From assembly GCA_950072105.1 (NCBI GenBank), contig CATMOE010000013.1, forward strand, positions 1-63,546: a stretch of DNA of 63,546 nucleotides. Direction: 5' to 3'. The stretch comes from an uncultured Dehalococcoidia bacterium (GTDB taxonomy: Bacteria > Chloroflexota > Dehalococcoidia > Lucifugimonadales > UBA3495). This document shows positions 1-63,546 of the stretch, piece by piece; position 1 is the first letter of the stretch; every line of letters begins with the position of its first letter. The notes beneath the pieces are model-generated. The model was not told the DNA's origin and made no database searches. It saw only the letters and a program-made list of their open reading frames with translations. The position numbers and the translations under genes are program-made.

Positions 1-276
1 GAAGTACGAGGAAGTCTACCTGAAAGCCTACTCCAACGGACGAGAGGCCAAGGCTGGCCTCGACGGTTACTTTCATTTCTACAACAACCAACGGCCCCAC
101 CAGGCCTTGGGCTACCGGACACCGGCTGAGGTGTTCAACGGAGATTCGGTGCAATCGACAGAACACCCAACAGGGGGGAGATGGTCACCAAACAGAGCAT
201 TGGTAAACCTTGGAAACACGGCGGGACTCTCACTTAATAATGCCCCAATCCTGTCCTACTGATGGGGTCCACCTTA
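1..276 (+). mobile_element. IS3-family insertion sequence, right end (OrfB integrase C-terminus plus right inverted repeat)
   Basis: Frame from nt 2 reads KYEEVYLKAY...YFHFYNNQRPHQALGYRTPAEVF, the typical IS3 OrfB C-terminus, with stop at 260-262. The terminus ...GGGGTCCACCTTA (276) is the inverse of the end found at 63413. Confidence 0.9.
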
Positions 277-1317
277 TTTAGCGAACTCTTCTCTGTGATC
301 AGGGAGGTCTATAGAGAAACTATCTAAGAACTTGACGACTTCTTCTTGCGAGCACTTTCGAGCCACCAAGACATAGTTCATGTATGCGATGCAAATCCCC
401 TTTGGCAGCCGAATATGCGAACCATCAGCTAACACTTCCTTGGCTAAAGCCACGATGATGTCACCAAGCTCGTCTAGAGATACCTCGACCTCACCGATGG
501 TCTTTAGCCCAACATATCCCAACTCCCCGATTTCATCTATCTCTCCAGCGGATACCTCAATTGCGGCCCCCGTATCGGAGGCAATCTGATCATCAAGCTC
601 AGTCACCTTTTGGCTTCCACTTATGAACGCCGAGAGAGACGCTTTGTCTATCAGTACCGACGAGGATGCATCACTGAGCCGTCTCGGCAAGTCGTGTTCA
701 TATTCCTTTAGCACATCTCTTATACCCTCGAACTCGCTGTCTGCTATTTCCAGCAGGCCAGCTAAGCGAGAGAAACGTCTGCGAATATCTCTCGGTACAG
801 CCTGTTCACTCTTGTATCCGAGATCGTGTTCTATTTCTGCCCAAGCATGCTGCAGGATCGACCGTATCTGAATCTCTACGACACAATCTACGTAGCGACG
901 GTATTCGGTCAACTGCATTCTTGTATCTGAAATAGTAGCTACATAGTGCAAAGAGATATAGCCGAATTTATCAGGGTCTAATTGCAAATTTTTATCAACA
1001 GAATTCGCCAAATCAATCGCAAATTCTGACTCTATCACCTTCGCTACCTCATATACGTCGTCGGCGTAGTGAGTAATTATCCGGACGCCACATATGTCTG
1101 TCACATGTATCAGTTCAGAGTAGTTGGCTCCGGAACGGCGAAGTTTCCGCTCCAGACTCGGTCTCTCTTTCACCCGTGATTCAATAGAGTGGACTTTGAT
1201 GTTGTTCTCTTCCAGAAGTTCTGCGACTAGCTCCTTCATCTTGTCTACATATCCTTCGAACAAAGGGAGCTTAGTCTCGAAATCCTGAACCATGGCTTGA
1301 ACCGAATCTGTGCTCAC
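274..1317 (-). CDS. RelA/SpoT-domain small alarmone synthetase-like protein (GTP pyrophosphokinase family), probably truncated at the C-terminus by the IS
   Basis: Motifs SRVK, DICGVRII, GYISLHY and EIQIRSILQHAWAEIEHDLGYK. Its stop codon (274-276) is the last 3 nt of the IS end. Visibly AT-richer than its neighbours. Confidence 0.88.
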   Translation of the reverse strand: MSTDSVQAMVQDFETKLPLFEGYVDKMKELVAELLEENNIKVHSIESRVKERPSLERKLRRSGANYSELIHVTDICGVRIITHYADDVYEVAKVIESEFAIDLANSVDKNLQLDPDKFGYISLHYVATISDTRMQLTEYRRYVDCVVEIQIRSILQHAWAEIEHDLGYKSEQAVPRDIRRRFSRLAGLLEIADSEFEGIRDVLKEYEHDLPRRLSDASSSVLIDKASLSAFISGSQKVTELDDQIASDTGAAIEVSAGEIDEIGELGYVGLKTIGEVEVSLDELGDIIVALAKEVLADGSHIRLPKGICIAYMNYVLVARKCSQEEVVKFLDSFSIDLPDHREEFAK

Positions 1318-1392
1318 ATCGTCCTCCGCTGGGTGCGCACCAATCTGGATACGTTTCCACGTCCGCCGTCGGCAGACCTAGGGAAGCTCGCA

Positions 1393-2550
1393 TTAGATCC
1401 TGCCCGGGTTCTTCAGTTCCAGGCCCAATCTAACCCGGCCGTACTCCTCTGCCTGGGTCTCCCAGTGGATGCCGAAGTGGTGGGAGGCGGCGTGGGCGTC
1501 GCGGTGGAAGCGCTGCATCGGGTTGGAGTTGAACAGCACGTGACCGCCGCTGGCCTCGAACAAGCGGTCCACGGCTCGAACGGCAAGTTTGGCCATGTAG
1601 GCCTGATTCCGGCGGCATCGGGCCCGCTGGCTGAGTGAAGGCATCTCACCTCGTCTAGCTTGGCCGAACACCTCTTCGCCGTCGTATTTCATGATCAGGC
1701 GGGCACAGTGGACCTCCGCTTCAGCCTCGGACAAACGGATATGGACCGACGGATTCTCGCCCAACTTATCTCCGGTGGTGTAGGTCACCCGTCCCATCAC
1801 CTGCTCCTCAAAGGTATCCACCGCTCCCTGGGCCATTCCCAACACCGGCGCCGCTAGGGTGTAGGAAAGCATGGTGGTGTGGGGAATGAGGTAGTTGCAA
1901 CTTCCGTGAATACTGCGTCCCGGAGATTGCCCGGCCCGCAGGTCTGCCACGTTCACCGCCCGATACTCGGGAATGAAGGCTTCCTCTATCACGATGTCCT
2001 TGCTGCCGGTGCCCCGCAGGCCGGAAACGAACCAGGTGTCCTCGATGGTGTAGTCGCGCCGCGGCACCAAGAACCATCGCAGGCCCTCGGCTGCGACGCC
2101 GCCCAGCATGGCCCACTCGGCGGCGTCGCAGCCGCTGGAAAAATCCCAACGTCCGCCGAGCTTGTAGCCTCCCTTGGCCGGGGTTACCTTGGCCCTCGTG
2201 GGATTGAAGGAGGTGGACGACAGCACGTCCGCCGAATCGGCCCAGTACTCCTCTTGAGCTTTCTCCGGGTACATTCCTACCAGCCAGTTGTGGCTGGCCC
2301 ATATGGAGTAACACCAAGAACTCGACCCACAACCCCGCCCCAACTCGGCGGCGATGTCCAGCACCACGGGATAGTCGATCTCATATCCGCCGAACCGCGC
2401 CGGCTGAGACGCCCGCAAGATGCCGGAAGCATGAAAGTCGTCTATGGTATCTTGGGGGATTTGGCGCAGTTCTTCGGTGTGGGCCGCTCGCTCTCGCAGC
2501 GCCGGGACCAGACCCGCCGCCCGATGCAGCAGTTCGTCTCGGTCCACCAT
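1393..2550 (-). CDS. Flavin-dependent hydroxylase, acyl-CoA dehydrogenase fold (HsaA/C2-type oxygenase component)
   Basis: Motifs QPARFGG, GRWDFSSGCD, W..SGLRGTGS and QRFHRDAHAASHH. Confidence 0.88.
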   Translation of the reverse strand: MVDRDELLHRAAGLVPALRERAAHTEELRQIPQDTIDDFHASGILRASQPARFGGYEIDYPVVLDIAAELGRGCGSSSWCYSIWASHNWLVGMYPEKAQEEYWADSADVLSSTSFNPTRAKVTPAKGGYKLGGRWDFSSGCDAAEWAMLGGVAAEGLRWFLVPRRDYTIEDTWFVSGLRGTGSKDIVIEEAFIPEYRAVNVADLRAGQSPGRSIHGSCNYLIPHTTMLSYTLAAPVLGMAQGAVDTFEEQVMGRVTYTTGDKLGENPSVHIRLSEAEAEVHCARLIMKYDGEEVFGQARRGEMPSLSQRARCRRNQAYMAKLAVRAVDRLFEASGGHVLFNSNPMQRFHRDAHAASHHFGIHWETQAEEYGRVRLGLELKNPGRI

Positions 2551-2730
2551 CGTGTCACCTCCAAGTGCTAAAGCCCGCCGAATCGTCTACAATTAGCAAA
2601 CGGTCAGAGCCGTTAAACGCGGGCACGCGGAAGCCGGCGCCGGTAAAGCCGGATACGCCTGATCGCATTAGAATCATACCCACACTCGAAACGGTTTACA
2701 ATCGAACCAGATCGACTGGGCATCAGGTGG

Positions 2731-3651
2731 TTGGGCAGATTGAGCGAGACCGGAAAACGTCTAAATAGGTTCCTTGAAAGGCTGACCAGCGGGAAAGTGC
2801 TGGTCTCCGATGGCGCCACCGGGACTTACCTCCAGTCCCACGGCCTGGAACCCGGCGCTTGCCCCGAAGAGTTCAACGCTAGCCATCCTGAGGTGATTCA
2901 AGGAATGGCGAGAGCCTACTTCGACGCCGGTTCCGAAATGGTCTTGACCAACTCTTTCGGAGCGAACCGGTTCATGTTGGCCAAGTACGGCTACGGGGAC
3001 CGGGTGGCCGAGTTCAACCGTTTGGCGGCGGAGCATGCCCGGAGTCAAGCGCCGGCCGGCGGCTTCGTCATCGGCTCGGTGGGCCCGTCTGGAGAATTTC
3101 TCCAACCCTTGGGCGAAGTATCAGAGCCGGAGATGCTGGACGCCTTTACCGAGCAGATGTTGGCGTTGGAGGAAGGCGGGGCCGACGGTGTGGTGATCGA
3201 AACCATGACGGCGCTGGAAGAGGCTCGATTAGCCATTCAAGCGGCCAAAGAAAACACCGGTTTGGCGGTGATCGCCACGATGGTATTCGACAAAGGGCCA
3301 AGGGGGTTCTTCACCATGATGGGAGTTACTCCGGAACAGGCGGTGGAGGGGCTGCTAGACGCCGGCGCCGACGTGGTGGGCTCAAACTGTGGCAACGGCA
3401 TCGACATCATGCTGGAGGTTGCCGCGGCGATGCGGGAAGCAACCAGCGCCCCATTGTTGATCCACTCCAACGCGGGGATCCCGACGCTGCAAAAAGGCGA
3501 GATCGTCTATCCCGAATCCTCGGAGTTCATGGCAGATCGATTCAAGGCACTGGCCGAGATGGGCGTCAACATCGTCGGAGGTTGCTGTGGGACGGGACCG
3601 GAACACATTCGGGCGTTGAAGACGTCGGTGGCAAGCCTGGTGCGGCCGTGA
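2731..3651 (+). CDS. Homocysteine S-methyltransferase family protein (stand-alone Hcy-binding module)
   Basis: DGATGT, TNSFG and ETM motifs; Zn ligands GSNC and GGCCG. Exact start codon uncertain. Confidence 0.9.
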   Translation: MGRLSETGKRLNRFLERLTSGKVLVSDGATGTYLQSHGLEPGACPEEFNASHPEVIQGMARAYFDAGSEMVLTNSFGANRFMLAKYGYGDRVAEFNRLAAEHARSQAPAGGFVIGSVGPSGEFLQPLGEVSEPEMLDAFTEQMLALEEGGADGVVIETMTALEEARLAIQAAKENTGLAVIATMVFDKGPRGFFTMMGVTPEQAVEGLLDAGADVVGSNCGNGIDIMLEVAAAMREATSAPLLIHSNAGIPTLQKGEIVYPESSEFMADRFKALAEMGVNIVGGCCGTGPEHIRALKTSVASLVRP

Positions 3652-4316
3652 CCAGCGCCAGCCGCCCCAGCGTGGCTCAAGTGATTGATGAGTACGGTAA
3701 GTGCCTGGAATTGGTGTCCATGGACCCCCATTTCCACGACATCAGCGTCGGCCTGTATCTGAAAGACGGCGTCTGCACCCTTTGGAGCTTCAGTAACAAA
3801 CCTGGCTTGGAGGAAAGGATCGCCGCTATCCGCGACCAATTCGTTGCTCTGGGCGGACTGACGCCGATAGAAGACACCCACGACAAGATCAGATTCCTTT
3901 GTGGCGACTTGCATCTACGGGCACTTAGATTCCTGCTGGCTCAGGCAGTGGGCAAAAGTCCGGACTTTTCCCCGGAGGGCGACGGCCTATCCATCCGGGA
4001 CACAAAAACCAAGCTCACTCTGAGCGTCGCGGGCCAAGAATCGGCGGGCCGTTGCGTTTACGAGATCTCGGCCACCGGCGAGGCTCCCAGCATCCCCGCC
4101 AGGTTGCGTTTGGTGGTGGCCGGGTTCGTGCGGTACGGCGAGATGGAAAATGTGGGCGACGCGGAAGTAGCGTTTCCCTGCGGCCAACGCCACGACCGTC
4201 TCATGGGAATACTGATGCCCTATTCACGAAACATCAGCGCCGTGGAAAACATGATGGAAGCGGATGCTATGCGAGGTCAGATGACCACCAGCACCCTGGG
4301 CTTCTCGGCCACCTAG
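3648..4316 (+). CDS. Hypothetical protein with two F-x-C-G-x-x-H repeats, translationally coupled to the Hcy methyltransferase
   Basis: GTG at 3648 overlaps the upstream TGA (GTGA). Contains FLCGDLH and FPCGQRH. Confidence 0.75.
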   Translation: MTSASRPSVAQVIDEYGKCLELVSMDPHFHDISVGLYLKDGVCTLWSFSNKPGLEERIAAIRDQFVALGGLTPIEDTHDKIRFLCGDLHLRALRFLLAQAVGKSPDFSPEGDGLSIRDTKTKLTLSVAGQESAGRCVYEISATGEAPSIPARLRLVVAGFVRYGEMENVGDAEVAFPCGQRHDRLMGILMPYSRNISAVENMMEADAMRGQMTTSTLGFSAT

Positions 4317-4345
4317 ACCCGGTATGGAATGTGCATTAAAATCTT

Positions 4346-4408
4346 CCGTTCGCCCTGAGCGTGTCGAAGGTCGGTGCGCCGGTGGTTCGACAAGCTCACC
4401 ACGAACGG
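4346..4408. repeat. REP/MITE-like palindromic element, family A
   Basis: CCGTTCGCCCTGAGC.TGTCGAAGG ... TGGTTCGACAAGCTCACCACGAACGG inverted arms; related copies at 5515, 43439 and 60053. Confidence 0.8.
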
Positions 4409-4462
4409 GGTTGGTGGCACAGATTACGCTGACTAATGGCCGTATTTACTAGAGGAGATGCC

Positions 4463-5497
4463 ATGGCATTTGTTGAAACCATGACCCCCCGGCAACGGGT
4501 GATGAACGCCCTGGCGATGCAGCCGGTGGACCGCACCCCCGTGGCAAATCCCACCAACGTCGCCACCGTGGACCTGATGGACTTGACCGACGCGCCGTTC
4601 CCCGACGCTTGCCGCGACCCGGAATTGGCCGCCCGGCTGGCCGCCACGGGCCACACCGAACTGGGCTTCGATTCTGTTATGCCCTACTTCACCATCATCC
4701 AGGAGTCTTCGGCCCTGGGCTGCGACATGCAATGGGAAGACAAGGACAATTGGCCCACGGTACGGATGGCCAATCCGATATGGAAGGGGTTGGAAGACAT
4801 CCACATACCGCCTGGGTTCCTGGAACACCGGGACAATCTGGCCATCACCAAGTCGATAGAGCTGCTCAAGCAAGAGTTCGGCGACCGGGTGGCGGTCATC
4901 GGCAAGACCATGGGTCCATGGACCCTGGCCTACCACGTTTTCGGGGTGGAGAACTTCCTCCTGATGACCGTCGACGACCCGGACATGGTGCTGCGGTCCA
5001 TGCACAAGCTGAAAGAGATATCGGTGCTGTTCGGCGAGGCTCAGATAGCGGCGGGGGCCGACGCTCTAACTTTCCCGGACCATGCCACCGGCGACCTGGT
5101 AAGCGGCGAGTACTACCGTAAGTTCTTGATGGAGATTCATCAGGAGATGGCCGAGCGTCTCAAAGTGCCATTGATCCTGCACATCTGCGGCAACACCCTG
5201 GACCGCATGGACTACATCGCCCAGACCGGCATGTCCAGCTTCCATTTCGACTCCAAGAATGACCCCCAGCAGGCCATGGATATCGTCAACGGACGCATCG
5301 GCTTGGTTGGCAACATCAACAACCCGGAAACCCTGTACGCCCGCGGCCCGGAGGAGGTCCGGCAGGAAGTGTTCCGGTGCCTGGACGCCGGAGTGCAGAT
5401 GATTGCCCCCGAATGCGCCGTGCCCTTGGCCACCAAACTAGAAAACCTGATCGAGATTCCCCGCGCGGTCAAGGCTTGGACCGAGGAGCACAGCTAG
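4463..5497 (+). CDS. MtaA/CmuA-family methylcobamide methyltransferase (MT2, UroD fold)
   Basis: TPRQRV..AL N-terminus, GPWTLA, Zn motif HICG, GNI and distal PECAV. AGAGGAG RBS precedes ATG 4463. Confidence 0.88.
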   Translation: MAFVETMTPRQRVMNALAMQPVDRTPVANPTNVATVDLMDLTDAPFPDACRDPELAARLAATGHTELGFDSVMPYFTIIQESSALGCDMQWEDKDNWPTVRMANPIWKGLEDIHIPPGFLEHRDNLAITKSIELLKQEFGDRVAVIGKTMGPWTLAYHVFGVENFLLMTVDDPDMVLRSMHKLKEISVLFGEAQIAAGADALTFPDHATGDLVSGEYYRKFLMEIHQEMAERLKVPLILHICGNTLDRMDYIAQTGMSSFHFDSKNDPQQAMDIVNGRIGLVGNINNPETLYARGPEEVRQEVFRCLDAGVQMIAPECAVPLATKLENLIEIPRAVKAWTEEHS

Positions 5498-5514
5498 GAC
5501 GGTGTCGCAAGCGG

Positions 5515-5581
5515 TGGTTCGACGAGCTCACCACGAACGGTAGGGCACCCTCCATTCCGTTCGTCCTGAGCCTGTCGAAGG
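5515..5581. repeat. REP/MITE-like palindromic element, family A (arms in swapped order)
   Basis: TGGTTCGACGAGCTCACCACGAACGG ... CCGTTCGTCCTGAGCCTGTCGAAGG. Confidence 0.8.
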
Positions 5582-5636
5582 ACCCGGCTTCCGAATCTCA
5601 AGATACCCTCTTGAAACCCTGAATGGAGAACGCAAC

Positions 5637-6398
5637 GTGACCATAGTTAACGATGGCTTGGAGCAGGAGTTAGGCCACGTGTCCAACCCGGCCGAGCTTA
5701 GACATATCCGGGGCCTGTTTGACGAATCGGACGCCCTGATGCAGCAGATCGCCTATGACCTGATAACCGGCCAAAACGTTGAGGTTGACCGTCTCACTCA
5801 GGAGGCCCTTGGCCAAGGCTATTCCGCGGAGACCATCCTGGACAACGGCCTTATTGCCGGCATGGCGGTGGTGGGGATCAAGTTCCGGGATAACATCATA
5901 TTCGTGCCGGAAGTTTTGGTAGCCGCCCGGGCCATGAAGGCCGGCATGGTCTACCTAGACCCGATCCTCTCCGCATCCGGCATCGAACCCCTAGGCATCG
6001 TGGTCATGGGAACGGTCAAAGGAGACCTGCACGACATAGGCAAGAACCTGTGCATCATGATGCTTCGCGGCTCCGGGTTCACCGTCCACGACCTGGGGGT
6101 GGACACCAAACCCGAAGAATTTATAGATGCCGTCTTGGAGCACGGCGCTCAAGTGCTGGGCATGTCGGCCCTGCTCACCACCACCATGCCCAACATGGGC
6201 CGGACCATCCAGGCGTTTGAGGACGCTGGAATGCGCGACGAAGTCAGGATAATGGTGGGCGGCGCCCCCCTGAATCAGGAATTCGCCGACGACATGGGCT
6301 CCGACGGCTACGGTAAGGACGCCATGGACTGTGTAACACTGGCCAAACGATTGTTGGGCCTGGAAGAGATTCCCAAAGCGGCGCCGGCGGCGACCTGA
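5637..6398 (+). CDS. Corrinoid (B12-binding) methyl-carrier protein
   Basis: Cap domain FVPEVLVAARAM; DLHDIGKN cobalamin motif; SALLTTTM and VGGAP. Confidence 0.95.
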   Translation: MTIVNDGLEQELGHVSNPAELRHIRGLFDESDALMQQIAYDLITGQNVEVDRLTQEALGQGYSAETILDNGLIAGMAVVGIKFRDNIIFVPEVLVAARAMKAGMVYLDPILSASGIEPLGIVVMGTVKGDLHDIGKNLCIMMLRGSGFTVHDLGVDTKPEEFIDAVLEHGAQVLGMSALLTTTMPNMGRTIQAFEDAGMRDEVRIMVGGAPLNQEFADDMGSDGYGKDAMDCVTLAKRLLGLEEIPKAAPAAT

Positions 6399-6410
6399 GG
6401 AATCGGACCT

Positions 6411-6668
6411 GTGGAAAATAGCGTAGACAAAGCCCGTGTCCAGGCCAGCATGGCCCGGCTGCAGGACATCCTGAAGGGGATCGGGGAAACCGCCAACGAG
6501 GTTTCAACCTGGCGATGCCCCTACAAGAACGCTCAAGACCTGTGCACCGCCAATTTTGGCTGCCGCAACCAGTCCCACCCACCCGCCGGGGACGACTTGC
6601 CGGTCTGTCTGGGCAGCGACGATCTAGATTATCTCGAAGCCTGGGAAGCCGAAAAAACACCGGAATAA
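6411..6668 (+). CDS. Small 4-Cys protein in the corrinoid cluster
   Basis: 85 aa with WRCPYKN..DLCTANFGCRNQ...VC; GAGGA RBS; begins 12 nt after the corrinoid gene. Confidence 0.7.
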   Translation: MENSVDKARVQASMARLQDILKGIGETANEVSTWRCPYKNAQDLCTANFGCRNQSHPPAGDDLPVCLGSDDLDYLEAWEAEKTPE

Positions 6669-6739
6669 CGCTCCTCACGCAACTCCTCATACCAACGTCC
6701 GATCATCAAGCACCCCCGGTCCGCGAACTTGCCCGACAC

Positions 6740-6882
6740 TGTCACTCCGATCCTTCGGCGGAAGGAGAGGAGTCTCATACCTGGTTGTAGCAGTCACCTA
6801 AGATTCCTCGCCGCCCTTCCGCCGAAGGGCTGGTGTCGGAGCGCGGCCGAAGGTTGTCAATTCTATTTTCGGAGCAATGACA
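6740..6882. repeat. Palindromic REP/MITE-like element, family D
   Basis: TGTCACTCCGA...TCGGAGCAATGACA ends and an internal CCTTCGGCGGAAGG inverted pair; similar in style to 12466-12538 and 53494-53576. Confidence 0.6.
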
Positions 6883-6931
6883 TTGGCGATGCAGCGGCAA
6901 GCCCTCCGATTCACGATGCTACAATACCGCC

Positions 6932-8569
6932 ATGTCTCCCCTACATCACTCCGGCCAAGTCATTGAGCTAACCGCCGGACGCACGATATTCGACTACGCC
7001 GACGAAGTTAGAGTCAGGGTACCCACCTCCTGCGGCAGGGTGGGCGATTGCCACGAATGCATCGTGGAGATCAGGCGGGGCATGGAGGGTCTGAGTCCTC
7101 CCAGCAAGGCCGAATCTTTCCTGAGCGGCAACTACCGGCTGGCCTGCCAGGCATCTATCGCCGACTCCGGCGCAGACGTCGAGTTCGCTCCCTTGCGCCG
7201 CCAGCCGAGAATCCTCACCCATTCCGTCCATCGCGACATCGACCCGGACCCTCTGACAGTGCGTGAGGGAGATTCCGTCTTGTTCAACGGCCGCCAGACC
7301 GGCCGCTATCAGGGCAGCATCTATGGGTTGGCCATAGACGTCGGCACCACCACTGTGGCGATGAATCTGGTGGACTTGGAATCCGGCGCCACCATACACA
7401 CCGCGTCCTTCGAAAACCCTCAAAAGTTCGGCGGCAGCGACGTAATGAACCGCATCGCCTACGACGGCGGCCCAAACCGGGGCGAGTTGCGGCAGGTGAT
7501 GTTGTCCGCCATAAATTTTGAGATCGGGGAGATGGCCCGCAGTCTAGGGTTCCACCGCCGCCGCATCTACGAAGTCGTCGTGGTGGCCAATTCCACCATG
7601 CGGGACCTGCTGTTTGGCCTTGACGTGCAATCCATCGGCGAGAGACCCTACCAGTCTTCAACCGAGATAGAGCTCCACCAGGGCAAGCGGGCCACCACCG
7701 CCCTAAACGTGCGCGCGGGAGACCTGGACCTGCGGGTACACCCCGACGCCAATGTTTACGGCGGTCCTTTGATCGGCTGTCATGTCGGAGCGGACGTCGC
7801 CGCCGACCTCCTGGCCGTGGGCATGGACCAGACTGACGATGTGGTGATGCTGGTGGACGTGGGCACCAATACCGAAGTGGTCATCGGCAATCGACACCGC
7901 ATGATGGCCGCGTCCTGCCCAGCGGGTCCGGCATTTGAAGGCGGACAGATCACGTTCGGAATGCCCAGTTACGACGGCGCCGTGGAGTCGGTGGAATTGG
8001 TGAACGGCCGCGCCGACTGCCGGACTATTGGCGGGGTTGAACCTCGGGGGATCTGCGGCTCGGGGTTGGTGGACTTGTTGGCCCAACTGAGGTCCGGCGG
8101 CCAGATGAACCATTTAGGCGCGTTTCTCGACGGCGGAAACGAGTTTTTCTTCGCGCCGGAACAAGGCATGTCGCTTACACGCGCCGACATCAGCGCCCTA
8201 GCCCAGGCCAAGTCGGCCAACTATTCGGGCCAGTACATCGTCTTGAGAAACTACGGAGCACCCCTGGAGGAGATCAGCCAGCTGTATCTGGCGGGCGCCT
8301 TCGCTAACCACATCAACGTGGACAACGCGATGCAGATCGGCTTCATCGCCGATTTTCCTCCCGGCAAGATAACCAAGATGGGCAACGCGTCGCTGGAGGG
8401 GGCCACTCTGATGCTCATCTCCGGCAAGATGCGGCAGACGGCCGAGGAGTTGGTGCGGCGTGTAGAGCACGTCGAATTGGAGTCTACGCCTGACTTTTTC
8501 GACATCTTCGTGGAGGGCTGCATGTTTAATCCGATGGCCCGGACCTTTGAGTCGCCGAACGAGGGGTAG
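6932..8569 (+). CDS. ASKHA-domain reductive activator of corrinoid proteins (RACo/DUF4445) with N-terminal 2Fe-2S ferredoxin
   Basis: CGRVGDCHEC...RLACQ; DVGTTT; DVGTNTE; AGPAFEG; GICGSG; LAGAF. Confidence 0.93.
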   Translation: MSPLHHSGQVIELTAGRTIFDYADEVRVRVPTSCGRVGDCHECIVEIRRGMEGLSPPSKAESFLSGNYRLACQASIADSGADVEFAPLRRQPRILTHSVHRDIDPDPLTVREGDSVLFNGRQTGRYQGSIYGLAIDVGTTTVAMNLVDLESGATIHTASFENPQKFGGSDVMNRIAYDGGPNRGELRQVMLSAINFEIGEMARSLGFHRRRIYEVVVVANSTMRDLLFGLDVQSIGERPYQSSTEIELHQGKRATTALNVRAGDLDLRVHPDANVYGGPLIGCHVGADVAADLLAVGMDQTDDVVMLVDVGTNTEVVIGNRHRMMAASCPAGPAFEGGQITFGMPSYDGAVESVELVNGRADCRTIGGVEPRGICGSGLVDLLAQLRSGGQMNHLGAFLDGGNEFFFAPEQGMSLTRADISALAQAKSANYSGQYIVLRNYGAPLEEISQLYLAGAFANHINVDNAMQIGFIADFPPGKITKMGNASLEGATLMLISGKMRQTAEELVRRVEHVELESTPDFFDIFVEGCMFNPMARTFESPNEG

Positions 8570-8571
8570 CC

Positions 8572-9366
8572 ATGCAAGTTAACCCAATAGGGCCGTTCAC
8601 TCTCGGCAAGATTCTTTCAGAAACCATTCGCATGTACCGGCGTAACGCTTTAGGCTTCCTAGCGATTGCCGCCATTGTACAGATCCCCTTGAGCATGTTG
8701 ACGTGGCTCTTATTCAGATCGAACGAATTCCCGATGGAATTTCCGCCCCAGGAGATTCCAACCGCCTCAGTTTGGATCCGTTATATATTTAATTACCTGG
8801 CGAAATCGCTTCTTGTAGGGCTGGCATGGATCCTGATGCAGGGCGCCTTGATCCACGGGATATCCGAGCAATTCCTCTGGAGGCCGATACAGGTAGAAGT
8901 CGCGTATTACTCTTCCCTAAATAGATTTTTCCCAAGGCTTGATGCATTGATTCTCTCCGGGTTCGCTTTGCTCCTGATGTGGATAACCGTGCTTGGAATT
9001 CCTTTCGCCATACGATACGGGGGACTCTGGGTGTTCATCCTTCAAACCGCTTCAGTGGAGGAACTAGGACCCCGGGCAGCCATGTCTAGAAGCGCGGAGT
9101 TGGTTCGTGGCAGTTGGTCACGGGTCGCCTCGATCTTTTTCGTCGCGGGGATCTTGTTTGGAATCTTAGGCGTGATAATCGGCTTGCTGGTTGGCTTCAT
9201 CCCAGTTGCAGGGGCGACGATAGGCACGATTATCACGGCGCCATTTCTAATCATCGCCCACACAATTCTTTACTTTGACTTAAGAACCCAAAAAGACGAG
9301 GCGTTCAATCTGGAGGTTTTGGCCAGCGACCTCCGGATCGAGGTTGAAGAAAGTCCTGGATCCTGA
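8572..9366 (+). CDS. Integral membrane protein (GDPD membrane-anchor-like)
   Basis: Several hydrophobic helices; A..RS.ELVRG.W and LYFDLR motifs typical of this family. Confidence 0.7.
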   Translation: MQVNPIGPFTLGKILSETIRMYRRNALGFLAIAAIVQIPLSMLTWLLFRSNEFPMEFPPQEIPTASVWIRYIFNYLAKSLLVGLAWILMQGALIHGISEQFLWRPIQVEVAYYSSLNRFFPRLDALILSGFALLLMWITVLGIPFAIRYGGLWVFILQTASVEELGPRAAMSRSAELVRGSWSRVASIFFVAGILFGILGVIIGLLVGFIPVAGATIGTIITAPFLIIAHTILYFDLRTQKDEAFNLEVLASDLRIEVEESPGS

Positions 9367-9487
9367 CCCTAGCACCCCATCCTTTCTGCTGCGCTAAGTA
9401 CAGGCTCTAACTCCCCCCGTAAAGAGGGGATGGAAATCTCCTTCCCATTGCGAAGGAGGAGATTAGAGAGGAAGTCGCCCGGCTTCC

Positions 9488-10348
9488 TTAGGACCGCAGG
9501 TACAATTCCTGCATCTGGATGAACTCATCGGTCCGGTTGACCTCCCGCAACAACTCTGGTGAAGCCTCGTTTGAGGCCAGGTCTGCCACGTCCCCGCCGT
9601 CCTGCAGGTGCTTGAAGCAGTCGTAAACGGCTTTCACCGCCATTCCGAAAGCGGGGTTGCCCGCCATCACGATTCTCACACCGTTGGCGGCCATGAATGC
9701 AGGGTCGTTCCTCATGTCGTCGGGAGGGCTCAACACAGTCAAGGGCAGCGGGGTTGCTTGATGTATCGCCTCAAGCTGCTCCCTGGTCTTGAGGCCGGTT
9801 AGCCTGACCGCCTCGACACCGGTTTGCGAATAGGCGCTGATCCGGTCCAAGGCCTCATCCAAGGGGCAATAGGTCAGGGCGGAGGTGCGGGCTACGATAA
9901 CGGTACCGGGATCGTTGCGGGCGGCCACCGCCGCTTCCAGCTTTCCCACCTGCTCGGCTTGGGAAGCCAACCCCGGGTCCCATGAATCGAACCGAGCGCG
10001 GGCGATATTGTCTTCGATCTCTATGGCCGAAACACCCACGGCTTCCAATTCCTTAACGGTGCGCATGGTGTTCACCGCGTTGCCGAATCCTTCCTCGCCA
10101 TCCAACATCAGGCTTACGTCCGCCATGCGCATGATTCGGCGGCAATGGTCGACCGAGTCTGAGGAGTTGTAAAGAACGATGTCCGGCACTCCCAAATTAG
10201 CTACCTTACCGACCGACCCGGACAGAAAGCAGACTTCATAATCCAACATATGGGCGATGCGGGCCGATAGAGGGTCGAAAATGTTGGCGGCTAGGGTGCA
10301 GTCGGGCCGGGATAGGACTTCGCGGAATCGATCTCGCATCTTTGACAT
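9488..10348 (-). CDS. Isocitrate lyase/PEP mutase superfamily protein (oxaloacetate decarboxylase-like)
   Basis: FDPLSAR, D.E.GFG, IEIED and IVART; lacks the KxCGH loop of the lyases. Confidence 0.85.
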   Translation of the reverse strand: MSKMRDRFREVLSRPDCTLAANIFDPLSARIAHMLDYEVCFLSGSVGKVANLGVPDIVLYNSSDSVDHCRRIMRMADVSLMLDGEEGFGNAVNTMRTVKELEAVGVSAIEIEDNIARARFDSWDPGLASQAEQVGKLEAAVAARNDPGTVIVARTSALTYCPLDEALDRISAYSQTGVEAVRLTGLKTREQLEAIHQATPLPLTVLSPPDDMRNDPAFMAANGVRIVMAGNPAFGMAVKAVYDCFKHLQDGGDVADLASNEASPELLREVNRTDEFIQMQELYLRS

Positions 10349-10493
10349 GACTTGAACTTCTCCCTATCTATTTGGGCGCATTTTAGCTTCGGCGCCGTGG
10401 CCGGTCAATCCGGTCTTTAATCGATCATTGCGCTCTTCCCCAACCTGGCTTACACTCCCTAAACTTGATTCAAGACGAAGGCAGGTGACGAAC

Positions 10494-10688
10494 ATGCCGA
10501 TCGAGAAGGAAACCCTGAAAGCGATGATCCGCGACTATCACGGGTTCGAGATATCGGACGAGGAGTTGGACCTGGTAGCCCCCGCGCTGAACGGCTACTT
10601 GGCGGAAGTGGAAAAACTGAGAGACCTGGACCTATCGGACATCATGTCCGGCCGATTGCTTCATGCTGACGAAGGCGGTGAAAACTGA
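10494..10688 (+). CDS. Small GatC/AtzG-like partner of the amidase
   Basis: 64 aa acidic helical protein; its stop overlaps the amidase ATG. Confidence 0.65.
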   Translation: MPIEKETLKAMIRDYHGFEISDEELDLVAPALNGYLAEVEKLRDLDLSDIMSGRLLHADEGGEN

Positions 10689-12121
10689 TGGCTGACTCTG
10701 ATCTGCTCACACTTACGATCTCGGAACTGGCGCCGAGGATCAAAGCCAAGGAAATCTCTCCGGTAGAGCTAACCGAGGCCGCGTTGGCCCAGGCCGATCG
10801 GCTTCAACCCAAACTGAACTCGTTCATCACCTTGCTCCACGATCAAGCGAGGTCCCAAGCGAAGGAGCAAGAGGCGGCGCTGATGCGGGGGGAGCACCGG
10901 GGGCCACTGCACGGCATTCCCATCGGGATCAAAGACAACATCGCCACCGCCCACATCAAGACCACCGTTGGCTCCAAGGTATTGGCCGACCATGTGCCGG
11001 ACGAGGACGCATTGGTAGTCACAAGGATGAAAGAAGCCGGAGCCATCATCTTGGGCAAGGAGAACCTGGAGGAGTTTGCCGCCGGACCCACCTCCAACAA
11101 CCTCCATTACGGGGCGGTGCACAACCCCTGGAACCTGGACCACATTCCTGGAGGATCCAGTGGGGGAGGGGGCGCCAACGTGGCGGCCGGCGTGACCTTC
11201 GCGTCTTTGGGCACCGACCTGGGCGGCTCGGTGCGAGGTCCGGCCAACTTTTGCGGCGTGGTTGGCATGAAGCAGACATACGGGCGGGTGAGCCAGCGGG
11301 GCCTGCAAGTCACCAGTTTCAACGGCGACCACATCGGCCCCATGACCCGGTCGGTCAGCGACAGTGCTCTGGTACTCCAAGCGATAGCCGGGTACGACCC
11401 TCTGGACCCCAGCACGGTGCCCGTCCCCGTCCCAGACTTCTCGGAATTCCTGGATCGGGGACTCACCGGACTCAAGATGGGCGTACCCAGCGACTACTAT
11501 TTCGACATGCTGGACCCGGAAGTAGAAGCGGCCGTCCGTCTGGCCATCGACGCCATGGCAGAGTTGGGTGTGGAAGTCCGCCCAGTGGCATTGCCCAGCA
11601 TGAAATATGCCGGGGCGATGCGCATAGCGGGCATGGCGGATAGCATCGTGACCCACGAGCCGTTGATCGAGAGGGGGCGGGATGACTACGGTCCCACCGT
11701 TCTGTACCGGACCCTGGCCGGCCAGTTCATTCTGGGAAGGGACTATTCCAAAGCCCTGAAAGTGCAGCGGATCATCAAAGAAGAGTATGCGAAAGTCCTT
11801 CAGGACGTAGACTTCCTGGTCACCCCATCGGCCCCTGTCGCGGCCTGGCCGATCAACTCGGAAACCGTCAACATCGCGGGCGCTGATTATCCCGTCAGGG
11901 GCCCCGGAGCGGGCATGACGTCAAGATGCACCAGCCCCAGCAACTCCACCGGGCTGCCCGCCATGTCCGTCCCTTGCGGATTCACCAAGGGCGGTCTGCC
12001 CATCGGTGTCCAGTTGATCGGGCGTCCCTTTGAAGAACCCTTACTCTACCAAGCTGCCCAAGCGTACGAGGCCGTTTCGCCAAGCCTTGGCCTGCGGCCT
12101 GCGATCGCCGGCAATTCGTGA
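10688..12121 (+). CDS. Amidase signature family protein
   Basis: GPLHGIPIGIKD, GGSSGG, GTDLGGSVR and GLPIGVQLIG. Confidence 0.93.
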   Translation: MADSDLLTLTISELAPRIKAKEISPVELTEAALAQADRLQPKLNSFITLLHDQARSQAKEQEAALMRGEHRGPLHGIPIGIKDNIATAHIKTTVGSKVLADHVPDEDALVVTRMKEAGAIILGKENLEEFAAGPTSNNLHYGAVHNPWNLDHIPGGSSGGGGANVAAGVTFASLGTDLGGSVRGPANFCGVVGMKQTYGRVSQRGLQVTSFNGDHIGPMTRSVSDSALVLQAIAGYDPLDPSTVPVPVPDFSEFLDRGLTGLKMGVPSDYYFDMLDPEVEAAVRLAIDAMAELGVEVRPVALPSMKYAGAMRIAGMADSIVTHEPLIERGRDDYGPTVLYRTLAGQFILGRDYSKALKVQRIIKEEYAKVLQDVDFLVTPSAPVAAWPINSETVNIAGADYPVRGPGAGMTSRCTSPSNSTGLPAMSVPCGFTKGGLPIGVQLIGRPFEEPLLYQAAQAYEAVSPSLGLRPAIAGNS

Positions 12122-12189
12122 TTTAAGGGCTGGTAAGACGTACTTAAGACCGGCTGATGACAGCCGATGAGAGAGTTGTATCGAATTTT

Positions 12190-12432
12190 ATGGACTACGA
12201 CTACGGCTTCACGGCCACCACGATCAGTCTGGGGCCGGAGATTACCGCCGAATCTCCGGCCGAATCCATCAGCGGCGCCATCGTCCAGCCCTTGGCGGAG
12301 TTTGGGGAGCGCCTGTCGGCGTCGCTGCCCACCTACGAGGGCGGCGATTGGGAGGTAGTGTCCCACAGCACCACCAGGATTGAAGACAACCTGGTGGTGA
12401 CGGTTCTGATAAGGCGTCCCAAGACGGAGTGA
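12190..12432 (+). CDS. Small hypothetical protein
   Basis: Protein-like composition with a WEVVSH motif; start could also be 12157. Confidence 0.55.
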   Translation: MDYDYGFTATTISLGPEITAESPAESISGAIVQPLAEFGERLSASLPTYEGGDWEVVSHSTTRIEDNLVVTVLIRRPKTE

Positions 12433-12561
12433 AGTTACGTTGAGTCCCCCGCTACGCGAGGACCCGTTATTCTGAGCGAAACGAAGAATCTAGTCCGGGG
12501 TGTGAGAACCTTTCGTCGCTCCACTCCTCAGAATGACATTTCGTGGGGTAATCTGAGCTTT

Positions 12562-15201
12562 TCAGTCTTCTACGCCGGCATCCACCGGTATGATATACAC
12601 TCCCTTGGCCCTGGGTAGCAGGGAGCTTTCGTAGTTGAAGTGGGTCTCCACGGCGACTCTGAACTTATGGTCCGGTAGTTGCTGCCAGGCGAAGGGGACC
12701 GGGTTCCAGCCGACCATTTGTAGGAGCCTCTTTTTACTGACCACCGTGGAATCAATGCCGGCATCGTTGATTCGCAGCAGATTGGCGGTCATGGCGAAGT
12801 CGTCGCGCACTTCTTTTCCGGTGGTGAACAGGACCTTGCTGGGAGAGGGTCCTTCCGTTTGTTCCTCCAGCACGACCCAGCTAAGAAGATGGTCCCAGTC
12901 CACGATTCTGGCAAAACTGTCGGGGTTCGTATGGAATTCCCTATCGGTCAGGTCCACCGCCCAAAGGCCGCCTCCCTCATCAATGAATCCGTACAGGGTG
13001 TTGAATAGGTTTTGGCTGTCGGAACTCAAGGCGGCCGAGACTCCATACAAACCCTCCTCAGGGGCCTCTGGGTACTGGGAAATAGGATATTCAACTTCTT
13101 CGTACTCGTCCGGGTTGTTGACGTCGACTATATAGACCGACTGCCATCTGGGATCGGCCCGCTTCCCTTCTTCAGGGCCAGGCCAACCTTCGGAGCTTAT
13201 CATCCAGCGGGTATCGTCCCAGGGCAGGGGCAGGGCCATAAGCATCACGCCCGGCGAGGTATAGATCTCGCGTCCCTCCCCGGCAGCGTCTAGCTTAAAA
13301 ATCTTGTGCCGTTGCTTCTTATCGGTCTCCAGAGAGCGGCGGACTATCGTGTAGAATTCGTCCGAATCCGCGCCACTCACTCGATAGCGGCGTAGCCCGC
13401 TGGAGGTATCGCACTCTTCTAGCCAGGAGACATCCAGCCCGGTCAATACGCCGGCCACCCAGGAACTTTCAAACCCAAAATATCTAAATTTTTCCCCTAC
13501 GCCCCCTCTCAAAAGCTGGAATACGCGTTCGCCAAAAAGCCGGGAGGCATAATTACCATCCGGACCCGGTTGATCCGAATCGAACTGGTACCCTACGGAT
13601 GATAATAACTGGACGTAAACCGGGTCTTGCAGGCTCTCCTGGTACACGCCACATTGCTTGCGCGCCAAGGGCGTGGCCGGATAACGTTGCTCGTCAAAGG
13701 GCAAGGCCAGGATCTCTTCTTCGTATTCCTTGGCCAGGCTGGAGTCTCCCGCGCTTAGGGCTCGCGGGTTCACGTGGAAGTGAGTAGGGGAGGACAGGTC
13801 AGGCTTGGGAGACTCCGCGGGCGGGGGCCTAAATTCTTCAAATATGGCCCCGATCTCCTGTTCCAGAGGCAGGTCCCCGGACAAGTCGACTTCCTTGACG
13901 GATTCTTCCGTGTTCCCCTGGGCGATACCGATAACCGCCTCCCGGTTGCCTCCGGTCTCGGACAAGAATTCCGTGTCCAACTGCCCGTAGACGTACTCGA
14001 CAGTCCCATCAGCATGGAGAACCGCTTGGAAGGTATTGGTTGGCGTATCCGAATCGCACCCATCGGCGGAGCCTCGCTCGATATGGGCGACTTGATTCCA
14101 GGTCACCACCGCCCGGTCCGAACGAACGTCGGCATGAACGCTGCCGGCGCACGCGGGGTCCAGGTCGGTCAGCAACACCGAAAGTCTCGGCGGGCCTCCG
14201 AGATGTCTTTCAGCGGTACGGCCGGCGCTGGTGCCGTCCCCAGCCCCTAACGTGATATGGCCGTCGGAGCCAACGAAGATCGAGTCGTAATCAACGCCTA
14301 GAAAAGGGAAGGGCGTCACCAAAGTAATCTCGGAAAAGCCGTCGTCGGGCGGGGCGCCGCCGCCGTCATCCAAGGACAGGGCCGGACCTAAGACAGGGTC
14401 GAGACTCTGTCCGGTGTCCGATTCCAACTGGAAAGCCCCCGCGCCGCTGGGAATGAATCGGAGCCGCGTTCCGGGTTGGATGTCCAAGAGGTTGGCCTCA
14501 ACGACGGGCTGAGCGCCATCCCATTCTTCCGGCAGATCAAAGGGGATGACCAGGAAGGTGCCGTCGGGGAACACCTCGGAAACGACACCGCCGGTCTCCT
14601 TATCCTGGAGGTACTGGAATTCCACGGAATGAAACAGGTCATTGGAAAAGCTATCCGGCTCCAGTTTTCCGGCCAAACCTTCGGCCAGGGGTACACCCAT
14701 GGCCCTAAGCCGGAATACCTTGTGCACCGGATGTTCGCCGATGAGGTCAGACTCCAATGCCAACAGATCCAAGTACCGGCTCTGGTCCCCTTGCATCAAG
14801 CGGAGTTTGACCTTCCCATTCAGCTCCAAGACCAGGTTCGGGTCTCCTTCAGGTTCGACCAATACCCCATCGGTGGAGGTAGCGAAAAAGTGGGGCTTCA
14901 CCAACTCAGACACGCTTCGGGAAACGTCGTAATTCTCTCTAGGCAGAATCAACTCTTGGGAGACACTACCAACAACGCTTGCATCGATTACATCATTACG
15001 GGGGACAACTATCGTCGGAACCGGATCGGCGGTTGCCGTTGGCGTTGGAGCCGATTCCGCCACCGGAGTGGGTGTAGCGGTGGGCGACGGTGTTGACTGG
15101 TTCTTGGCGCAGCCGGCCAACGCGATAATTCCCGCCAGCAAAAGCCCCACGAATAATCCACTTCTACGTGACCGGTTCAGATATCCAAGGTCATTAAACA
15201 T
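12562..15201 (-). CDS. Large lipoprotein with PT linker, nidogen(NIDO)-like domain and C-terminal beta-rich/propeller-like region
   Basis: Lipobox LAGC; PTATPTP linker; DDGFSEITL..PFPFLG..YDSIFVGSDGHITLG and NTFQAVL..DG NIDO-like motifs. Confidence 0.75.
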   Translation of the reverse strand: MFNDLGYLNRSRRSGLFVGLLLAGIIALAGCAKNQSTPSPTATPTPVAESAPTPTATADPVPTIVVPRNDVIDASVVGSVSQELILPRENYDVSRSVSELVKPHFFATSTDGVLVEPEGDPNLVLELNGKVKLRLMQGDQSRYLDLLALESDLIGEHPVHKVFRLRAMGVPLAEGLAGKLEPDSFSNDLFHSVEFQYLQDKETGGVVSEVFPDGTFLVIPFDLPEEWDGAQPVVEANLLDIQPGTRLRFIPSGAGAFQLESDTGQSLDPVLGPALSLDDGGGAPPDDGFSEITLVTPFPFLGVDYDSIFVGSDGHITLGAGDGTSAGRTAERHLGGPPRLSVLLTDLDPACAGSVHADVRSDRAVVTWNQVAHIERGSADGCDSDTPTNTFQAVLHADGTVEYVYGQLDTEFLSETGGNREAVIGIAQGNTEESVKEVDLSGDLPLEQEIGAIFEEFRPPPAESPKPDLSSPTHFHVNPRALSAGDSSLAKEYEEEILALPFDEQRYPATPLARKQCGVYQESLQDPVYVQLLSSVGYQFDSDQPGPDGNYASRLFGERVFQLLRGGVGEKFRYFGFESSWVAGVLTGLDVSWLEECDTSSGLRRYRVSGADSDEFYTIVRRSLETDKKQRHKIFKLDAAGEGREIYTSPGVMLMALPLPWDDTRWMISSEGWPGPEEGKRADPRWQSVYIVDVNNPDEYEEVEYPISQYPEAPEEGLYGVSAALSSDSQNLFNTLYGFIDEGGGLWAVDLTDREFHTNPDSFARIVDWDHLLSWVVLEEQTEGPSPSKVLFTTGKEVRDDFAMTANLLRINDAGIDSTVVSKKRLLQMVGWNPVPFAWQQLPDHKFRVAVETHFNYESSLLPRAKGVYIIPVDAGVED

Positions 15202-15234
15202 CAGAGACTCGAATCATAGGTGTTTGTAACTCGA

Positions 15235-15987
15235 CTATTCCCCCCAAGTCTGGCCGAACTCCCTACGGAGGACCATCTGACCGGTGAGGGACTGGGCGTC
15301 TCTTAGCGCTAGATACACGGCGGAAGGGCCGACGACCTCCGGTTCAACCCTTTGATCCCAATCGTGTTGCGCCCAAGGGATGACCGACGAGCCTTCACTC
15401 TTCATGGAGCCCGGATCCAGGATGTTAACCGCTATGTTGTATTCTCGCATATCCTGAGCTAGGCACTGGCTAAACATATGCAACGCCGCCTTGCTGGTAC
15501 AGTAAGCCGTACCGTTAATCCTGGGGTCTGAGGCCGCGAAGGAACCGATGTTGACGATGCTGCCGCGCCGTTGACTCATCATCACCGGCAACACATACCG
15601 GCAAGTCAGGTAAGCTCCGCGCAGATTAACGTTCATCAACTGGTCCCATCTGCCGGGCTCAATGTCCAGGAAGGATTCTCCCAGGATCATGATGCCGGCG
15701 TTATTAACCAGCACATCCACTTTCCCGTAACGGTCCACCACCTGTTGGACCATGCTCTTCACTTGTACCTCATCGGATACGTCGCAGGCTATCGCCAAGG
15801 ATTCACCGCCTTGGTCTTGGATCGCCTGAGCAGTTTCAGCAACGGTTCCCGGTAGTTGGGTGGGTGACGCGGGGCGGGCGCAGGCCACCACCGTGGCGCC
15901 TTCCCGGCCGTATTCCAGGGCGATAGCGCGCCCGAGACCTCTGCTGCTTCCGGTAACGATCGCGACCATTCCCCGCATCTTGTCCAT
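15235..15987 (-). CDS. SDR family NAD(P)-dependent oxidoreductase
   Basis: TGSSRGLG, NNAG and YCTSK. Confidence 0.95.
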   Translation of the reverse strand: MDKMRGMVAIVTGSSRGLGRAIALEYGREGATVVACARPASPTQLPGTVAETAQAIQDQGGESLAIACDVSDEVQVKSMVQQVVDRYGKVDVLVNNAGIMILGESFLDIEPGRWDQLMNVNLRGAYLTCRYVLPVMMSQRRGSIVNIGSFAASDPRINGTAYCTSKAALHMFSQCLAQDMREYNIAVNILDPGSMKSEGSSVIPWAQHDWDQRVEPEVVGPSAVYLALRDAQSLTGQMVLRREFGQTWGE

Positions 15988-16093
15988 ATCATTCCTCGCC
16001 CTATAAAACCCGCGTTTCGATTCCAGACCGAAATGAGATTATACCCCGGCCTCGATTTGTGCCTATTTCCACGGCTAGAGAGCGGCCATTCCC

Positions 16094-16122
16094 TTGACCG
16101 TCCAGGTAGGCGTTGCTACACT
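16094..16122 (+). promoter_or_regulatory. Putative sigma70 promoter for the LLM gene
   Basis: TTGACC-17 bp-TACACT with an extended TG. Confidence 0.55.
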
Positions 16123-16239
16123 CGTTGCCGTTGCCACGCTTCCGATGCTGCCCTAAAGCAAAATCATCAAAGGTATCTTGCGCCGCGCTGCTTCAAGAGT
16201 AACCTGGGAAGCGCGCCTTAACTTTCGGAGGAAACCAGT

Positions 16240-17289
16240 ATGCGATTCGGGCACTTTTTCTATCCCATGAACTTCGATCCATCCCGCGACTACCAGGCCA
16301 TCGAGGACTGCCTTCAAGAGGCCGAACTGGTCGAGGAATTGGGGTTTGACGCCATATGGATCGCGGAGCACCACTTCATCGGAGAAGCGATCTACGGAGA
16401 CCCGCTGGTGTTCGCGGCGGCGGTGGCGATGAAGACCCACCGGGTGCAGATCGGGATGGGTATCATAGAAATGGCGTTGCACAACCCAGTCCAACTAGCC
16501 ATTCAGACGTCCCTGGTAGACAACCTAAGCAAGGGCCGCCTGATCGTTGGCACCGGCCGCGGATCCAACTATAACGCCTTTGAGTACGTAGGATTCGGTA
16601 CGACGGTGGCCGAGGGACGAGCCAAGCTTGAGGAGGCCGAAGACCTTCTGGTCAAAGCCTGGACCACCGAAGGGTTGGACTTCCATGGCAAATACTGGAA
16701 TGTCACGTTCCCAGCGGTTCGCCCCCGCCCATACCAAAAGCCTCATCCCCCCTTGGCCCGCGCTTGTCTCAGCGAAGAGTCCATAATCAGCATGGGCAAG
16801 ATAGCTCGGCCTGTCCTTTTTCGAGGGCGTTCGGTTGAGGTGGTGGCCAGGTTGCTCAAGTTGTATCGCGACACGATGCTCGCATCGGGGTTCGACGAGG
16901 CAACGGCCGACAAAGCGATTGACCAATCGTGGTTCTGGTACGAATGCCATGTGGCCGCAACCAACGACCAAGCCTTGGATCAATTTTTCACCGCCTGGGA
17001 GCCGGCCAGCAAACACGTCGCCGAAATGCGGGAGAAGTGGAACCCAAAGGACCAGGAAGTTTCCGTCGGGACGATGGGCCTCCCGCGTTCCGCTTATGGT
17101 CCCCAGCCCAACACTGCCGTCGGCGAAAATCTGATCGGCTCACCAGAAAGGGTAGCTGAGCAGGTCCGCTTGTTGAGCGAAGTGGGCGTGAAAAACCTGA
17201 TGCTGACCAACCGGGGCCTGATGTCCAAAGAGAATACCGAGACATCCCTGCGTCTGCTCAGCGAAAAGGTGAGGCCGACGGCTGGTTAA
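16240..17289 (+). CDS. LLM-class (luciferase-like) flavin-dependent oxidoreductase
   Basis: GFDAIWIAEHHF, DNLSKGRL..G.GRG and PRPYQKPHPP. Confidence 0.93.
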   Translation: MRFGHFFYPMNFDPSRDYQAIEDCLQEAELVEELGFDAIWIAEHHFIGEAIYGDPLVFAAAVAMKTHRVQIGMGIIEMALHNPVQLAIQTSLVDNLSKGRLIVGTGRGSNYNAFEYVGFGTTVAEGRAKLEEAEDLLVKAWTTEGLDFHGKYWNVTFPAVRPRPYQKPHPPLARACLSEESIISMGKIARPVLFRGRSVEVVARLLKLYRDTMLASGFDEATADKAIDQSWFWYECHVAATNDQALDQFFTAWEPASKHVAEMREKWNPKDQEVSVGTMGLPRSAYGPQPNTAVGENLIGSPERVAEQVRLLSEVGVKNLMLTNRGLMSKENTETSLRLLSEKVRPTAG

Positions 17290-17455
17290 CGGCTGGAAAT
17301 AAGACGCGGCTGTTCGGTGTAGACGCCGAATCAGATGCGCGGCCGAAGGACGGCTTTCCTGCCGGAATTCGCACTGGAGTTAACATCCGCGGAATCGGCT
17401 TTCAAGCCTATAATTCTTATCAGCTAGAGCTCGACGCCCTTTGGAGCCAACCGAA

Positions 17456-17659
17456 ATGAAACCGAAGTTTACCTCGGTAACCGCGGCGATCATCGTCGTA
17501 TGGATCGCGGTAATGCTTATCGGGGTATTCGCGCCAAATCTGCAGATTATCAAAACTGGGGGGACTGAATTAACGGTTCCGGTAGGCGCGATCTGTGCTC
17601 CCTTTTTCGCCGCCATCGCCACTGTATTTGTGGCGTTTTGGGGTTACCGAGACCGGTGA
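17456..17659 (+). CDS. Small two-helix membrane protein
   Basis: Two hydrophobic stretches; GGAG upstream of the ATG. Confidence 0.55.
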   Translation: MKPKFTSVTAAIIVVWIAVMLIGVFAPNLQIIKTGGTELTVPVGAICAPFFAAIATVFVAFWGYRDR

Positions 17660-17986
17660 TTCGCCGTTAGCAGGACGTGATCATTCGCTATGCTGGTCCA
17701 TAGCCGATACTGATCCACAAGATCCTGTTTTCCCTATCAGGCCGCTGGCCGACCGGTGCGTCTTCAATTTGCTTTGGACTAGCTTTCCGCACCTTCCTCG
17801 ATCACCGGGACGTATGGGAAATGGTGTTCGTTGGCCTGGCAATCTTGTTTTTTCTATATGGGCTGTTAAGAACTATGAAGAAGTAAGCCCCGTCTCTACT
17901 CTGAAAACCCATCAGTCGCTTCGCCCCGTTAAATTGGGAGAACCATACCCCATTAGGGTGTGATATTTTAACGAAACAGATACCAG

Positions 17987-18015
17987 TTGACGCGCTCTGG
18001 CCACCGTCTTATAGT
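17987..18015 (+). promoter_or_regulatory. Putative sigma70 promoter
   Basis: TTGACG-17 bp-TATAGT upstream of the PD40 lipoprotein gene. Confidence 0.6.
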
Positions 18016-18189
18016 CCACGTTACTCCTAGGTACGTAATCGGTTTGATCAGAATATCCCCGATTAACTAAACTCATCGGTGGGCCTTGCCGGCCTAATCT
18101 CGTCCATTCCCCAGTTTCGCTCCGGGCAGTCCGTTCCTTCGGTCAGGCGAAATCTGATCGACCCGATCCCAGAAGACCACGAGGTATAG

Positions 18190-20357
18190 ATGGATTTACT
18201 CGACCGTTCCAGACAACTGGTTCCGATATTAATTCTCACCTTGGCTGCGTTGTTAACAGTCGCTTGTGGAGCCCAAGAGCGGCTCGATGATGCCCGTCAG
18301 CGGGTGGGAGAGGCCCTGGTGCAAGACAGCACGGCGACGCCTGATGAGACGGCGGGAGCAACCGCCATCACAGCGTCAGAGGCAACGGCGGTTCCTTCTC
18401 ACACACCTGCCCCTGTTTCGGCTACCACTGCCACGGAAATCCCGCCTGCCGCTGCGACTCGTGTTCCACCAGCCACGAGCACGCCGGTACCGGCTGCTAC
18501 TGCCGCACCGGTGCCCAAGTCGACTCCCGGGGTAGCAGCGCCACTAGCTCCTACCGCTACTCCTGTCCCTCCGCCGGCAGCCACGCCAGTTCCCACGGCC
18601 AAGCCTACTTCGGCGCCCGCACCACCGCCACACCCATGCCTACTCGCACGCCTAGCCCAACGCTCAGCCCAACGCCCGTACCTACCGCCGCTCCCACTCC
18701 TACTTCAACGCCCTCACCCATCGCCACTCCCACCCCTGAGCCGGTTGCCCCACCGACCCGTGCGACTGACAGGATCGTCTTCGCTTCAGACCGCGACGGG
18801 TCGAACCAAATCTATACCATGAACGCGGATGGCTCCAACCAGACCCGACTCACCTTCAACGAGGATGGTGATTACAGCCCAGCCTGGTCCTCCGACGGCG
18901 CCCTCATCGCCTTTTCCTCCCGCCGCGACGGCAACAACGAAATCTATACCATGAACGCCGACGGGTCCAACCAGACTCGCCTCACCTCCGACGGCGCTGG
19001 CGACATCAGTCCGATCTGGTCTCCCAACGGCGACCTGATCGCCTTTACTTCCGGTCGCCGCGGGTATAGCGATATCTACATCATGAACGCCGACGGTTCT
19101 AACCAAACTCTTCTCACCTTCCGAGAGACAAATTACGGCTTAGCCTGGTCGCCCGACAGCACACGCATCGCCTTTTACTCCTTCCGCGATCAAAGCTATG
19201 GCATCTTCACGATGAACACGGATGGCTCCAACCAGACCAGCCTCACCTCCAATGACTCTTCCGATAAGGACCCAGCTTGGTCTCCCAACGGTACCCGCAT
19301 CGTCTTTTCTAGGGGCCGCTTCGATGACTCGAAAATTTATATCATGAACGCCGACTGCTCCAATCAAATCCGCCTCACCCTCAACGGCGTTGAGGATTCA
19401 TCCCCGGCTTGGTCCCCTGACGGCACCCGCATCGTCTTCCAAACCATACGAGCCGGGAACTCCCAAATTTACACGATGAACGCTGACGGATCCGACCCGA
19501 CTCGCGTCACGTTCAACGCGGCTATTGATTCAGCCCCGTCTTGGTCATCCACCGTCGCCCGCATTGCCTTCCAGTCCTTCCGCGACGGGAACTGGGAGAT
19601 ATACACCATGGACGCCGGCCCCTCTTCCAAGCAGACCCGACTCACCTCCAACGACTTTTCTGATGAGAGTCCAACCTGGTCTCCCGACGGCGCCCGCATC
19701 GCCTTCCACTCCAATCGCGATGGAAACTGGGAAGTCTACACCATGAACGCCGACGGTTCCAGCCAGACCCGCCTCACCTTCAGCGAATCTGTTGACCAGT
19801 TCCCAACCTGGTCCCCCGACGGCGCTCTCATTAGCTTCAATTCCAACCGCGAAGTGAACTACGAAATCTATACCATGAATGCTGATGGCTCCAACCAAAC
19901 CCGAATCACCTTCAACAACTCTGTTGATTTCGCCCCAGCATCCTGGTCTCCCGACGGCTTCCGCATCGCCTTTTACGCCCTCCGCAACGGACAATGGAAC
20001 ATATATTCCATGGACGCCGACGGGTCCAACGAGACCCGCCTTAGACCCGGGGATTCTGATTACGTCCCATCCTATTCCCCAGCCTGGTCCCCCGGGGCCA
20101 GCCGCATACTTTTCCAGACCTACAGCGGAGGCTGGGAAATTTACGCCATGGACACCGACGGCTCCAATCTAAATCGACTCACCTTCAACGAATATTTTGA
20201 TGAGAGTCCGGCCTGGTCTGCTGATGGTGCCCGCATCGCCTTCCATACCGACCGCGACGGGAACTTCGAAATCTACGCGATGAACGCCAACGGATCCGGC
20301 CAGACCCGCCTAACATTCAACGAAACCGCCGATAAAAACCCGGCCTGGTCTCCATAA
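18190..20357 (+). pseudogene. TolB-like PD40/WD40-repeat lipoprotein with Pro/Thr linker, split by a frameshift near 18620
   Basis: ORF 18190 has a signal peptide, lipobox (TVAC) and PT-rich linker. The linker continues in the -1 frame (ORF 18636) into about 12 repeats of WSPDG.RIAF...[15 protein letters not shown]. Confidence 0.8.
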
Positions 20358-20400
20358 CCGCCGCCGCGCTCCCATTTTGGCCTGCCATATTATTGGCAAT

Positions 20401-20434
20401 AAAAAAGCCCCTGGGGTTGTCCCAGGGGCTTTTT
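20401..20434. terminator. Bidirectional intrinsic terminator
   Basis: AAAAAAGCCCCTGGG-GTTGT-CCCAGGGGCTTTTT between the convergent PD40 gene and the tRNA. Confidence 0.85.
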
Positions 20435-20447
20435 CCGTGCCTAATTT

Positions 20448-20525
20448 TGGCGACCCGGATCGGACTCGAACCGACGATCTCAGCCTTGACAGGGCCGTAT
20501 GTTAAACCAACTACACCACCGGGCC
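20448..20525 (-). tRNA. tRNA-Asp(GTC)
   Basis: Reverse complement GGCCCGGTGGTGTAGTTGGTTTAACATACGGCCCTGTCAAGGCTGAGATCGTCGGTTCGAGTCCGATCCGGGTCGCCA forms a cloverleaf with GTC anticodon, TTCGA T-loop and CCA end. Confidence 0.96.
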
Positions 20526-20612
20526 GTTTATCGCGAGTAGGACAAAGTCTATTCGCTGCTTCGAGTGTAAAATTTTCCCAATTCCCTGTCAAGGGATGTT
20601 GCAGGCACTTCT

Positions 20613-23600
20613 CTAGGGCGATTCCTCTATCTGCTTGATTCTGCTGGCCAGGAGCTGACCTTCACTGACTATCCCGGCTACTTGCACAACCATGCCTCTT
20701 TCCAAAATTCCATCAAACAGGGTAAGCGTCCGTAGGGAAAGTCTGTTGCCATCCACCGCGAATCCGGCGACGTTGCCATTTTCATCGTTTATGATCGATG
20801 TTATGGCTCCTTGAACATCGAACTCGATCCGTCCCTGATTCTCGGTTGATTCCCGTTCAGACTCGATATTTGTGGCGAGGAGAACGCCATCATCGATATC
20901 GCCTTGTATCTCCACGGCGCTCCCCTCGACCGGAGCTTCACCGGTGATGGCCATGGAGCTTACTACGAAATCACGTCCGTTCAACTTCAGTATTTCGGGC
21001 TGGCCTTGATCGTCATGATCGATGTCGTCTATGGAACCTTTAATCACGAACCGGCCCATCGTCGGCGGGTCCTCGGAGGTGTCAATATCCTCGATCTCCC
21101 GGGCCACGAACTCGCCATCGACGATGAATGCCCTGACCAACACGGGGGTCCCATTGTCCAGACCGCTTTTGACCTGGGTAAGAGTTTCCAAGTTTATCGC
21201 CACGCCATCAATCACGATGGCACGCGCATTTCCTGACCGGTTCCGTATCACCTCTTCCACCAACCCTTGTATGGTGGCTTGCACCCCGCCGAGGGCAGCT
21301 CGCCTTCCCCGTATTCTTAGCTCTCGCGCCATTATAGAACCGTCCGGAGCAAACAAGCCTTCCACGCTGACGCCGGCGCCGGAGATCAGGCTTCCCTTGA
21401 CTTGGGATAACGGGCCGACGGTAATTGCGATGCCGTTAACGGTCAATGTGCCGTCCGGATCTACCCGGTCCAATATCCCTTGCATGTCTACTGGGCTAGA
21501 ACCCGGATAATCGCGTAGCGCCGACTCGTCCTTTAATACAACTCCCATCGCCAATAGTGAGCCACCCCTTTGAATCAGTATTTCCACTTCGACGAAGTCA
21601 CCGGTCTGAATGTCTCCCTCTGACTCAGTCAGGATGCCCCGCGCGATCGTGACCCCTTGAATCACCAGCGATCCATTGTCCAGCACTTCCTCGATAACGC
21701 CCGTTAATTCGGCCCGGTTCCCTGACAGCCGTCCAACCGGCGTCTCACCTGAGATACTTCGGGCCAATAGAGAACCATCTTCCTGACGGATGGCTTCTAC
21801 TGCGATGGTCCGTCTCAGAGTTGGACTGCCTTCTAAGCGGGTGGACCGGTCAACGGCAAACTTTACTCCGTTGACCTCCCAATTTCCTTGGCTATCGACC
21901 CCTAAGAACGCGCTTTGCAACTTCAACACGGAGTTACCCGCTTCGGTGTATTCCGAATCGAGCCTATTTTCAATCTCCCTCACTAAGATGGAACCGCCGT
22001 CTCCAAGCCGAGCTAAGACCTTGATCGTCTGCCCTAACGACGGAAAGCCATCTGTGTCGGCGGTGACCCCCACCCTGATGTTCAACCCGCTGATAATCCA
22101 GTCACCGGTCATCTCATCGATGCCTTCAAAAACTCCTTCCAGTTTGGTTTCTCCAATGGCCTCTGAACCCATGGCCGTTTTTCCCGCCCGGCGCGCCAAC
22201 AGGCGGCCGCCAGGCATAAGCTCAGCATGAACCTTAATGGTTTGCCCCACCGTCAATCCTTCGTCAAGCTGGGTCAATGGGCCTATAGCTATCGGGATTC
22301 CATTCACGATCCAATTCCCGTCCTTGTCTATACCCTCAAGCACCCCAACGATTTTGGCCTGGTTGAAGGGGTTGAGACCGTCGGCCGGATCGCCGTCGAC
22401 TGCTTTCCCGGTCGATTCTTTCCTAGGAATCACGTTGATCTCTTTCGCTTCAGTGGAAAGCAGTCCGGTGAGCGGATCGCGAACTGCCCCAATTATTACG
22501 AAAGCGCCGACACCGATCTCAGATTCGCCGCGATGAAATCGCACCGGCGTATTCTGGGCCCTCCGGAAGATCACGGGCGCTGCTTCCGGCACCGTTGACG
22601 CAACGGTTATGTGAGTATCGGTGATAGCAACAACCTCACCTGGCACATGCTTGTTTCTGGTCTTAGCTGGAACGCGGACTATCTTATCGGCGAAAAATTC
22701 CCCGTCCTGTTCCACCAGGGATACCGCCACCAAGTCGCCGGCGATAAGGTCAGATAATCCCGCTTCGGGCTTGTGGGACATCCTTATGCTGGTGGCAGGG
22801 GTAACCGCGACGCTGACGATGCCGGCGTTGGTCTTGGCCGTCAGGATTCCCTCACCAGCAGACACCACGGTACCAAAGAAGTCCCGGGTCTGGCGCCTCT
22901 CCAAACGGTATGGTCCTATTACTCCCAATCCGATGTCCGTTTGTCCGACATCATCACCGATGCGTAAGGAAAATCGAACCGGCGAACTCAAGCCGACTCC
23001 GGGCAATTTCAGCATTTCCGCTTTGACCAAAAATTGTCCATCGTCCCGAACAATAAATCTGGTGATGCCACCGGATGCCCCATCATATTTAAAGCCTAGA
23101 TCGTTGGATTCTCGGACAAAGGATGCCGCTGGAATGGTTTGGGTAAACCCGTCGAATCTTACGGTGATAGCTTCATTTGGCATATTGATTCCATTGCTAA
23201 AACCGCCGGTCCTGAAAGTGCCCTCCACCAAAAACTCGTCCCTAGGAGACCCACCCTCAAGTGCCACTTCCGCATTGTGAATAACGAAATCGGCGAAGGG
23301 GGAAACAACAGTGTATGAAAGGGAGGCCGTGGTCGAGTTCCCGGCGCGATCAATCGCAGTGATGGAAAATTCATGGGGGCCGAGGCTGCTTGTGTCGACA
23401 GATAATCCAGTCTGAGTGGTGCCGGTAGCTTTATCGACTCCTGACAGGGTGTCTCTGACTTCCCAAGCGGTCAGCACCGGCTCTGACAACAGAAATTCAG
23501 CACCCTGGGCCGGCGATTTTATGACCACGATCGGGGGAGTTTTGTCGATGTTTATCCCCGTCAACGTCGCGGTAGCGATGTTGCCCGCGCTGTCTATCGC

Positions 23601-24368
23601 GATACCCCCAACGCTTTGGCGGTTTCCTTCCCGGACTAAGGTTGAATCCCCTTCGCAGGTTACGATTTTAGAGGCGATGTCGGAGCAGGTGAAAGTAACC
23701 GCCACGTCGGTGTTGTTCCATCCGTTGGCGTTGGGAGATGGGGACACACGGCCCAAGATCGTGGGCATGGAAGTGTCCTCCACGGTCACCACGAAGTGCT
23801 CACCCGCGACGTTTCCGGAAGCGTCGATGCCGGTGCAACTGACGATGGTTGCGCCCAACGGGAACACTGAGCCGGAAAGCGGGTCGCACACCACCACCGG
23901 TCCCGGGTCAACCGTATCTGACGCGCTATTCGCGTAGATCACCAGCGCCCCTAATCTGCTGCTGGCCTCGGTCTTGAAACTGGCCGGAAGAGTGAGAGTG
24001 GGCGGAGTGATGTCCCGCACCGTAACCGGGAAGCTACCGCTGCTGGAATTTCCGGCCGCATCGGTAGCAGTGCAGGACACCGTCGTCGTCCCAAGGGGGA
24101 ATACCGTGCCCGACGCCGGGTTGCAAACCAAAGGCGGATCGGGGTCAGATACGTCTCTAGCCGTGGCCACATACGTCACGGCAACGCCCTGTCTGCTGAT
24201 TGACTCCACGGTGATGCTCCCCGGAAGAGCCAACTGAGGCGGTGTGGTGTCGGGCGTCTGCGACTGTGCCGCGGCGGTTCGAATCCCTAGAGGATTCAGA
24301 GCAACCGTGGCCCATATCAAAAGCAGGCAAACCGCTATCCCGCCGAGTTTTAACACGCTAATACCCAT
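20613..24368 (-). CDS. Secreted surface protein with HYR/Ig-like repeats and multiple DUF5666 repeats
   Basis: Signal peptide; DTTPP...GTVFPLGTTTVSCTATDAAGN HYR repeats; repeated G.I.......W.VNG......T....G..V.V.......LLA..I units. Confidence 0.85.
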   Translation of the reverse strand: MGISVLKLGGIAVCLLLIWATVALNPLGIRTAAAQSQTPDTTPPQLALPGSITVESISRQGVAVTYVATARDVSDPDPPLVCNPASGTVFPLGTTTVSCTATDAAGNSSSGSFPVTVRDITPPTLTLPASFKTEASSRLGALVIYANSASDTVDPGPVVVCDPLSGSVFPLGATIVSCTGIDASGNVAGEHFVVTVEDTSMPTILGRVSPSPNANGWNNTDVAVTFTCSDIASKIVTCEGDSTLVREGNRQSVGGIAIDSAGNIATATLTGINIDKTPPIVVIKSPAQGAEFLLSEPVLTAWEVRDTLSGVDKATGTTQTGLSVDTSSLGPHEFSITAIDRAGNSTTASLSYTVVSPFADFVIHNAEVALEGGSPRDEFLVEGTFRTGGFSNGINMPNEAITVRFDGFTQTIPAASFVRESNDLGFKYDGASGGITRFIVRDDGQFLVKAEMLKLPGVGLSSPVRFSLRIGDDVGQTDIGLGVIGPYRLERRQTRDFFGTVVSAGEGILTAKTNAGIVSVAVTPATSIRMSHKPEAGLSDLIAGDLVAVSLVEQDGEFFADKIVRVPAKTRNKHVPGEVVAITDTHITVASTVPEAAPVIFRRAQNTPVRFHRGESEIGVGAFVIIGAVRDPLTGLLSTEAKEINVIPRKESTGKAVDGDPADGLNPFNQAKIVGVLEGIDKDGNWIVNGIPIAIGPLTQLDEGLTVGQTIKVHAELMPGGRLLARRAGKTAMGSEAIGETKLEGVFEGIDEMTGDWIISGLNIRVGVTADTDGFPSLGQTIKVLARLGDGGSILVREIENRLDSEYTEAGNSVLKLQSAFLGVDSQGNWEVNGVKFAVDRSTRLEGSPTLRRTIAVEAIRQEDGSLLARSISGETPVGRLSGNRAELTGVIEEVLDNGSLVIQGVTIARGILTESEGDIQTGDFVEVEILIQRGGSLLAMGVVLKDESALRDYPGSSPVDMQGILDRVDPDGTLTVNGIAITVGPLSQVKGSLISGAGVSVEGLFAPDGSIMARELRIRGRRAALGGVQATIQGLVEEVIRNRSGNARAIVIDGVAINLETLTQVKSGLDNGTPVLVRAFIVDGEFVAREIEDIDTSEDPPTMGRFVIKGSIDDIDHDDQGQPEILKLNGRDFVVSSMAITGEAPVEGSAVEIQGDIDDGVLLATNIESERESTENQGRIEFDVQGAITSIINDENGNVAGFAVDGNRLSLRTLTLFDGILERGMVVQVAGIVSEGQLLASRIKQIEESP

Positions 24369-24391
24369 GTCCTACCTTCGGATCCTCCACA

Positions 24392-25258
24392 TTAAGGCCG
24401 GTAAATAACCGCCGTCACCGCACTCATCACCTGACCATCGCTGTTGGTAGATACTACGTCGATGATGTTGGGTCCGGGTTCCAGCGCCACCAAAGTTGAG
24501 AAGTTGCCCACGAGATCGATGGCCGAGGAGGCGCCGTTAACGCTAACCACCGCTTCCGGCCCGGTGCGCCCTGAAAGCCGAATGATGCCCGTGGAAACGA
24601 TGCTCTGGTCACGGGGCTCGGTAATCACCAGCAAGAACGGCAGCGGTGGCGGCGCGATGGACCTCACGGTGAGTATCCGGGTCGATTGGTTCCCCAGGTT
24701 ATCGGAAGCCACCACGGTTATTTCGTTGTCTCCGGGCACAAGCGTTGCCGATCCCCGGAACGCCGCCCCTTGTTCGCCATTCTGTTCCAAAATAGCGGGA
24801 ACGTCATTGATGGTAACCGCCGCGCCGGATTCCGTGATTCCTCGTACGATCACAGCGTCGCTCGATACCTCGATTCCATCCGTCGGTTCATACACTTCAA
24901 GGAACAATTCGGGTATAGGACCCTGAGTTGGCGGCGGCGTCACCGTAGGGGAGAGCGTGGGAGGAGGCACGGGCGAGATCGTTGGAGCCGGAGAGGGGGC
25001 GGGCTTCGGCGTGGCAGTAGGAGACTGGGGCGTTGGGGTCGGCGATTCCGGGACGCTGGTTACTTCAGGAACCGGTGTAAACGAGGGTGCGACTACCGGC
25101 GTCGCCGTTGGGATGCGCGTCGAAACTGCGTTGCTGACCGTGGGTGGAACGGTGACCGGGTTAACGGGCGTCCGCGGTACCGTCTGAAAACAGCCTGTCA
25201 GCATCATTATCATTCCGGCCAAAAGGAAACACAACCATATCCCGGCTCGCTTCACCAA
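24392..25258 (-). CDS. Lipoprotein with PT linker and two Ig-like domains
   Basis: Lipobox LTGC; L.PG.N.I.VV repeats. Confidence 0.8.
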   Translation of the reverse strand: MVKRAGIWLCFLLAGMIMMLTGCFQTVPRTPVNPVTVPPTVSNAVSTRIPTATPVVAPSFTPVPEVTSVPESPTPTPQSPTATPKPAPSPAPTISPVPPPTLSPTVTPPPTQGPIPELFLEVYEPTDGIEVSSDAVIVRGITESGAAVTINDVPAILEQNGEQGAAFRGSATLVPGDNEITVVASDNLGNQSTRILTVRSIAPPPLPFLLVITEPRDQSIVSTGIIRLSGRTGPEAVVSVNGASSAIDLVGNFSTLVALEPGPNIIDVVSTNSDGQVMSAVTAVIYRP

Positions 25259-25318
25259 GCTGTCTCCCCTAATGGACCCTTCCCCACCGCCAAGTATTCC
25301 AGCCTCAGTAACCGGGCG

Positions 25319-26314
25319 CTACTCCTCTGGATTCATGGGCATCTCAAGAATAAACGAAGTATGGTGGTTTTCATCAGAACCGGCAACGCTTTCCAGGGTA
25401 AGGCCGCCATCCCAATGGCTTGCCAGCGTCTGGGCAATGAACAAACCCAACCCGGAACTGGATTTTTCCTCTCTCCTGGCAACTTCAGGCGTCCAACCGT
25501 GGTCGAAGATATGTCGGGCGTATTGGCTGGGGATACCCGGCCCGTCGTCCCAAACCCGAATCATGAAGTGCGTATCGTTCTTACTCAGGGTAACTTCGAT
25601 ATGGCTATCCGCGAATCGCACCGCGTTATCAACCAAGTTGGTCACGATATGTTCGATCGCAGATCCGTCTGAATATACGAGGCCGAACTCGGAAGGCTCC
25701 GCCCACCAGGAGATCTCTTTGTCGGATTGCTCGGCAACCAAAGTGTAACGGTCAACTATCTTACGTATCAACTCCGAAGGCTCAACCGCCTGGGGACGGG
25801 TCGATCTATCGGGACCCTCCAATTGCACCAATACCTGAATATTGGACAACATCAGGCGGAAATTGGGGGTCTGCATCTCTATCTCGTCGAGTAATTCCTG
25901 TACGTTAGGGTCGGTTTCTGCTCCGGCGAACTTCAGCACCGCCCGCAATTCCCGTTCTTTTCCGGAGATCCTTCTTATGGGCCGGCCTAGGTCATGGTCA
26001 AAGAGATCGAAATACCTCTGGGTAACCTCACTCCAATCGTGGAAACCGTTGTTGTTACCGGCTTCAACGCCACGGCTTTTGTTCATCACGCTGTTCACGG
26101 TGTAGGAAATCGAGACGACGCCTAGGCCAACGGCCGCCAGCACCGCACCGATGTAGGTTAACGGCTCGACACTCCATAGATTGTCAAAGGCCAAACTCCC
26201 AACGAAAGGCGCCAGGATAAGGCTTAAAATCCCCAAAAGGAAAACGATGCCACCGGCGGTCTTAAGCCTGTTCTGAATTCCGGCCCATCTGTGATCCAGA
26301 CCAATTAGAAACAC
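25319..26314 (-). CDS. Membrane sensor histidine kinase
   Basis: Two TM helices; H-box FDHDLGRP; N box NLVDNAVRF; DDGPGI; GLGLFI. Confidence 0.9.
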   Translation of the reverse strand: MFLIGLDHRWAGIQNRLKTAGGIVFLLGILSLILAPFVGSLAFDNLWSVEPLTYIGAVLAAVGLGVVSISYTVNSVMNKSRGVEAGNNNGFHDWSEVTQRYFDLFDHDLGRPIRRISGKERELRAVLKFAGAETDPNVQELLDEIEMQTPNFRLMLSNIQVLVQLEGPDRSTRPQAVEPSELIRKIVDRYTLVAEQSDKEISWWAEPSEFGLVYSDGSAIEHIVTNLVDNAVRFADSHIEVTLSKNDTHFMIRVWDDGPGIPSQYARHIFDHGWTPEVARREEKSSSGLGLFIAQTLASHWDGGLTLESVAGSDENHHTSFILEMPMNPEE

Positions 26315-26316
26315 GG

Positions 26317-27117
26317 CTATCCTCGGGGAGGCAGCAGGCGGTACCCTCGGTCGCGGACATTGATGATAAGCTCCCCGGCAGCGAATCTAACGCCTAACGC
26401 AACGCCCAGTACATCTTTTATTTCCCGTATCCTAACTCGCAAGGATGCCCGGGGGTCGTCGCCCTCGGAATAACGCTCCAGTTTACCGAAGGGGACCATC
26501 TCACCAGGGCTCCGGTACCATGCGGCCGCCAACTCACGCAGAATCTCAAACTTCATGCCTTGGATCTCGGATACCGGTATAAGGTCCTCGCCATCCTTCG
26601 TGTAGACCATCGCAGTCTCCACATCTACCAGGATCCGGTTTCCCACGGGGATCCTTTCCGGCGCCGTGCCGATCAAGCGGCGCAGCCGCAGCACGACTTC
26701 CTCCGGACTTGCCAGTTTGTCGATGAAATCAACGGGGGCGTCCCAAAGCAGCGCTCCCCGGGCCGCCGTGTCCCGGTCGGGTCCCTGGGCGTATTGAGTG
26801 AACATCAGGATGGGCAGCTTGGGGTAGCTCTTAACGATCTTCTGAAGAATCTCCAAGCCCTTGAACCGGTCGTCCCGGTCCTCTCCAAATCGAACATCAA
26901 GGAGAACACCGTCAGGGTGTTCTTCCTCGATCGCATACAGAGTGGCGGCCTCGAATTCTTCGCCTAAAGACCAGCCCGACTCAGGATGAACCACGGAGGG
27001 TACCCAGCCTTCCTCTTCCAATCTGCGGCGCACGGCCATCAAGATCGCCGAACTCGACTCGTCGTCAACGATGAGTATTTTGTTGACTTGCTTCGAGGCT
27101 CGCACATTACCACCCAA
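26317..27117 (-). CDS. Response regulator with receiver and winged-helix output domain
   Basis: ILIVDDE, LLDVRF, FT and FIDK; C-terminal LRVRI...INVRDRGYRL. Start codon uncertain. Confidence 0.88.
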   Translation of the reverse strand: MGGNVRASKQVNKILIVDDESSSAILMAVRRRLEEEGWVPSVVHPESGWSLGEEFEAATLYAIEEEHPDGVLLDVRFGEDRDDRFKGLEILQKIVKSYPKLPILMFTQYAQGPDRDTAARGALLWDAPVDFIDKLASPEEVVLRLRRLIGTAPERIPVGNRILVDVETAMVYTKDGEDLIPVSEIQGMKFEILRELAAAWYRSPGEMVPFGKLERYSEGDDPRASLRVRIREIKDVLGVALGVRFAAGELIINVRDRGYRLLPPRG

Positions 27118-27399
27118 CCGGGATTCTAACTATCCCGTGCTCAACCACCACCGGCACAACTTTCCAGAAACATTTTACCAGAGGGTCACTTACCAAATAT
27201 CACCAGAATATGCAGGTTGTTTCCGGTTTATGTAAATCGATCTTCATTAAACACCAGTGCCGAACGCCAATCCCTATTTTAATGCATCCAGCCGATTCTG
27301 GATACGGGTCATCGAGTGAGCCGGGGTTTCAGGCCCGTTTCTCTCATCGATTGGGTCCATCTCGTAAGACCTCCGGCGCCATAACCGGAGTATATCGGG

Positions 27400-27427
27400 T
27401 TGACAGAGGATAGCGCCCGTCTAAAAT
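27400..27427 (+). promoter_or_regulatory. Putative sigma70 promoter
   Basis: TTGACA-16 bp-TAAAAT upstream of the LLM gene. Confidence 0.6.
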
Positions 27428-27530
27428 GGATTAACAGCGCTGATTAGAAACGCCAATCGAAGTCCGGCCATGGGAAGTGAACAGAGATCGTCTGCGGGAT
27501 CCGGACCGGCATAACGTAAGGAGAGATGGA

Positions 27531-28697
27531 ATGATAACCAAGTTCGGCAGCCTGTACGCCGGTCACGTTGACCTGGACAACTTGGGGTTGGACGGAACAC
27601 CTGTCAATGACCGGTGGCTTTCTGACGACCACCTAGCGTCGGTATTCGACAAATCCGAAGCCATCGTTCTGGCGATGGAACGGCTGGGCTACGACACGTT
27701 CTGGGCCGCTGAACACCATTTTCAACGGGAAGGATACGAGTGTATCCCCAACTTGCTGCTGCTCTTCGTCCATCTGGCCCACTTGACCAAGAACCTCAAA
27801 TTCGGTTGCGGCTTCAACGTCAATCCCATGTGGCACCCACTGCGGCTGGCTGAAGACTTCGCCATGGCCGACCACTTGACCAAGGGCCGGGTGGTGTTCG
27901 GCATCGGGCGGGGCTACCACTCCCGGGAGGTGGAAACCTTCGGCAACCCCAGCACCGCCATCGACAACGACGCCAACCGCGAGTTGTTCGAGGAGCAAAC
28001 CGAGGTACTATTCAAAGCCTTCAACGAACGGTCGTTCTCCCACCATGGTGAGCATTACAACATACCTCCGGAGGTGCCCTATCGAGGCTACGACCTAAAG
28101 GAGATCACCTTGGTACCCAGACCCCGGACCTTGCCCGTGGAGTGCTGGCAGCCGGTGGTCAGCGCCAGCCAGAGAGCGATGGATTTCATGGTCAAATACG
28201 GCATCAAAGGCATCATCGGAGGGGGCGCCGCCTCCGGCGGTACAACGGATCGGGTTATGGAACAGTGGCGGGACACTTTAGCCCAAGCAGGACGGGAAAC
28301 CGAATTGGGCGGCGATCTAACCATTGGGTATACCATTCACCTAGCCGATACCGAGGAGCAGGCGATCAAGGAGGCCACTCTCTACTTCGAAGAAAACATG
28401 AAAATGTTCGCCCCATTGGGTTTTGTCCGGGGATTAACCAGCCAGCAGATCTCCGACCTAGGTGACCCGTCAAAAGCCCGCTCCGCTGGCTTGCCTACCC
28501 TGGAACAGGCCGTGGAATCCGGAGCCTGGTTGTGCGGTCCGCCGGAGTCGATCATCGAGAAGATTCAGGATGTGCAAGAGCGGTATCCCGGCCTTGAATC
28601 CATCAATGTAGGGTCGGTGATCGGAACGCCTCAAAAGGTGATCCTGGAACAACTGGAGTGGTTCGGCAAAGAGGTCATGCCCAAGTTCACCGGCTAG
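27531..28697 (+). CDS. LLM-class flavin-dependent oxidoreductase
   Basis: GYDTFWAAEHHFQ.EGYE and HPLRLAED.A.AD.LT.GR..FG.GRG; AAGGAG RBS before ATG 27531. Confidence 0.93.
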   Translation: MITKFGSLYAGHVDLDNLGLDGTPVNDRWLSDDHLASVFDKSEAIVLAMERLGYDTFWAAEHHFQREGYECIPNLLLLFVHLAHLTKNLKFGCGFNVNPMWHPLRLAEDFAMADHLTKGRVVFGIGRGYHSREVETFGNPSTAIDNDANRELFEEQTEVLFKAFNERSFSHHGEHYNIPPEVPYRGYDLKEITLVPRPRTLPVECWQPVVSASQRAMDFMVKYGIKGIIGGGAASGGTTDRVMEQWRDTLAQAGRETELGGDLTIGYTIHLADTEEQAIKEATLYFEENMKMFAPLGFVRGLTSQQISDLGDPSKARSAGLPTLEQAVESGAWLCGPPESIIEKIQDVQERYPGLESINVGSVIGTPQKVILEQLEWFGKEVMPKFTG

Positions 28698-28763
28698 TAT
28701 CGCAAGACTACACCGGGAGTTGAGCTGCGATCACGGCACGCTTCCGATCCAATGGTATCGAAG

Positions 28764-28792
28764 ATTGGGCCTCCAATAGGAGGTCCAATTTT
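28764..28792 (+). terminator. Intrinsic terminator
   Basis: ATTGGGCCTCC-AATA-GGAGGTCCAAT followed by a T-run. Confidence 0.7.
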
Positions 28793-28799
28793 ATGTTTA

Positions 28800-28851
28800 T
28801 TGACAAGGATTATTCGACTAACTATAATGATTTAGTCAATACGAATCATTA
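28800..28851 (+). promoter_or_regulatory. Consensus sigma70 promoter with overlapping palindromic (MarR) operator
   Basis: TTGACA(28800)-17 bp-TATAAT(28823); inverted repeat TAATGATT...AATCATTA at 28825-28851. Confidence 0.8.
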
Positions 28852-28861
28852 GAGTGAATGA

Positions 28862-29344
28862 ATGAACACAATTGACGACGTTGGTGGCACGGACGCCGGT
28901 AAGGAAGCGCTGGTCGAAGAGATGGGCGATCTGGTGCAGCGGATGTACGCCCAATGCCGGTCCGAGTCGACCGAGGGATGGACCGAGTTGGAGCTTACGA
29001 TGCCCCAGCTACACACCATGGCGCTTCTCAGCCAAGGACCCCAGCGCATGGGGGTCATCGCTTGGCGGCTTAACAGCAGCCAATCCGCGGCCACCAGCAT
29101 GATCGACCGTTTGGTCGACAAGGATCTGGTCGTGCGGGTGCCAGACAAAGATGACCGCCGGGTAGTCGCCTGCCAGCTAACCGGAACTGGAAGAGAAGAG
29201 ATGGAGCGCCTATGGCGGATCAACCGGATGAGAATCGCTAAGATGGCGGATTATCTAACCATTGAAGAGCTGCGCAGGGTGGTGGAAGCCATGGAATTGC
29301 TTTGTCTGGCCGGCCAACGTGCCCAAGAAAGCCCTGACCCCTAG
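28862..29344 (+). CDS. MarR-family transcriptional regulator
   Basis: LTMPQL; AT..IDRLV.K.LV.R..D..DRRVV...LT..G. Confidence 0.92.
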   Translation: MNTIDDVGGTDAGKEALVEEMGDLVQRMYAQCRSESTEGWTELELTMPQLHTMALLSQGPQRMGVIAWRLNSSQSAATSMIDRLVDKDLVVRVPDKDDRRVVACQLTGTGREEMERLWRINRMRIAKMADYLTIEELRRVVEAMELLCLAGQRAQESPDP

Positions 29345-29519
29345 GCACTCTCCTCGAGCCGCAAGTTTGGCTGGCCGAAGAGGATGAGGAAAACCGGGAC
29401 CATTGCCGATGAAACATAGTCCTATTTTCGGATAGAACCATGAATCAGCAGGTCTAAATATCTAAGCCGAAGAGCAACTGGGGCGGTGGGACCGCACCAA
29501 CATCCAAGGAGCTTTAGAA

Positions 29520-32500
29520 TTGAGTTTTCTCACTGGAATCGCTCTAAGGCGCCGCTCCGTAACGATCATGTTGATAATCCTGCTGTTGGTGGGAGGAGTC
29601 ATCGTTTACGGACGCCTGGAACGTGAACTCTTCCCCCAGATTGAGTTCCCCAACATAACTATCCTCACTATCTATCCATCGGCCAACCCCGACGCCGTGG
29701 TGCGGGATGTCACCGATCCTATCGAGGAAGCGATCGACGGTATTAGCGGCCTCGATGATATTCGGTCCGTCTCTTCAGAAAACATGTCCCTGGTTATCGC
29801 TACGTTTGAGTTCGGCGAGGACATCGTAGAGGCGGAACGGACCATCGTCAGCAATCTCAACGGTATCCGCTTCCCGGATGGAGTCGAAGATCCTCTGGTC
29901 AGCCGCATCGCCAACGACGTTTTCCCGGTTATCCAACTCAGCGTTCTTGGCGACCGGGACATTCCGTCGCTGCAGCGAATACTAGACGACCTGGTACTAC
30001 CCTCCATCGAGCGAGTTCCAGGCGTCTTCGAGGTCAACGTCATCGGCGGTTCGTACGAGCAGGTGCTCGTTACCGTGGACACGGACAAACTGAAGGACTT
30101 AGGACTCTCGGTTTCCCAAGTGTCCAAATCTATCCGGGAAAACAACCTCAGCTTCCCGGCTGGGGGCATCGACGACGGGAGCAGAACCTTCCCAGTTCGT
30201 ACCTCCCATGAGCTAAATTCTCTGGATGAAGTCCGCAACCTGGTTGTTGGTTTAGAGTTCGTCCCCGGCGGAAGACGCGATCAACGACCGATTCTTCTGT
30301 CGGACGTCGCCGAAGTGAGACTCGGCACCGAGAAAGCCACCAGGATATCCCGGACCAACGGCAAACCCAGTCTTAGCATCACCGTCACCAAGGAGCCAGA
30401 CGCCAATACAGTGGAAGTCACGGCCCAGGTGGTGGAAGCCATGGATCAACTAGAGGGCCTGCCCCCTGACGTTGAGATAATCATCTTGACCAATGACGGG
30501 CCGGAGATCCAATCCCAGCTCAGCTCCCTGGTTCAAGAGGGATTTTTGGGGTTGGTCTTCGCCGTTGCCATGGTGTTTGTCTTCCTTCTCAACCTCCGGC
30601 CTACGATCATGAAGGGCGTGGTGCTCACCCTCCGGCCGACTTTAATCATCGGACTCTCCATCCCTCTGAGCATCCTATCCGGCATCCTCTTGATGGGTCT
30701 CGCCGGGCTAACGCTAAACTTCATGACTCTAGCCGGGCTCGCCATCGCCGTGGGCCGGGTGGTAGACGACAGCATCGTCGTGCTGGAAAACATGTTCCGC
30801 CACATCCAGGCGGGAGAAGACCGGCTACAAGCAACGATCGAAGGCACCAGAGAAGTGGGAGCCGCCATAGTTTCCTCCACGCTAACCACCGTGGTGGTGT
30901 TCATCCCTTTGGCGTTTATTCAGGGGTTGGTCGGCTCCTTCTTTTCCCCTTTCGCCATGGCGGTCAGCTTCGCTTTGGTTGGCTCCACCATAGTGGCGTT
31001 AACGGCTGTACCTGTGTTGGGAGCGATCTTCCTTCGCCAAGGAGACGTGCCCAGTAACATCGGCCCAGATTCGGCCCCTACCGGATTGGATTCCTGGATG
31101 CAACGTTTATACATACCGGCATTGATATGGTCGCTGCGGCACAAACTGGCAACCATATTGATCGCCGTGGGCACGGTCACTGCCAGCCTAGGGCTCCTCT
31201 TCGTTATCCCAGTGACCCTGTTCCCGTCCGGCGCGCCCCAGTTTCTCACGCTCGACGTCGAGCTGCCCAATGGCACCTCGGTAAAGCGTACCTTCGAAGA
31301 AGTTCTCCGGGTTGAGAGTGTACTGGCTGAACTTAAAGACCAGGGCGAGGTTAAGGCTTATCAAGTCAGCCTGGGTGCGTCTTCGGACGAATTTGGTCCG
31401 GCGGCGGGCGGTGGCGGTTTTCATCGTGCGGGATTCATCATAGCCATGGAGGACGATGTACGCAGCGACATCGGCGACGTGGTCCGAGCCAAGCTTCCAA
31501 AAACCGAAGATGTAACAATCACGGTCAAGGAGATCGAGAATGGCCCGCCCACCGATGCCTTGGAAATAAACATCACCGGGAGCAATTTTACCGCCATCGC
31601 GGAGGTCGCGAATCAACTTGAGGCCGAACTGGGCAGTTTGGACGGAATCATCAACCTAACCAGCGATATCAGCGAGGCTCGGGATGAAGTGGTTATAAAC
31701 ATCGATCCGCGGCGCGCTGCCGAGTTTGGCCTCACCACCAGGGAAGTGGCCCTTCAAGTTGCCCGGTACACCGTTGGAGAAACGGTATCTGAGATCGAAC
31801 TAGAAGGCGAGACCATCGACATAGTGGTCAAGGGAGATCCAGATGATGTAAACGACATCAACAAGCTGAAGTCGCTGAACATCGAAGGACCGTTCGGTAT
31901 AGAAAAACTAGGGACCCTAAGCGATATCGCTTTGGAGAAAGGACCGGTTTCTATCAGCCGCTTCGACGGTGAACGTTCCGCCAGCATTACCGGGGGCATC
32001 GTTGGCGAGGACACCCGGGCCGTCGGTATCACCCTTCAAGCCAAGATAGATTCTTTGGACATACCGCCTTCGGTTCAGGTCAAAACCGGGGGGATCTTCT
32101 CGCAGATCGCCGAAGGTTTTGAAGACGTATTTACCGCCATGGCCATAGGGATCGTTTTGGTCTATCTGGTCATGGTGGCCACTCTGGGCTCTCTGAGGAA
32201 TCCTTTGATCATCGTGATCAGTCTTCCCTTGGCTACGGTGGGTGCCCTGATAGCTTTGGCCCTGACCGGCCGCACCCTCAGCCTGTCGGCCCTCATGGGG
32301 TTCTTGTTGCTGATAGGTGTGGTCGTGACCAACGCCATAGTCTTGATCGTTTTTGTTGAACAGTTGAGGGAACAGGGGCGCACGGTGTTCGAGGCCCTGG
32401 TGGAAGGTAGCCAAGTCCGCATGCGTCCGATTCTCATGACGGCCTTCACCACCACATTTGCCCTGTTGCCGATGGCTTCCTTCGCCTCAGGTGAAGGGGT

Positions 32501-32678
32501 CATCATCGGCGCGGAGTTGGCCACGGTGGTCATAGGCGGGTTGATCAGCTCTACCTTCCTGACGCTGGTCGTTATACCGGTGATTTACACCATCGTGCAT
32601 GTCGATGTACCCAGGTTTGCCCAGTATTTGGGATCGGTCATCGGTGTAGCCGATAGACCGGACCCCAGGATGTCGTGA
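29520..32678 (+). CDS. RND efflux transporter permease (AcrB/AcrD/AcrF family)
   Basis: 1052 aa; GRVVDDSIVVLEN, R.RPILMT and GGLISST.LTL. Confidence 0.95.
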   Translation: MSFLTGIALRRRSVTIMLIILLLVGGVIVYGRLERELFPQIEFPNITILTIYPSANPDAVVRDVTDPIEEAIDGISGLDDIRSVSSENMSLVIATFEFGEDIVEAERTIVSNLNGIRFPDGVEDPLVSRIANDVFPVIQLSVLGDRDIPSLQRILDDLVLPSIERVPGVFEVNVIGGSYEQVLVTVDTDKLKDLGLSVSQVSKSIRENNLSFPAGGIDDGSRTFPVRTSHELNSLDEVRNLVVGLEFVPGGRRDQRPILLSDVAEVRLGTEKATRISRTNGKPSLSITVTKEPDANTVEVTAQVVEAMDQLEGLPPDVEIIILTNDGPEIQSQLSSLVQEGFLGLVFAVAMVFVFLLNLRPTIMKGVVLTLRPTLIIGLSIPLSILSGILLMGLAGLTLNFMTLAGLAIAVGRVVDDSIVVLENMFRHIQAGEDRLQATIEGTREVGAAIVSSTLTTVVVFIPLAFIQGLVGSFFSPFAMAVSFALVGSTIVALTAVPVLGAIFLRQGDVPSNIGPDSAPTGLDSWMQRLYIPALIWSLRHKLATILIAVGTVTASLGLLFVIPVTLFPSGAPQFLTLDVELPNGTSVKRTFEEVLRVESVLAELKDQGEVKAYQVSLGASSDEFGPAAGGGGFHRAGFIIAMEDDVRSDIGDVVRAKLPKTEDVTITVKEIENGPPTDALEINITGSNFTAIAEVANQLEAELGSLDGIINLTSDISEARDEVVINIDPRRAAEFGLTTREVALQVARYTVGETVSEIELEGETIDIVVKGDPDDVNDINKLKSLNIEGPFGIEKLGTLSDIALEKGPVSISRFDGERSASITGGIVGEDTRAVGITLQAKIDSLDIPPSVQVKTGGIFSQIAEGFEDVFTAMAIGIVLVYLVMVATLGSLRNPLIIVISLPLATVGALIALALTGRTLSLSALMGFLLLIGVVVTNAIVLIVFVEQLREQGRTVFEALVEGSQVRMRPILMTAFTTTFALLPMASFASGEGVIIGAELATVVIGGLISSTFLTLVVIPVIYTIVHVDVPRFAQYLGSVIGVADRPDPRMS

Positions 32679-32792
32679 GGCGGATCACACTAAGACGATC
32701 GAAGAAATAAACCCGATGCTACTCCGGCGGAGATCGACCGGATCGAAGACGGCATTGGAGAAAACCAATCTACCTACCGGGAGTTACATACC

Positions 32793-35387
32793 GTGCGCGC
32801 AACATTAAAGATCAAAGGTGTCCCAAAGATCTGGTTGATTCCTGGCCTGGCTGCTCTTTTCTTGCTGGTGGTGGCCGGCCCGGCCGTCTTACTCAGCCTG
32901 GCGCCAGCTTCCGGACCGGACATTCGATCAAGTCCAGGCCAAGAAACTTCGCTGATCGGCAACCTGGCGGGCGAGATCACCATCGACGGCAGGCTACACT
33001 TCCCCCGGCGGTTGGCTATGACCTTCGAATCCGGTGGGGCAGTGGGGAGTGTGTTGGTTAGAGAAGGTGACAAAGTGGAAAAGGGCCAGATACTGGCCAG
33101 ATTGGACGCCGTCACGCTGGCGGACTTGGAAAAGGCGATGTTTTCCGGGGAGGTTGGGGTGATTACCGCTCGGGCGGAATTAGACTCCCTGGCGGTCTCC
33201 AGTCCGGTGACTCTTGCCCAAGCGCAAGCCACGGCGGCCACAGCCGAAGTCGCCCTGGACGACGCTCGGGAGGACTTAACCAATCATCTGCAGCCGGAGG
33301 CCGTAGATGTCGCCCGAGCCCAGCAGGTGGTAGCGGACACCCGGCTTGCCTTGGATGACGCCGAAGACTCGCTGGCCGACCTGGACCGGGATCATTCCCA
33401 AAGATTTAGCCAGGCTCAGCAAGACCGAGCATCGGCGGAAGTGGCTTGGGACCTGGCGCGAGACGGGTTGGCCGACCTGGGTCTGAATCATGCCGAGACG
33501 ATAAGCCAGGCCATCCAACTAGATTCAGCAGCAAAGATCGCTTTGGACGACGCTCAAGAAGCTCTTGCGGAGTATCTGTTGGATCACAATCAGGATCTGG
33601 CTAAGGCCCGGCAGGCCCATGCCAAGGCCGACATCAGCCTGGACGAGGCCAAGGACGCCTTGGCCAAATTCGACCTGGTCCAAGCCCAAATACGAGCCAC
33701 CGCCCGAGAAGCAAAGGCCGCGGCCGAGGTGGTGTTGGACAAGGCTACGCGAAACCTCACCAACTTCGACCGTGCGCGCCTGAAAAACTTGGCGGATGCC
33801 CGGCAGGCGACGGCCAAAGCTGAGGTTGCTCTAGCCGATGCCCAGGAAGCCCGGGACAACCTCAGCTTGGAATACGGCAAAGAATTGGCCAAGGCCCGCC
33901 AAGCCGAGGCCAAGGCGGTCGTGGCCCTGACAGAGGCGGAGGCCACTGCCGCTAGGTTGATCTACAAGATCGGTGTAACTAAACCCTACAATGAGGACAC
34001 AGCGGATGAGTTGACCAGTCTCAGGTCGGCCGCGGCGCTGGCCTTCGCCAATCTGGACAAGGCAAGGGATGACTTGGCCGAACTTGAGCCCAGTCCCGAC
34101 CCTCGGGACCTTCAAAAGCTGGTAGCCGCGGTGGAACTAGCTCAGGCCAAGCTGGACACCGCCCTGCAGGCCCAGTTGGATTTGGAGACCGACCTAGAGG
34201 TCCTAAATCAGCGGCAATTGCTGGCCGCCTGGGAAGTAGCCCAGGCTAAAGCCGACGTTAAACAGGAAGAATTGGATCAACTGGGCGAAGGTTCGGACCC
34301 CTTAGAGCGCAACAGGCTCCGATCCGCGGTGGACCTTGCCTCCGCAATCCTGGATAAGAGCGCCCAAGACCTGAATGAATTCGAACAAGGGGCGGACCCG
34401 TTGGTACTGGAGCAACTTAAAGCCGCCGTAAAGGTTGCTCAAGCTGAACGAAATACCACGGACGAAACTCTGGCAGACATACAGGCCAAAGCAAAGGCCG
34501 CAATCCGGAGTGTCGTCAGTTCGGGCATGGTAGACGCTACCGCCGACCTTACTCCAGAGGAGCATGCCCTGCGGGCTCTGGCCGCCGGAACCGACCCGCT
34601 TCAGGTTTCCTTAAAGGCAGCTCAATTCGCGAATGCCACCGCCGATCTGAAAAAAGCGGATAAGGACCTGGCTGACTTGCAAGAAGGCCCCGATCCTCTG
34701 GAACTGTCCGTTCGACAGCGGGATATGCTCTGGGCCCGGGCAGCGTGGCAAGAAGCGGTGGAAGACCTGGTAGAACTGACCAAGGACATTGATCCTTTGG
34801 AAACCCAGCGGCTCAGATCGCTGGCGGCAGTCGCCAAGGCCGCGTATAACGATGCCGTAACGCTCCTAATGGCGGTCCAAGAACGCTTGCCCATGGAGGT
34901 TGACCTACTAAAAGCGAACGTCGCCTTGTCTCAAGAGGTCGCCAAAGACGCGTTGGAAGATTACGAAGGAGCAATCTTAAGGTCGCCGTTCGCCGGCGTT
35001 ATCTCCCTAGTCAACGTGGAACTCGACGACGAGGTCACCCACGACTCCCGTATCATTGAGGTAGTTGACCCCACTATTCTGGAAGTGGCGGGTTTCGTGG
35101 ACGCTACTAACGCCAATCTGATCTCCACTGGGGATCGAGCCGAAGTTACCATAGACAATCTCCCCGGCGATATATTTCCCAGCGCGGTTACCTTTATTTC
35201 GGACAAACCAAGGACCGAGCGCGGTATAGTAAGCTTTCCCATCACAATAACGGTGGACGTCCCAGCAGGCGCCGATATCCCCTTGGGGCTAAGCAGTGTA
35301 TCCGTTGTAATCACCCCCAACGAGAAGGGGCTCTTACTGGCGCCCCAGGGAACGGTCCAAGGCAGCGCTTGGCGCCCACTTTTCTGA
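32793..35387 (+). CDS. RND adaptor (HlyD/MFP) with greatly extended coiled-coil
   Basis: N-terminal TM; lipoyl halves V.EGD.V.KGQ.LA.LD and L.SPF.G.I enclose about 600 aa of Ala/Leu heptad repeats. Confidence 0.85.
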   Translation: MRATLKIKGVPKIWLIPGLAALFLLVVAGPAVLLSLAPASGPDIRSSPGQETSLIGNLAGEITIDGRLHFPRRLAMTFESGGAVGSVLVREGDKVEKGQILARLDAVTLADLEKAMFSGEVGVITARAELDSLAVSSPVTLAQAQATAATAEVALDDAREDLTNHLQPEAVDVARAQQVVADTRLALDDAEDSLADLDRDHSQRFSQAQQDRASAEVAWDLARDGLADLGLNHAETISQAIQLDSAAKIALDDAQEALAEYLLDHNQDLAKARQAHAKADISLDEAKDALAKFDLVQAQIRATAREAKAAAEVVLDKATRNLTNFDRARLKNLADARQATAKAEVALADAQEARDNLSLEYGKELAKARQAEAKAVVALTEAEATAARLIYKIGVTKPYNEDTADELTSLRSAAALAFANLDKARDDLAELEPSPDPRDLQKLVAAVELAQAKLDTALQAQLDLETDLEVLNQRQLLAAWEVAQAKADVKQEELDQLGEGSDPLERNRLRSAVDLASAILDKSAQDLNEFEQGADPLVLEQLKAAVKVAQAERNTTDETLADIQAKAKAAIRSVVSSGMVDATADLTPEEHALRALAAGTDPLQVSLKAAQFANATADLKKADKDLADLQEGPDPLELSVRQRDMLWARAAWQEAVEDLVELTKDIDPLETQRLRSLAAVAKAAYNDAVTLLMAVQERLPMEVDLLKANVALSQEVAKDALEDYEGAILRSPFAGVISLVNVELDDEVTHDSRIIEVVDPTILEVAGFVDATNANLISTGDRAEVTIDNLPGDIFPSAVTFISDKPRTERGIVSFPITITVDVPAGADIPLGLSSVSVVITPNEKGLLLAPQGTVQGSAWRPLF

Positions 35388-35483
35388 GTTTGCGATACCG
35401 GCGAAGCCTACTCGGGTTGCTGGCTTGAATCCAGGGTGGTTATAATGCACCCATATTCGGAATCTACCGTAACTGGAGGCCCT

Positions 35484-36275
35484 ATGCTTAGACTAGGCGG
35501 GGTTGCTTCCGCTTCTCACTTGACCGCATTCCAGGGTTTGGGAGAGATGTTCAAGCGGGAAGGTATCGACATGGACTGGGTGTTGTATTCCGATTACGAC
35601 GCCATGATTGACGATTTCGTGGGAGGGAAGATCGATCTGGCCTGGAACGGCCCTTTGGGTTACGTCAAGATTAAACGTCTCTTGGATGAACCTTGCCAGG
35701 TTATCGCCATGCGAGACGTGGACTTGAACGTTTCGACCTGTTTCGTTACTCGCCACGGATCCGACATCCTCACGGTGGAAGACTTAAACGGAAAGCGGTT
35801 CGCGTTCGCCAGCAGGTCTTCGACTGAATCTGGGTTGTTGGCCTATCATTTTCTGAAAGAGACCGGTATTGATCCCAGGGACGATCTGGCCCTGTTTTCA
35901 TTCTCCGAAGACCGCACGCCCAGCGGGCTGACTGGGGACAAGGAAGTGATCGACTGTGTGCTCAAGGGCGAATACGACGCCGGGGCAGTAGCCCAGCGGA
36001 CCCTGCGCGCCATGTCTGCAGACGGTTCATTACCCCAAGACGCCCTTCGCACCTTTTGGACCAGTCAGGGCTATAGCCACTGCTGCTTCACCGCCCAACG
36101 TGACATGGATCCGGGACAGTACCGGGAAGTCGAACAGGCCCTCCTATCCGTGGATTACGCTGACGCTCTGGGAAAAATCATACTGGACGCGGAGGCGTGC
36201 AAATCTTTCGTGCCGGGTATTGAAGAGGGTTGGGAGGAGTTGGAAAAGGCGGCGATAGACCAGGGTTTGGTCTAA
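35484..36275 (+). CDS. PhnD/SsuA-like substrate-binding fold protein, no signal peptide
   Basis: DY......F..G.IDLAW.GP..YV and L.GKRFAF....STSG; GGAGG RBS before ATG 35484. Confidence 0.8.
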   Translation: MLRLGGVASASHLTAFQGLGEMFKREGIDMDWVLYSDYDAMIDDFVGGKIDLAWNGPLGYVKIKRLLDEPCQVIAMRDVDLNVSTCFVTRHGSDILTVEDLNGKRFAFASRSSTESGLLAYHFLKETGIDPRDDLALFSFSEDRTPSGLTGDKEVIDCVLKGEYDAGAVAQRTLRAMSADGSLPQDALRTFWTSQGYSHCCFTAQRDMDPGQYREVEQALLSVDYADALGKIILDAEACKSFVPGIEEGWEELEKAAIDQGLV

Positions 36276-36281
36276 AAGCCC

Positions 36282-37226
36282 TTAGACGTCGCCGTCCGGC
36301 GTGTTCTGGATGATGTCTTCAAGACTTCTGTCCAGGGCCGGGTCCAAATCCGCGGGCTCCACGAAAGGACTAACCACATAATCCGATCTGGCCCGATCGA
36401 TCAGTTCTTTGGCTCTCGGGTTGTCCGACCCGATCTTTTCCAGGGCTTCCTGCAATTCATGGCACTCAGTATCAGCCATGGTGATCAGATCTGCCAGATC
36501 GATATCCAGATTGAACATGACCTTGAGCCTGCGCATTATGTCGTAGTAGGCGCGATGGTCTCTGGCGATGCCAACCGGCTGGTTATTTGTGTTGTTGAAG
36601 GGGTACATGGGGGCCATGGCTCCCAGCCGGAATATCTCCAGATCGGAGTGTTGCTGGTTCACCATGGTTATCAGTGCCATTCCTATAGTAGGGCCGCTTC
36701 GGCTACGGCTACCATAGTTGGAAAATCTCAGGCCGAATTTCTCCAGATTTTCCTTCATGAATGGCTGACTGTACACACAGCTAACGTTTCTTTCCAGGTC
36801 CGGCGGGGCGGCTCCGTTGTATCCTTCGACCACCACGGTTTGGCGGATCCCCAACTCTTGTATCGCTTGAATGAAAGCCTTGCCGTAGATATCGATCCGG
36901 AACCAAGGCTCCTCGCCCAGATAAATGATCAGGCCGTTTCCCGCGTCGTAAAAGTAGTTCCTGCGGTGCATCTCGCTGACGGGCAGTCCGTCCTTGTAGG
37001 AAACTCTGGGCCGATAGATATCGTGGGTGCCCGGCACTTGAAACGGGTAGCACATCTTGGACACTTCGGCGCCCAATTCGCCGATACGCCGCGCGCCAAA
37101 CTTGTCGATCAAGTACCTTGGTAGACCGCCTGAGATCTCGCCGCCATCCGACCACTGGCGCCTCCATCCGGCGATCATATATTGAACGTCGGGTTTTTCA
37201 TGGAGGATCAACATATCATCGGTCAT
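36282..37226 (-). CDS. PAC2-family (proteasome assembly chaperone-like) protein
   Basis: AGW..WSDGG, RP.V...DG, GEEP and L...D..DL motifs. Confidence 0.75.
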   Translation of the reverse strand: MTDDMLILHEKPDVQYMIAGWRRQWSDGGEISGGLPRYLIDKFGARRIGELGAEVSKMCYPFQVPGTHDIYRPRVSYKDGLPVSEMHRRNYFYDAGNGLIIYLGEEPWFRIDIYGKAFIQAIQELGIRQTVVVEGYNGAAPPDLERNVSCVYSQPFMKENLEKFGLRFSNYGSRSRSGPTIGMALITMVNQQHSDLEIFRLGAMAPMYPFNNTNNQPVGIARDHRAYYDIMRRLKVMFNLDIDLADLITMADTECHELQEALEKIGSDNPRAKELIDRARSDYVVSPFVEPADLDPALDRSLEDIIQNTPDGDV

Positions 37227-37324
37227 AGTGGGATTCTCCCCCGGCCCCTAACTCTGCTCGACCCTTAAATTCGCCCATCACCGCTTTGCCCTAGCCTGCT
37301 GCTATCTTAACATCTTAGTTTCAT

Positions 37325-37435
37325 CTGGGCATCCAAGCTCAGCGGAGACGCTTCCGTACACCTGGGCATCCAAGCTCAGCGGAGACGCTTCCGTACACCT
37401 GGGCATCCAAGCTCAGCGGAGACGGTTCCGTACAC
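37325..37435. repeat. 37-bp tandem repeat, 3 copies
   Basis: CTGGGCATCCAAGCTCAGCGGAGACGCTTCCGTACAC x3 with no spacers; one substitution in copy 3. Confidence 0.95.
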
Positions 37436-37562
37436 CGGGCTGACTCCGGGTCCACTCGTAGCACGCGTCTGGCGTTTTCGGCAGCCATAGCTGGGGACCT
37501 CCGGCAGAATCGTCACCCCCGACCCGAGTCCAAGACCGCTTTACATGATCGGCGTGTCTCCC
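37418..37562. ncRNA. Candidate structured ncRNA, 6S RNA-like rod with central bubble
   Basis: Nested pairings GGAGAC/GTCTCC, GACTC(C)GGGTC/GACCCGAGTC, TCTG/CAGA, CGG/CCG and CAGC/GCTG in a non-coding gap. Folded by eye only. Confidence 0.4.
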
Positions 37563-37764
37563 AGTCAAAGTGCGCCCAATGCGTCCAGTGAGGTGTAACA
37601 AAGATGTTCGCCCGTTTAATTACAAGAACCCAATAATTGCCGCTGATCGGCGCACTGTCATAAAACTGTTATAGAGGTTTCACAAATATGTTCCCATTTC
37701 GGAACAAATATTACATAATTCCGTATTAACATGGGCGGAATCAGCTTTTTTGCGGTCAAGCACC

Positions 37765-38073
37765 ATGGAATTGCCTTTGTTAAACGTCTCCGGGCGTCGA
37801 ATCAAACAACTCCGTATGCAGATGGACTCCGGGTGGACACAACAAAGGCTTGCCCGAGCCCTCCAATTGGAAGGAATGACCGTCGACCGTTCCGGCGTGG
37901 CCAAGATTGAGGGCGGGTACCGGAAAATCTCGGACTTTGAGATTGTGATCATTGCCAAAGCGCTTGGGGTGACCCCAAACGAATTGTTGACCGATGCGAC
38001 CGATAAGCTGGTACATGAAGTGCTGCAAGATAGTTACAGACTCCTTCGGCCTCCCCATACCAGTCCAACTTGA
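37765..38073 (+). CDS. XRE-family helix-turn-helix regulator
   Basis: GRRIKQLR...WTQQRLA...RS.VAKIE.G.R......IAKALGV....LL. Confidence 0.9.
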   Translation: MELPLLNVSGRRIKQLRMQMDSGWTQQRLARALQLEGMTVDRSGVAKIEGGYRKISDFEIVIIAKALGVTPNELLTDATDKLVHEVLQDSYRLLRPPHTSPT

Positions 38074-38645
38074 CCGGCTTGCGGCCGTCACACCTAGCGC
38101 CTCCCGGATCCACTGCTCAATGCCCGCATCGCCCGCCCAACTGTCCAGTACCCGGCCGTGTTAATCGCGTTGCATAGATCTATCGGCCAGTATGCACAAA
38201 GTCGTGCGGTTCACCGCCGTCAATAGAGCACGCCGCGCCGGATATCGCAACGGGAGGCCGGTTCCATAACGGCGCCGCCGATTTCTACCCCGCCTTTGGG
38301 CCGTCAGTCTTGATGTTCAACGGATCCCGTCTACCCGGCGTCATTTTGGCGTCATTTCCAACATCCTGCGGGATTCTACCTGTACCGGCCAGAGTGCGAG
38401 AGATTCACACCTTCAGCAGATAATACGGCCAAGTTTCCGGGGAATCGAGGCGATTACCACATAGGTACACCAGGTCGGATAGCTCATTATTATCCGGTCT
38501 ACCGCACGGCACGTTGACACACCACGCAATGCAAACCACACTCACATTAATGGGTGTAATAGCCGGTTTAGGTGTAGGTTGTCATAACTTATTTTCGACA
38601 GTATTGCAGCTTACGTTAACGAATCGGTAAAGGAGCGGTGCTCTG

Positions 38646-39461
38646 ATGGCAGACAACGGTCAAGACTCGGAAGGATACCGGGGCAGCCCACAGCCGGAAC
38701 GGACCTCTGAGGAACAGGACAAACAAGCCCTGCTCCTGAAGCTGGCCGAGCGGACCGTTCTTCAGGCTGAGGCTCTGGCCCAAGAGATCACCCACCGGGC
38801 TAGAGAACAGAGCGAAGCGGAAGGCGCCACGATCCGCGATAACTACCTGGCAGAAACCACGGAAGAAGCCCGAAAAATAGTGGAAGCGGCGGAACAGGAA
38901 GGGGCAACGATCATTGAAAACGCGTCCACCAAGGCTCGGGTGGAAAGAGATCAGATTTTAGGTCTGGCGAAAACCGAACGCCAGGAGATCGTTGGCAACA
39001 CCGAGTCAGAAGTGCAAGAGATCGTGGGGAACGCCCAGACTGAGGGCGAAGACGTACTGGCTAGGGCCAATCAGCTCGCTTTGGCTATCATCAATGGGTC
39101 CAAGGCTAGAGCGGAGAGTATCGAATCTAACGCCCGGCTGCGTGGAGAGTTCATCGTTAAACAAATGAGCCAGAACGTTGCCGACGGCATCCGCCGCGCG
39201 GTGATCGAAACGGCCAACAACATGCTGCCCGCCCTGGAGGAACTTGGCGAACAGCCTTTAGAAAACATTCCTAGGGACAATGCCGCGGGAGTGACCACTT
39301 TAGAGAGGGAGTTGCTGCAAAAGGTCACACCCAAAGAGGATTACGGACCTGGTTCGGATCCTGCCGATATAACTCCCGGCAACGGCGCCCAGCCGGCCGA
39401 TAAGAAAAAGCCCCGTCCCTCGACCGGCACTCCGGCCAGTTCGAGCGGAAGAACCCAGTAG
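38646..39461 (+). CDS. Coiled-coil protein (DivIVA-like C-terminal repeats)
   Basis: Repeated A..EA..I...A heptads; AAGGAG RBS. Confidence 0.7.
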   Translation: MADNGQDSEGYRGSPQPERTSEEQDKQALLLKLAERTVLQAEALAQEITHRAREQSEAEGATIRDNYLAETTEEARKIVEAAEQEGATIIENASTKARVERDQILGLAKTERQEIVGNTESEVQEIVGNAQTEGEDVLARANQLALAIINGSKARAESIESNARLRGEFIVKQMSQNVADGIRRAVIETANNMLPALEELGEQPLENIPRDNAAGVTTLERELLQKVTPKEDYGPGSDPADITPGNGAQPADKKKPRPSTGTPASSSGRTQ

Positions 39462-39480
39462 GCCCGCGGCAACCGGATAA

Positions 39481-40275
39481 TTGAGTCGCACCAGGAGTCC
39501 CATCATCTCTGAGAGCGTGAGAAATTTATGGGGCAGGGATTTTGCCCTCGTTCCGGCCGGATTGTCCGAAGGTGACGTTACCGCCTTCGTCGAAGAGATG
39601 ATCTCCGGGCACAAAGAAGCCGATGAACGGCTGGAGCACCTAGACTCACTGCACCGGTTGGCTACGTAAACGCTTCAAGAAGCTCAAGAACTAGCCGAAC
39701 GCCACAAGTCTGAAGGGCGGAAACAAGCGGACGATGAAGCACAGACAGTCATCGCCGCCGCCACAGAGCGGACCCGGCTCATCGTGCAAACCGCGGAAAA
39801 GCTTGCCAGCGACCTGAAACAAGACGCCAAAACGCAATCAGAGCGACAGATCGCCAGCGCTATTCTAGTAGCCGAAGCTAAAGCCAACGAACTCATTGTT
39901 AGCGCCCAAGCCTCTGCCGAACGACGCCTCAATGACGCCCAGCACCGGGCGCCCACCCAACCCGGCGCTGTTAATCCCCAGCCTAGTGGTCCGGCGGGTG
40001 GTCAGGTTCAGGCTGTGCCCGCGCCGAGTTCGGATCAGAAGACCAGGCACACCTTTCGCTGGAACGCCGTGCCTGGGGCGACTCGCTAAGGTTTGTACCT
40101 CTGCCGGCCTCCCTATGGCAAAGAGGACTTCGTTTTCGTGCAGGAAGACCTAACCGAAACATCGATGATTCTTCCCATAGACCTGGAGCCTAACATCGTC
40201 TATAAATGGACCATCCGCGCCGGCAATGCCAAAGGATGCGGGAAACCCAATCAGTTCAAGGAATATCTCACCTGA
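39481..40275 (+). pseudogene. DivIVA-domain / coiled-coil / FN3-like gene with two in-frame TAA stops
   Basis: ORFs 39481, 39784 and 40093 share one frame, broken by TAA at 39667-39669 and 40087-40089. Has F..V..GL....V..FV DivIVA motif and W..V.GA..(Y).L...Y.W.IRA.N..G FN3-like tail. Confidence 0.75.
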
Positions 40276-40507
40276 CCCATCACCTAGATCTGCGCCGTCG
40301 ATCCGCGTAAGCGTCCACCGCCATTCCGCCCTGTCTTCCTCTTTATGAATGCCCGTCTTGCTATATAACTGGCAATTCCCGGCGCCTCACCAAACCCGGT
40401 TGTCCTGGCCACTAGAGGCCATCCTCAATCAGCCGTGTGCTACAATCCCGGAGAAAATCGCCTCAACGTATCAGGCGGCCTAATTTCAATTTATTCAAGA
40501 GGTAGCG

Positions 40508-42190
40508 ATGGCGCTAATGAGAGCCGGTCAAGCGATAATTGAAGGTCTACGAGCCGAAGGTGTGGAATACATCTTCGGCCTGGTGGGGACAACCACCAAC
40601 AGCATCGTCACCGAATTGCCGGGGCGGGCCGACATCAGGTTCCTGGATACCCGGCACGAGGAAGGGGCGGCCTTCATGGCCTACGGATATACTCGGGCTT
40701 CCGGCAAACCGGCGGCCTGTCTCACCACGTCGGGCCCCGGCAGCATCAACCTGCTTACCGGCATCTCCCTAGCCTACAAAGGACGGGCCCCGGTGATTGT
40801 CATCGCCGGAGATACGGCCCAAGAGTACATCTACCGTGACGGCGCCCAGGCATTCGACCTGGTGAGCCTGTTCAAACCCATCACCAATCTGGCGTTACAA
40901 GTGAACCAGACCGAAAGAATACCGGAGATGCTCCATTATGCCTTCCGGCATGCCCTCTCCGGCAAGCAAGGACCGGTATTTCTCGACATACCCAGAGACT
41001 TGATCGACGGCAAGAGCCTGGAGACCGACATACAAGCGCCGGAGACTTACCGGGCAGTAAACGGACGCATCGAGGGAGATGCTCAAGCCATCCAACAGGC
41101 GGTCGCGCTACTGAGTCAGGCGCGGCGGCCTTTGCTGCTGGCGGGAGGCGGTGTCATAGATTCGGAGGCCAGCGACGATGCGGTCGAACTGGCCGAACTC
41201 CTGGATATGACCCTGGTCCCCTCCTACGGCCACAACGACGCCGTGCCCAACAACCACCGGCTCTATATCGGCCCACCCGGCGGGCGGGGTTCCGGCGAGG
41301 CTGCGGAGGCGATAAACCAGGCCGACGTGATCCTGGCCTTGGGAACCCGGATCAATCAGGGAAGCACGTCTTGGAACTACAACGTGGTCAATCCGGAAAC
41401 GAAGATCGTCCAGGTGGATATCGACCCTCAAGAGATCGGACGCAACTATCCGGTTGCCGTGGGCATGGTGGGCGACGCCAAGGCCGTGGCCCAGCAGTTA
41501 CTCCGAGCCTTGCGGGAGGAGTTCCCGGAGGGCCGTCCCAATCCTGAGTGGCGAGCCAACACCGAGAGCCTGGCCCGGCAACGGCGGACCCGGTTGGATG
41601 CCGAGAAAGAGATTCCCGGCGACCCTATGATGCCCCAACGGGTCTACCCCGAGTTGTCCAAAGTCCTGCCGCCGGATTGCATGGTGACCATCGACGCTGG
41701 AGTTTCAGCGGGATTGGCTTATGACCGGCTGGCCTTCCAAACACCCCGCACCATGTTCAACTACGCCGGACAGGGCGGGCTTGGTATGGGTCTGTGCGTG
41801 GGCCTGGGCACCAAGCTAGGCCGGCCCGACCGTGCTGCCATCGCCATCCAAGGCGACGGCGGATTTCTTTACACGTCCCAGGAATTGAACACGGCGGTTA
41901 GATGGGGGATACCGCTGGTGAGCATCGTGCTGAACAACAACTGCCACGGGGCCGAGAAAGCCCAACAGCAACGCTTGTTCGACGAACGTTACATCGGCGT
42001 GGACCTGGAAAGCCCGAGGTTCGATAAACTGGCTGAGGTATACGGGGCCAAAGGATATTATGTAGAGCGCCCCGAAGATATCGCGGACACGGTTCGTGAC
42101 GCGTTGGATCAAAACGGCCCCACCGTGATCGAAATACCCATCGAAGAGTATTTCCCTCCGGCAGCGCCGCTGCCCGGGTCTTCCCGGTAA
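40508..42190 (+). CDS. Thiamine diphosphate-dependent enzyme (acetolactate synthase/Xsc-like family)
   Basis: RHEEGAAFMA, TSGPG and GDGG...NN ThDP motif. Confidence 0.92.
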   Translation: MALMRAGQAIIEGLRAEGVEYIFGLVGTTTNSIVTELPGRADIRFLDTRHEEGAAFMAYGYTRASGKPAACLTTSGPGSINLLTGISLAYKGRAPVIVIAGDTAQEYIYRDGAQAFDLVSLFKPITNLALQVNQTERIPEMLHYAFRHALSGKQGPVFLDIPRDLIDGKSLETDIQAPETYRAVNGRIEGDAQAIQQAVALLSQARRPLLLAGGGVIDSEASDDAVELAELLDMTLVPSYGHNDAVPNNHRLYIGPPGGRGSGEAAEAINQADVILALGTRINQGSTSWNYNVVNPETKIVQVDIDPQEIGRNYPVAVGMVGDAKAVAQQLLRALREEFPEGRPNPEWRANTESLARQRRTRLDAEKEIPGDPMMPQRVYPELSKVLPPDCMVTIDAGVSAGLAYDRLAFQTPRTMFNYAGQGGLGMGLCVGLGTKLGRPDRAAIAIQGDGGFLYTSQELNTAVRWGIPLVSIVLNNNCHGAEKAQQQRLFDERYIGVDLESPRFDKLAEVYGAKGYYVERPEDIADTVRDALDQNGPTVIEIPIEEYFPPAAPLPGSSR

Positions 42191-42260
42191 TCCTAATCGC
42201 TCAAGATTACCCTCGAAAAGATCATTCACGTTAATACCCGGCCAATTAAAGGAGCTTACG

Positions 42261-43406
42261 ATGGCTAGCATTTTTGAAGAACTCGGCGTGCGCCCGGTGC
42301 TCAACGCCATGGGAAACCGGACGCTGTTGGGAGGGTCCACTCCCTCCGCCGCCGTCCGCGCCATGATGGACGAGGCCGAAGAAGACTACGTTCACATGGG
42401 CGACCTGATGGACACCGTGGGCCTGAAGATTGCCGAGATGATTGGCGCCGAGGCAGCCTTGGTGACCTCTGGATGCTCGGCAGCGCTGGCCGTGGGAGCC
42501 GCGGCCTGCATGACGGGCAACGACCAAGAGAAGATCGACCAGTTGCCGGACACCACTGGCATGCCCAACGAGTTCATTATCCAACGACAACTTAGGATCA
42601 AATACGACCGGTGCATCACCATTCCCGGCGGCAAACTGGTGGAGGTTGGCGACGTTGAGGAGACCCGCCCGGAGCACATCGAGGCCGCGATAGGGCCTCG
42701 CACGGCGGGCATCCACTACCTGGCTCCGGGTAACCGTCCGGGAGCGTTGCCGATAGAGGAAGTGATCCGCATCGGACAAGCCCACAACATCCCGGTCATC
42801 GTGGATGCCGCCGGGGAAGTCTACCCGACAGACAAGTTCGGCCGGTACGTCAAGATGGGCGCAAAACTCGCGGCCTACGGCGCCAAGTACTTCGGAGCGG
42901 TCAATTCCAGCGGCATGCTGGTTGGCGACAAAGACCTGGTAGAGATCGCCCGCGCCCACAGCTTCATCGGGTTCGAGTCCAGCCAGTCCCGGTCCATCGG
43001 ACGGCCGATGAAAGTGGACCGTCAGGAAGTTGTCGCGGTTTACGCGGCCTTGCGAGAGTGGCTGACGATGAACCACGAGGACCGTTTCGCGTCCTACGAA
43101 GTCCGGGTGGCGCGCCAGAAGGCCGAACTGAAGGACATCCCAAACATCGAAATGTTCAAACACCCCGCGGAGGGACCGCCTTTGGGATTACTCGTCCGTA
43201 TGGATACCGCCAAAGTGGGCAAGACCGCCGGGGAGGTCGTTGCCGAACTGAAAACCGGCAATCCCAGCATCTGGGTCCGCTCCCCCCAAGCCCGGCCCGA
43301 CGAATACCCGGAAGGGGAAAACGGCTTCATCATCCTGATGCACCTGCTTAAAGAAGGAGGCGAGAAGATCATCGCCGAGAGGCTGGCGGAGATCCTTCCA
43401 AGATAG
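42261..43406 (+). CDS. SelA-like/DgaE-family PLP-dependent enzyme
   Basis: LGVRPVLNA.G..T.LGGS, VTSGCSAAL, VDAA, GAK (PLP Lys) and IGRPMKV. Confidence 0.85.
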   Translation: MASIFEELGVRPVLNAMGNRTLLGGSTPSAAVRAMMDEAEEDYVHMGDLMDTVGLKIAEMIGAEAALVTSGCSAALAVGAAACMTGNDQEKIDQLPDTTGMPNEFIIQRQLRIKYDRCITIPGGKLVEVGDVEETRPEHIEAAIGPRTAGIHYLAPGNRPGALPIEEVIRIGQAHNIPVIVDAAGEVYPTDKFGRYVKMGAKLAAYGAKYFGAVNSSGMLVGDKDLVEIARAHSFIGFESSQSRSIGRPMKVDRQEVVAVYAALREWLTMNHEDRFASYEVRVARQKAELKDIPNIEMFKHPAEGPPLGLLVRMDTAKVGKTAGEVVAELKTGNPSIWVRSPQARPDEYPEGENGFIILMHLLKEGGEKIIAERLAEILPR

Positions 43407-43438
43407 TACCAAATTTTGTAAGTAGCCGCTGGAACCTT

Positions 43439-43506
43439 CCGTTCGCCCTGAGCTTGTCGAAGGCCCCTTCCAGGGAATGATGGTTCGACAGGCTCACCAC
43501 GAACGG
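43439..43506. repeat. REP/MITE-like palindromic element, family A
   Basis: CCGTTCGCCCTGAGCTTGTCGAAGG ... TGGTTCGACAGGCTCACCACGAACGG. Confidence 0.8.
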
Positions 43507-43691
43507 GGTTAGTAACGCTGATCTTCGCAAGGATGTTATTGGGATCTACGCCGTGGTCAGCTTCGGCATAAAGTTTGGCAATGCGGAGATAGTCGCACAG
43601 TAATCTCGTGCCACTTTCCAGCTCCCAGCTTCGTTAACGTAGTTAGGTACGAGGAAAAACGGTACTGGAAAGTTGGTGTCTGAGGAAAGGA

Positions 43692-44918
43692 ATGGCCGAC
43701 TCAGCTTCCGAAGAAGCGATCCTCAAGGAAATCAACCCCGATGAACTGGTGGAGTTGGGCAAGTCCCTGGTCCGCATACCCAGCTTCATCGGCGAGGAAA
43801 CCGCCCTGGCGCGGTGGCTAGCCAGCTACTTCTCCTCCAGGGGTTATGACGTCCAGCTTCAAGAAGTGGACAAAGGTTGGTTCCAGACGGTAGCCACCCT
43901 CAAGGTGACTGGTGGAGGCCGCAGCATCATGTTCAACGGCCACCTGGACATCAATCCCCTGGCCACCGGTTGGACCAGGGATCCATTCGACCCCTGGGTG
44001 GAGGACGGCAAGCTCTATGGCGCGGGGATCCGCAACATGAAAAGCGGCGTCTCATCCATGATCCACGCCGCCGAATCCATCAGAAAGTCAGGCGTGGGGC
44101 TGGCCGGGGATATCGTTGTTGCCTGCGTCGTCGGGGAGCTTCAGGGTGGCTCCGGGACCAAGTACCTACTGGATCACGGCTGCCAGACCGACTTCGCGGT
44201 GGTTACCGAGCCCTACGGCGCCCACAACGTGGTCACCAAGCACGGCGGCATGTCGGTATTTTCCCTGCACGTAATGGGCAAGCATCCCTCCGGAGACGAC
44301 CTGGAAGGCGTGGACGCCATTCCCATGATGATGAAGGCGATTCAAGCGATCTACGACACCAAGCTTACCCACCGGCCCTGGGACATCCCGGGGTTGCCCT
44401 GGGTAAAGATCGGCTCAATCATCGGCGGCCGCGGCGAGTCCCACGACCTGCGGTCGGTCAGCCGCAACAGCGACCTATGCACCGCCTTCGTCGCGGTGAC
44501 AACGGTGCCTGGCATGACGTCGGACACGATACGCATGGACTTCGAGCGAAGCCTGAGCCAACTCCGGGAAGAAGAGCCCGGCTTCGAATACCAACTGGTC
44601 CATCCGGTGGAAAGCAAGTTCAACATCTGGCAAGTCGACCATCCGCCCATGGACATGCCGGCCGATGAAGAGATTGTCCAAAGGGTTGCCGCCAGCTACC
44701 AGAAGGTTACCGGACAACCGCCCCAGGCCATCGGCGCCCCTCCTTCGGCGTTGAGCGCCCGCTACGGCGACGACGACGCCCATCTCTGGGAGGCAGGAAT
44801 ACCCGCCCCGATATATGGTCCGTCGGGAGGGTCCTACGGTGAGGACTTTGCGCTGATTGAAGAGATGGTTCTTTGCAGCAAGGTCTTGGCTTTGACGGCG
44901 TTGGATATTTGTGGGTGA
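43692..44918 (+). CDS. M20/ArgE-DapE family metallo-hydrolase with altered metal ligands
   Basis: NGHLD, W..DPF, LYG.G..NMK.G and TEP. Confidence 0.85.
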   Translation: MADSASEEAILKEINPDELVELGKSLVRIPSFIGEETALARWLASYFSSRGYDVQLQEVDKGWFQTVATLKVTGGGRSIMFNGHLDINPLATGWTRDPFDPWVEDGKLYGAGIRNMKSGVSSMIHAAESIRKSGVGLAGDIVVACVVGELQGGSGTKYLLDHGCQTDFAVVTEPYGAHNVVTKHGGMSVFSLHVMGKHPSGDDLEGVDAIPMMMKAIQAIYDTKLTHRPWDIPGLPWVKIGSIIGGRGESHDLRSVSRNSDLCTAFVAVTTVPGMTSDTIRMDFERSLSQLREEEPGFEYQLVHPVESKFNIWQVDHPPMDMPADEEIVQRVAASYQKVTGQPPQAIGAPPSALSARYGDDDAHLWEAGIPAPIYGPSGGSYGEDFALIEEMVLCSKVLALTALDICG

Positions 44919-44927
44919 TGAGGCCGA

Positions 44928-44967
44928 AATCCCCCCAACCCCCCTTTACGAAAGGGGGGCTTTTTTT
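44928..44967. repeat. C/G-run palindromic repeat, family B (may act as terminator)
   Basis: ATCCCCCCAACCCCCCTTTACGAAAGGGGGGC followed by a T-run; near-exact inverse copy at 55281-55315. Confidence 0.75.
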
Positions 44968-45052
44968 GCCAATCTATCAGGAGATCTAGGATAATTTCCA
45001 ATGACCCCTATCAAAGGATTCGCATCAGGTTTAAGCACTACAGAAGAGGTGA

Positions 45053-46165
45053 TTGTTGACAAGTAGCAGTGATCTTGTGGTGGTTGGCGCGGGGGTAGTG
45101 GGGGCCGCTATCGCGTTTTATCTGGCCAAGAGCGGGGCGAGGGTTACGCTGGTAGATCGGGACGCGCCCGGTGGGCGAACATCCAGGGTTTCATTTGGGT
45201 GGATCAACGCCTTGGGGAAGCGTCCGGAGCATTACCACCGGCTCAGCCGCTTGGGAGTGGATACCTATACCCAACTGGAAGAAGAACTGGGGCCTGGGTC
45301 GGGCATCGGGCGCGGCGGGGGGCTCCACTGGCCGGGGCCTGGTGCGGAAGGGCGGGCGGAACAGGCCGCTCTGGTGCGTGACCTGGAAGAGTTCAACTAT
45401 CCGTATAGCTTGCTGACGTCTCAGGAAGCCGCCGAGTTGGAACCCAACCTGCGGGTTGACGGTGTGGACGACGGCATCTTGTACGCCCCCATCGAACGTT
45501 GGGCCGATGGCGATCTGCTGGCCAGGGCATTGGCCAAGCAAGCCGTGGAGTACGGAGCGACGCTGGCGTCTCCGGTCTCGGTCCGCGAATTGATAACGGA
45601 CGGGTCACGGGTCACGGGCGTCGCGACTTCCGATGGGTTATTGTCCGCCGGGGCAGTGGTGGTTGCCGCCGGGACGGCCAGTGTGGGATTGCTGGCGCCC
45701 CTCGGGTATCAACTGCCTTTGGGCCGAGTCGTGGGAATAACCGGAATCGTGTCAGCGCCGGCTGGGACTGTTTCAAGGGTGCTCTATCCGGGCGCGTATC
45801 ACGTCCGTCCTACCACAGACGGCCGGGTTGCTATCGGGTGCCGGGACATGGACGATCTCGTCGACGAGGACACCGACACGTCCAGCCCTCCGTCCTGGAT
45901 GAATCAGCTTCTGGACATGGTTCGCCGCGATTGCCCTTCGTTAGGAGGAGGCCGGATCGAGGAACTGCGGGTGGGCGCCAGGCCAATGCCCGTCGACGGT
46001 CTGCCTATTGTCGGTCCCGTCCCCGGCGCCCAAGGCGCCTATGTGGCGGCCATGCACAGCGGCGTTTCTCTGGCGGCCATAATCGGCCAAACGGTGGCCG
46101 GAGAAATCACGTCAGGCAACGTATTTCCCATATTGGAACACTACCGGCCGGACAGGTTCTCATAA
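45053..46165 (+). CDS. FAD-dependent oxidoreductase (D-amino acid/glycine oxidase family)
   Basis: VVGAGVVG, G.TS..SFGWIN, G.RPMP.DG.PIVG and HSGV.LA. Confidence 0.9.
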   Translation: MLTSSSDLVVVGAGVVGAAIAFYLAKSGARVTLVDRDAPGGRTSRVSFGWINALGKRPEHYHRLSRLGVDTYTQLEEELGPGSGIGRGGGLHWPGPGAEGRAEQAALVRDLEEFNYPYSLLTSQEAAELEPNLRVDGVDDGILYAPIERWADGDLLARALAKQAVEYGATLASPVSVRELITDGSRVTGVATSDGLLSAGAVVVAAGTASVGLLAPLGYQLPLGRVVGITGIVSAPAGTVSRVLYPGAYHVRPTTDGRVAIGCRDMDDLVDEDTDTSSPPSWMNQLLDMVRRDCPSLGGGRIEELRVGARPMPVDGLPIVGPVPGAQGAYVAAMHSGVSLAAIIGQTVAGEITSGNVFPILEHYRPDRFS

Positions 46166-46401
46166 AGCGCGGACACGTGTCTATTAACGTATGGAAGCAG
46201 ACTCCAGATTCTTGACATGGTTGACCGGCGCAAGTAGCATTGTATCTATCCGAATTACTCGGTAAAATAGTCTTTATTCCGCTTTTATCTGGACACGATA
46301 GAAAGTTATTAAGAATCGTCAACATCTAACCGGCGGAAACCGGTTACTCACACTGAATACAGCGTGGAAAACCACGTTGATCTGGGACAGGAGGGATTAG
46401 G

Positions 46402-47805
46402 ATGCCAAGTCAAGACGACATCGCATTGATGGGCCACCTGATGCGCCGTGCCGGCTTCGGGGCTCCCCAAGAGGAGCTCCAAACCCGCTCAGCCAAAGGA
46501 TACGACGCTACGGTAGAAGAACTTCTCCACCCTGAAGAGCTACCCGCGATCGACGAAAACGAATTTTACCGGTATTTCCCCGGCTATGAGGGCGCTTTGG
46601 GACCGCCCATCAATCAGGCCGAATGGGTGTACCGGATGATTAACACCAAGCGGCCCCTGGAAGAAAAAATAGCCCTGTTCTGGCACCAGTTGTTCGCCAC
46701 GGGCAACTCCAAAGTGGACAATCCCCCCGAGCTAACCCAGCAGATCAAGATGTTCCGCAATTACGGGCTGGGCAGCTTCAAGGAACTGCTGGTGGAGCTG
46801 GCCAAGAACCCGGCGATGATCTACTGGCTGGACAACAACGGCAACCATAACGGCGCCATCAACGAGAACTGGGGCCGTGAGTTGATGGAGTTGTTCGCCC
46901 TGGGCGTGGGCAACTATTCCGAGGACGATATTAAAGAGGCGTCGCGGGCCTTTACCGGGTGGACCATCGCCCCTAAGATTCCCCGAAACCCATTAGGCCG
47001 TTTCTACTGGAATTTCGAGTACAAGCCCGAAGACCACGACGACGGCGAAAAGACCTTCCTGGGGCACACCGGGAACTTCAACGGCGAAGATATCATCAAT
47101 ATCCTGGCCGATCAACCGGCAACCCCCCGCTTCCTGGCACGGCACCTGTACAACTTCTTCGTCGCCGATGAAGCCCAAGTACCGGCCTGGAACATCACGC
47201 CGCCCCGGGATCCGGAGGCGATACAGACCCTGGTGGACGCCTACAACGACTCCAAAGGCGACATCCGTTCAATCCTACGGGTACTGTTCAAGTCTGACTT
47301 CTTCAAGAGCGCCCGCTTTGAGCACGTGAAGAGCCCCGCCGAGTTGGTTGTGGGCACCGTACGCATCGCAGGCAACTACAACGGACCCAGGCCCGGACTC
47401 ACCCTCTTGGCCATGGAGTGCAACTGGCAAGGCCAGGAACTCCTGAATCCTCCCAGCGTGGAAAGCTGGCACACCGGTTCTGAGTGGATCGACGGCGGCG
47501 CCCTGGTAAGAAGGGTGAACTTCGCCGCGGGCGTCCTGGGAGACACCTCTCTGCCGGGTGTCCGTTCCGTGGTTGAGGGGCTCAGATCCAAGGGCAGCCT
47601 GGCGCCGGCGGATTTCGTGGCTCAATGTCTAGAAGCCCTTGGACCCTTGGAAGTTAGCGAATCGACCCACAGTGAGCTGCTGGACCATGCCCAAGAAGAC
47701 GGAACCCTGAATTGGGACACCGACGAAGAGCGCACCGCGTCCGAGAAACGGGTGGGCATCATGCTGGCGCTGATCGCCGCCTCCAGGGACTATCAGTTCG
47801 CCTAG
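46402..47805 (+). CDS. DUF1800 family protein
   Basis: HLMRRAGFG, LEEK.ALFWH..FAT, NENWGRELMELF.LG and PPSV..W. Confidence 0.92.
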   Translation: MPSQDDIALMGHLMRRAGFGAPQEELQTRSAKGYDATVEELLHPEELPAIDENEFYRYFPGYEGALGPPINQAEWVYRMINTKRPLEEKIALFWHQLFATGNSKVDNPPELTQQIKMFRNYGLGSFKELLVELAKNPAMIYWLDNNGNHNGAINENWGRELMELFALGVGNYSEDDIKEASRAFTGWTIAPKIPRNPLGRFYWNFEYKPEDHDDGEKTFLGHTGNFNGEDIINILADQPATPRFLARHLYNFFVADEAQVPAWNITPPRDPEAIQTLVDAYNDSKGDIRSILRVLFKSDFFKSARFEHVKSPAELVVGTVRIAGNYNGPRPGLTLLAMECNWQGQELLNPPSVESWHTGSEWIDGGALVRRVNFAAGVLGDTSLPGVRSVVEGLRSKGSLAPADFVAQCLEALGPLEVSESTHSELLDHAQEDGTLNWDTDEERTASEKRVGIMLALIAASRDYQFA

Positions 47806-47854
47806 CAGCCAGCGGGCCGCTACAACCCAACAGCTACTTCAGGAGGATTCGAAG

Positions 47855-48991
47855 ATGGCATCAACCAAGAAAGACCCAGTGGTGGTCATTCTCCAACTTA
47901 CCGGAGCCAACGATATTCTCAACACGATAATCCCTTACACCAGCGGCGAATACCGGGACAACCGGCCCAAGGTAAACATTCCCGAGGACAAGGTCCTGCC
48001 CATCGACGACCAGTTGGCTTTTAACCCCAACATGGGCCCACTTAAGAAGATGTACGACGATGGCAAGATGGCCATCATCCACGGCATCGGCTTCGAGAAT
48101 TCCCCTCGGTCCCACTTCCGGGCCATGGACATCTGGCACACCTGTGAGCCGGACATCGTAGGCACGGAAGGCTGGGTCGCCAAAGTGACCCGAGACCTGG
48201 ACCCCGCCGGGGAAAACGTGTTGAAGACGGTTAACTTCGGCCAGGGCTTGCCCAGGGCATTGGCGCTACGCGGTGTGCCTATAACCTCCGTCTCCAACCT
48301 GGAGAACTACGGCGTGCTGTCCACCGTGCCCGGGATCGACCCACAGCAGGACCGCGCGAAGATCCTGGAGCGGTTCGCCCGCATGTACGCTCCCGCCATC
48401 GGCACCGGCGCGACCATGGACTACTTGGGCCAGACCGGACGTGACGCCCTGAAAGGCGCCGACATCCTCAAAGTCGCTCCTGAGAAGTACACGTCTACGA
48501 TCGAGTACGCGGAAACTCCCATCGCAAAGTACCTGAGGGACGTGGCGCGAGTATACCTGGCGGACCTGGGCACCCAGGTCTTCTACACTTCCCACGGTCC
48601 CTTCGACACCCACTTTAACCAGCCGCCCATGCATCAAAAGCTGTGGACCGACGTGTCCAACGCCGTCAGCGACTTCTTCGACGACCTCAAGGAGCACGAC
48701 GCCGGCGACAATCTAATCATGGTTATGTTCACTGAGTTCGGACGCCGGGTCAGGGATAACGGCACCGGGACGGACCACGGTGCCGCCGGCGGTGCCTTCG
48801 TCATCGGCAACAACGTCAAGGGCGGCATGTACGGGACTTATCCGTCCCTGAAGGCCGAAGACCTGAACCAAGGCGACCTGGATCCCAACTACGACTTCCG
48901 CGGCTTCTACGCCACCGTGATCGAGAAGTGGTTGGGCTTGGACGCGGTTCCCATCGTTGGCGGCACATTCGAGCAGATGGCGTTCGTCTAA
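47855..48991 (+). CDS. DUF1501 family protein lacking a Tat signal
   Basis: L.GAND.LN, RSHF...DIW, FDTH..Q and TEFGRR...N..GTDHG. Confidence 0.92.
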   Translation: MASTKKDPVVVILQLTGANDILNTIIPYTSGEYRDNRPKVNIPEDKVLPIDDQLAFNPNMGPLKKMYDDGKMAIIHGIGFENSPRSHFRAMDIWHTCEPDIVGTEGWVAKVTRDLDPAGENVLKTVNFGQGLPRALALRGVPITSVSNLENYGVLSTVPGIDPQQDRAKILERFARMYAPAIGTGATMDYLGQTGRDALKGADILKVAPEKYTSTIEYAETPIAKYLRDVARVYLADLGTQVFYTSHGPFDTHFNQPPMHQKLWTDVSNAVSDFFDDLKEHDAGDNLIMVMFTEFGRRVRDNGTGTDHGAAGGAFVIGNNVKGGMYGTYPSLKAEDLNQGDLDPNYDFRGFYATVIEKWLGLDAVPIVGGTFEQMAFV

Positions 48992-49000
48992 GCGTTACGA

Positions 49001-49080
49001 CCTCCCACCTTAATCCTCCCCCACAAGGGGGGAGGAGATGAGTCCCTTCCCCCATCTAGGGGGAAGGTTAGGATGGGGGT
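49001..49080. repeat. C/G-run palindromic repeat, family B
   Basis: CCTCCCACCTTAATCCTCCCCCACAAGGGGGGAGG ... GGGGAAGGTTAGGATGGGG; relatives at 9405-9470, 55372-55408 and 59981-60050. Confidence 0.7.
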
Positions 49081-49146
49081 GATGGCCCTCAGAGCGTTCA
49101 AGTTCTCAAAATTGATCGGATCGGCTTACGGGAACAGGAGGAAGCA

Positions 49147-50145
49147 ATGCTGACCACAGTCGCCGCAGGGCGGGTCTTCGACTACAACTACTGCATCGGC
49201 ATGTACGCGATGAACGGCCAAGGCCTTTGGACCCCTCAGGACTTTGCGTTGGGGTCAGGCGGCATCATGTACATCATCAACCGTGGGGTTGAAGAAGTAG
49301 GCCAGCGCATCTCTAGAATAACCGTCGATCATGAATTCTTGGGCCAATTCGGCGGCTTCGGCGCCGGCGACGGCCAGTTCATCTGGCCCGTTTCCATAGA
49401 CTTGGACCGTGACGAAAATATCTACGCCACCGACGAGCGGCTCAACCGCATTTCGGTCTTCGATAAAGAAGGCAAGTTCTTAAGCAAATGGGGCACTCCC
49501 GGCACCAGCGACGGTGAATTCGCGGGCGCGTCGGGTATTGCCTTTGACGCCGATGACAACCTCTACGTGGTTGATAGCAAGAACCACCGGGTCCAGCTAT
49601 TCAGCAAGGATGGCAAGTTCATCTCCAATTGGGGAAGTCAGGGCAGCGCTCAAGGCGAACTCGAGACCCCCTGGGGTATCTGCGTGGACAATAATGGCGA
49701 CGTCTACGTGGCCGATTGGGGCAACAACCGGGTGCAAAAATTCTCCCCCGACGGCAAGTTCCTGGTCCAATTCGGGAGCGCCGACGCCAAGGCGGGAGAC
49801 CTGGACCACCCCTCGGGAGTCGCTGTAGACTCGGAAGGCGACGTTTACATCACCGACTGGTCCAACCACCGCGTCCAGGTCTATGGCCCTGACGGCAAAT
49901 TCGTCACTACCCTAGTCGGCGACGCTCAAACTCCGTCCCCGTGGACCCAAACTTATATCGACGCCAACCCGGACATCATCAAGGCGCGCCGCCGGGCCGA
50001 CATGGAGCCCGAATGGCGCTTCCGCCGTCCGGTAGCCGTGAACGTTGACGCTAACGACCGCATCTTCGTCCTAGAAGCAGCCCGCCACCGGCTACAGATC
50101 TACAACAAGGTAAAGGACTACGAGGAACACTCCATAAACCTTTAA
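49147..50145 (+). CDS. NHL-repeat six-bladed beta-propeller protein
   Basis: Repeats P.GIAVD..G.VYV.DW.N.RVQ.F..DG.F. Confidence 0.92.
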   Translation: MLTTVAAGRVFDYNYCIGMYAMNGQGLWTPQDFALGSGGIMYIINRGVEEVGQRISRITVDHEFLGQFGGFGAGDGQFIWPVSIDLDRDENIYATDERLNRISVFDKEGKFLSKWGTPGTSDGEFAGASGIAFDADDNLYVVDSKNHRVQLFSKDGKFISNWGSQGSAQGELETPWGICVDNNGDVYVADWGNNRVQKFSPDGKFLVQFGSADAKAGDLDHPSGVAVDSEGDVYITDWSNHRVQVYGPDGKFVTTLVGDAQTPSPWTQTYIDANPDIIKARRRADMEPEWRFRRPVAVNVDANDRIFVLEAARHRLQIYNKVKDYEEHSINL

Positions 50146-50187
50146 GCCGGTGCTAGCCACTATTGGCAACGATGACCCAGAACAACC

Positions 50188-50216
50188 GTAGGGGCAGGTT
50201 TTAAACCTGCCCCTAC
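50188..50216. repeat. GTAG-type REP palindrome, family C
   Basis: GTAGGGGCAGGTTTTAAACCTGCCCCTAC; second copy at 58976-59004. Confidence 0.85.
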
Positions 50217-50264
50217 ATTGCGATTAGCATCCACACACGAAAGCCCACGATCGCCAACACCTAA

Positions 50265-50786
50265 CTAGGGCACATGCACCGTTAGCTCGCAGGTTCTGCT
50301 GGCCGAGTCCCCATCTCCCTCTTGTCCGTCGCAGAAGTCATTGCCAGACGCGCCGAAGAGTGGGTCATCCCCCTTGCCGCCATAGAGAAGGTCGTCTCCA
50401 GCGCCTCCGAACAAAGTATCGTTGCCGTCACCGCCCCGGAGCAAGTCTTTTCCCGGCCCGGCAAACAGACCGTCTTTACCTTCGTCTCCGATCAGAATAT
50501 CGTCCCCAGCCCGGCTGAAGATCCAGTCGTTGCCCTCACCGGCCATGATGATATCGTTCCCGTGCCCACCGATGAGAAAGTCGTCGCCAGCCAGGCCCAC
50601 GATAGTAACTCCGACCCTGGACTCGCTGCAATCGATCACATCCGGTCCCATGGTCCCCACCACTCCCCGGCCAACTTGTCTGGCATGTCCGGTACAGAGA
50701 ATCTGGGCATACGCCACATCCGCTTCTCCGGGAGACACCAGGGCAGTAACCGCGGCCAGGATAGCCACTAGCGCCATTTTTTTCAT
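50265..50786 (-). CDS. Secreted calcium-binding protein with hemolysin-type GGxGxD repeats
   Basis: Signal peptide MKKMALVAILAA; repeated GG.G.D.L. Confidence 0.85.
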   Translation of the reverse strand: MKKMALVAILAAVTALVSPGEADVAYAQILCTGHARQVGRGVVGTMGPDVIDCSESRVGVTIVGLAGDDFLIGGHGNDIIMAGEGNDWIFSRAGDDILIGDEGKDGLFAGPGKDLLRGGDGNDTLFGGAGDDLLYGGKGDDPLFGASGNDFCDGQEGDGDSASRTCELTVHVP

Positions 50787-51007
50787 GTTTGTCTCCGTCT
50801 CCAGCTCCCACTGGGAAATTCGGGACATGAGCCGATAATGATGCCAACAGTATAAAGAACCAGGAGCAAGTTGGCGATTCTGACAGCCGGAGGAGAAGTT
50901 TTAGGCAGGCAGGAACCGGTGTCGGGCGTGGTAGAATTGAGCGCCATCCACCATCAGGCGCTTGGGCAGACAAATTGGATTCCGAAGAGTGGAAATGGGA
51001 GGTTAAC

Positions 51008-52609
51008 ATGCCGAGTTCTACCGCTCACGCGGACACGATAATTCGAAACGCCAACATCATAACCATCGACCCTGACCGGCCGCAGGCGCAATCCCTGGCC
51101 ATGCGCCACGGCAGGTTCATCGCCGTAGGAAGCAACGACGACGTTGCCGGGCTGGAAGGCCCCGGAACCAAGATATTGGATCTCAGCGGCAAAACGGTGC
51201 TGCCCGGTTTCATCGACGCCCACATCCACGTCCTGAGCAGCGGCATCCGCCACGTTATGGCCGCGGACTGCTCCCTCCCTTCCATATCGGCCATCAAGGA
51301 CGCCATGCGCCAACAGATCGAGCTGACCAAGTCCGGCGAGTGGGTGCAGGGGTTCAAGTTCGACGATACCAAAACCGAAGAGAACCGCTTCCTCACCAGG
51401 CAAGATCTGGATGAAGTCAGCACCGAACTGCCCATTCTGGTATCCCACCGGGCCGGCCACGTCTACTACTTGAACAGCAAGGCATTAGAAACGGCCGGTT
51501 TCACCCGGGACACGCCGGACCCTGTAGGGGGCCGCTTCGGACGTGACCCGTCGTCGGGTGAGCTGGATGGAGTGGTCTACGAAAGGGCCATCGAGCCGGT
51601 GCGCTACAACCACCTGCCCACCGTAACGCCCGAAGACCGCCGCCGGGGCCTGCAACGCATCTGCCAGATGCTGACTCCGGTTGGGCTGACCAGCGTTCAC
51701 GACGCCAGAGTAACCAACGACGAGATGTTGACCTACCAAGAGGGACGAGACAACGGCGATTTGACGTTGCGGGCCTACATATTGATGGCCCATGATCACT
51801 TTCCCGCGTTAAGAGACGCGGGGCTGAAGACCGGCTTCGGCGACGACCGGCTAAGGTTAGGCGGCATCAAGATGGTGGCCGACGGGGCCATCGCCTCCCG
51901 CACCGCCTATCTATCCGAGCCTTACGAAGGCTCCCCTTGCGACCATGGCATCCTGGCAATCCCGCCAGACGAGATCGAAAGGCAGGTGATGGAGATCCAC
52001 AAAGCCGGGTTCCAAGTCTGCATACATGCCAACGGTGACCTGACCATCGACATGGTATTGTCAGCCTACGAAAAAGCTCAGGCCGCCTACCCCCGACCGG
52101 ACCCCAGGCACCGCGTCGAGCATTGCACCCTGGTCAACACCGATCTCCTCAACCGAATGAAAGCCCTGGGGGCCGTGGCAACCCCCTTCTGCACCTACGT
52201 CTATTACCACGGTGAGAAGATGAAATTCTACGGGGAAGAGCGGCTGTCATGGATGTTCGCCCAGCGCTCGTTCCTAGACCACGGCGTCGTCGCCACCGGC
52301 GCTACCGACTACCCGCCCGGCCCCTTCGAACCCCTCCTGGGCATCCAGAGTTGCGTAACCAGGATTGACAGCACGGGCAAGATTTGGGGCGCCAACCAGC
52401 GGGTAACCGTGGAAGAGGCGCTGAAGATCTACACGATCAACGGAGCCTACGCCTCGTTCGAAGAGAACACAAAAGGCTCCATCGAACCAGGCAAGCTGGC
52501 CGACCTGGTAGTGCTGGGAGCCGACCCAACCAAAGTAGACCCGGAAACCATCAAGGACATCCCGGTAGAGATGACTATTGTTGGAGGGAAGGCGGTGTAC
52601 GGGGGGTGA
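51008..52609 (+). CDS. Amidohydrolase 3 family (YtcJ-like)
   Basis: PGFIDAHIH, K..ADG, HANGD, R.EH and GSIEPGKLADLVVL. Confidence 0.93.
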   Translation: MPSSTAHADTIIRNANIITIDPDRPQAQSLAMRHGRFIAVGSNDDVAGLEGPGTKILDLSGKTVLPGFIDAHIHVLSSGIRHVMAADCSLPSISAIKDAMRQQIELTKSGEWVQGFKFDDTKTEENRFLTRQDLDEVSTELPILVSHRAGHVYYLNSKALETAGFTRDTPDPVGGRFGRDPSSGELDGVVYERAIEPVRYNHLPTVTPEDRRRGLQRICQMLTPVGLTSVHDARVTNDEMLTYQEGRDNGDLTLRAYILMAHDHFPALRDAGLKTGFGDDRLRLGGIKMVADGAIASRTAYLSEPYEGSPCDHGILAIPPDEIERQVMEIHKAGFQVCIHANGDLTIDMVLSAYEKAQAAYPRPDPRHRVEHCTLVNTDLLNRMKALGAVATPFCTYVYYHGEKMKFYGEERLSWMFAQRSFLDHGVVATGATDYPPGPFEPLLGIQSCVTRIDSTGKIWGANQRVTVEEALKIYTINGAYASFEENTKGSIEPGKLADLVVLGADPTKVDPETIKDIPVEMTIVGGKAVYGG

Positions 52610-52628
52610 GCCTGAAATCATCCTCATG

Positions 52629-52658
52629 TTGACACCATCCCAGAGAACCCTTTAATCT
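52629..52658 (+). promoter_or_regulatory. Putative sigma70 promoter of the Grx-DinB selenoprotein gene
   Basis: TTGACA-18 bp-TAATCT, followed by AAGGAG RBS and ATG 52687. Confidence 0.5.
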
Positions 52659-52686
52659 ACCTCGGTAACTAGCCAAGGAGAGAGCC

Positions 52687-53448
52687 ATGGATGTTCATGT
52701 TTATACCAACCCTGGTTGATTCAGCTGCCGGACGGTAGAAGAGTTTCTGTCGTCTAACGGTGTTCAGTATGAGCACCACGACCTAGCCACCGACCAAGCA
52801 GCCGTAGAGTACCTGAGAAACCGCGACATCAAGTCGGTGCCGGTCACCATCATCGACGATGCCGAAGTCATCATCGGCTATTACCCCAAAAAGCTGATCC
52901 CGGCCTTGAATCTGAACGTCAAGATTGACCTGTCCAGCAAGACCAGTTGGCTGGCGGAAAAATACGACATCGTGCTTAACGGCGCAATTCGGGCCACCCA
53001 GCAGCTTACCGACAGTCAATTACAACAAGAAGTACCCTGGCGTCCCTGGAGCGTGCGGGATTGCATCGTGCACATCATCTCCTTCCCGGAGCTTGCCTGG
53101 CTCAGCCACAAGCAGGGCAGCATGAGCACTGATGACATGGCGGCCTCCAATGTGCGTATCAAGGACGTCGCCACCGTTGAAACCATCACCCAATATGGCA
53201 ACCAGGTCTTGGCCAACATCGATGGATTCCTGAAGAGCGGCGACACTGCCTCCTTCGACCGGGTGGTGCCCGCCCACTATGGCGGGGAGGTTACGGTTAG
53301 CGAATTGTTGAATATTATCCTCAGCCACAGCACCCACCATCTGAAACAGATGTACTGGCATATGGAGGAGGGCCTGGGGATCACGCCCCTAAACCCGGTT
53401 ACCGAGGCAGACACGGAGGGCATCGTAACCCCCACCGCTTTGATCTAA
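52687..53448 (+). CDS. Selenoprotein: glutaredoxin/NrdH-like domain (UxxC) fused to a DinB-superfamily domain; TGA 52717-52719 read as Sec
   Basis: MDVHVYTNPG-U-FSCRTVEEFLSSNGVQYEHHDL...KSVPVTII...IIGY is in frame with ORF 52837. DinB His motifs WSVRDCIVH and HSTHH are present, and a SECIS-like hairpin follows. Confidence 0.85.
52730..52755 (+). promoter_or_regulatory. Bacterial SECIS-like hairpin
   Basis: GGACGGTAGAA-GAGT-TTCTGTCGTCT: 11-bp stem (with G-U pairs) and a G-initiated 4-nt loop 21 nt after the UGA. Confidence 0.65.
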
Positions 53449-53689
53449 CGGTTTCCGGTAAATTACCAAGATTGCAGACGTGCAGAGAGTCCAGCCGTCA
53501 CCCCGATGGAAATCGGGGTCCAGAAACTTAGCTTGTGGACACGTTTCCTGGATTCCGGTCTTCATCAGAACGACGAAATGTTGGCTGACGGTCCACTGGC
53601 AGGTCAACAAGATGGCCAGATATGGCGGCGGGCTCAGGGAGAGCAGCCATTCGCCGTTGGGATTAACAATCTAACTGGGAGAACGAGCT

Positions 53690-55237
53690 ATGAAATATGA
53701 CGTGATAATTATTGGCGCAGGGTCGGCGGGGTCCATATTGGCCACACGCTTGACCGAGGACCCCAACCGCTCGGTGTTGCTGTTGGAAGCGGGCAAAGAC
53801 TACCCCAACTTCGATGACCTGCCTGACGAAGTGAAATTCGGCTACGCCACCGAGGCGGACGTCATGACCAGCGACCACAACTGGCAATTCATCGGCAAGG
53901 CTACGGACCAGGCTGGGCCGATGATGGTGCCTCGTGGCAAGGTCACCGGCGGCTCCAGCGCCATAAACGGTCAGGTCTTCTTGCGGGGAGTGCCCGAGGA
54001 CTACGACTCTTGGGCTTCGGAGGGCAACGATCAGTGGAACTTTCAGAAGCTGATCCCCTATTTCAACAGAGTAGAAACGGACCCCGATTTTCCGGGCGAC
54101 TTTCACGGCAGCGAAGGCCCCATAATCATGCACCGCTTCAAGCGGGAAACCTGGCTGCCCGCCCAGACCGCGTTCTACGAAGCCTGCATCGACGCCGGAT
54201 ATCAGGATTGCCCAGACCATAACAGTCCTGACTCCGAGGGGGTCGGCCCCACTCCCCTAAACAATCCCGGCGGCATCCGTATCAGTACCGCCATGGGCTA
54301 CTTGGACCAGTCAAGACACCGTTTGAACCTGACGATTAGGCCTGAGTGCCTGGTTCACCGTGTCCTGTTTGAGGGAAACCGGGCGACCGGGGTGGAACTG
54401 GAGAGCGGCGGCGAGACCTTTGTCGTCGAGGGCGACGAGATAATCTTGAGCTCCGGGGCCATCGGCTCGCCCCAGATATTGATGCTCTCCGGGGTCGGCC
54501 CGGCCGATCACCTGGGTAGCCTGGGCATACCAGTGGTTAAAGACGCTCCGGGTGTGGGGCAAAACCTAAGAGACCATCCGGCGGTGTGGATCACTTGGCG
54601 AACTAAGGAAGGTTTCCCTCTGGACGGCCTAGCCCCCAGGATGCAGTTGACCCTTCGTTACACGGCCGGAGACTCGGACCTGCGTAACGATATGAAGATA
54701 TCCATGCAGTCCTTCGCCACCCAGCCCGTCAACCAGGGCGGCGACCGCATGGAGCCCCTGGGCATACGCATGACTACCGGCATCTACCTGGCCGCCGGGG
54801 CCGGTGAACTGAAATTAGCCTCGGCGGATCCCGCAGCCCAACCGGTCCTGGACTACAACTACTTGAAAGAGGAGTCCGACGTCCGACGGTTGCGGGAGTC
54901 GGTGCGGATCTGCGTTGATCTGGGCGAGCACGAATCCTTCAAAGACATCATCCAGGAGCGAATCTCCCCAACCGACGCCGAACTGGCATCCGACGAAGCC
55001 TTGGACCAGTGGATATCTCGTGTGGTAACCACCTCTCAGCACATCTCATGCACCTGCAAGATGGGCCCGTCGTCAGACCCGATGGCGGTGGTGGACCAGT
55101 ACGGCAAGGTGCACGGCCTAGAAGGACTGCGTGTCGTAGACGCGTCCATCATGCCCGACTGCATCCGTGCCAACACCAACGTCACCACCATGATGATCGG
55201 CGAGCGGGTCAGCGACTTCATCAAGGACGGCAAGTAG
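53690..55237 (+). CDS. GMC family oxidoreductase (choline dehydrogenase-like)
   Basis: GAGSAG, RGKV.GGSSAING, SGVG and H..CTCKMG...VVDASIMP....NTN. Confidence 0.93.
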   Translation: MKYDVIIIGAGSAGSILATRLTEDPNRSVLLLEAGKDYPNFDDLPDEVKFGYATEADVMTSDHNWQFIGKATDQAGPMMVPRGKVTGGSSAINGQVFLRGVPEDYDSWASEGNDQWNFQKLIPYFNRVETDPDFPGDFHGSEGPIIMHRFKRETWLPAQTAFYEACIDAGYQDCPDHNSPDSEGVGPTPLNNPGGIRISTAMGYLDQSRHRLNLTIRPECLVHRVLFEGNRATGVELESGGETFVVEGDEIILSSGAIGSPQILMLSGVGPADHLGSLGIPVVKDAPGVGQNLRDHPAVWITWRTKEGFPLDGLAPRMQLTLRYTAGDSDLRNDMKISMQSFATQPVNQGGDRMEPLGIRMTTGIYLAAGAGELKLASADPAAQPVLDYNYLKEESDVRRLRESVRICVDLGEHESFKDIIQERISPTDAELASDEALDQWISRVVTTSQHISCTCKMGPSSDPMAVVDQYGKVHGLEGLRVVDASIMPDCIRANTNVTTMMIGERVSDFIKDGK

Positions 55238-55431
55238 ACACCGGATACACCAACGCCCCTCTTGTAAACAGCCACGGCAAAGCCCCCCTTTCGTAAAGGG
55301 GGGTTGGGGGGATTTCGGCCCCTCACCCCGGGCCAAGAAAGTCAGGGAATCGTGCTCTCGCAGAGAAACGACCTCCCCTAAGTCCCCTCCTTCGTAAGGA
55401 GGGGACTTGCCAATCCCACCCTTGCCAGCCC

Positions 55432-56385
55432 TTAGAACCAGTTAGCCTTGTCCACCACGTTCCGCAACTGCCGCCCCTCGTTGAACCGGACACAGTTGTC
55501 GATGAAGAGATCGGTGCGGCGTTCCTGCAGGTAGGGGCCGTCGCCCGCTACGTGGGGCGTTATCAGCACGCCCGGTATGGACCAAAGGGGATGGGTGGCC
55601 GGTAAAGGCTCCGTTTGGAACACGTCCAATCCGGCTCCGGCAATCTCACCGGCCCGTAAGGCGTCCACTAGATCGTCTAACTCCACTGTCGCGCCCCGTC
55701 CGATGTTGATAAAGAACGCCTTGTTTTTCATCGCCTTGAACTGGCTTTCGGCAAACATGCCCTGAGTTTCCGGGGTTTCCGGCACGGTCGCGATCACAAA
55801 GTCGCCCTGAGGCAGCGCCGATGCCAAGCCGCCGGGCCGGACCAGTTCGCCCACGCCGGGGGGAGCTTGATCTAGACGGGGGTCGACACCGATCACCCTC
55901 ATCCCAAACTCCGCGCATAATCTGGCCGTCTCGCCTCCTATCCCGCCCACGCCTACGATAACGGCGGTTGCTTCGGGAAGGTAGATGGTGTCGTAGCCTT
56001 GCCGCCAATTCGCCTCGATTTGCTGGGGTATGTACACGTGAAGACCCCGAGCGAAGGCCAGCAGAAAGGACATTATGTGGGCGCTGATATGGTCGTTGTA
56101 GATCTCCCTGGTGTTGGTCAGCACCACTTCACTGGCGATCAACGCCTCGTGATAGTAGCCGGCCCGAGGGCCGGCCTGCGGGCAGGAGATCCATTTGAGG
56201 TTTCCGGCCCGTTCCAGTAATTCAGGCACGATGTCGCCGAAGGCGGCGTCGGCGTCGCCAATCACCTCCATCGCCTCGCCCACGGTGGGACACAGATGTA
56301 CGTCGATGTCCGGGATCGCTTTCCTAAGCTTTTCCGGCCACTCTTCTTGATAGTTGGGCGGGCAAATCACCAGCTTGAACCCCAT
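55432..56385 (-). CDS. D-2-hydroxyacid dehydrogenase family protein
   Basis: GVGGIG, INIGRG, DVF..EPL and TPHVAG. True start is likely MGFKLV at 56385. Confidence 0.92.
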   Translation of the reverse strand: MGFKLVICPPNYQEEWPEKLRKAIPDIDVHLCPTVGEAMEVIGDADAAFGDIVPELLERAGNLKWISCPQAGPRAGYYHEALIASEVVLTNTREIYNDHISAHIMSFLLAFARGLHVYIPQQIEANWRQGYDTIYLPEATAVIVGVGGIGGETARLCAEFGMRVIGVDPRLDQAPPGVGELVRPGGLASALPQGDFVIATVPETPETQGMFAESQFKAMKNKAFFINIGRGATVELDDLVDALRAGEIAGAGLDVFQTEPLPATHPLWSIPGVLITPHVAGDGPYLQERRTDLFIDNCVRFNEGRQLRNVVDKANWF

Positions 56386-56592
56386 TGCGTACCCCCGTTT
56401 GCGTCCGAATTTTTGGTCAGTGTAGGTGTTGGCGGCGAGGCGGTCAACGGAGCGATTAAGGGTGGTGGCGGCGTTGACAGGGATTGGAGCCCCCTTTACA
56501 CTCCGAACTAACGCACTTGGCCAGTAGCATTCGGTTCTGTCTCCACCAGTTAGACTCCACGCGGCAGCGCCCCATGGGTAGGAGGAACCACA

Positions 56593-58020
56593 TTGCAAGA
56601 CCGGTTTGGACTTCCGATCAGCACCAACTCAACAGTGGCGGCCGAAGCCTGCATGGAAGGTATCGACCTGCTGCTCTCCCAAAATTTTGGGCCTGAAGAA
56701 AAATTCCAACAGGCCATAGACGCTGACGAAGGCTTCGCCCTGCCCCATGCCGGGCTTGCTTGGGTGTCGATGATGCGCGGCGTAGCGTCAGAGGCCAAAG
56801 AAAACGTAGGGCGTGCCCAGGCTTTGGCGTCAGGTATGTCCGACCGGGAAAAGCGCCAGATCGAGGCTCTCTCCCTTTGGATCAACAATAAAGGTCCTCA
56901 ATCTCTGGCCTTATTACGAGAGCACCTTAACGACTATCCTCGAGACACCTTTATGCTTAGGCTGGCCCAACGACTGTTTATGCAGGGTTGCCACAGCGCC
57001 GGTGTCCCTAACTTCCCTGAAGAGCTATTCGCTCTATGCCAAAGTCTAGAGAAACATTGCAGCGACGACTGGGCTTTCCTGGGAAGCTACGCTTTCGCCC
57101 ATCACGAGACTGGCCGGTTGGAGGAAGCCTATCGCCTGGCGCAGAAGTCGCTGGAGATGCGCCCCACCAACGCGGTGGCGTCCCATTCGGTAACCCACGT
57201 ATTCTTCGAGCAGGGTGATGCCGTCTCGGGCGGCGATTTCTTGAGCAACTGGCTGGAGGGTTTCGACAAGCGGGCCGCTTACCATGTCCACCTCTCGTGG
57301 CACCTAGCTCTATTCGAGCTGGCAATGGGCGGCTACCAGAAGGCCCTAGACCGGTACGAGACATACATACGGCCATCGGTGGTTGCGAAAAGCGCCGCTT
57401 CCCTGGCCGACAGCGCGTCTCTATTGTGGCGGTTGCAGTTGTACTGCGGCACTCCCCCTCCCAAGCCCTGGGACGAAGTACGCGACCAGGCGATGCCCGC
57501 CGCGGGAAATCCCGGCCCACCTTTCCGGGATGCTCACGCCGCTCTGGCATTCGCCGCCGCCGGCGACCAGGATGCCCTGGGCAAGGCTATCGACGGCCTG
57601 CGGACGATCGCGGATCAGGGCAACGTTTTGGCGAAGGAGATGACCTTGCCATTGGTGCAGGGCATCGCCGCCTTTGCGGAAGGCAACTATGGCACGGCGG
57701 TAACATTGATGGAGTCGCCCATGCGGCAACTAGAGCGCATCGGCGGTAGCCACGCCCAGCGGGAAGTATTTGAGGACACTCTGTTGGAAGCCTATCTTCG
57801 GGCCGAGCAGTTCGACAAGGCCGAAAATATGCTGCGGGAGCGGCTGGGCCGCCGGGCATCGATCAGGGACACGTTCTGGATGGGGCGCGTCCAGGCCAGT
57901 ACCGGGGAGACTGGACCGGCCAGATCCACCCTCCAGGACGCCATCGACGGCTGGAGCGGCGCTGATGACACTTCGCCGGAGTTGGCGAATCTGACCAATC
58001 TAGCCGGGACCCTCAGCTAA
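56593..58020 (+). CDS. TTC38-like tetratricopeptide repeat protein
   Basis: H...HV, HLSWHLAL, DSASLLWRL and GGSHAQRE motifs; GGAGG RBS before the TTG. Confidence 0.85.
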   Translation: MQDRFGLPISTNSTVAAEACMEGIDLLLSQNFGPEEKFQQAIDADEGFALPHAGLAWVSMMRGVASEAKENVGRAQALASGMSDREKRQIEALSLWINNKGPQSLALLREHLNDYPRDTFMLRLAQRLFMQGCHSAGVPNFPEELFALCQSLEKHCSDDWAFLGSYAFAHHETGRLEEAYRLAQKSLEMRPTNAVASHSVTHVFFEQGDAVSGGDFLSNWLEGFDKRAAYHVHLSWHLALFELAMGGYQKALDRYETYIRPSVVAKSAASLADSASLLWRLQLYCGTPPPKPWDEVRDQAMPAAGNPGPPFRDAHAALAFAAAGDQDALGKAIDGLRTIADQGNVLAKEMTLPLVQGIAAFAEGNYGTAVTLMESPMRQLERIGGSHAQREVFEDTLLEAYLRAEQFDKAENMLRERLGRRASIRDTFWMGRVQASTGETGPARSTLQDAIDGWSGADDTSPELANLTNLAGTLS

Positions 58021-58058
58021 GCCGACGGCGATCCCTTTAGCCAAGGAGGCGTTTCATC

Positions 58059-58967
58059 ATGCCGCTACAACCAGATCGAGTCGACTACAGTCCTATCATA
58101 GAGCGCCCTCCCATCAAATGGCCCAATGGCGCCAGGGTAGCACTGTGGATAGCGCCCAACGTGGAGCACTACGAATACGAGCCGGAGTACGATGGACAAA
58201 GGGACCCCTGGCCGCGCATGCCCTACCCCGACGTGCAACAGTACTCTTATCGGGACTACGGCAACCGAGTTGGTTTCTGGCGGATGCTGGAGGTCCTGGA
58301 CAAGCACAACATCCGGTGCTGCGTTTCGCTGAACATGGCGGTGCTTGAACACTACCCCGAGATAAAAGACGCCATGGTCGAAAGGAACTGGGACTTCATG
58401 AGCCACGGCATCTACAACACCCGGTACTTGAATCCCATGTCGGAGGAGCAGGAGCGAGAGTTCTACGTGGACTGCATCGAAACCCTGCGCCGCGAAACCG
58501 GCAAGCAGCTAAAGGGCATGCTAGGCCCGGCAATCTCCGGCACCGAGCGTACCCCAGACCTGATGGCCGAGGCAGGCCTGATCTATCACACCGACTGGAT
58601 GCACGACGACCAGCCGGTGCCCATCAAGGTGAAGTCGGGAAAGCTGATCTCCGTCCCATACTCTATCGAGCTGAATGACGCTCCCCTGTACCGGCAACAC
58701 TACGAGGGAGACTACTTCGCGGAGATCTGCAAAGCCCAGTTCGACCAGCTCTACAAAGAGGGGGCCGAGAGCGGACGGGTCATGTGCATCGCCCTCCATC
58801 CGTTCCTAACCGGCCAACCCCATCGGGTGAAGTACCTGGACGAAGTCTTGGGTTACATCATGTCCCACGAAGGGGTTTGGCAAACCACGGCCGACGACAT
58901 CGCCGATTACTACATCGCGAATAACTACGATGCAGCCGTAACCCACGCGGGGCAATTTAATAAGTAA
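58059..58967 (+). CDS. Polysaccharide deacetylase (CE4) PuuE/allantoinase-like protein
   Basis: WPNGARVA, NVEH, SYRDYGNRVGFWR, SHG, DDQP and LHPF..GQP.R. Confidence 0.9.
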   Translation: MPLQPDRVDYSPIIERPPIKWPNGARVALWIAPNVEHYEYEPEYDGQRDPWPRMPYPDVQQYSYRDYGNRVGFWRMLEVLDKHNIRCCVSLNMAVLEHYPEIKDAMVERNWDFMSHGIYNTRYLNPMSEEQEREFYVDCIETLRRETGKQLKGMLGPAISGTERTPDLMAEAGLIYHTDWMHDDQPVPIKVKSGKLISVPYSIELNDAPLYRQHYEGDYFAEICKAQFDQLYKEGAESGRVMCIALHPFLTGQPHRVKYLDEVLGYIMSHEGVWQTTADDIADYYIANNYDAAVTHAGQFNK

Positions 58968-59041
58968 CCATCCGGGTAGGGCCAGGTTTCAAACCTGCCC
59001 CTACGCCATCATCACCTCGCAAGCCTAGGAGGCTTTTACGA

Positions 59042-59956
59042 ATGCCTGCAGATCGCCGTCCCGGCATGGACCACCCACATTACCAATGGTCTCCCATCGT
59101 CAACCGGGGAAAGTTGCGTTGGCCGGACGGCGCCCGGGTCGCCCTCTGCGTCATCGTGAACCTGGAGCACATGGAATGGACTGAACCGGAAGGAACTTTC
59201 ACCACCCTTCTGGCCGGCGGCATGGGCTCCCGGGGGTATCCGGACTTCGCCCGCACCTCCCACCGGGAGTACGGACACCGAGTTGGGATTTTCCGCGTGC
59301 TGGACACTTTGGAGAAGCACGGGATCAAAGCGACGGTGGCCATGGACGCCATGACCGCCGAGAACTACCCGTACCTGGTAGACCATTGCCTGAAACGTGG
59401 TTGCGAGATCATCGGCCACGGAATATCGGTAAGCCGCATGATAACCGGCAACATGACTGAGCCGGAAGAGCGGCACTACATCCATTCATCTATGGACAGT
59501 CTAGCCAAGGCCACCGGGCAAGCGCCCACCGGTTGGCTGGGCCCCGAGTACGGCGAGTCGGCCCGGACTCCCCAATTGTTGTCCGAGGCCGGGATCCGCT
59601 ACGTGTGCGACTGGGTCAACGACGAACAACCCTACCGGCTAGAAAGCCCCCACGGCGATTTGTTCGCCCTGCCGATCATGCTGGAACTAGACGACGTCGT
59701 GTCCCTTTGGCAACGGCGGGTCACCGTGGGCCGTTACCGGGACATGCTTACCGAGGGCTTCGACACTCTGTACGAAGATGGGCCACAGAACGGAAGGCTG
59801 ATGACGCTGAACCTTCACCCCTGGCTCATCGGCCAACCATTCCGCATAGGCTACCTTGACGACGCCCTGGCCCACATGACACGGCGCGAAGGCGTTTGGG
59901 CGGCCACCGGCTCGGAGATCGTGGACTGGTTCCAGAATAATCCGCCGGTCGCGTGA
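59042..59956 (+). CDS. Second PuuE-like polysaccharide deacetylase paralog
   Basis: WPDGARVA, S.REYG.RVG, GHG, GWLGP, NDEQP and LHPW..GQP.R. Confidence 0.9.
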   Translation: MPADRRPGMDHPHYQWSPIVNRGKLRWPDGARVALCVIVNLEHMEWTEPEGTFTTLLAGGMGSRGYPDFARTSHREYGHRVGIFRVLDTLEKHGIKATVAMDAMTAENYPYLVDHCLKRGCEIIGHGISVSRMITGNMTEPEERHYIHSSMDSLAKATGQAPTGWLGPEYGESARTPQLLSEAGIRYVCDWVNDEQPYRLESPHGDLFALPIMLELDDVVSLWQRRVTVGRYRDMLTEGFDTLYEDGPQNGRLMTLNLHPWLIGQPFRIGYLDDALAHMTRREGVWAATGSEIVDWFQNNPPVA

Positions 59957-60179
59957 CACGTAAAATGATCAATGGGAATCACCCCCTCTCTAACTCTCCC
60001 CCGTAAAGGGGGCGAGAACAAATTCCTTCCCCCTCGACGGGAGAAGGTTAGAGCCTGCCCTGAGCGCAGCCGAAGGGATTGGGGGTGATTCGCTCTACGC
60101 ATCAAACGCTTCTAATAGCAGTATCACTTGCCCATATTTCTCACCCTTGGCGTCATCCCCCAACCCAGGAGGAACCAAC

Positions 60180-61529
60180 ATGGCCGGACCTCTTAAAGTC
60201 GTCTACTTCGTCAATCAGTTCTTCGGTGGCGTGGGGGCCGAAGAGAAAGCCAACATACCCGTCGAGGTTAAAAAAGGCCCCATCGGCCCGGCCCGTCTAT
60301 TCCAGCAACTGTTGGGGGACGGTGGAACCGTCGAAGCGACCATCATCTGCGGCGATAACTATTTCAACGAGCAGCGTGAGCAGGCGCTGTCTGATGTCAC
60401 TAAGGCGTGGCAGGAGGCCAAACCCGATCTGGTGGTCGCTGGTCCGGCCTTCGACGCCGGACGCTACGGCCTGGCCTGCGGAGCAGTTTGCGCCGCCGCG
60501 GAGGAGCTGGGCATCCCGGCGATCACCGCCATGCACCCAGAAAACCCCGGCGTGCTGACCTACCGGCGGCAGGTGTTCATCGTTCCCACCGGCGCCAGTC
60601 CCGTGGACCTGCCCGATGTTGTCTCCCAAATGTTTCAGATCGCGCTAAAGCTAACGTCGGGTGAAGAGATGGGCCCGGCGGAGACCGAGGGATACTTGGG
60701 CCGGGGGATCCGCAAAGTCTCCGAGAGATCGGAACCTGGATACAAAAGGGCCGTGGACATGCTGGCCAGCAAGCTGCGGGGCGAACCCTATCATACCGAA
60801 GTTCCGTTCGAGGCCCCGGAAGCCGTTCCGGCGGCGTCGCTCCAGCGGGATCTAAGCCAGGCCACCATTGCCCTTATCTCAACCGGGGGGCTGATTCCCA
60901 TCGGCAACCCGGACCGCCAGGTTTCCGGCAACGCGGACCGCTACTTCTCATATCCAGTTGACGGGCTGGAATCCCTGACCGGTGATGACTGGGAAGCTTT
61001 CCACGGCGGCTACTACAACCAGATAGCCAGCGACAACCCAAATTACATCCTTCCCCTAAGCCATTTGCGCCACCTAGAGTCGCAAGGCGTGATTGGCCGG
61101 GTTGCTTCGCAGATCATCACCCTGCCCGGCGTGAGCACCCCCGTAGCTAAATCCAAGCACCTGGGCGCCGAGATGGCCCGGGAATTGAAGGACGCCGGTG
61201 TGGATGCCTGTATCCTGGTGGCGACTTGAGGCACCTGCAACCGTTGCGGCGCGACGGTGAGCAAGGAGATCGAGCGGGTGGGCATCCCCGTGGCCATGAT
61301 ATCCGCCATTTACAACCTGGCCCTCACAACGGGCGCCAACCGGGTAATACGCGGGGCCAGGATCGAGCATGTGTGCGGCGACCCGGACCTGGGTCCGGAA
61401 AAGGACTTCGCCTACGGTCTGCAGATCGTCCGAACGGCGCTGCAAGCCCTGGAAACCGACGTCAGTGGTCCCACCCTGTTCGACCCTGACGAATCGGCCC
61501 CGGCCCGGGAGGCAGTCCATGCGTCTTGA
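60180..61529 (+). CDS. grdB: Glycine/sarcosine/betaine reductase selenoprotein B family (GrdB-like); TGA 61227-61229 read as Sec
   Basis: NQFFGG.G.EEKA, ICGDNYF, GPAF.AGRYG.ACG and HGGY; ILVAT-U-GTCNRCGATVSKEIER continues in frame into ORF 61257, giving the UxxCxxC motif. Confidence 0.93.
61240..61258 (+). promoter_or_regulatory. Bacterial SECIS-like hairpin
   Basis: ACCGTTGC-GGC-GCGACGGT stem-loop with a G-initiated loop 18 nt after the UGA. Confidence 0.7.
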
Positions 61530-62808
61530 GATAGGCACCTTCCCAGTCCACGACGTGGTGTTCGGCGCCCAAACCCAGTGGCGGGACGGGCTACTGGAAG
61601 TAGCGCGGGACGAGATTCTTGACGCCGTGAGATCCGACCCTCGCATCGCCAAGGCTGACCTTGAACTAGCTAAACCCGGAGAATCCGTTCGCATCTGGCC
61701 GGTGCGGGACGTAGTGGAGCCTCGGGTAAAGGTGGAAGGGCCTGGGGTGGTATACCCCGGCATCTGCGGCCGCTCCATCACCACCGTGGGCGAGGGCCGC
61801 ACCCACCGGCTGTCCGGCGTCGGAGTGGTTGAAGTTTCCGAAACTCCTTGGCACGAGTCCGGCGGCGACCACCTGTTCGTCTATCTGGACATGTCCGGCC
61901 CCTGGTCGAAGATCATCCCCACCAGCTCCCTGATCAATCTGTGCGTGGTCGTCGAGCCCGACCCTAACCTGGGGGTCGACGCCAGGAACGACGCCGTCCA
62001 CAACGCTGTCCTGACCGTATCGGACCGGCTGGCGGCGGCCACCGTTCATCAAGACCCGCCGGAACGGGAAATATTCGAGCTTACCGACGTGGACCCCTCA
62101 TTACCCAAGGTGGTGTACATCCTGTGCCTGCATTCGCCCCAGGCGATGTCCGGCTCTCCGGCTACGTTCTGCACCTCCACCTACGGCCTAACCCAGCTCA
62201 CCCCGCCCTGGCTGTTCCACCCCAACGAGATCTTGGACGGAGCCATAACCGGTCCCTACCGCACCGCCTTCGCCACGTCTTGGACCATGGCCAACAATCC
62301 GGCGCTGTTGGACCTGTACCGCCGCCACGGCACCGACTTCAACTTCCTGGGAGTCATCGCCACCCGCACCGAATGGACCACCCAGCATGAGAAGGAAATG
62401 ACGGCCAATCAGACGGCCAAGGTCGCCAAGATGCTGGGGGCCGAGGGAGCGTTGATCACTTGGGACGCGGGTGGCAACGAGTTCATTGAGGTTATCCGAA
62501 CGCTACAGGCCTGCGAGCGGTCCGGGATCAAGACCGTGTTCCTGACCAGCGAGGACGACCCCACTGGAAGCGCCCCCACCCTGCTGGAGCCGGTGCCCGA
62601 GGCCGATGCCATCGTGTCCACCAGCTTCTTCCGGGCGGACCTGCTGGGGCTGGACCCGCTACCCCCCGTGGACCGCGTGATCGGCAACCCTCAAAAAATA
62701 AGCGGCCGGCTCAGAGACCACTACGTCCCCACCGCCGGCCCCCTCCCCGCACCCCAGCGCTACGACGACCACTACGGGTTCAGCAAATTGAGCAGCATTG
62801 AGTATTAG
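61519..62808 (+). CDS. Glycine/sarcosine/betaine reductase component B partner subunit (GrdE/GrdG/GrdI family)
   Basis: MRLE.G...V.DV.FG, A.PGE.VRI..V.DV.EPR.K, GEGRTH.L.G, LPKV.Y, HPNEILDGA, NNP and G.KTV. Overlaps the grdB stop. Confidence 0.9.
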   Translation: MRLEIGTFPVHDVVFGAQTQWRDGLLEVARDEILDAVRSDPRIAKADLELAKPGESVRIWPVRDVVEPRVKVEGPGVVYPGICGRSITTVGEGRTHRLSGVGVVEVSETPWHESGGDHLFVYLDMSGPWSKIIPTSSLINLCVVVEPDPNLGVDARNDAVHNAVLTVSDRLAAATVHQDPPEREIFELTDVDPSLPKVVYILCLHSPQAMSGSPATFCTSTYGLTQLTPPWLFHPNEILDGAITGPYRTAFATSWTMANNPALLDLYRRHGTDFNFLGVIATRTEWTTQHEKEMTANQTAKVAKMLGAEGALITWDAGGNEFIEVIRTLQACERSGIKTVFLTSEDDPTGSAPTLLEPVPEADAIVSTSFFRADLLGLDPLPPVDRVIGNPQKISGRLRDHYVPTAGPLPAPQRYDDHYGFSKLSSIEY

Positions 62809-62943
62809 GAGTTTTGAAGCAGGACGCTTTGTGCGCAACCCCACGTTTGCATGTGTAGAAAGGGGTTATGACCGAAGTGCAACGAAACAGCATATGGCCG
62901 AGCTAGATTCCAATTCAGGCCTTCGGAAAGAAACTAGCGCACA

Positions 62944-63412
62944 CTATTGGAGATATAGTTCTTTCAGGCGGTTCATTCGCATGTGTTGAGCGTCTATCTC
63001 AGTTGAAGTCGGGGGCTCCTTGGTGTCGTCGTCATGAGGAAAACTTACGCAAAACGAGTAACTCTCAAATACTCTTCCCTCGTCCTTTAAATCCAGTCCC
63101 CCTTCGTGGATCAGGTCCTTCAGGGTGGTCCACATAGCGCCTTCATATTTCTTTGGAAGTGTTCCATGCTTTTTTCGATAAAGCTCTTTTGCGAACCGTT
63201 CCAAAAACTCTCGAAGTACGGCCCCCGCTCGTCTTCTTCTTATACTGTCCCCATCCATGTAGAAGTGGATGTCCTTAAGCATCCTGTCAAGCACCTCTTC
63301 TGACCCTATGATGTGCGGTCCCTCTTTAGAGTACGTGGCAACTTCCAAAGAGAGTGGTCCCAAGTGGCGGTACAGGGTATCAAGCGATAGCGATAGGGTC
63401 TGCATGTGAGTC
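62944..63412 (-). pseudogene. 3' remnant of an AT-richer gene whose 5' part is cut off by the IS3 element
   Basis: The ORF-track start (63531) lies inside the IS. The protein-like part begins at THMQTL..., immediately at the IS boundary. Confidence 0.65.
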
Positions 63413-63546
63413 TGAGGTGGTCTGGGAAATTTGAACAGGTAGCTAAGAGAGAGTCCCGCTCCTAGAATCGCAAAAAAGGAGCAGGACATGAAACAGATAC
63501 GGAAGAAACACAGCCCAGCCTTCAAAGCCAAGGTGGCCTTGTCTGC
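63413..63546 (+). mobile_element. IS3-family insertion sequence, left end (left inverted repeat plus OrfA start at 63488)
   Basis: TGAGGTGG...ACAGG...GAGAGTCCCGC mirrors the right end at 222-276; RBS AAGGAG then MKQIRKKHSPAFKAKVAL, a typical IS3 OrfA start. Confidence 0.9.

Follow-up and report, generated by a model that had tools for sequence, protein, structure and literature searches.

Among the described systems closest to the locus reported here are two from bacteria: Ruegeria pomeroyi has the MtgBCDE hub, and Phaeobacter inhibens a methionine synthase (MetH) split into three parts. As set out in PMC12478193 and PMC5764234, these systems have a stand-alone corrinoid protein on which a homocysteine methyltransferase, encoded separately, acts together with a RamA-type activator and a donor arm, and a pterin methyltransferase is present. 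The hub donor is MtgB of the MttB family, a DUF1638 protein serves as an accessory, and MtgBCD is carried by 28 of 239 metH genomes (PMC12478193). In Methanosarcina, MtsA/MtsB, MtpA/MtpC and MtsD/F/H each place an MT2-family zinc enzyme, able to act as a thioether MT1, beside a corrinoid gene, as described in 10.1101/548461. Type 1 mlp clusters of obligate anaerobes, as described in PMC10418091, hold at least two Mlps (bacterial MtaA-like proteins with His-Cys-Cys zinc sites), a corrinoid protein, a Ram activator and no folate methylase, and have been proposed to salvage methyl-sulfur or methyl-selenide into methionine. In the chloromethane system, CmuA is likewise a UroD-type donor-arm methyltransferase, but it is a fusion protein that works alongside CmuB and CmuC.

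The operon described here, from an uncultured marine Dehalococcoidia bacterium of the SAR202 type, is a variant of the roseobacter MtgBCDE hub. It lies in a window of 63,546 nucleotides, the whole stretch of DNA that was analysed, and comprises genes that we call HMT, UNK, MTA, COR, CYS and RACo (Table 1). HMT is 39% identical to Bmt/MtgE (Bmt of S. meliloti), and COR is 49% identical to the S. meliloti cobalamin-binding carrier. In contrast to the hub, the candidate donor enzyme is a UroD-fold zinc protein (PF06253, the MttB family, occurs in 1 of 33 genomes, and MtaB in 0 of 31), the DUF1638 protein was found in none of 31 genomes, and two unannotated partners are present. A pterin methyltransferase accompanies the operon in 26 of 77 genomes, never together with MetH, and the source genome has no folate arm.

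Resemblance to the other systems is more partial. Fused MTA-COR proteins (64-69% identity) recall the fused methyltransferase-corrinoid forms among the Methanosarcina methylthiol methyltransferases, and COR is 30% identical to the MtsB-position protein of locus L195. Unlike the Methanosarcina systems, however, this operon belongs to a marine bacterium and has a homocysteine methyltransferase on the acceptor side; a search of the source genome for ComA found none. Where type 1 mlp clusters have two or more Mlps, this operon has a single PF01208 gene together with HMT. COR is 39% identical to the CmuA corrinoid domain, whereas MTA is unfused. Our literature search, with subscription papers mostly outside it, found no paper on this operon, although SAR202 genes may appear in Dataset S2 of PMC12478193 or in the PMC10418091 tables.

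Gene content of the operon and source genome

Profile searches confirmed six genes in the order HMT-UNK-MTA-COR-CYS-RACo, all on the + strand within 2731..8569 and all with intact reading frames; the GTG start of UNK overlaps the HMT stop codon. A preliminary description had proposed six co-oriented corrinoid methyl-transfer genes, and coordinates, strand and Pfam/NCBIfam matches bear this out. Its label for MTA, an MtaA-type MT2, holds for the family, with TIGR01463 over its cut-off, but the family name does not imply an MT2 role.

Table 1. Features of the corrinoid methyl-transfer operon, in window coordinates.
Gene	Position	Strand	Assignment and evidence
HMT	2731..3651	+	Stand-alone homocysteine S-methyltransferase; PF02574, 216 bits
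UNK	3648..4316	+	222-aa protein of no known family; Pfam and NCBIfam without match
MTA	4463..5497	+	MtaA/CmuA-family zinc methyltransferase; PF01208; TIGR01463, 246 bits (cut-off 235)
COR	5637..6398	+	Corrinoid carrier protein, MtgC-like; PF02607 and PF02310
CYS	6411..6668	+	85-aa small protein; four invariant Cys
RACo	6932..8569	+	RACo/RamA-type ATP-dependent reductive activator of corrinoid protein; PF00111, PF17651 and PF14574

The source assembly is 92% complete, in 164 contigs. Profile searches of it for donor arms covered PF06253 (MttB/MtgB) and PF12176 (MtaB), with the MtmB and MtbB families outside the search, and found neither; MTA was the single PF01208 gene. The PF00809 matches were limited to DHPS and to a 1171-aa fused MetH outside the operon, on contig C19, and a stand-alone pterin methyltransferase (MtgD-type) was not found. 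As had been noted, the cluster itself contains no MT1 of a recognisable type and no folate module. Rfam gave no match within positions 1-20000, and promoter and terminator scans stayed near chance level. Once runs with a small word share were set aside, RNA-library contigs span all six genes piecewise, together with an opposite-strand neighbour, which is weak evidence of expression.

To judge from its sequence, HMT is an MtgE/Bmt-like acceptor arm. Its cysteines are Cys220, Cys285 and Cys286 (numbered from the TTG at 2731; the true start is possibly a few codons further on), it is 30% identical to the MetH domain of its own genome, and the HMTs of these clusters form a single clade (SH-aLRT 97). 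COR carries the DxHxxG motif with His132. CYS likely binds a metal, given C36, C45, C51 and C66, invariant in 22 of 22 alignment rows; no Pfam family was common to two or more of its members. RamA and RACo proteins are known reductive activators of corrinoid proteins. The RACo of this operon has an N-terminal 2Fe-2S domain, and all five tested genomes that lack the gene at the locus carry it elsewhere.

Conservation of the locus and distribution of the folate arm

We surveyed 80 loci picked on MTA similarity alone, using neighbour HMMs built from the same loci, some of which are cut by contig ends. HMT was a neighbour in 71, UNK in 73, COR in 68, CYS in 68 and RACo in 39, while flanking genes differed from locus to locus. 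Given this recurrence, the arrangement is not due to chance. The only further conserved neighbours were a PF13769 protein (50/80) and a 2-hydroxyacid dehydrogenase (29/80); no substrate-specific gene, whether for a transporter or for a sulfur pathway, was conserved beside the operon in these loci. Within the source's own family, stand-alone HMT was present in 8/8 MTA-bearing and 0/6 MTA-lacking genomes.

A stand-alone folate methyltransferase (MeTr) lies within the cluster in 14 of the 80 loci. Across 77 genomes with close MTA relatives, which are kin rather than independent, some of them incomplete and 50 without a stated completeness, 46 have MetH without MeTr, 26 have MeTr without fused MetH, 5 have neither and none has both. 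One MetH assignment (G404) is a MetH-type match in a 518-aa frame, counted as MetH; in G037, an 853-aa frame scores as DHPS and fused PF02574 is absent from the genome. A third PF00809 match is present in four Entotheonella genomes and was DHPS-like in the one scanned, and neither of two Entotheonella PF00809 regions examined matched the MeTr profile. MeTr and MetH never co-occur in these genomes, and we therefore regard MeTr as the point where methyl-THF enters for biosynthesis. In genomes without MetH, the operon is a split methionine synthase; where MetH is present, it is kept minus the folate arm. By this distribution, the folate arm stands in for MetH and the MTA-HMT pair has a separate job. 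The preliminary description had stressed the lack of a folate module, and would have read a canonical MT1 or pterin module present throughout relatives as the sign of a simple split methionine synthase. The lack holds for the source and 45 other MetH genomes, the MeTr-bearing relatives show that the folate arm is not foreign to the cluster, and the outcome for the operon as a whole is split.

Might the operon of the source then be an idle remnant of a split methionine synthase, whose folate arm was lost after MetH was gained? The full MeTr form in relatives, sometimes with MTHFR as well and holding the sole PF02574 gene in 11 of 16 MeTr genomes, is what such a history would leave. Against it stand the six intact frames and MTA itself, which is 79-89% identical over 80 species-level genomes, most of those tested having MetH; in addition, MTA, UNK and CYS are components of no known split MetH, and the piecewise RNA coverage argues weakly the same way. 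We regard decay as highly improbable. Since the remaining genes are kept in 46 MetH-only genomes, they appear to be useful without MeTr.

In four genomes, the operon genes and RACo are present, and MetH, MeTr and PF01717 (at 1e-20) were not found. These four must draw methyl from something other than folate or obtain methionine from outside; they could be no more than methionine auxotrophs.

MTA groups apart in a quick tree and keeps a His-Cys-Cys zinc site

The MTA model has a UroD fold and superposes on the MtaA structure 4AY8 with a TM score of 0.93 and an rmsd of 1.6 A. Sequence similarity is lower: identity is 27-28% to MtaA (structural alignment with 4AY8), 30% to MtsA, 23% to CmuA (E 1e-9) and 20-25% to three putative Mlps of locus L266. 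MTA also scores below the MtaA and MtbA equivalog cut-offs (NF040654, 229 against 400; NF041608, 196 against 600). The phylogeny of the UroD-fold protein suggested earlier was run as a quick tree, with MtaA, MtbA and MtpA outside it; MTA fell into a clade separate from MtsA, CmuA and the putative Mlps, and an eight-row MtsA clade (SH-aLRT 100) left it outside. The idea that MTA belongs with MtsA, prompted by a common N-terminal motif, finds no support in the identity or the quick tree, and assignment to CmuA fails on identity, lack of fusion and remoteness in the tree.

The zinc triad of MTA is His239, Cys241 and Cys317 (numbered from 4466), invariant in 17 of 17 rows. PMC10418091 associates a His-Cys-Cys triad with S- and Se-methyltransferases, and the MTA site points to sulfur or selenium chemistry. 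Selenium would suit methyl-selenide recycling of the kind put forward for type 1 mlp clusters, a relay with selenide passing to selenoproteins and methyl to methionine, and the SelD gene of the source genome has an in-frame TGA. SelD is, however, present in 57 of 60 relatives regardless of the operon, and therefore has no specific link to it; selenium genes were not seen among the annotated conserved neighbours, and MTA, the single such gene of the operon, is distant from the putative Mlps. We consider this reading very unlikely.

A predicted partner of MTA

UNK folds into a pair of alpha/beta domains that both carry an FxCGxxH motif, followed by a conserved C-terminal RG tail. Of 48 alignment rows, 44 or more retain each of C85, H89, C178 and H182. 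The repeat is based on motif and secondary structure; a BLASTP comparison of the two halves gave no match. Its relatives number 206 at 50% clustering, the named cluster members all being "hypothetical protein". The AF2 model is confident (pLDDT 92.8), yet Foldseek returned nothing at E 0.001 or better, an Atlas search found no match, and the best fold match with the whole protein as query reached Z 6.8 (rmsd 3.3 A over 87 residues). Among 60 relatives, UNK occurs in 21 of 22 genomes with a close MTA and in 0 of 26 that have only distant MTA homologues; its genomic context was surveyed in Chloroflexota and Entotheonella.

We predicted the MTA-UNK complex alongside three controls, with the HMT-UNK pair outside this set. 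The complex scored 0.86 and the best control 0.00, for a mark met by 116 of 157 solved pairs and 2 of 215 mismatched pairs; runs shared at least 85% of contacts, with partner pLDDT of at least 84. The predicted interface takes in Cys241 and Cys317 of MTA, and the UNK tail is predicted to reach the zinc ligands. Clade-specific residues make up 13 of 35 interface positions against 51 of 297 elsewhere (p 0.011), a difference that is not significant when restricted to conserved columns (p 0.08). Counting against the pairing, UNK adjoins HMT rather than MTA in all five genomes with broken operons. UNK is a predicted subunit of MTA, and the predicted heterodimer suggests that MTA may need UNK co-expression for activity. 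A known MT1 fold was rejected for UNK, whose model is two small alpha/beta domains with no TIM barrel. With such a fold and a predicted role as MTA subunit, a new free-standing MT1 family encoded by the unknown genes, one of the options raised in the preliminary description, is unlikely.

The predicted contact of the tail with the zinc ligands also bears on the possibility that MTA and UNK together take methyl from a compound other than a sulfur one (a methoxy compound, methanol, a methylamine-type osmolyte or a methyl halide), with specificity altered by UNK and His206. All 35 family rows examined carry this extra histidine, which MtsA lacks, and the UroD superfamily includes O- and halogen-demethylases according to PMC10418091. 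However, O-demethylases have one or both Cys zinc ligands replaced in that account, while MTA retains both, and CmuA is a remote relative. On this evidence, a non-sulfur donor seems quite unlikely.

A proposed methyl relay

The simplest reading, close to the shuttle between two zinc-thiol enzymes suggested earlier, is a relay in which methyl passes from a methylthioether to the corrinoid protein and on to homocysteine, giving methionine without folate, with MTA and UNK as donor arm. We give this reading about even chances of being right. No MT1 need be missing, because UroD-fold MT2 homologues such as MtsA and MtpA, the latter shown to do so, can work as MT1 (10.1101/548461), and we propose MTA as the donor arm. 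RACo would keep COR in the Co(I) state at the expense of ATP and electrons. The MTA zinc would bind the sulfur of R-S-CH3 and pass the methyl to Co(I), as in MtpA and MtsA, with the C-terminal tail of UNK possibly shaping or gating the active site, as the complex prediction suggests. Candidate donors would be methylmercaptopropionate, dimethylsulfide/methanethiol, or an S-methylated 2-hydroxy or 2-oxo acid that the linked dehydrogenase could serve. HMT would then hand the methyl to homocysteine, yielding methionine. In relatives without fused MetH, MeTr would join the same carrier and the hub would act as methionine synthase; in the source, where the MeTr gene is absent, MetH would fill that role. 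Counting against a thioether, the methanethiol oxidase family PF05694, which could remove the thiol product, was not found in the source genome, the surveyed loci have no conserved substrate-specific neighbour, and by identity MTA lies no nearer to MtsA than to MtaA.

The reaction direction is not readable from sequence. Transfer from thioether to Co(I) would be uphill by about 20 kJ/mol and pulled by HMT, the net thioether-to-thioether exchange being near neutral. Transfer from methyl-corrinoid to a thiol is downhill and is the usual role of MtaA and MtbA. MTA could accordingly be a true MT2, an acceptor arm that methylates a small thiol (sulfide, methanethiol or a mercapto acid), either to detoxify it or to form a methyl-sulfur product, fed from methyl-THF via MeTr or from methionine via reverse HMT. 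MtaA is the structure closest to the MTA model, and at four loci without HMT (L154, L156, L160 and L163) a distant homologue is accompanied by MeTr, COR and RACo. Yet 51 of the 77 genomes have no stand-alone MeTr, which would leave methionine, by reverse HMT, as the methyl source there, and the four genomes described above would lose methionine without recognisable synthesis. We therefore think an acceptor role unlikely and retain the thioether-to-homocysteine relay as the best explanation.

Implications for SAR202

Both the deep ocean and sponges harbour abundant SAR202 bacteria. In its fullest form, our proposal is that MTA and UNK make up a new two-subunit, B12-dependent thioether demethylase that turns marine methyl-sulfur (dimethylsulfide, methanethiol, methylmercaptopropionate) into methionine by a folate-free path, as the only methionine route in some lineages; we offer this tentatively. 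If true, it would add a second donor-arm class to the MtgBCDE hub concept, a methanogen-type enzyme whose zinc site is capped by a subunit of a new family. SAR202 would then draw methyl groups from marine organosulfur through chemistry so far of methanogens and anaerobes, and the operon would represent an unrecognised ocean sink for methyl-sulfur.

The operon and its conservation

The window covers the entire contig C13 of a 4.08 Mb genome, and the six co-oriented genes named in the preliminary description proved real and intact. They encode a homocysteine S-methyltransferase (HMT), a 222-aa protein without known family (UNK), an MtaA/CmuA-family zinc methyltransferase (MTA), a corrinoid protein (COR), a four-Cys protein (CYS) and a reductive activator (RACo). 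The claim that no MttB-type (PF06253) gene and no stand-alone pterin module accompany them also held. A profile search of this 92% complete genome matched PF06253 and PF12176 nowhere, and PF00809 matched only DHPS and a MetH of 1171 aa that is complete and includes its activation domain. MTA is the only PF01208 gene. The HsaA-like gene beside the operon is retained in a same-genus genome (G002), with related genes in the vicinity of about ten further loci.

Features of the operon, its flanks and related loci
Feature	Location	Strand	Observation
Transposase fragment (apparent)	2-262	+	contig end; adjoins PF04607 gene; lower-GC sequence
Small alarmone synthetase-like	274-1317	-	RelA/SpoT domain (PF04607); lower-GC sequence
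HsaA-like monooxygenase	1393-2550	-	flavin-dependent; divergent from operon
HMT	operon 2731-8569	+	PF02574; Cys220/285/286
UNK	operon 2731-8569	+	no family; overlaps HMT stop codon
MTA	operon 2731-8569	+	PF01208; TIGR01463 above its cut-off
COR	operon 2731-8569	+	PF02607 + PF02310; DxHxxG
CYS	operon 2731-8569	+	85 aa; four Cys invariant in 22/22 rows
RACo	operon 2731-8569	+	PF00111, PF17651, PF14574
Intergenic repeated element	4341-4420		~57 genomic places
Intergenic repeated element	5501-5595		~80 genomic places
Intergenic repeated element	6691-6930		~40 genomic places
PF01717 genes, this genome	C55:7100-12700 (L290)		example; others on other contigs
SelD, this genome	C60:2148-3071
Second HMT paralogue, then ~376-aa protein	L291:7143-9259; L292:6902-9016; L293:6872-8948		relatives

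In the 80 best-matching MTA loci (79-89% identity), profiles built from these same loci, several of which end at contig ends, found HMT in 71, UNK in 73, COR and CYS in 68 each, and RACo in 39. A 2-hydroxyacid dehydrogenase was present in 29 and a stand-alone folate (pterin) methyltransferase (MeTr) in 14. A sample of 60 relatives contained 22 with close MTA homologues, and a phylum-wide set of 301 genomes contained 6; a further 26 of the phylum-wide genomes held homologues at 28-52% identity. The closest relatives belong to records titled Dehalococcoidia, Chloroflexota or SAR202, together with four Entotheonella records. The dehydrogenase also adjoins 50%-identical MTA homologues (L154, L156), and in this genome it sits on contig C18, away from the operon; its linkage hints, as a lead only, that the substrate or product may be a hydroxy- or oxo-acid.

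A PF13769 (‘Virulence factor’) protein of ~113 aa precedes HMT in 50 of the 80 loci (L039-L118); no PF13769 gene was found in this genome, and in a Gemmatirosa locus (L265) a matching stretch shares its frame with the corrinoid protein. In relatives (L040-L118) the UNK-MTA spacer is a hot spot for insertions, with recurrent DUF433/DUF5615 pairs and DUF4268 proteins. MTA homologues of ~45% identity that carry an insertion (L158, L159, L161, L162, L164-L166) stand alone, typically between RNase Y and a polysaccharide deacetylase; their surroundings hold no corrinoid gene, and their genomes no UNK.

Eleven runs recorded as RNA, labelled marine, hydrothermal-vent or marine-sediment metagenomes, contain the window stretch or part of it. 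Contigs from four of them reach all six genes, though piecemeal: one spans HMT-UNK and another COR-CYS. Such contigs indicate presence in an RNA library rather than a transcript or its level, and have no silent control. The intergenic repeats explain depth spikes and apparent joints in this coverage. That the operon is an idle remnant seems to us highly improbable, its six genes being intact.

Folate input and MetH

The genome-wide search for PF00809 covered 27 close-MTA genomes within a set of 46, plus 50 others to which 50 of the 71 remaining loci led. MetH-type proteins without cluster-type MeTr were found in 46 of these 77 genomes, MeTr without MetH in 26, neither in five and both in none; because the genomes share ancestry, these tallies are not independent, and a gene missing from an incomplete assembly may still exist. 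In the initial set, 11 of 16 MeTr genomes have no PF02574 gene besides the cluster HMT; two of the MeTr genomes (95-97% complete) also lack PF01717, and MTHFR-type genes lie within two clusters (L187, by scan; L188, by gene size). In MeTr genomes, we infer, the operon would be a methionine synthase built like the three-part Phaeobacter enzyme outlined in the available text of PMC5764234. The possibility that the cluster is simply a split methionine synthase thus applies to the 26 of 77 genomes with MeTr, but the operon genes are kept without MeTr in the other 51.

Ruegeria MtgD carries methyl groups into folate for oxidation (PMC12478193, available text). Were MeTr such an oxidative route, MetH ownership would not make it dispensable; the strict alternation therefore suggests that MeTr works mainly as a methyl-THF input. 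All six operon genes persist where MeTr is lost, and stand-alone HMT was present in 8/8 MTA-bearing versus 0/6 MTA-lacking members of the organism’s own family, which argues for methyl exchange between MTA and HMT by way of COR, bypassing folate. The B12 shuttle between two Zn-thiol-type methyltransferases proposed in the preliminary description is retained to this extent, but it would be only one state of a larger hub.

One of the five ‘neither’ genomes (G044) carries a gene with a strong MetE-like score (279 bits). The other four were negative for PF01717 at 1e-20; they have RACo at another place in the genome, along with a second HMT paralogue. In the three examined of these four genomes without MetH, MeTr or MetE, the gene after that paralogue encodes a conserved protein of ~376 aa (78-88% identity among loci) with no Pfam, NCBIfam or PDB match; its DAGMG motif is reminiscent of SAM-dependent methyltransferases. 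PF01717 matched 11 times in this genome; the matches are of the short C-terminal MetE type, several of them in tandem. Some short core methionine synthases of this type accept methyl groups from corrinoid proteins, so the 11 matched proteins could be further acceptors for COR.

MTA and its predicted partner

The MTA model closely resembles Methanosarcina mazei MtaA (TM 0.93, rmsd 1.6 Å), yet its score does not reach the equivalog cut-offs for MtaA or MtbA. A scan with a short sequence motif yielded 74 metagenome loci; most contain an MT2-type gene, in many cases next to one for a corrinoid protein, and exact look-up identified one as the M. mazei methylthiol:CoM methyltransferase (MtsA). MTA shares 30% identity with that enzyme, 23% with CmuA and 20-25% with three putative Mlps. 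A quick tree built from 48 rows, which held no MtaA, MtbA or MtpA and so bears on the comparison in the preliminary description only for MtsA and CmuA, grouped MTA in a clade of 26 rows (SH-aLRT 94), separate from MtsA (100), CmuA and the putative Mlps.

His239, Cys241 and Cys317 are invariant in 17/17 aligned rows, MtsA included, and an extra residue, His206, is invariant across the MTA family. According to the available text of PMC10418091, His-Cys-Cys marks S/Se-methyltransferases, and O-demethylases alter the Cys ligands; we regard a non-sulfur methyl donor as rather doubtful. MtpA, in the available text of 10.1101/548461, is an MT2 homologue acting as a thioether MT1, with a first step uphill by ~20 kJ/mol. 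The absence of an MT1 was correctly noted as far as PF06253 and PF12176 are concerned, but by this precedent an MT1 is not necessarily missing, as MTA itself can, by analogy, fill the role. Fused MTA-COR proteins (64-69% identity) tie MTA to the COR carrier.

Representatives clustered at 50% identity include 206 relatives of UNK, whose sequence shows two FxCGxxH motifs and ends in a conserved RG tail. Its AlphaFold model is a confident two-domain alpha/beta fold (pLDDT 92.8; tail ~60) for which structure searches found no clear match. Of the 22 close-MTA genomes in the sample of 60, UNK occurs in 21, and a single fragmented genome has it but lacks close MTA; phylum-wide it occurs in 5/6 close-MTA genomes versus 0/26 with distant homologues. 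An MTA-UNK complex was predicted with a score of 0.86 (best of three controls, 0.00), above a mark passed by 116/157 solved and 2/215 mismatched pairs, a rough calibration as the alignments were our own. Runs share at least 85% of contacts, with partner pLDDT of at least 84, and the interface takes in MTA Cys241 and Cys317 and UNK residues 207-214. MTA columns conserved only in the UNK-associated clade make up 13/35 of the interface versus 51/297 elsewhere (p 0.011; p 0.08 among conserved columns alone), a partly circular check. The modelling thus supports binding of UNK to MTA. Against a simple pairing, UNK stays beside HMT in 5/5 genomes with MTA relocated, and in this genome it overlaps the HMT stop codon; UNK may be a bridge between HMT and MTA.

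Proposed function

The overall architecture is already known. In function the operon resembles an MtgBCDE hub with an MtpA/MtsA-type donor arm, but MtgBCDE as defined in the available text has MtgB, DUF1638 and MtgD; the operon lacks the first two and this genome also lacks MtgD. By identity and tree position it belongs with neither MtsA nor CmuA; nor, given the Mlp identities and the single PF01208 gene, does it belong to type 1 mlp as described in the available text. We found no description of the operon in the main text of the openly available papers searched.

Of 60 relatives, 57 encode SelD with one in-frame TGA, which fits selenocysteine use throughout the order. A related alternative, recycling of methyl selenides, which the S/Se-type ligands would suit, appears improbable, as SelD is present in 57/60 genomes regardless of the operon.

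The likeliest reading, to which we give moderate credence, is a relay from a thioether through the corrinoid to homocysteine. The same enzymes could run the opposite way and methylate a thiol, which we consider unlikely: we found no other donor arm, and in four genomes we could recognise nothing else that would supply homocysteine with a methyl group, both of which favor the donor direction. In the thioether relay, RACo would hold COR reduced, MTA-UNK would take the methyl group off R-S-CH3, HMT would make methionine, and the thiol would leave as product.
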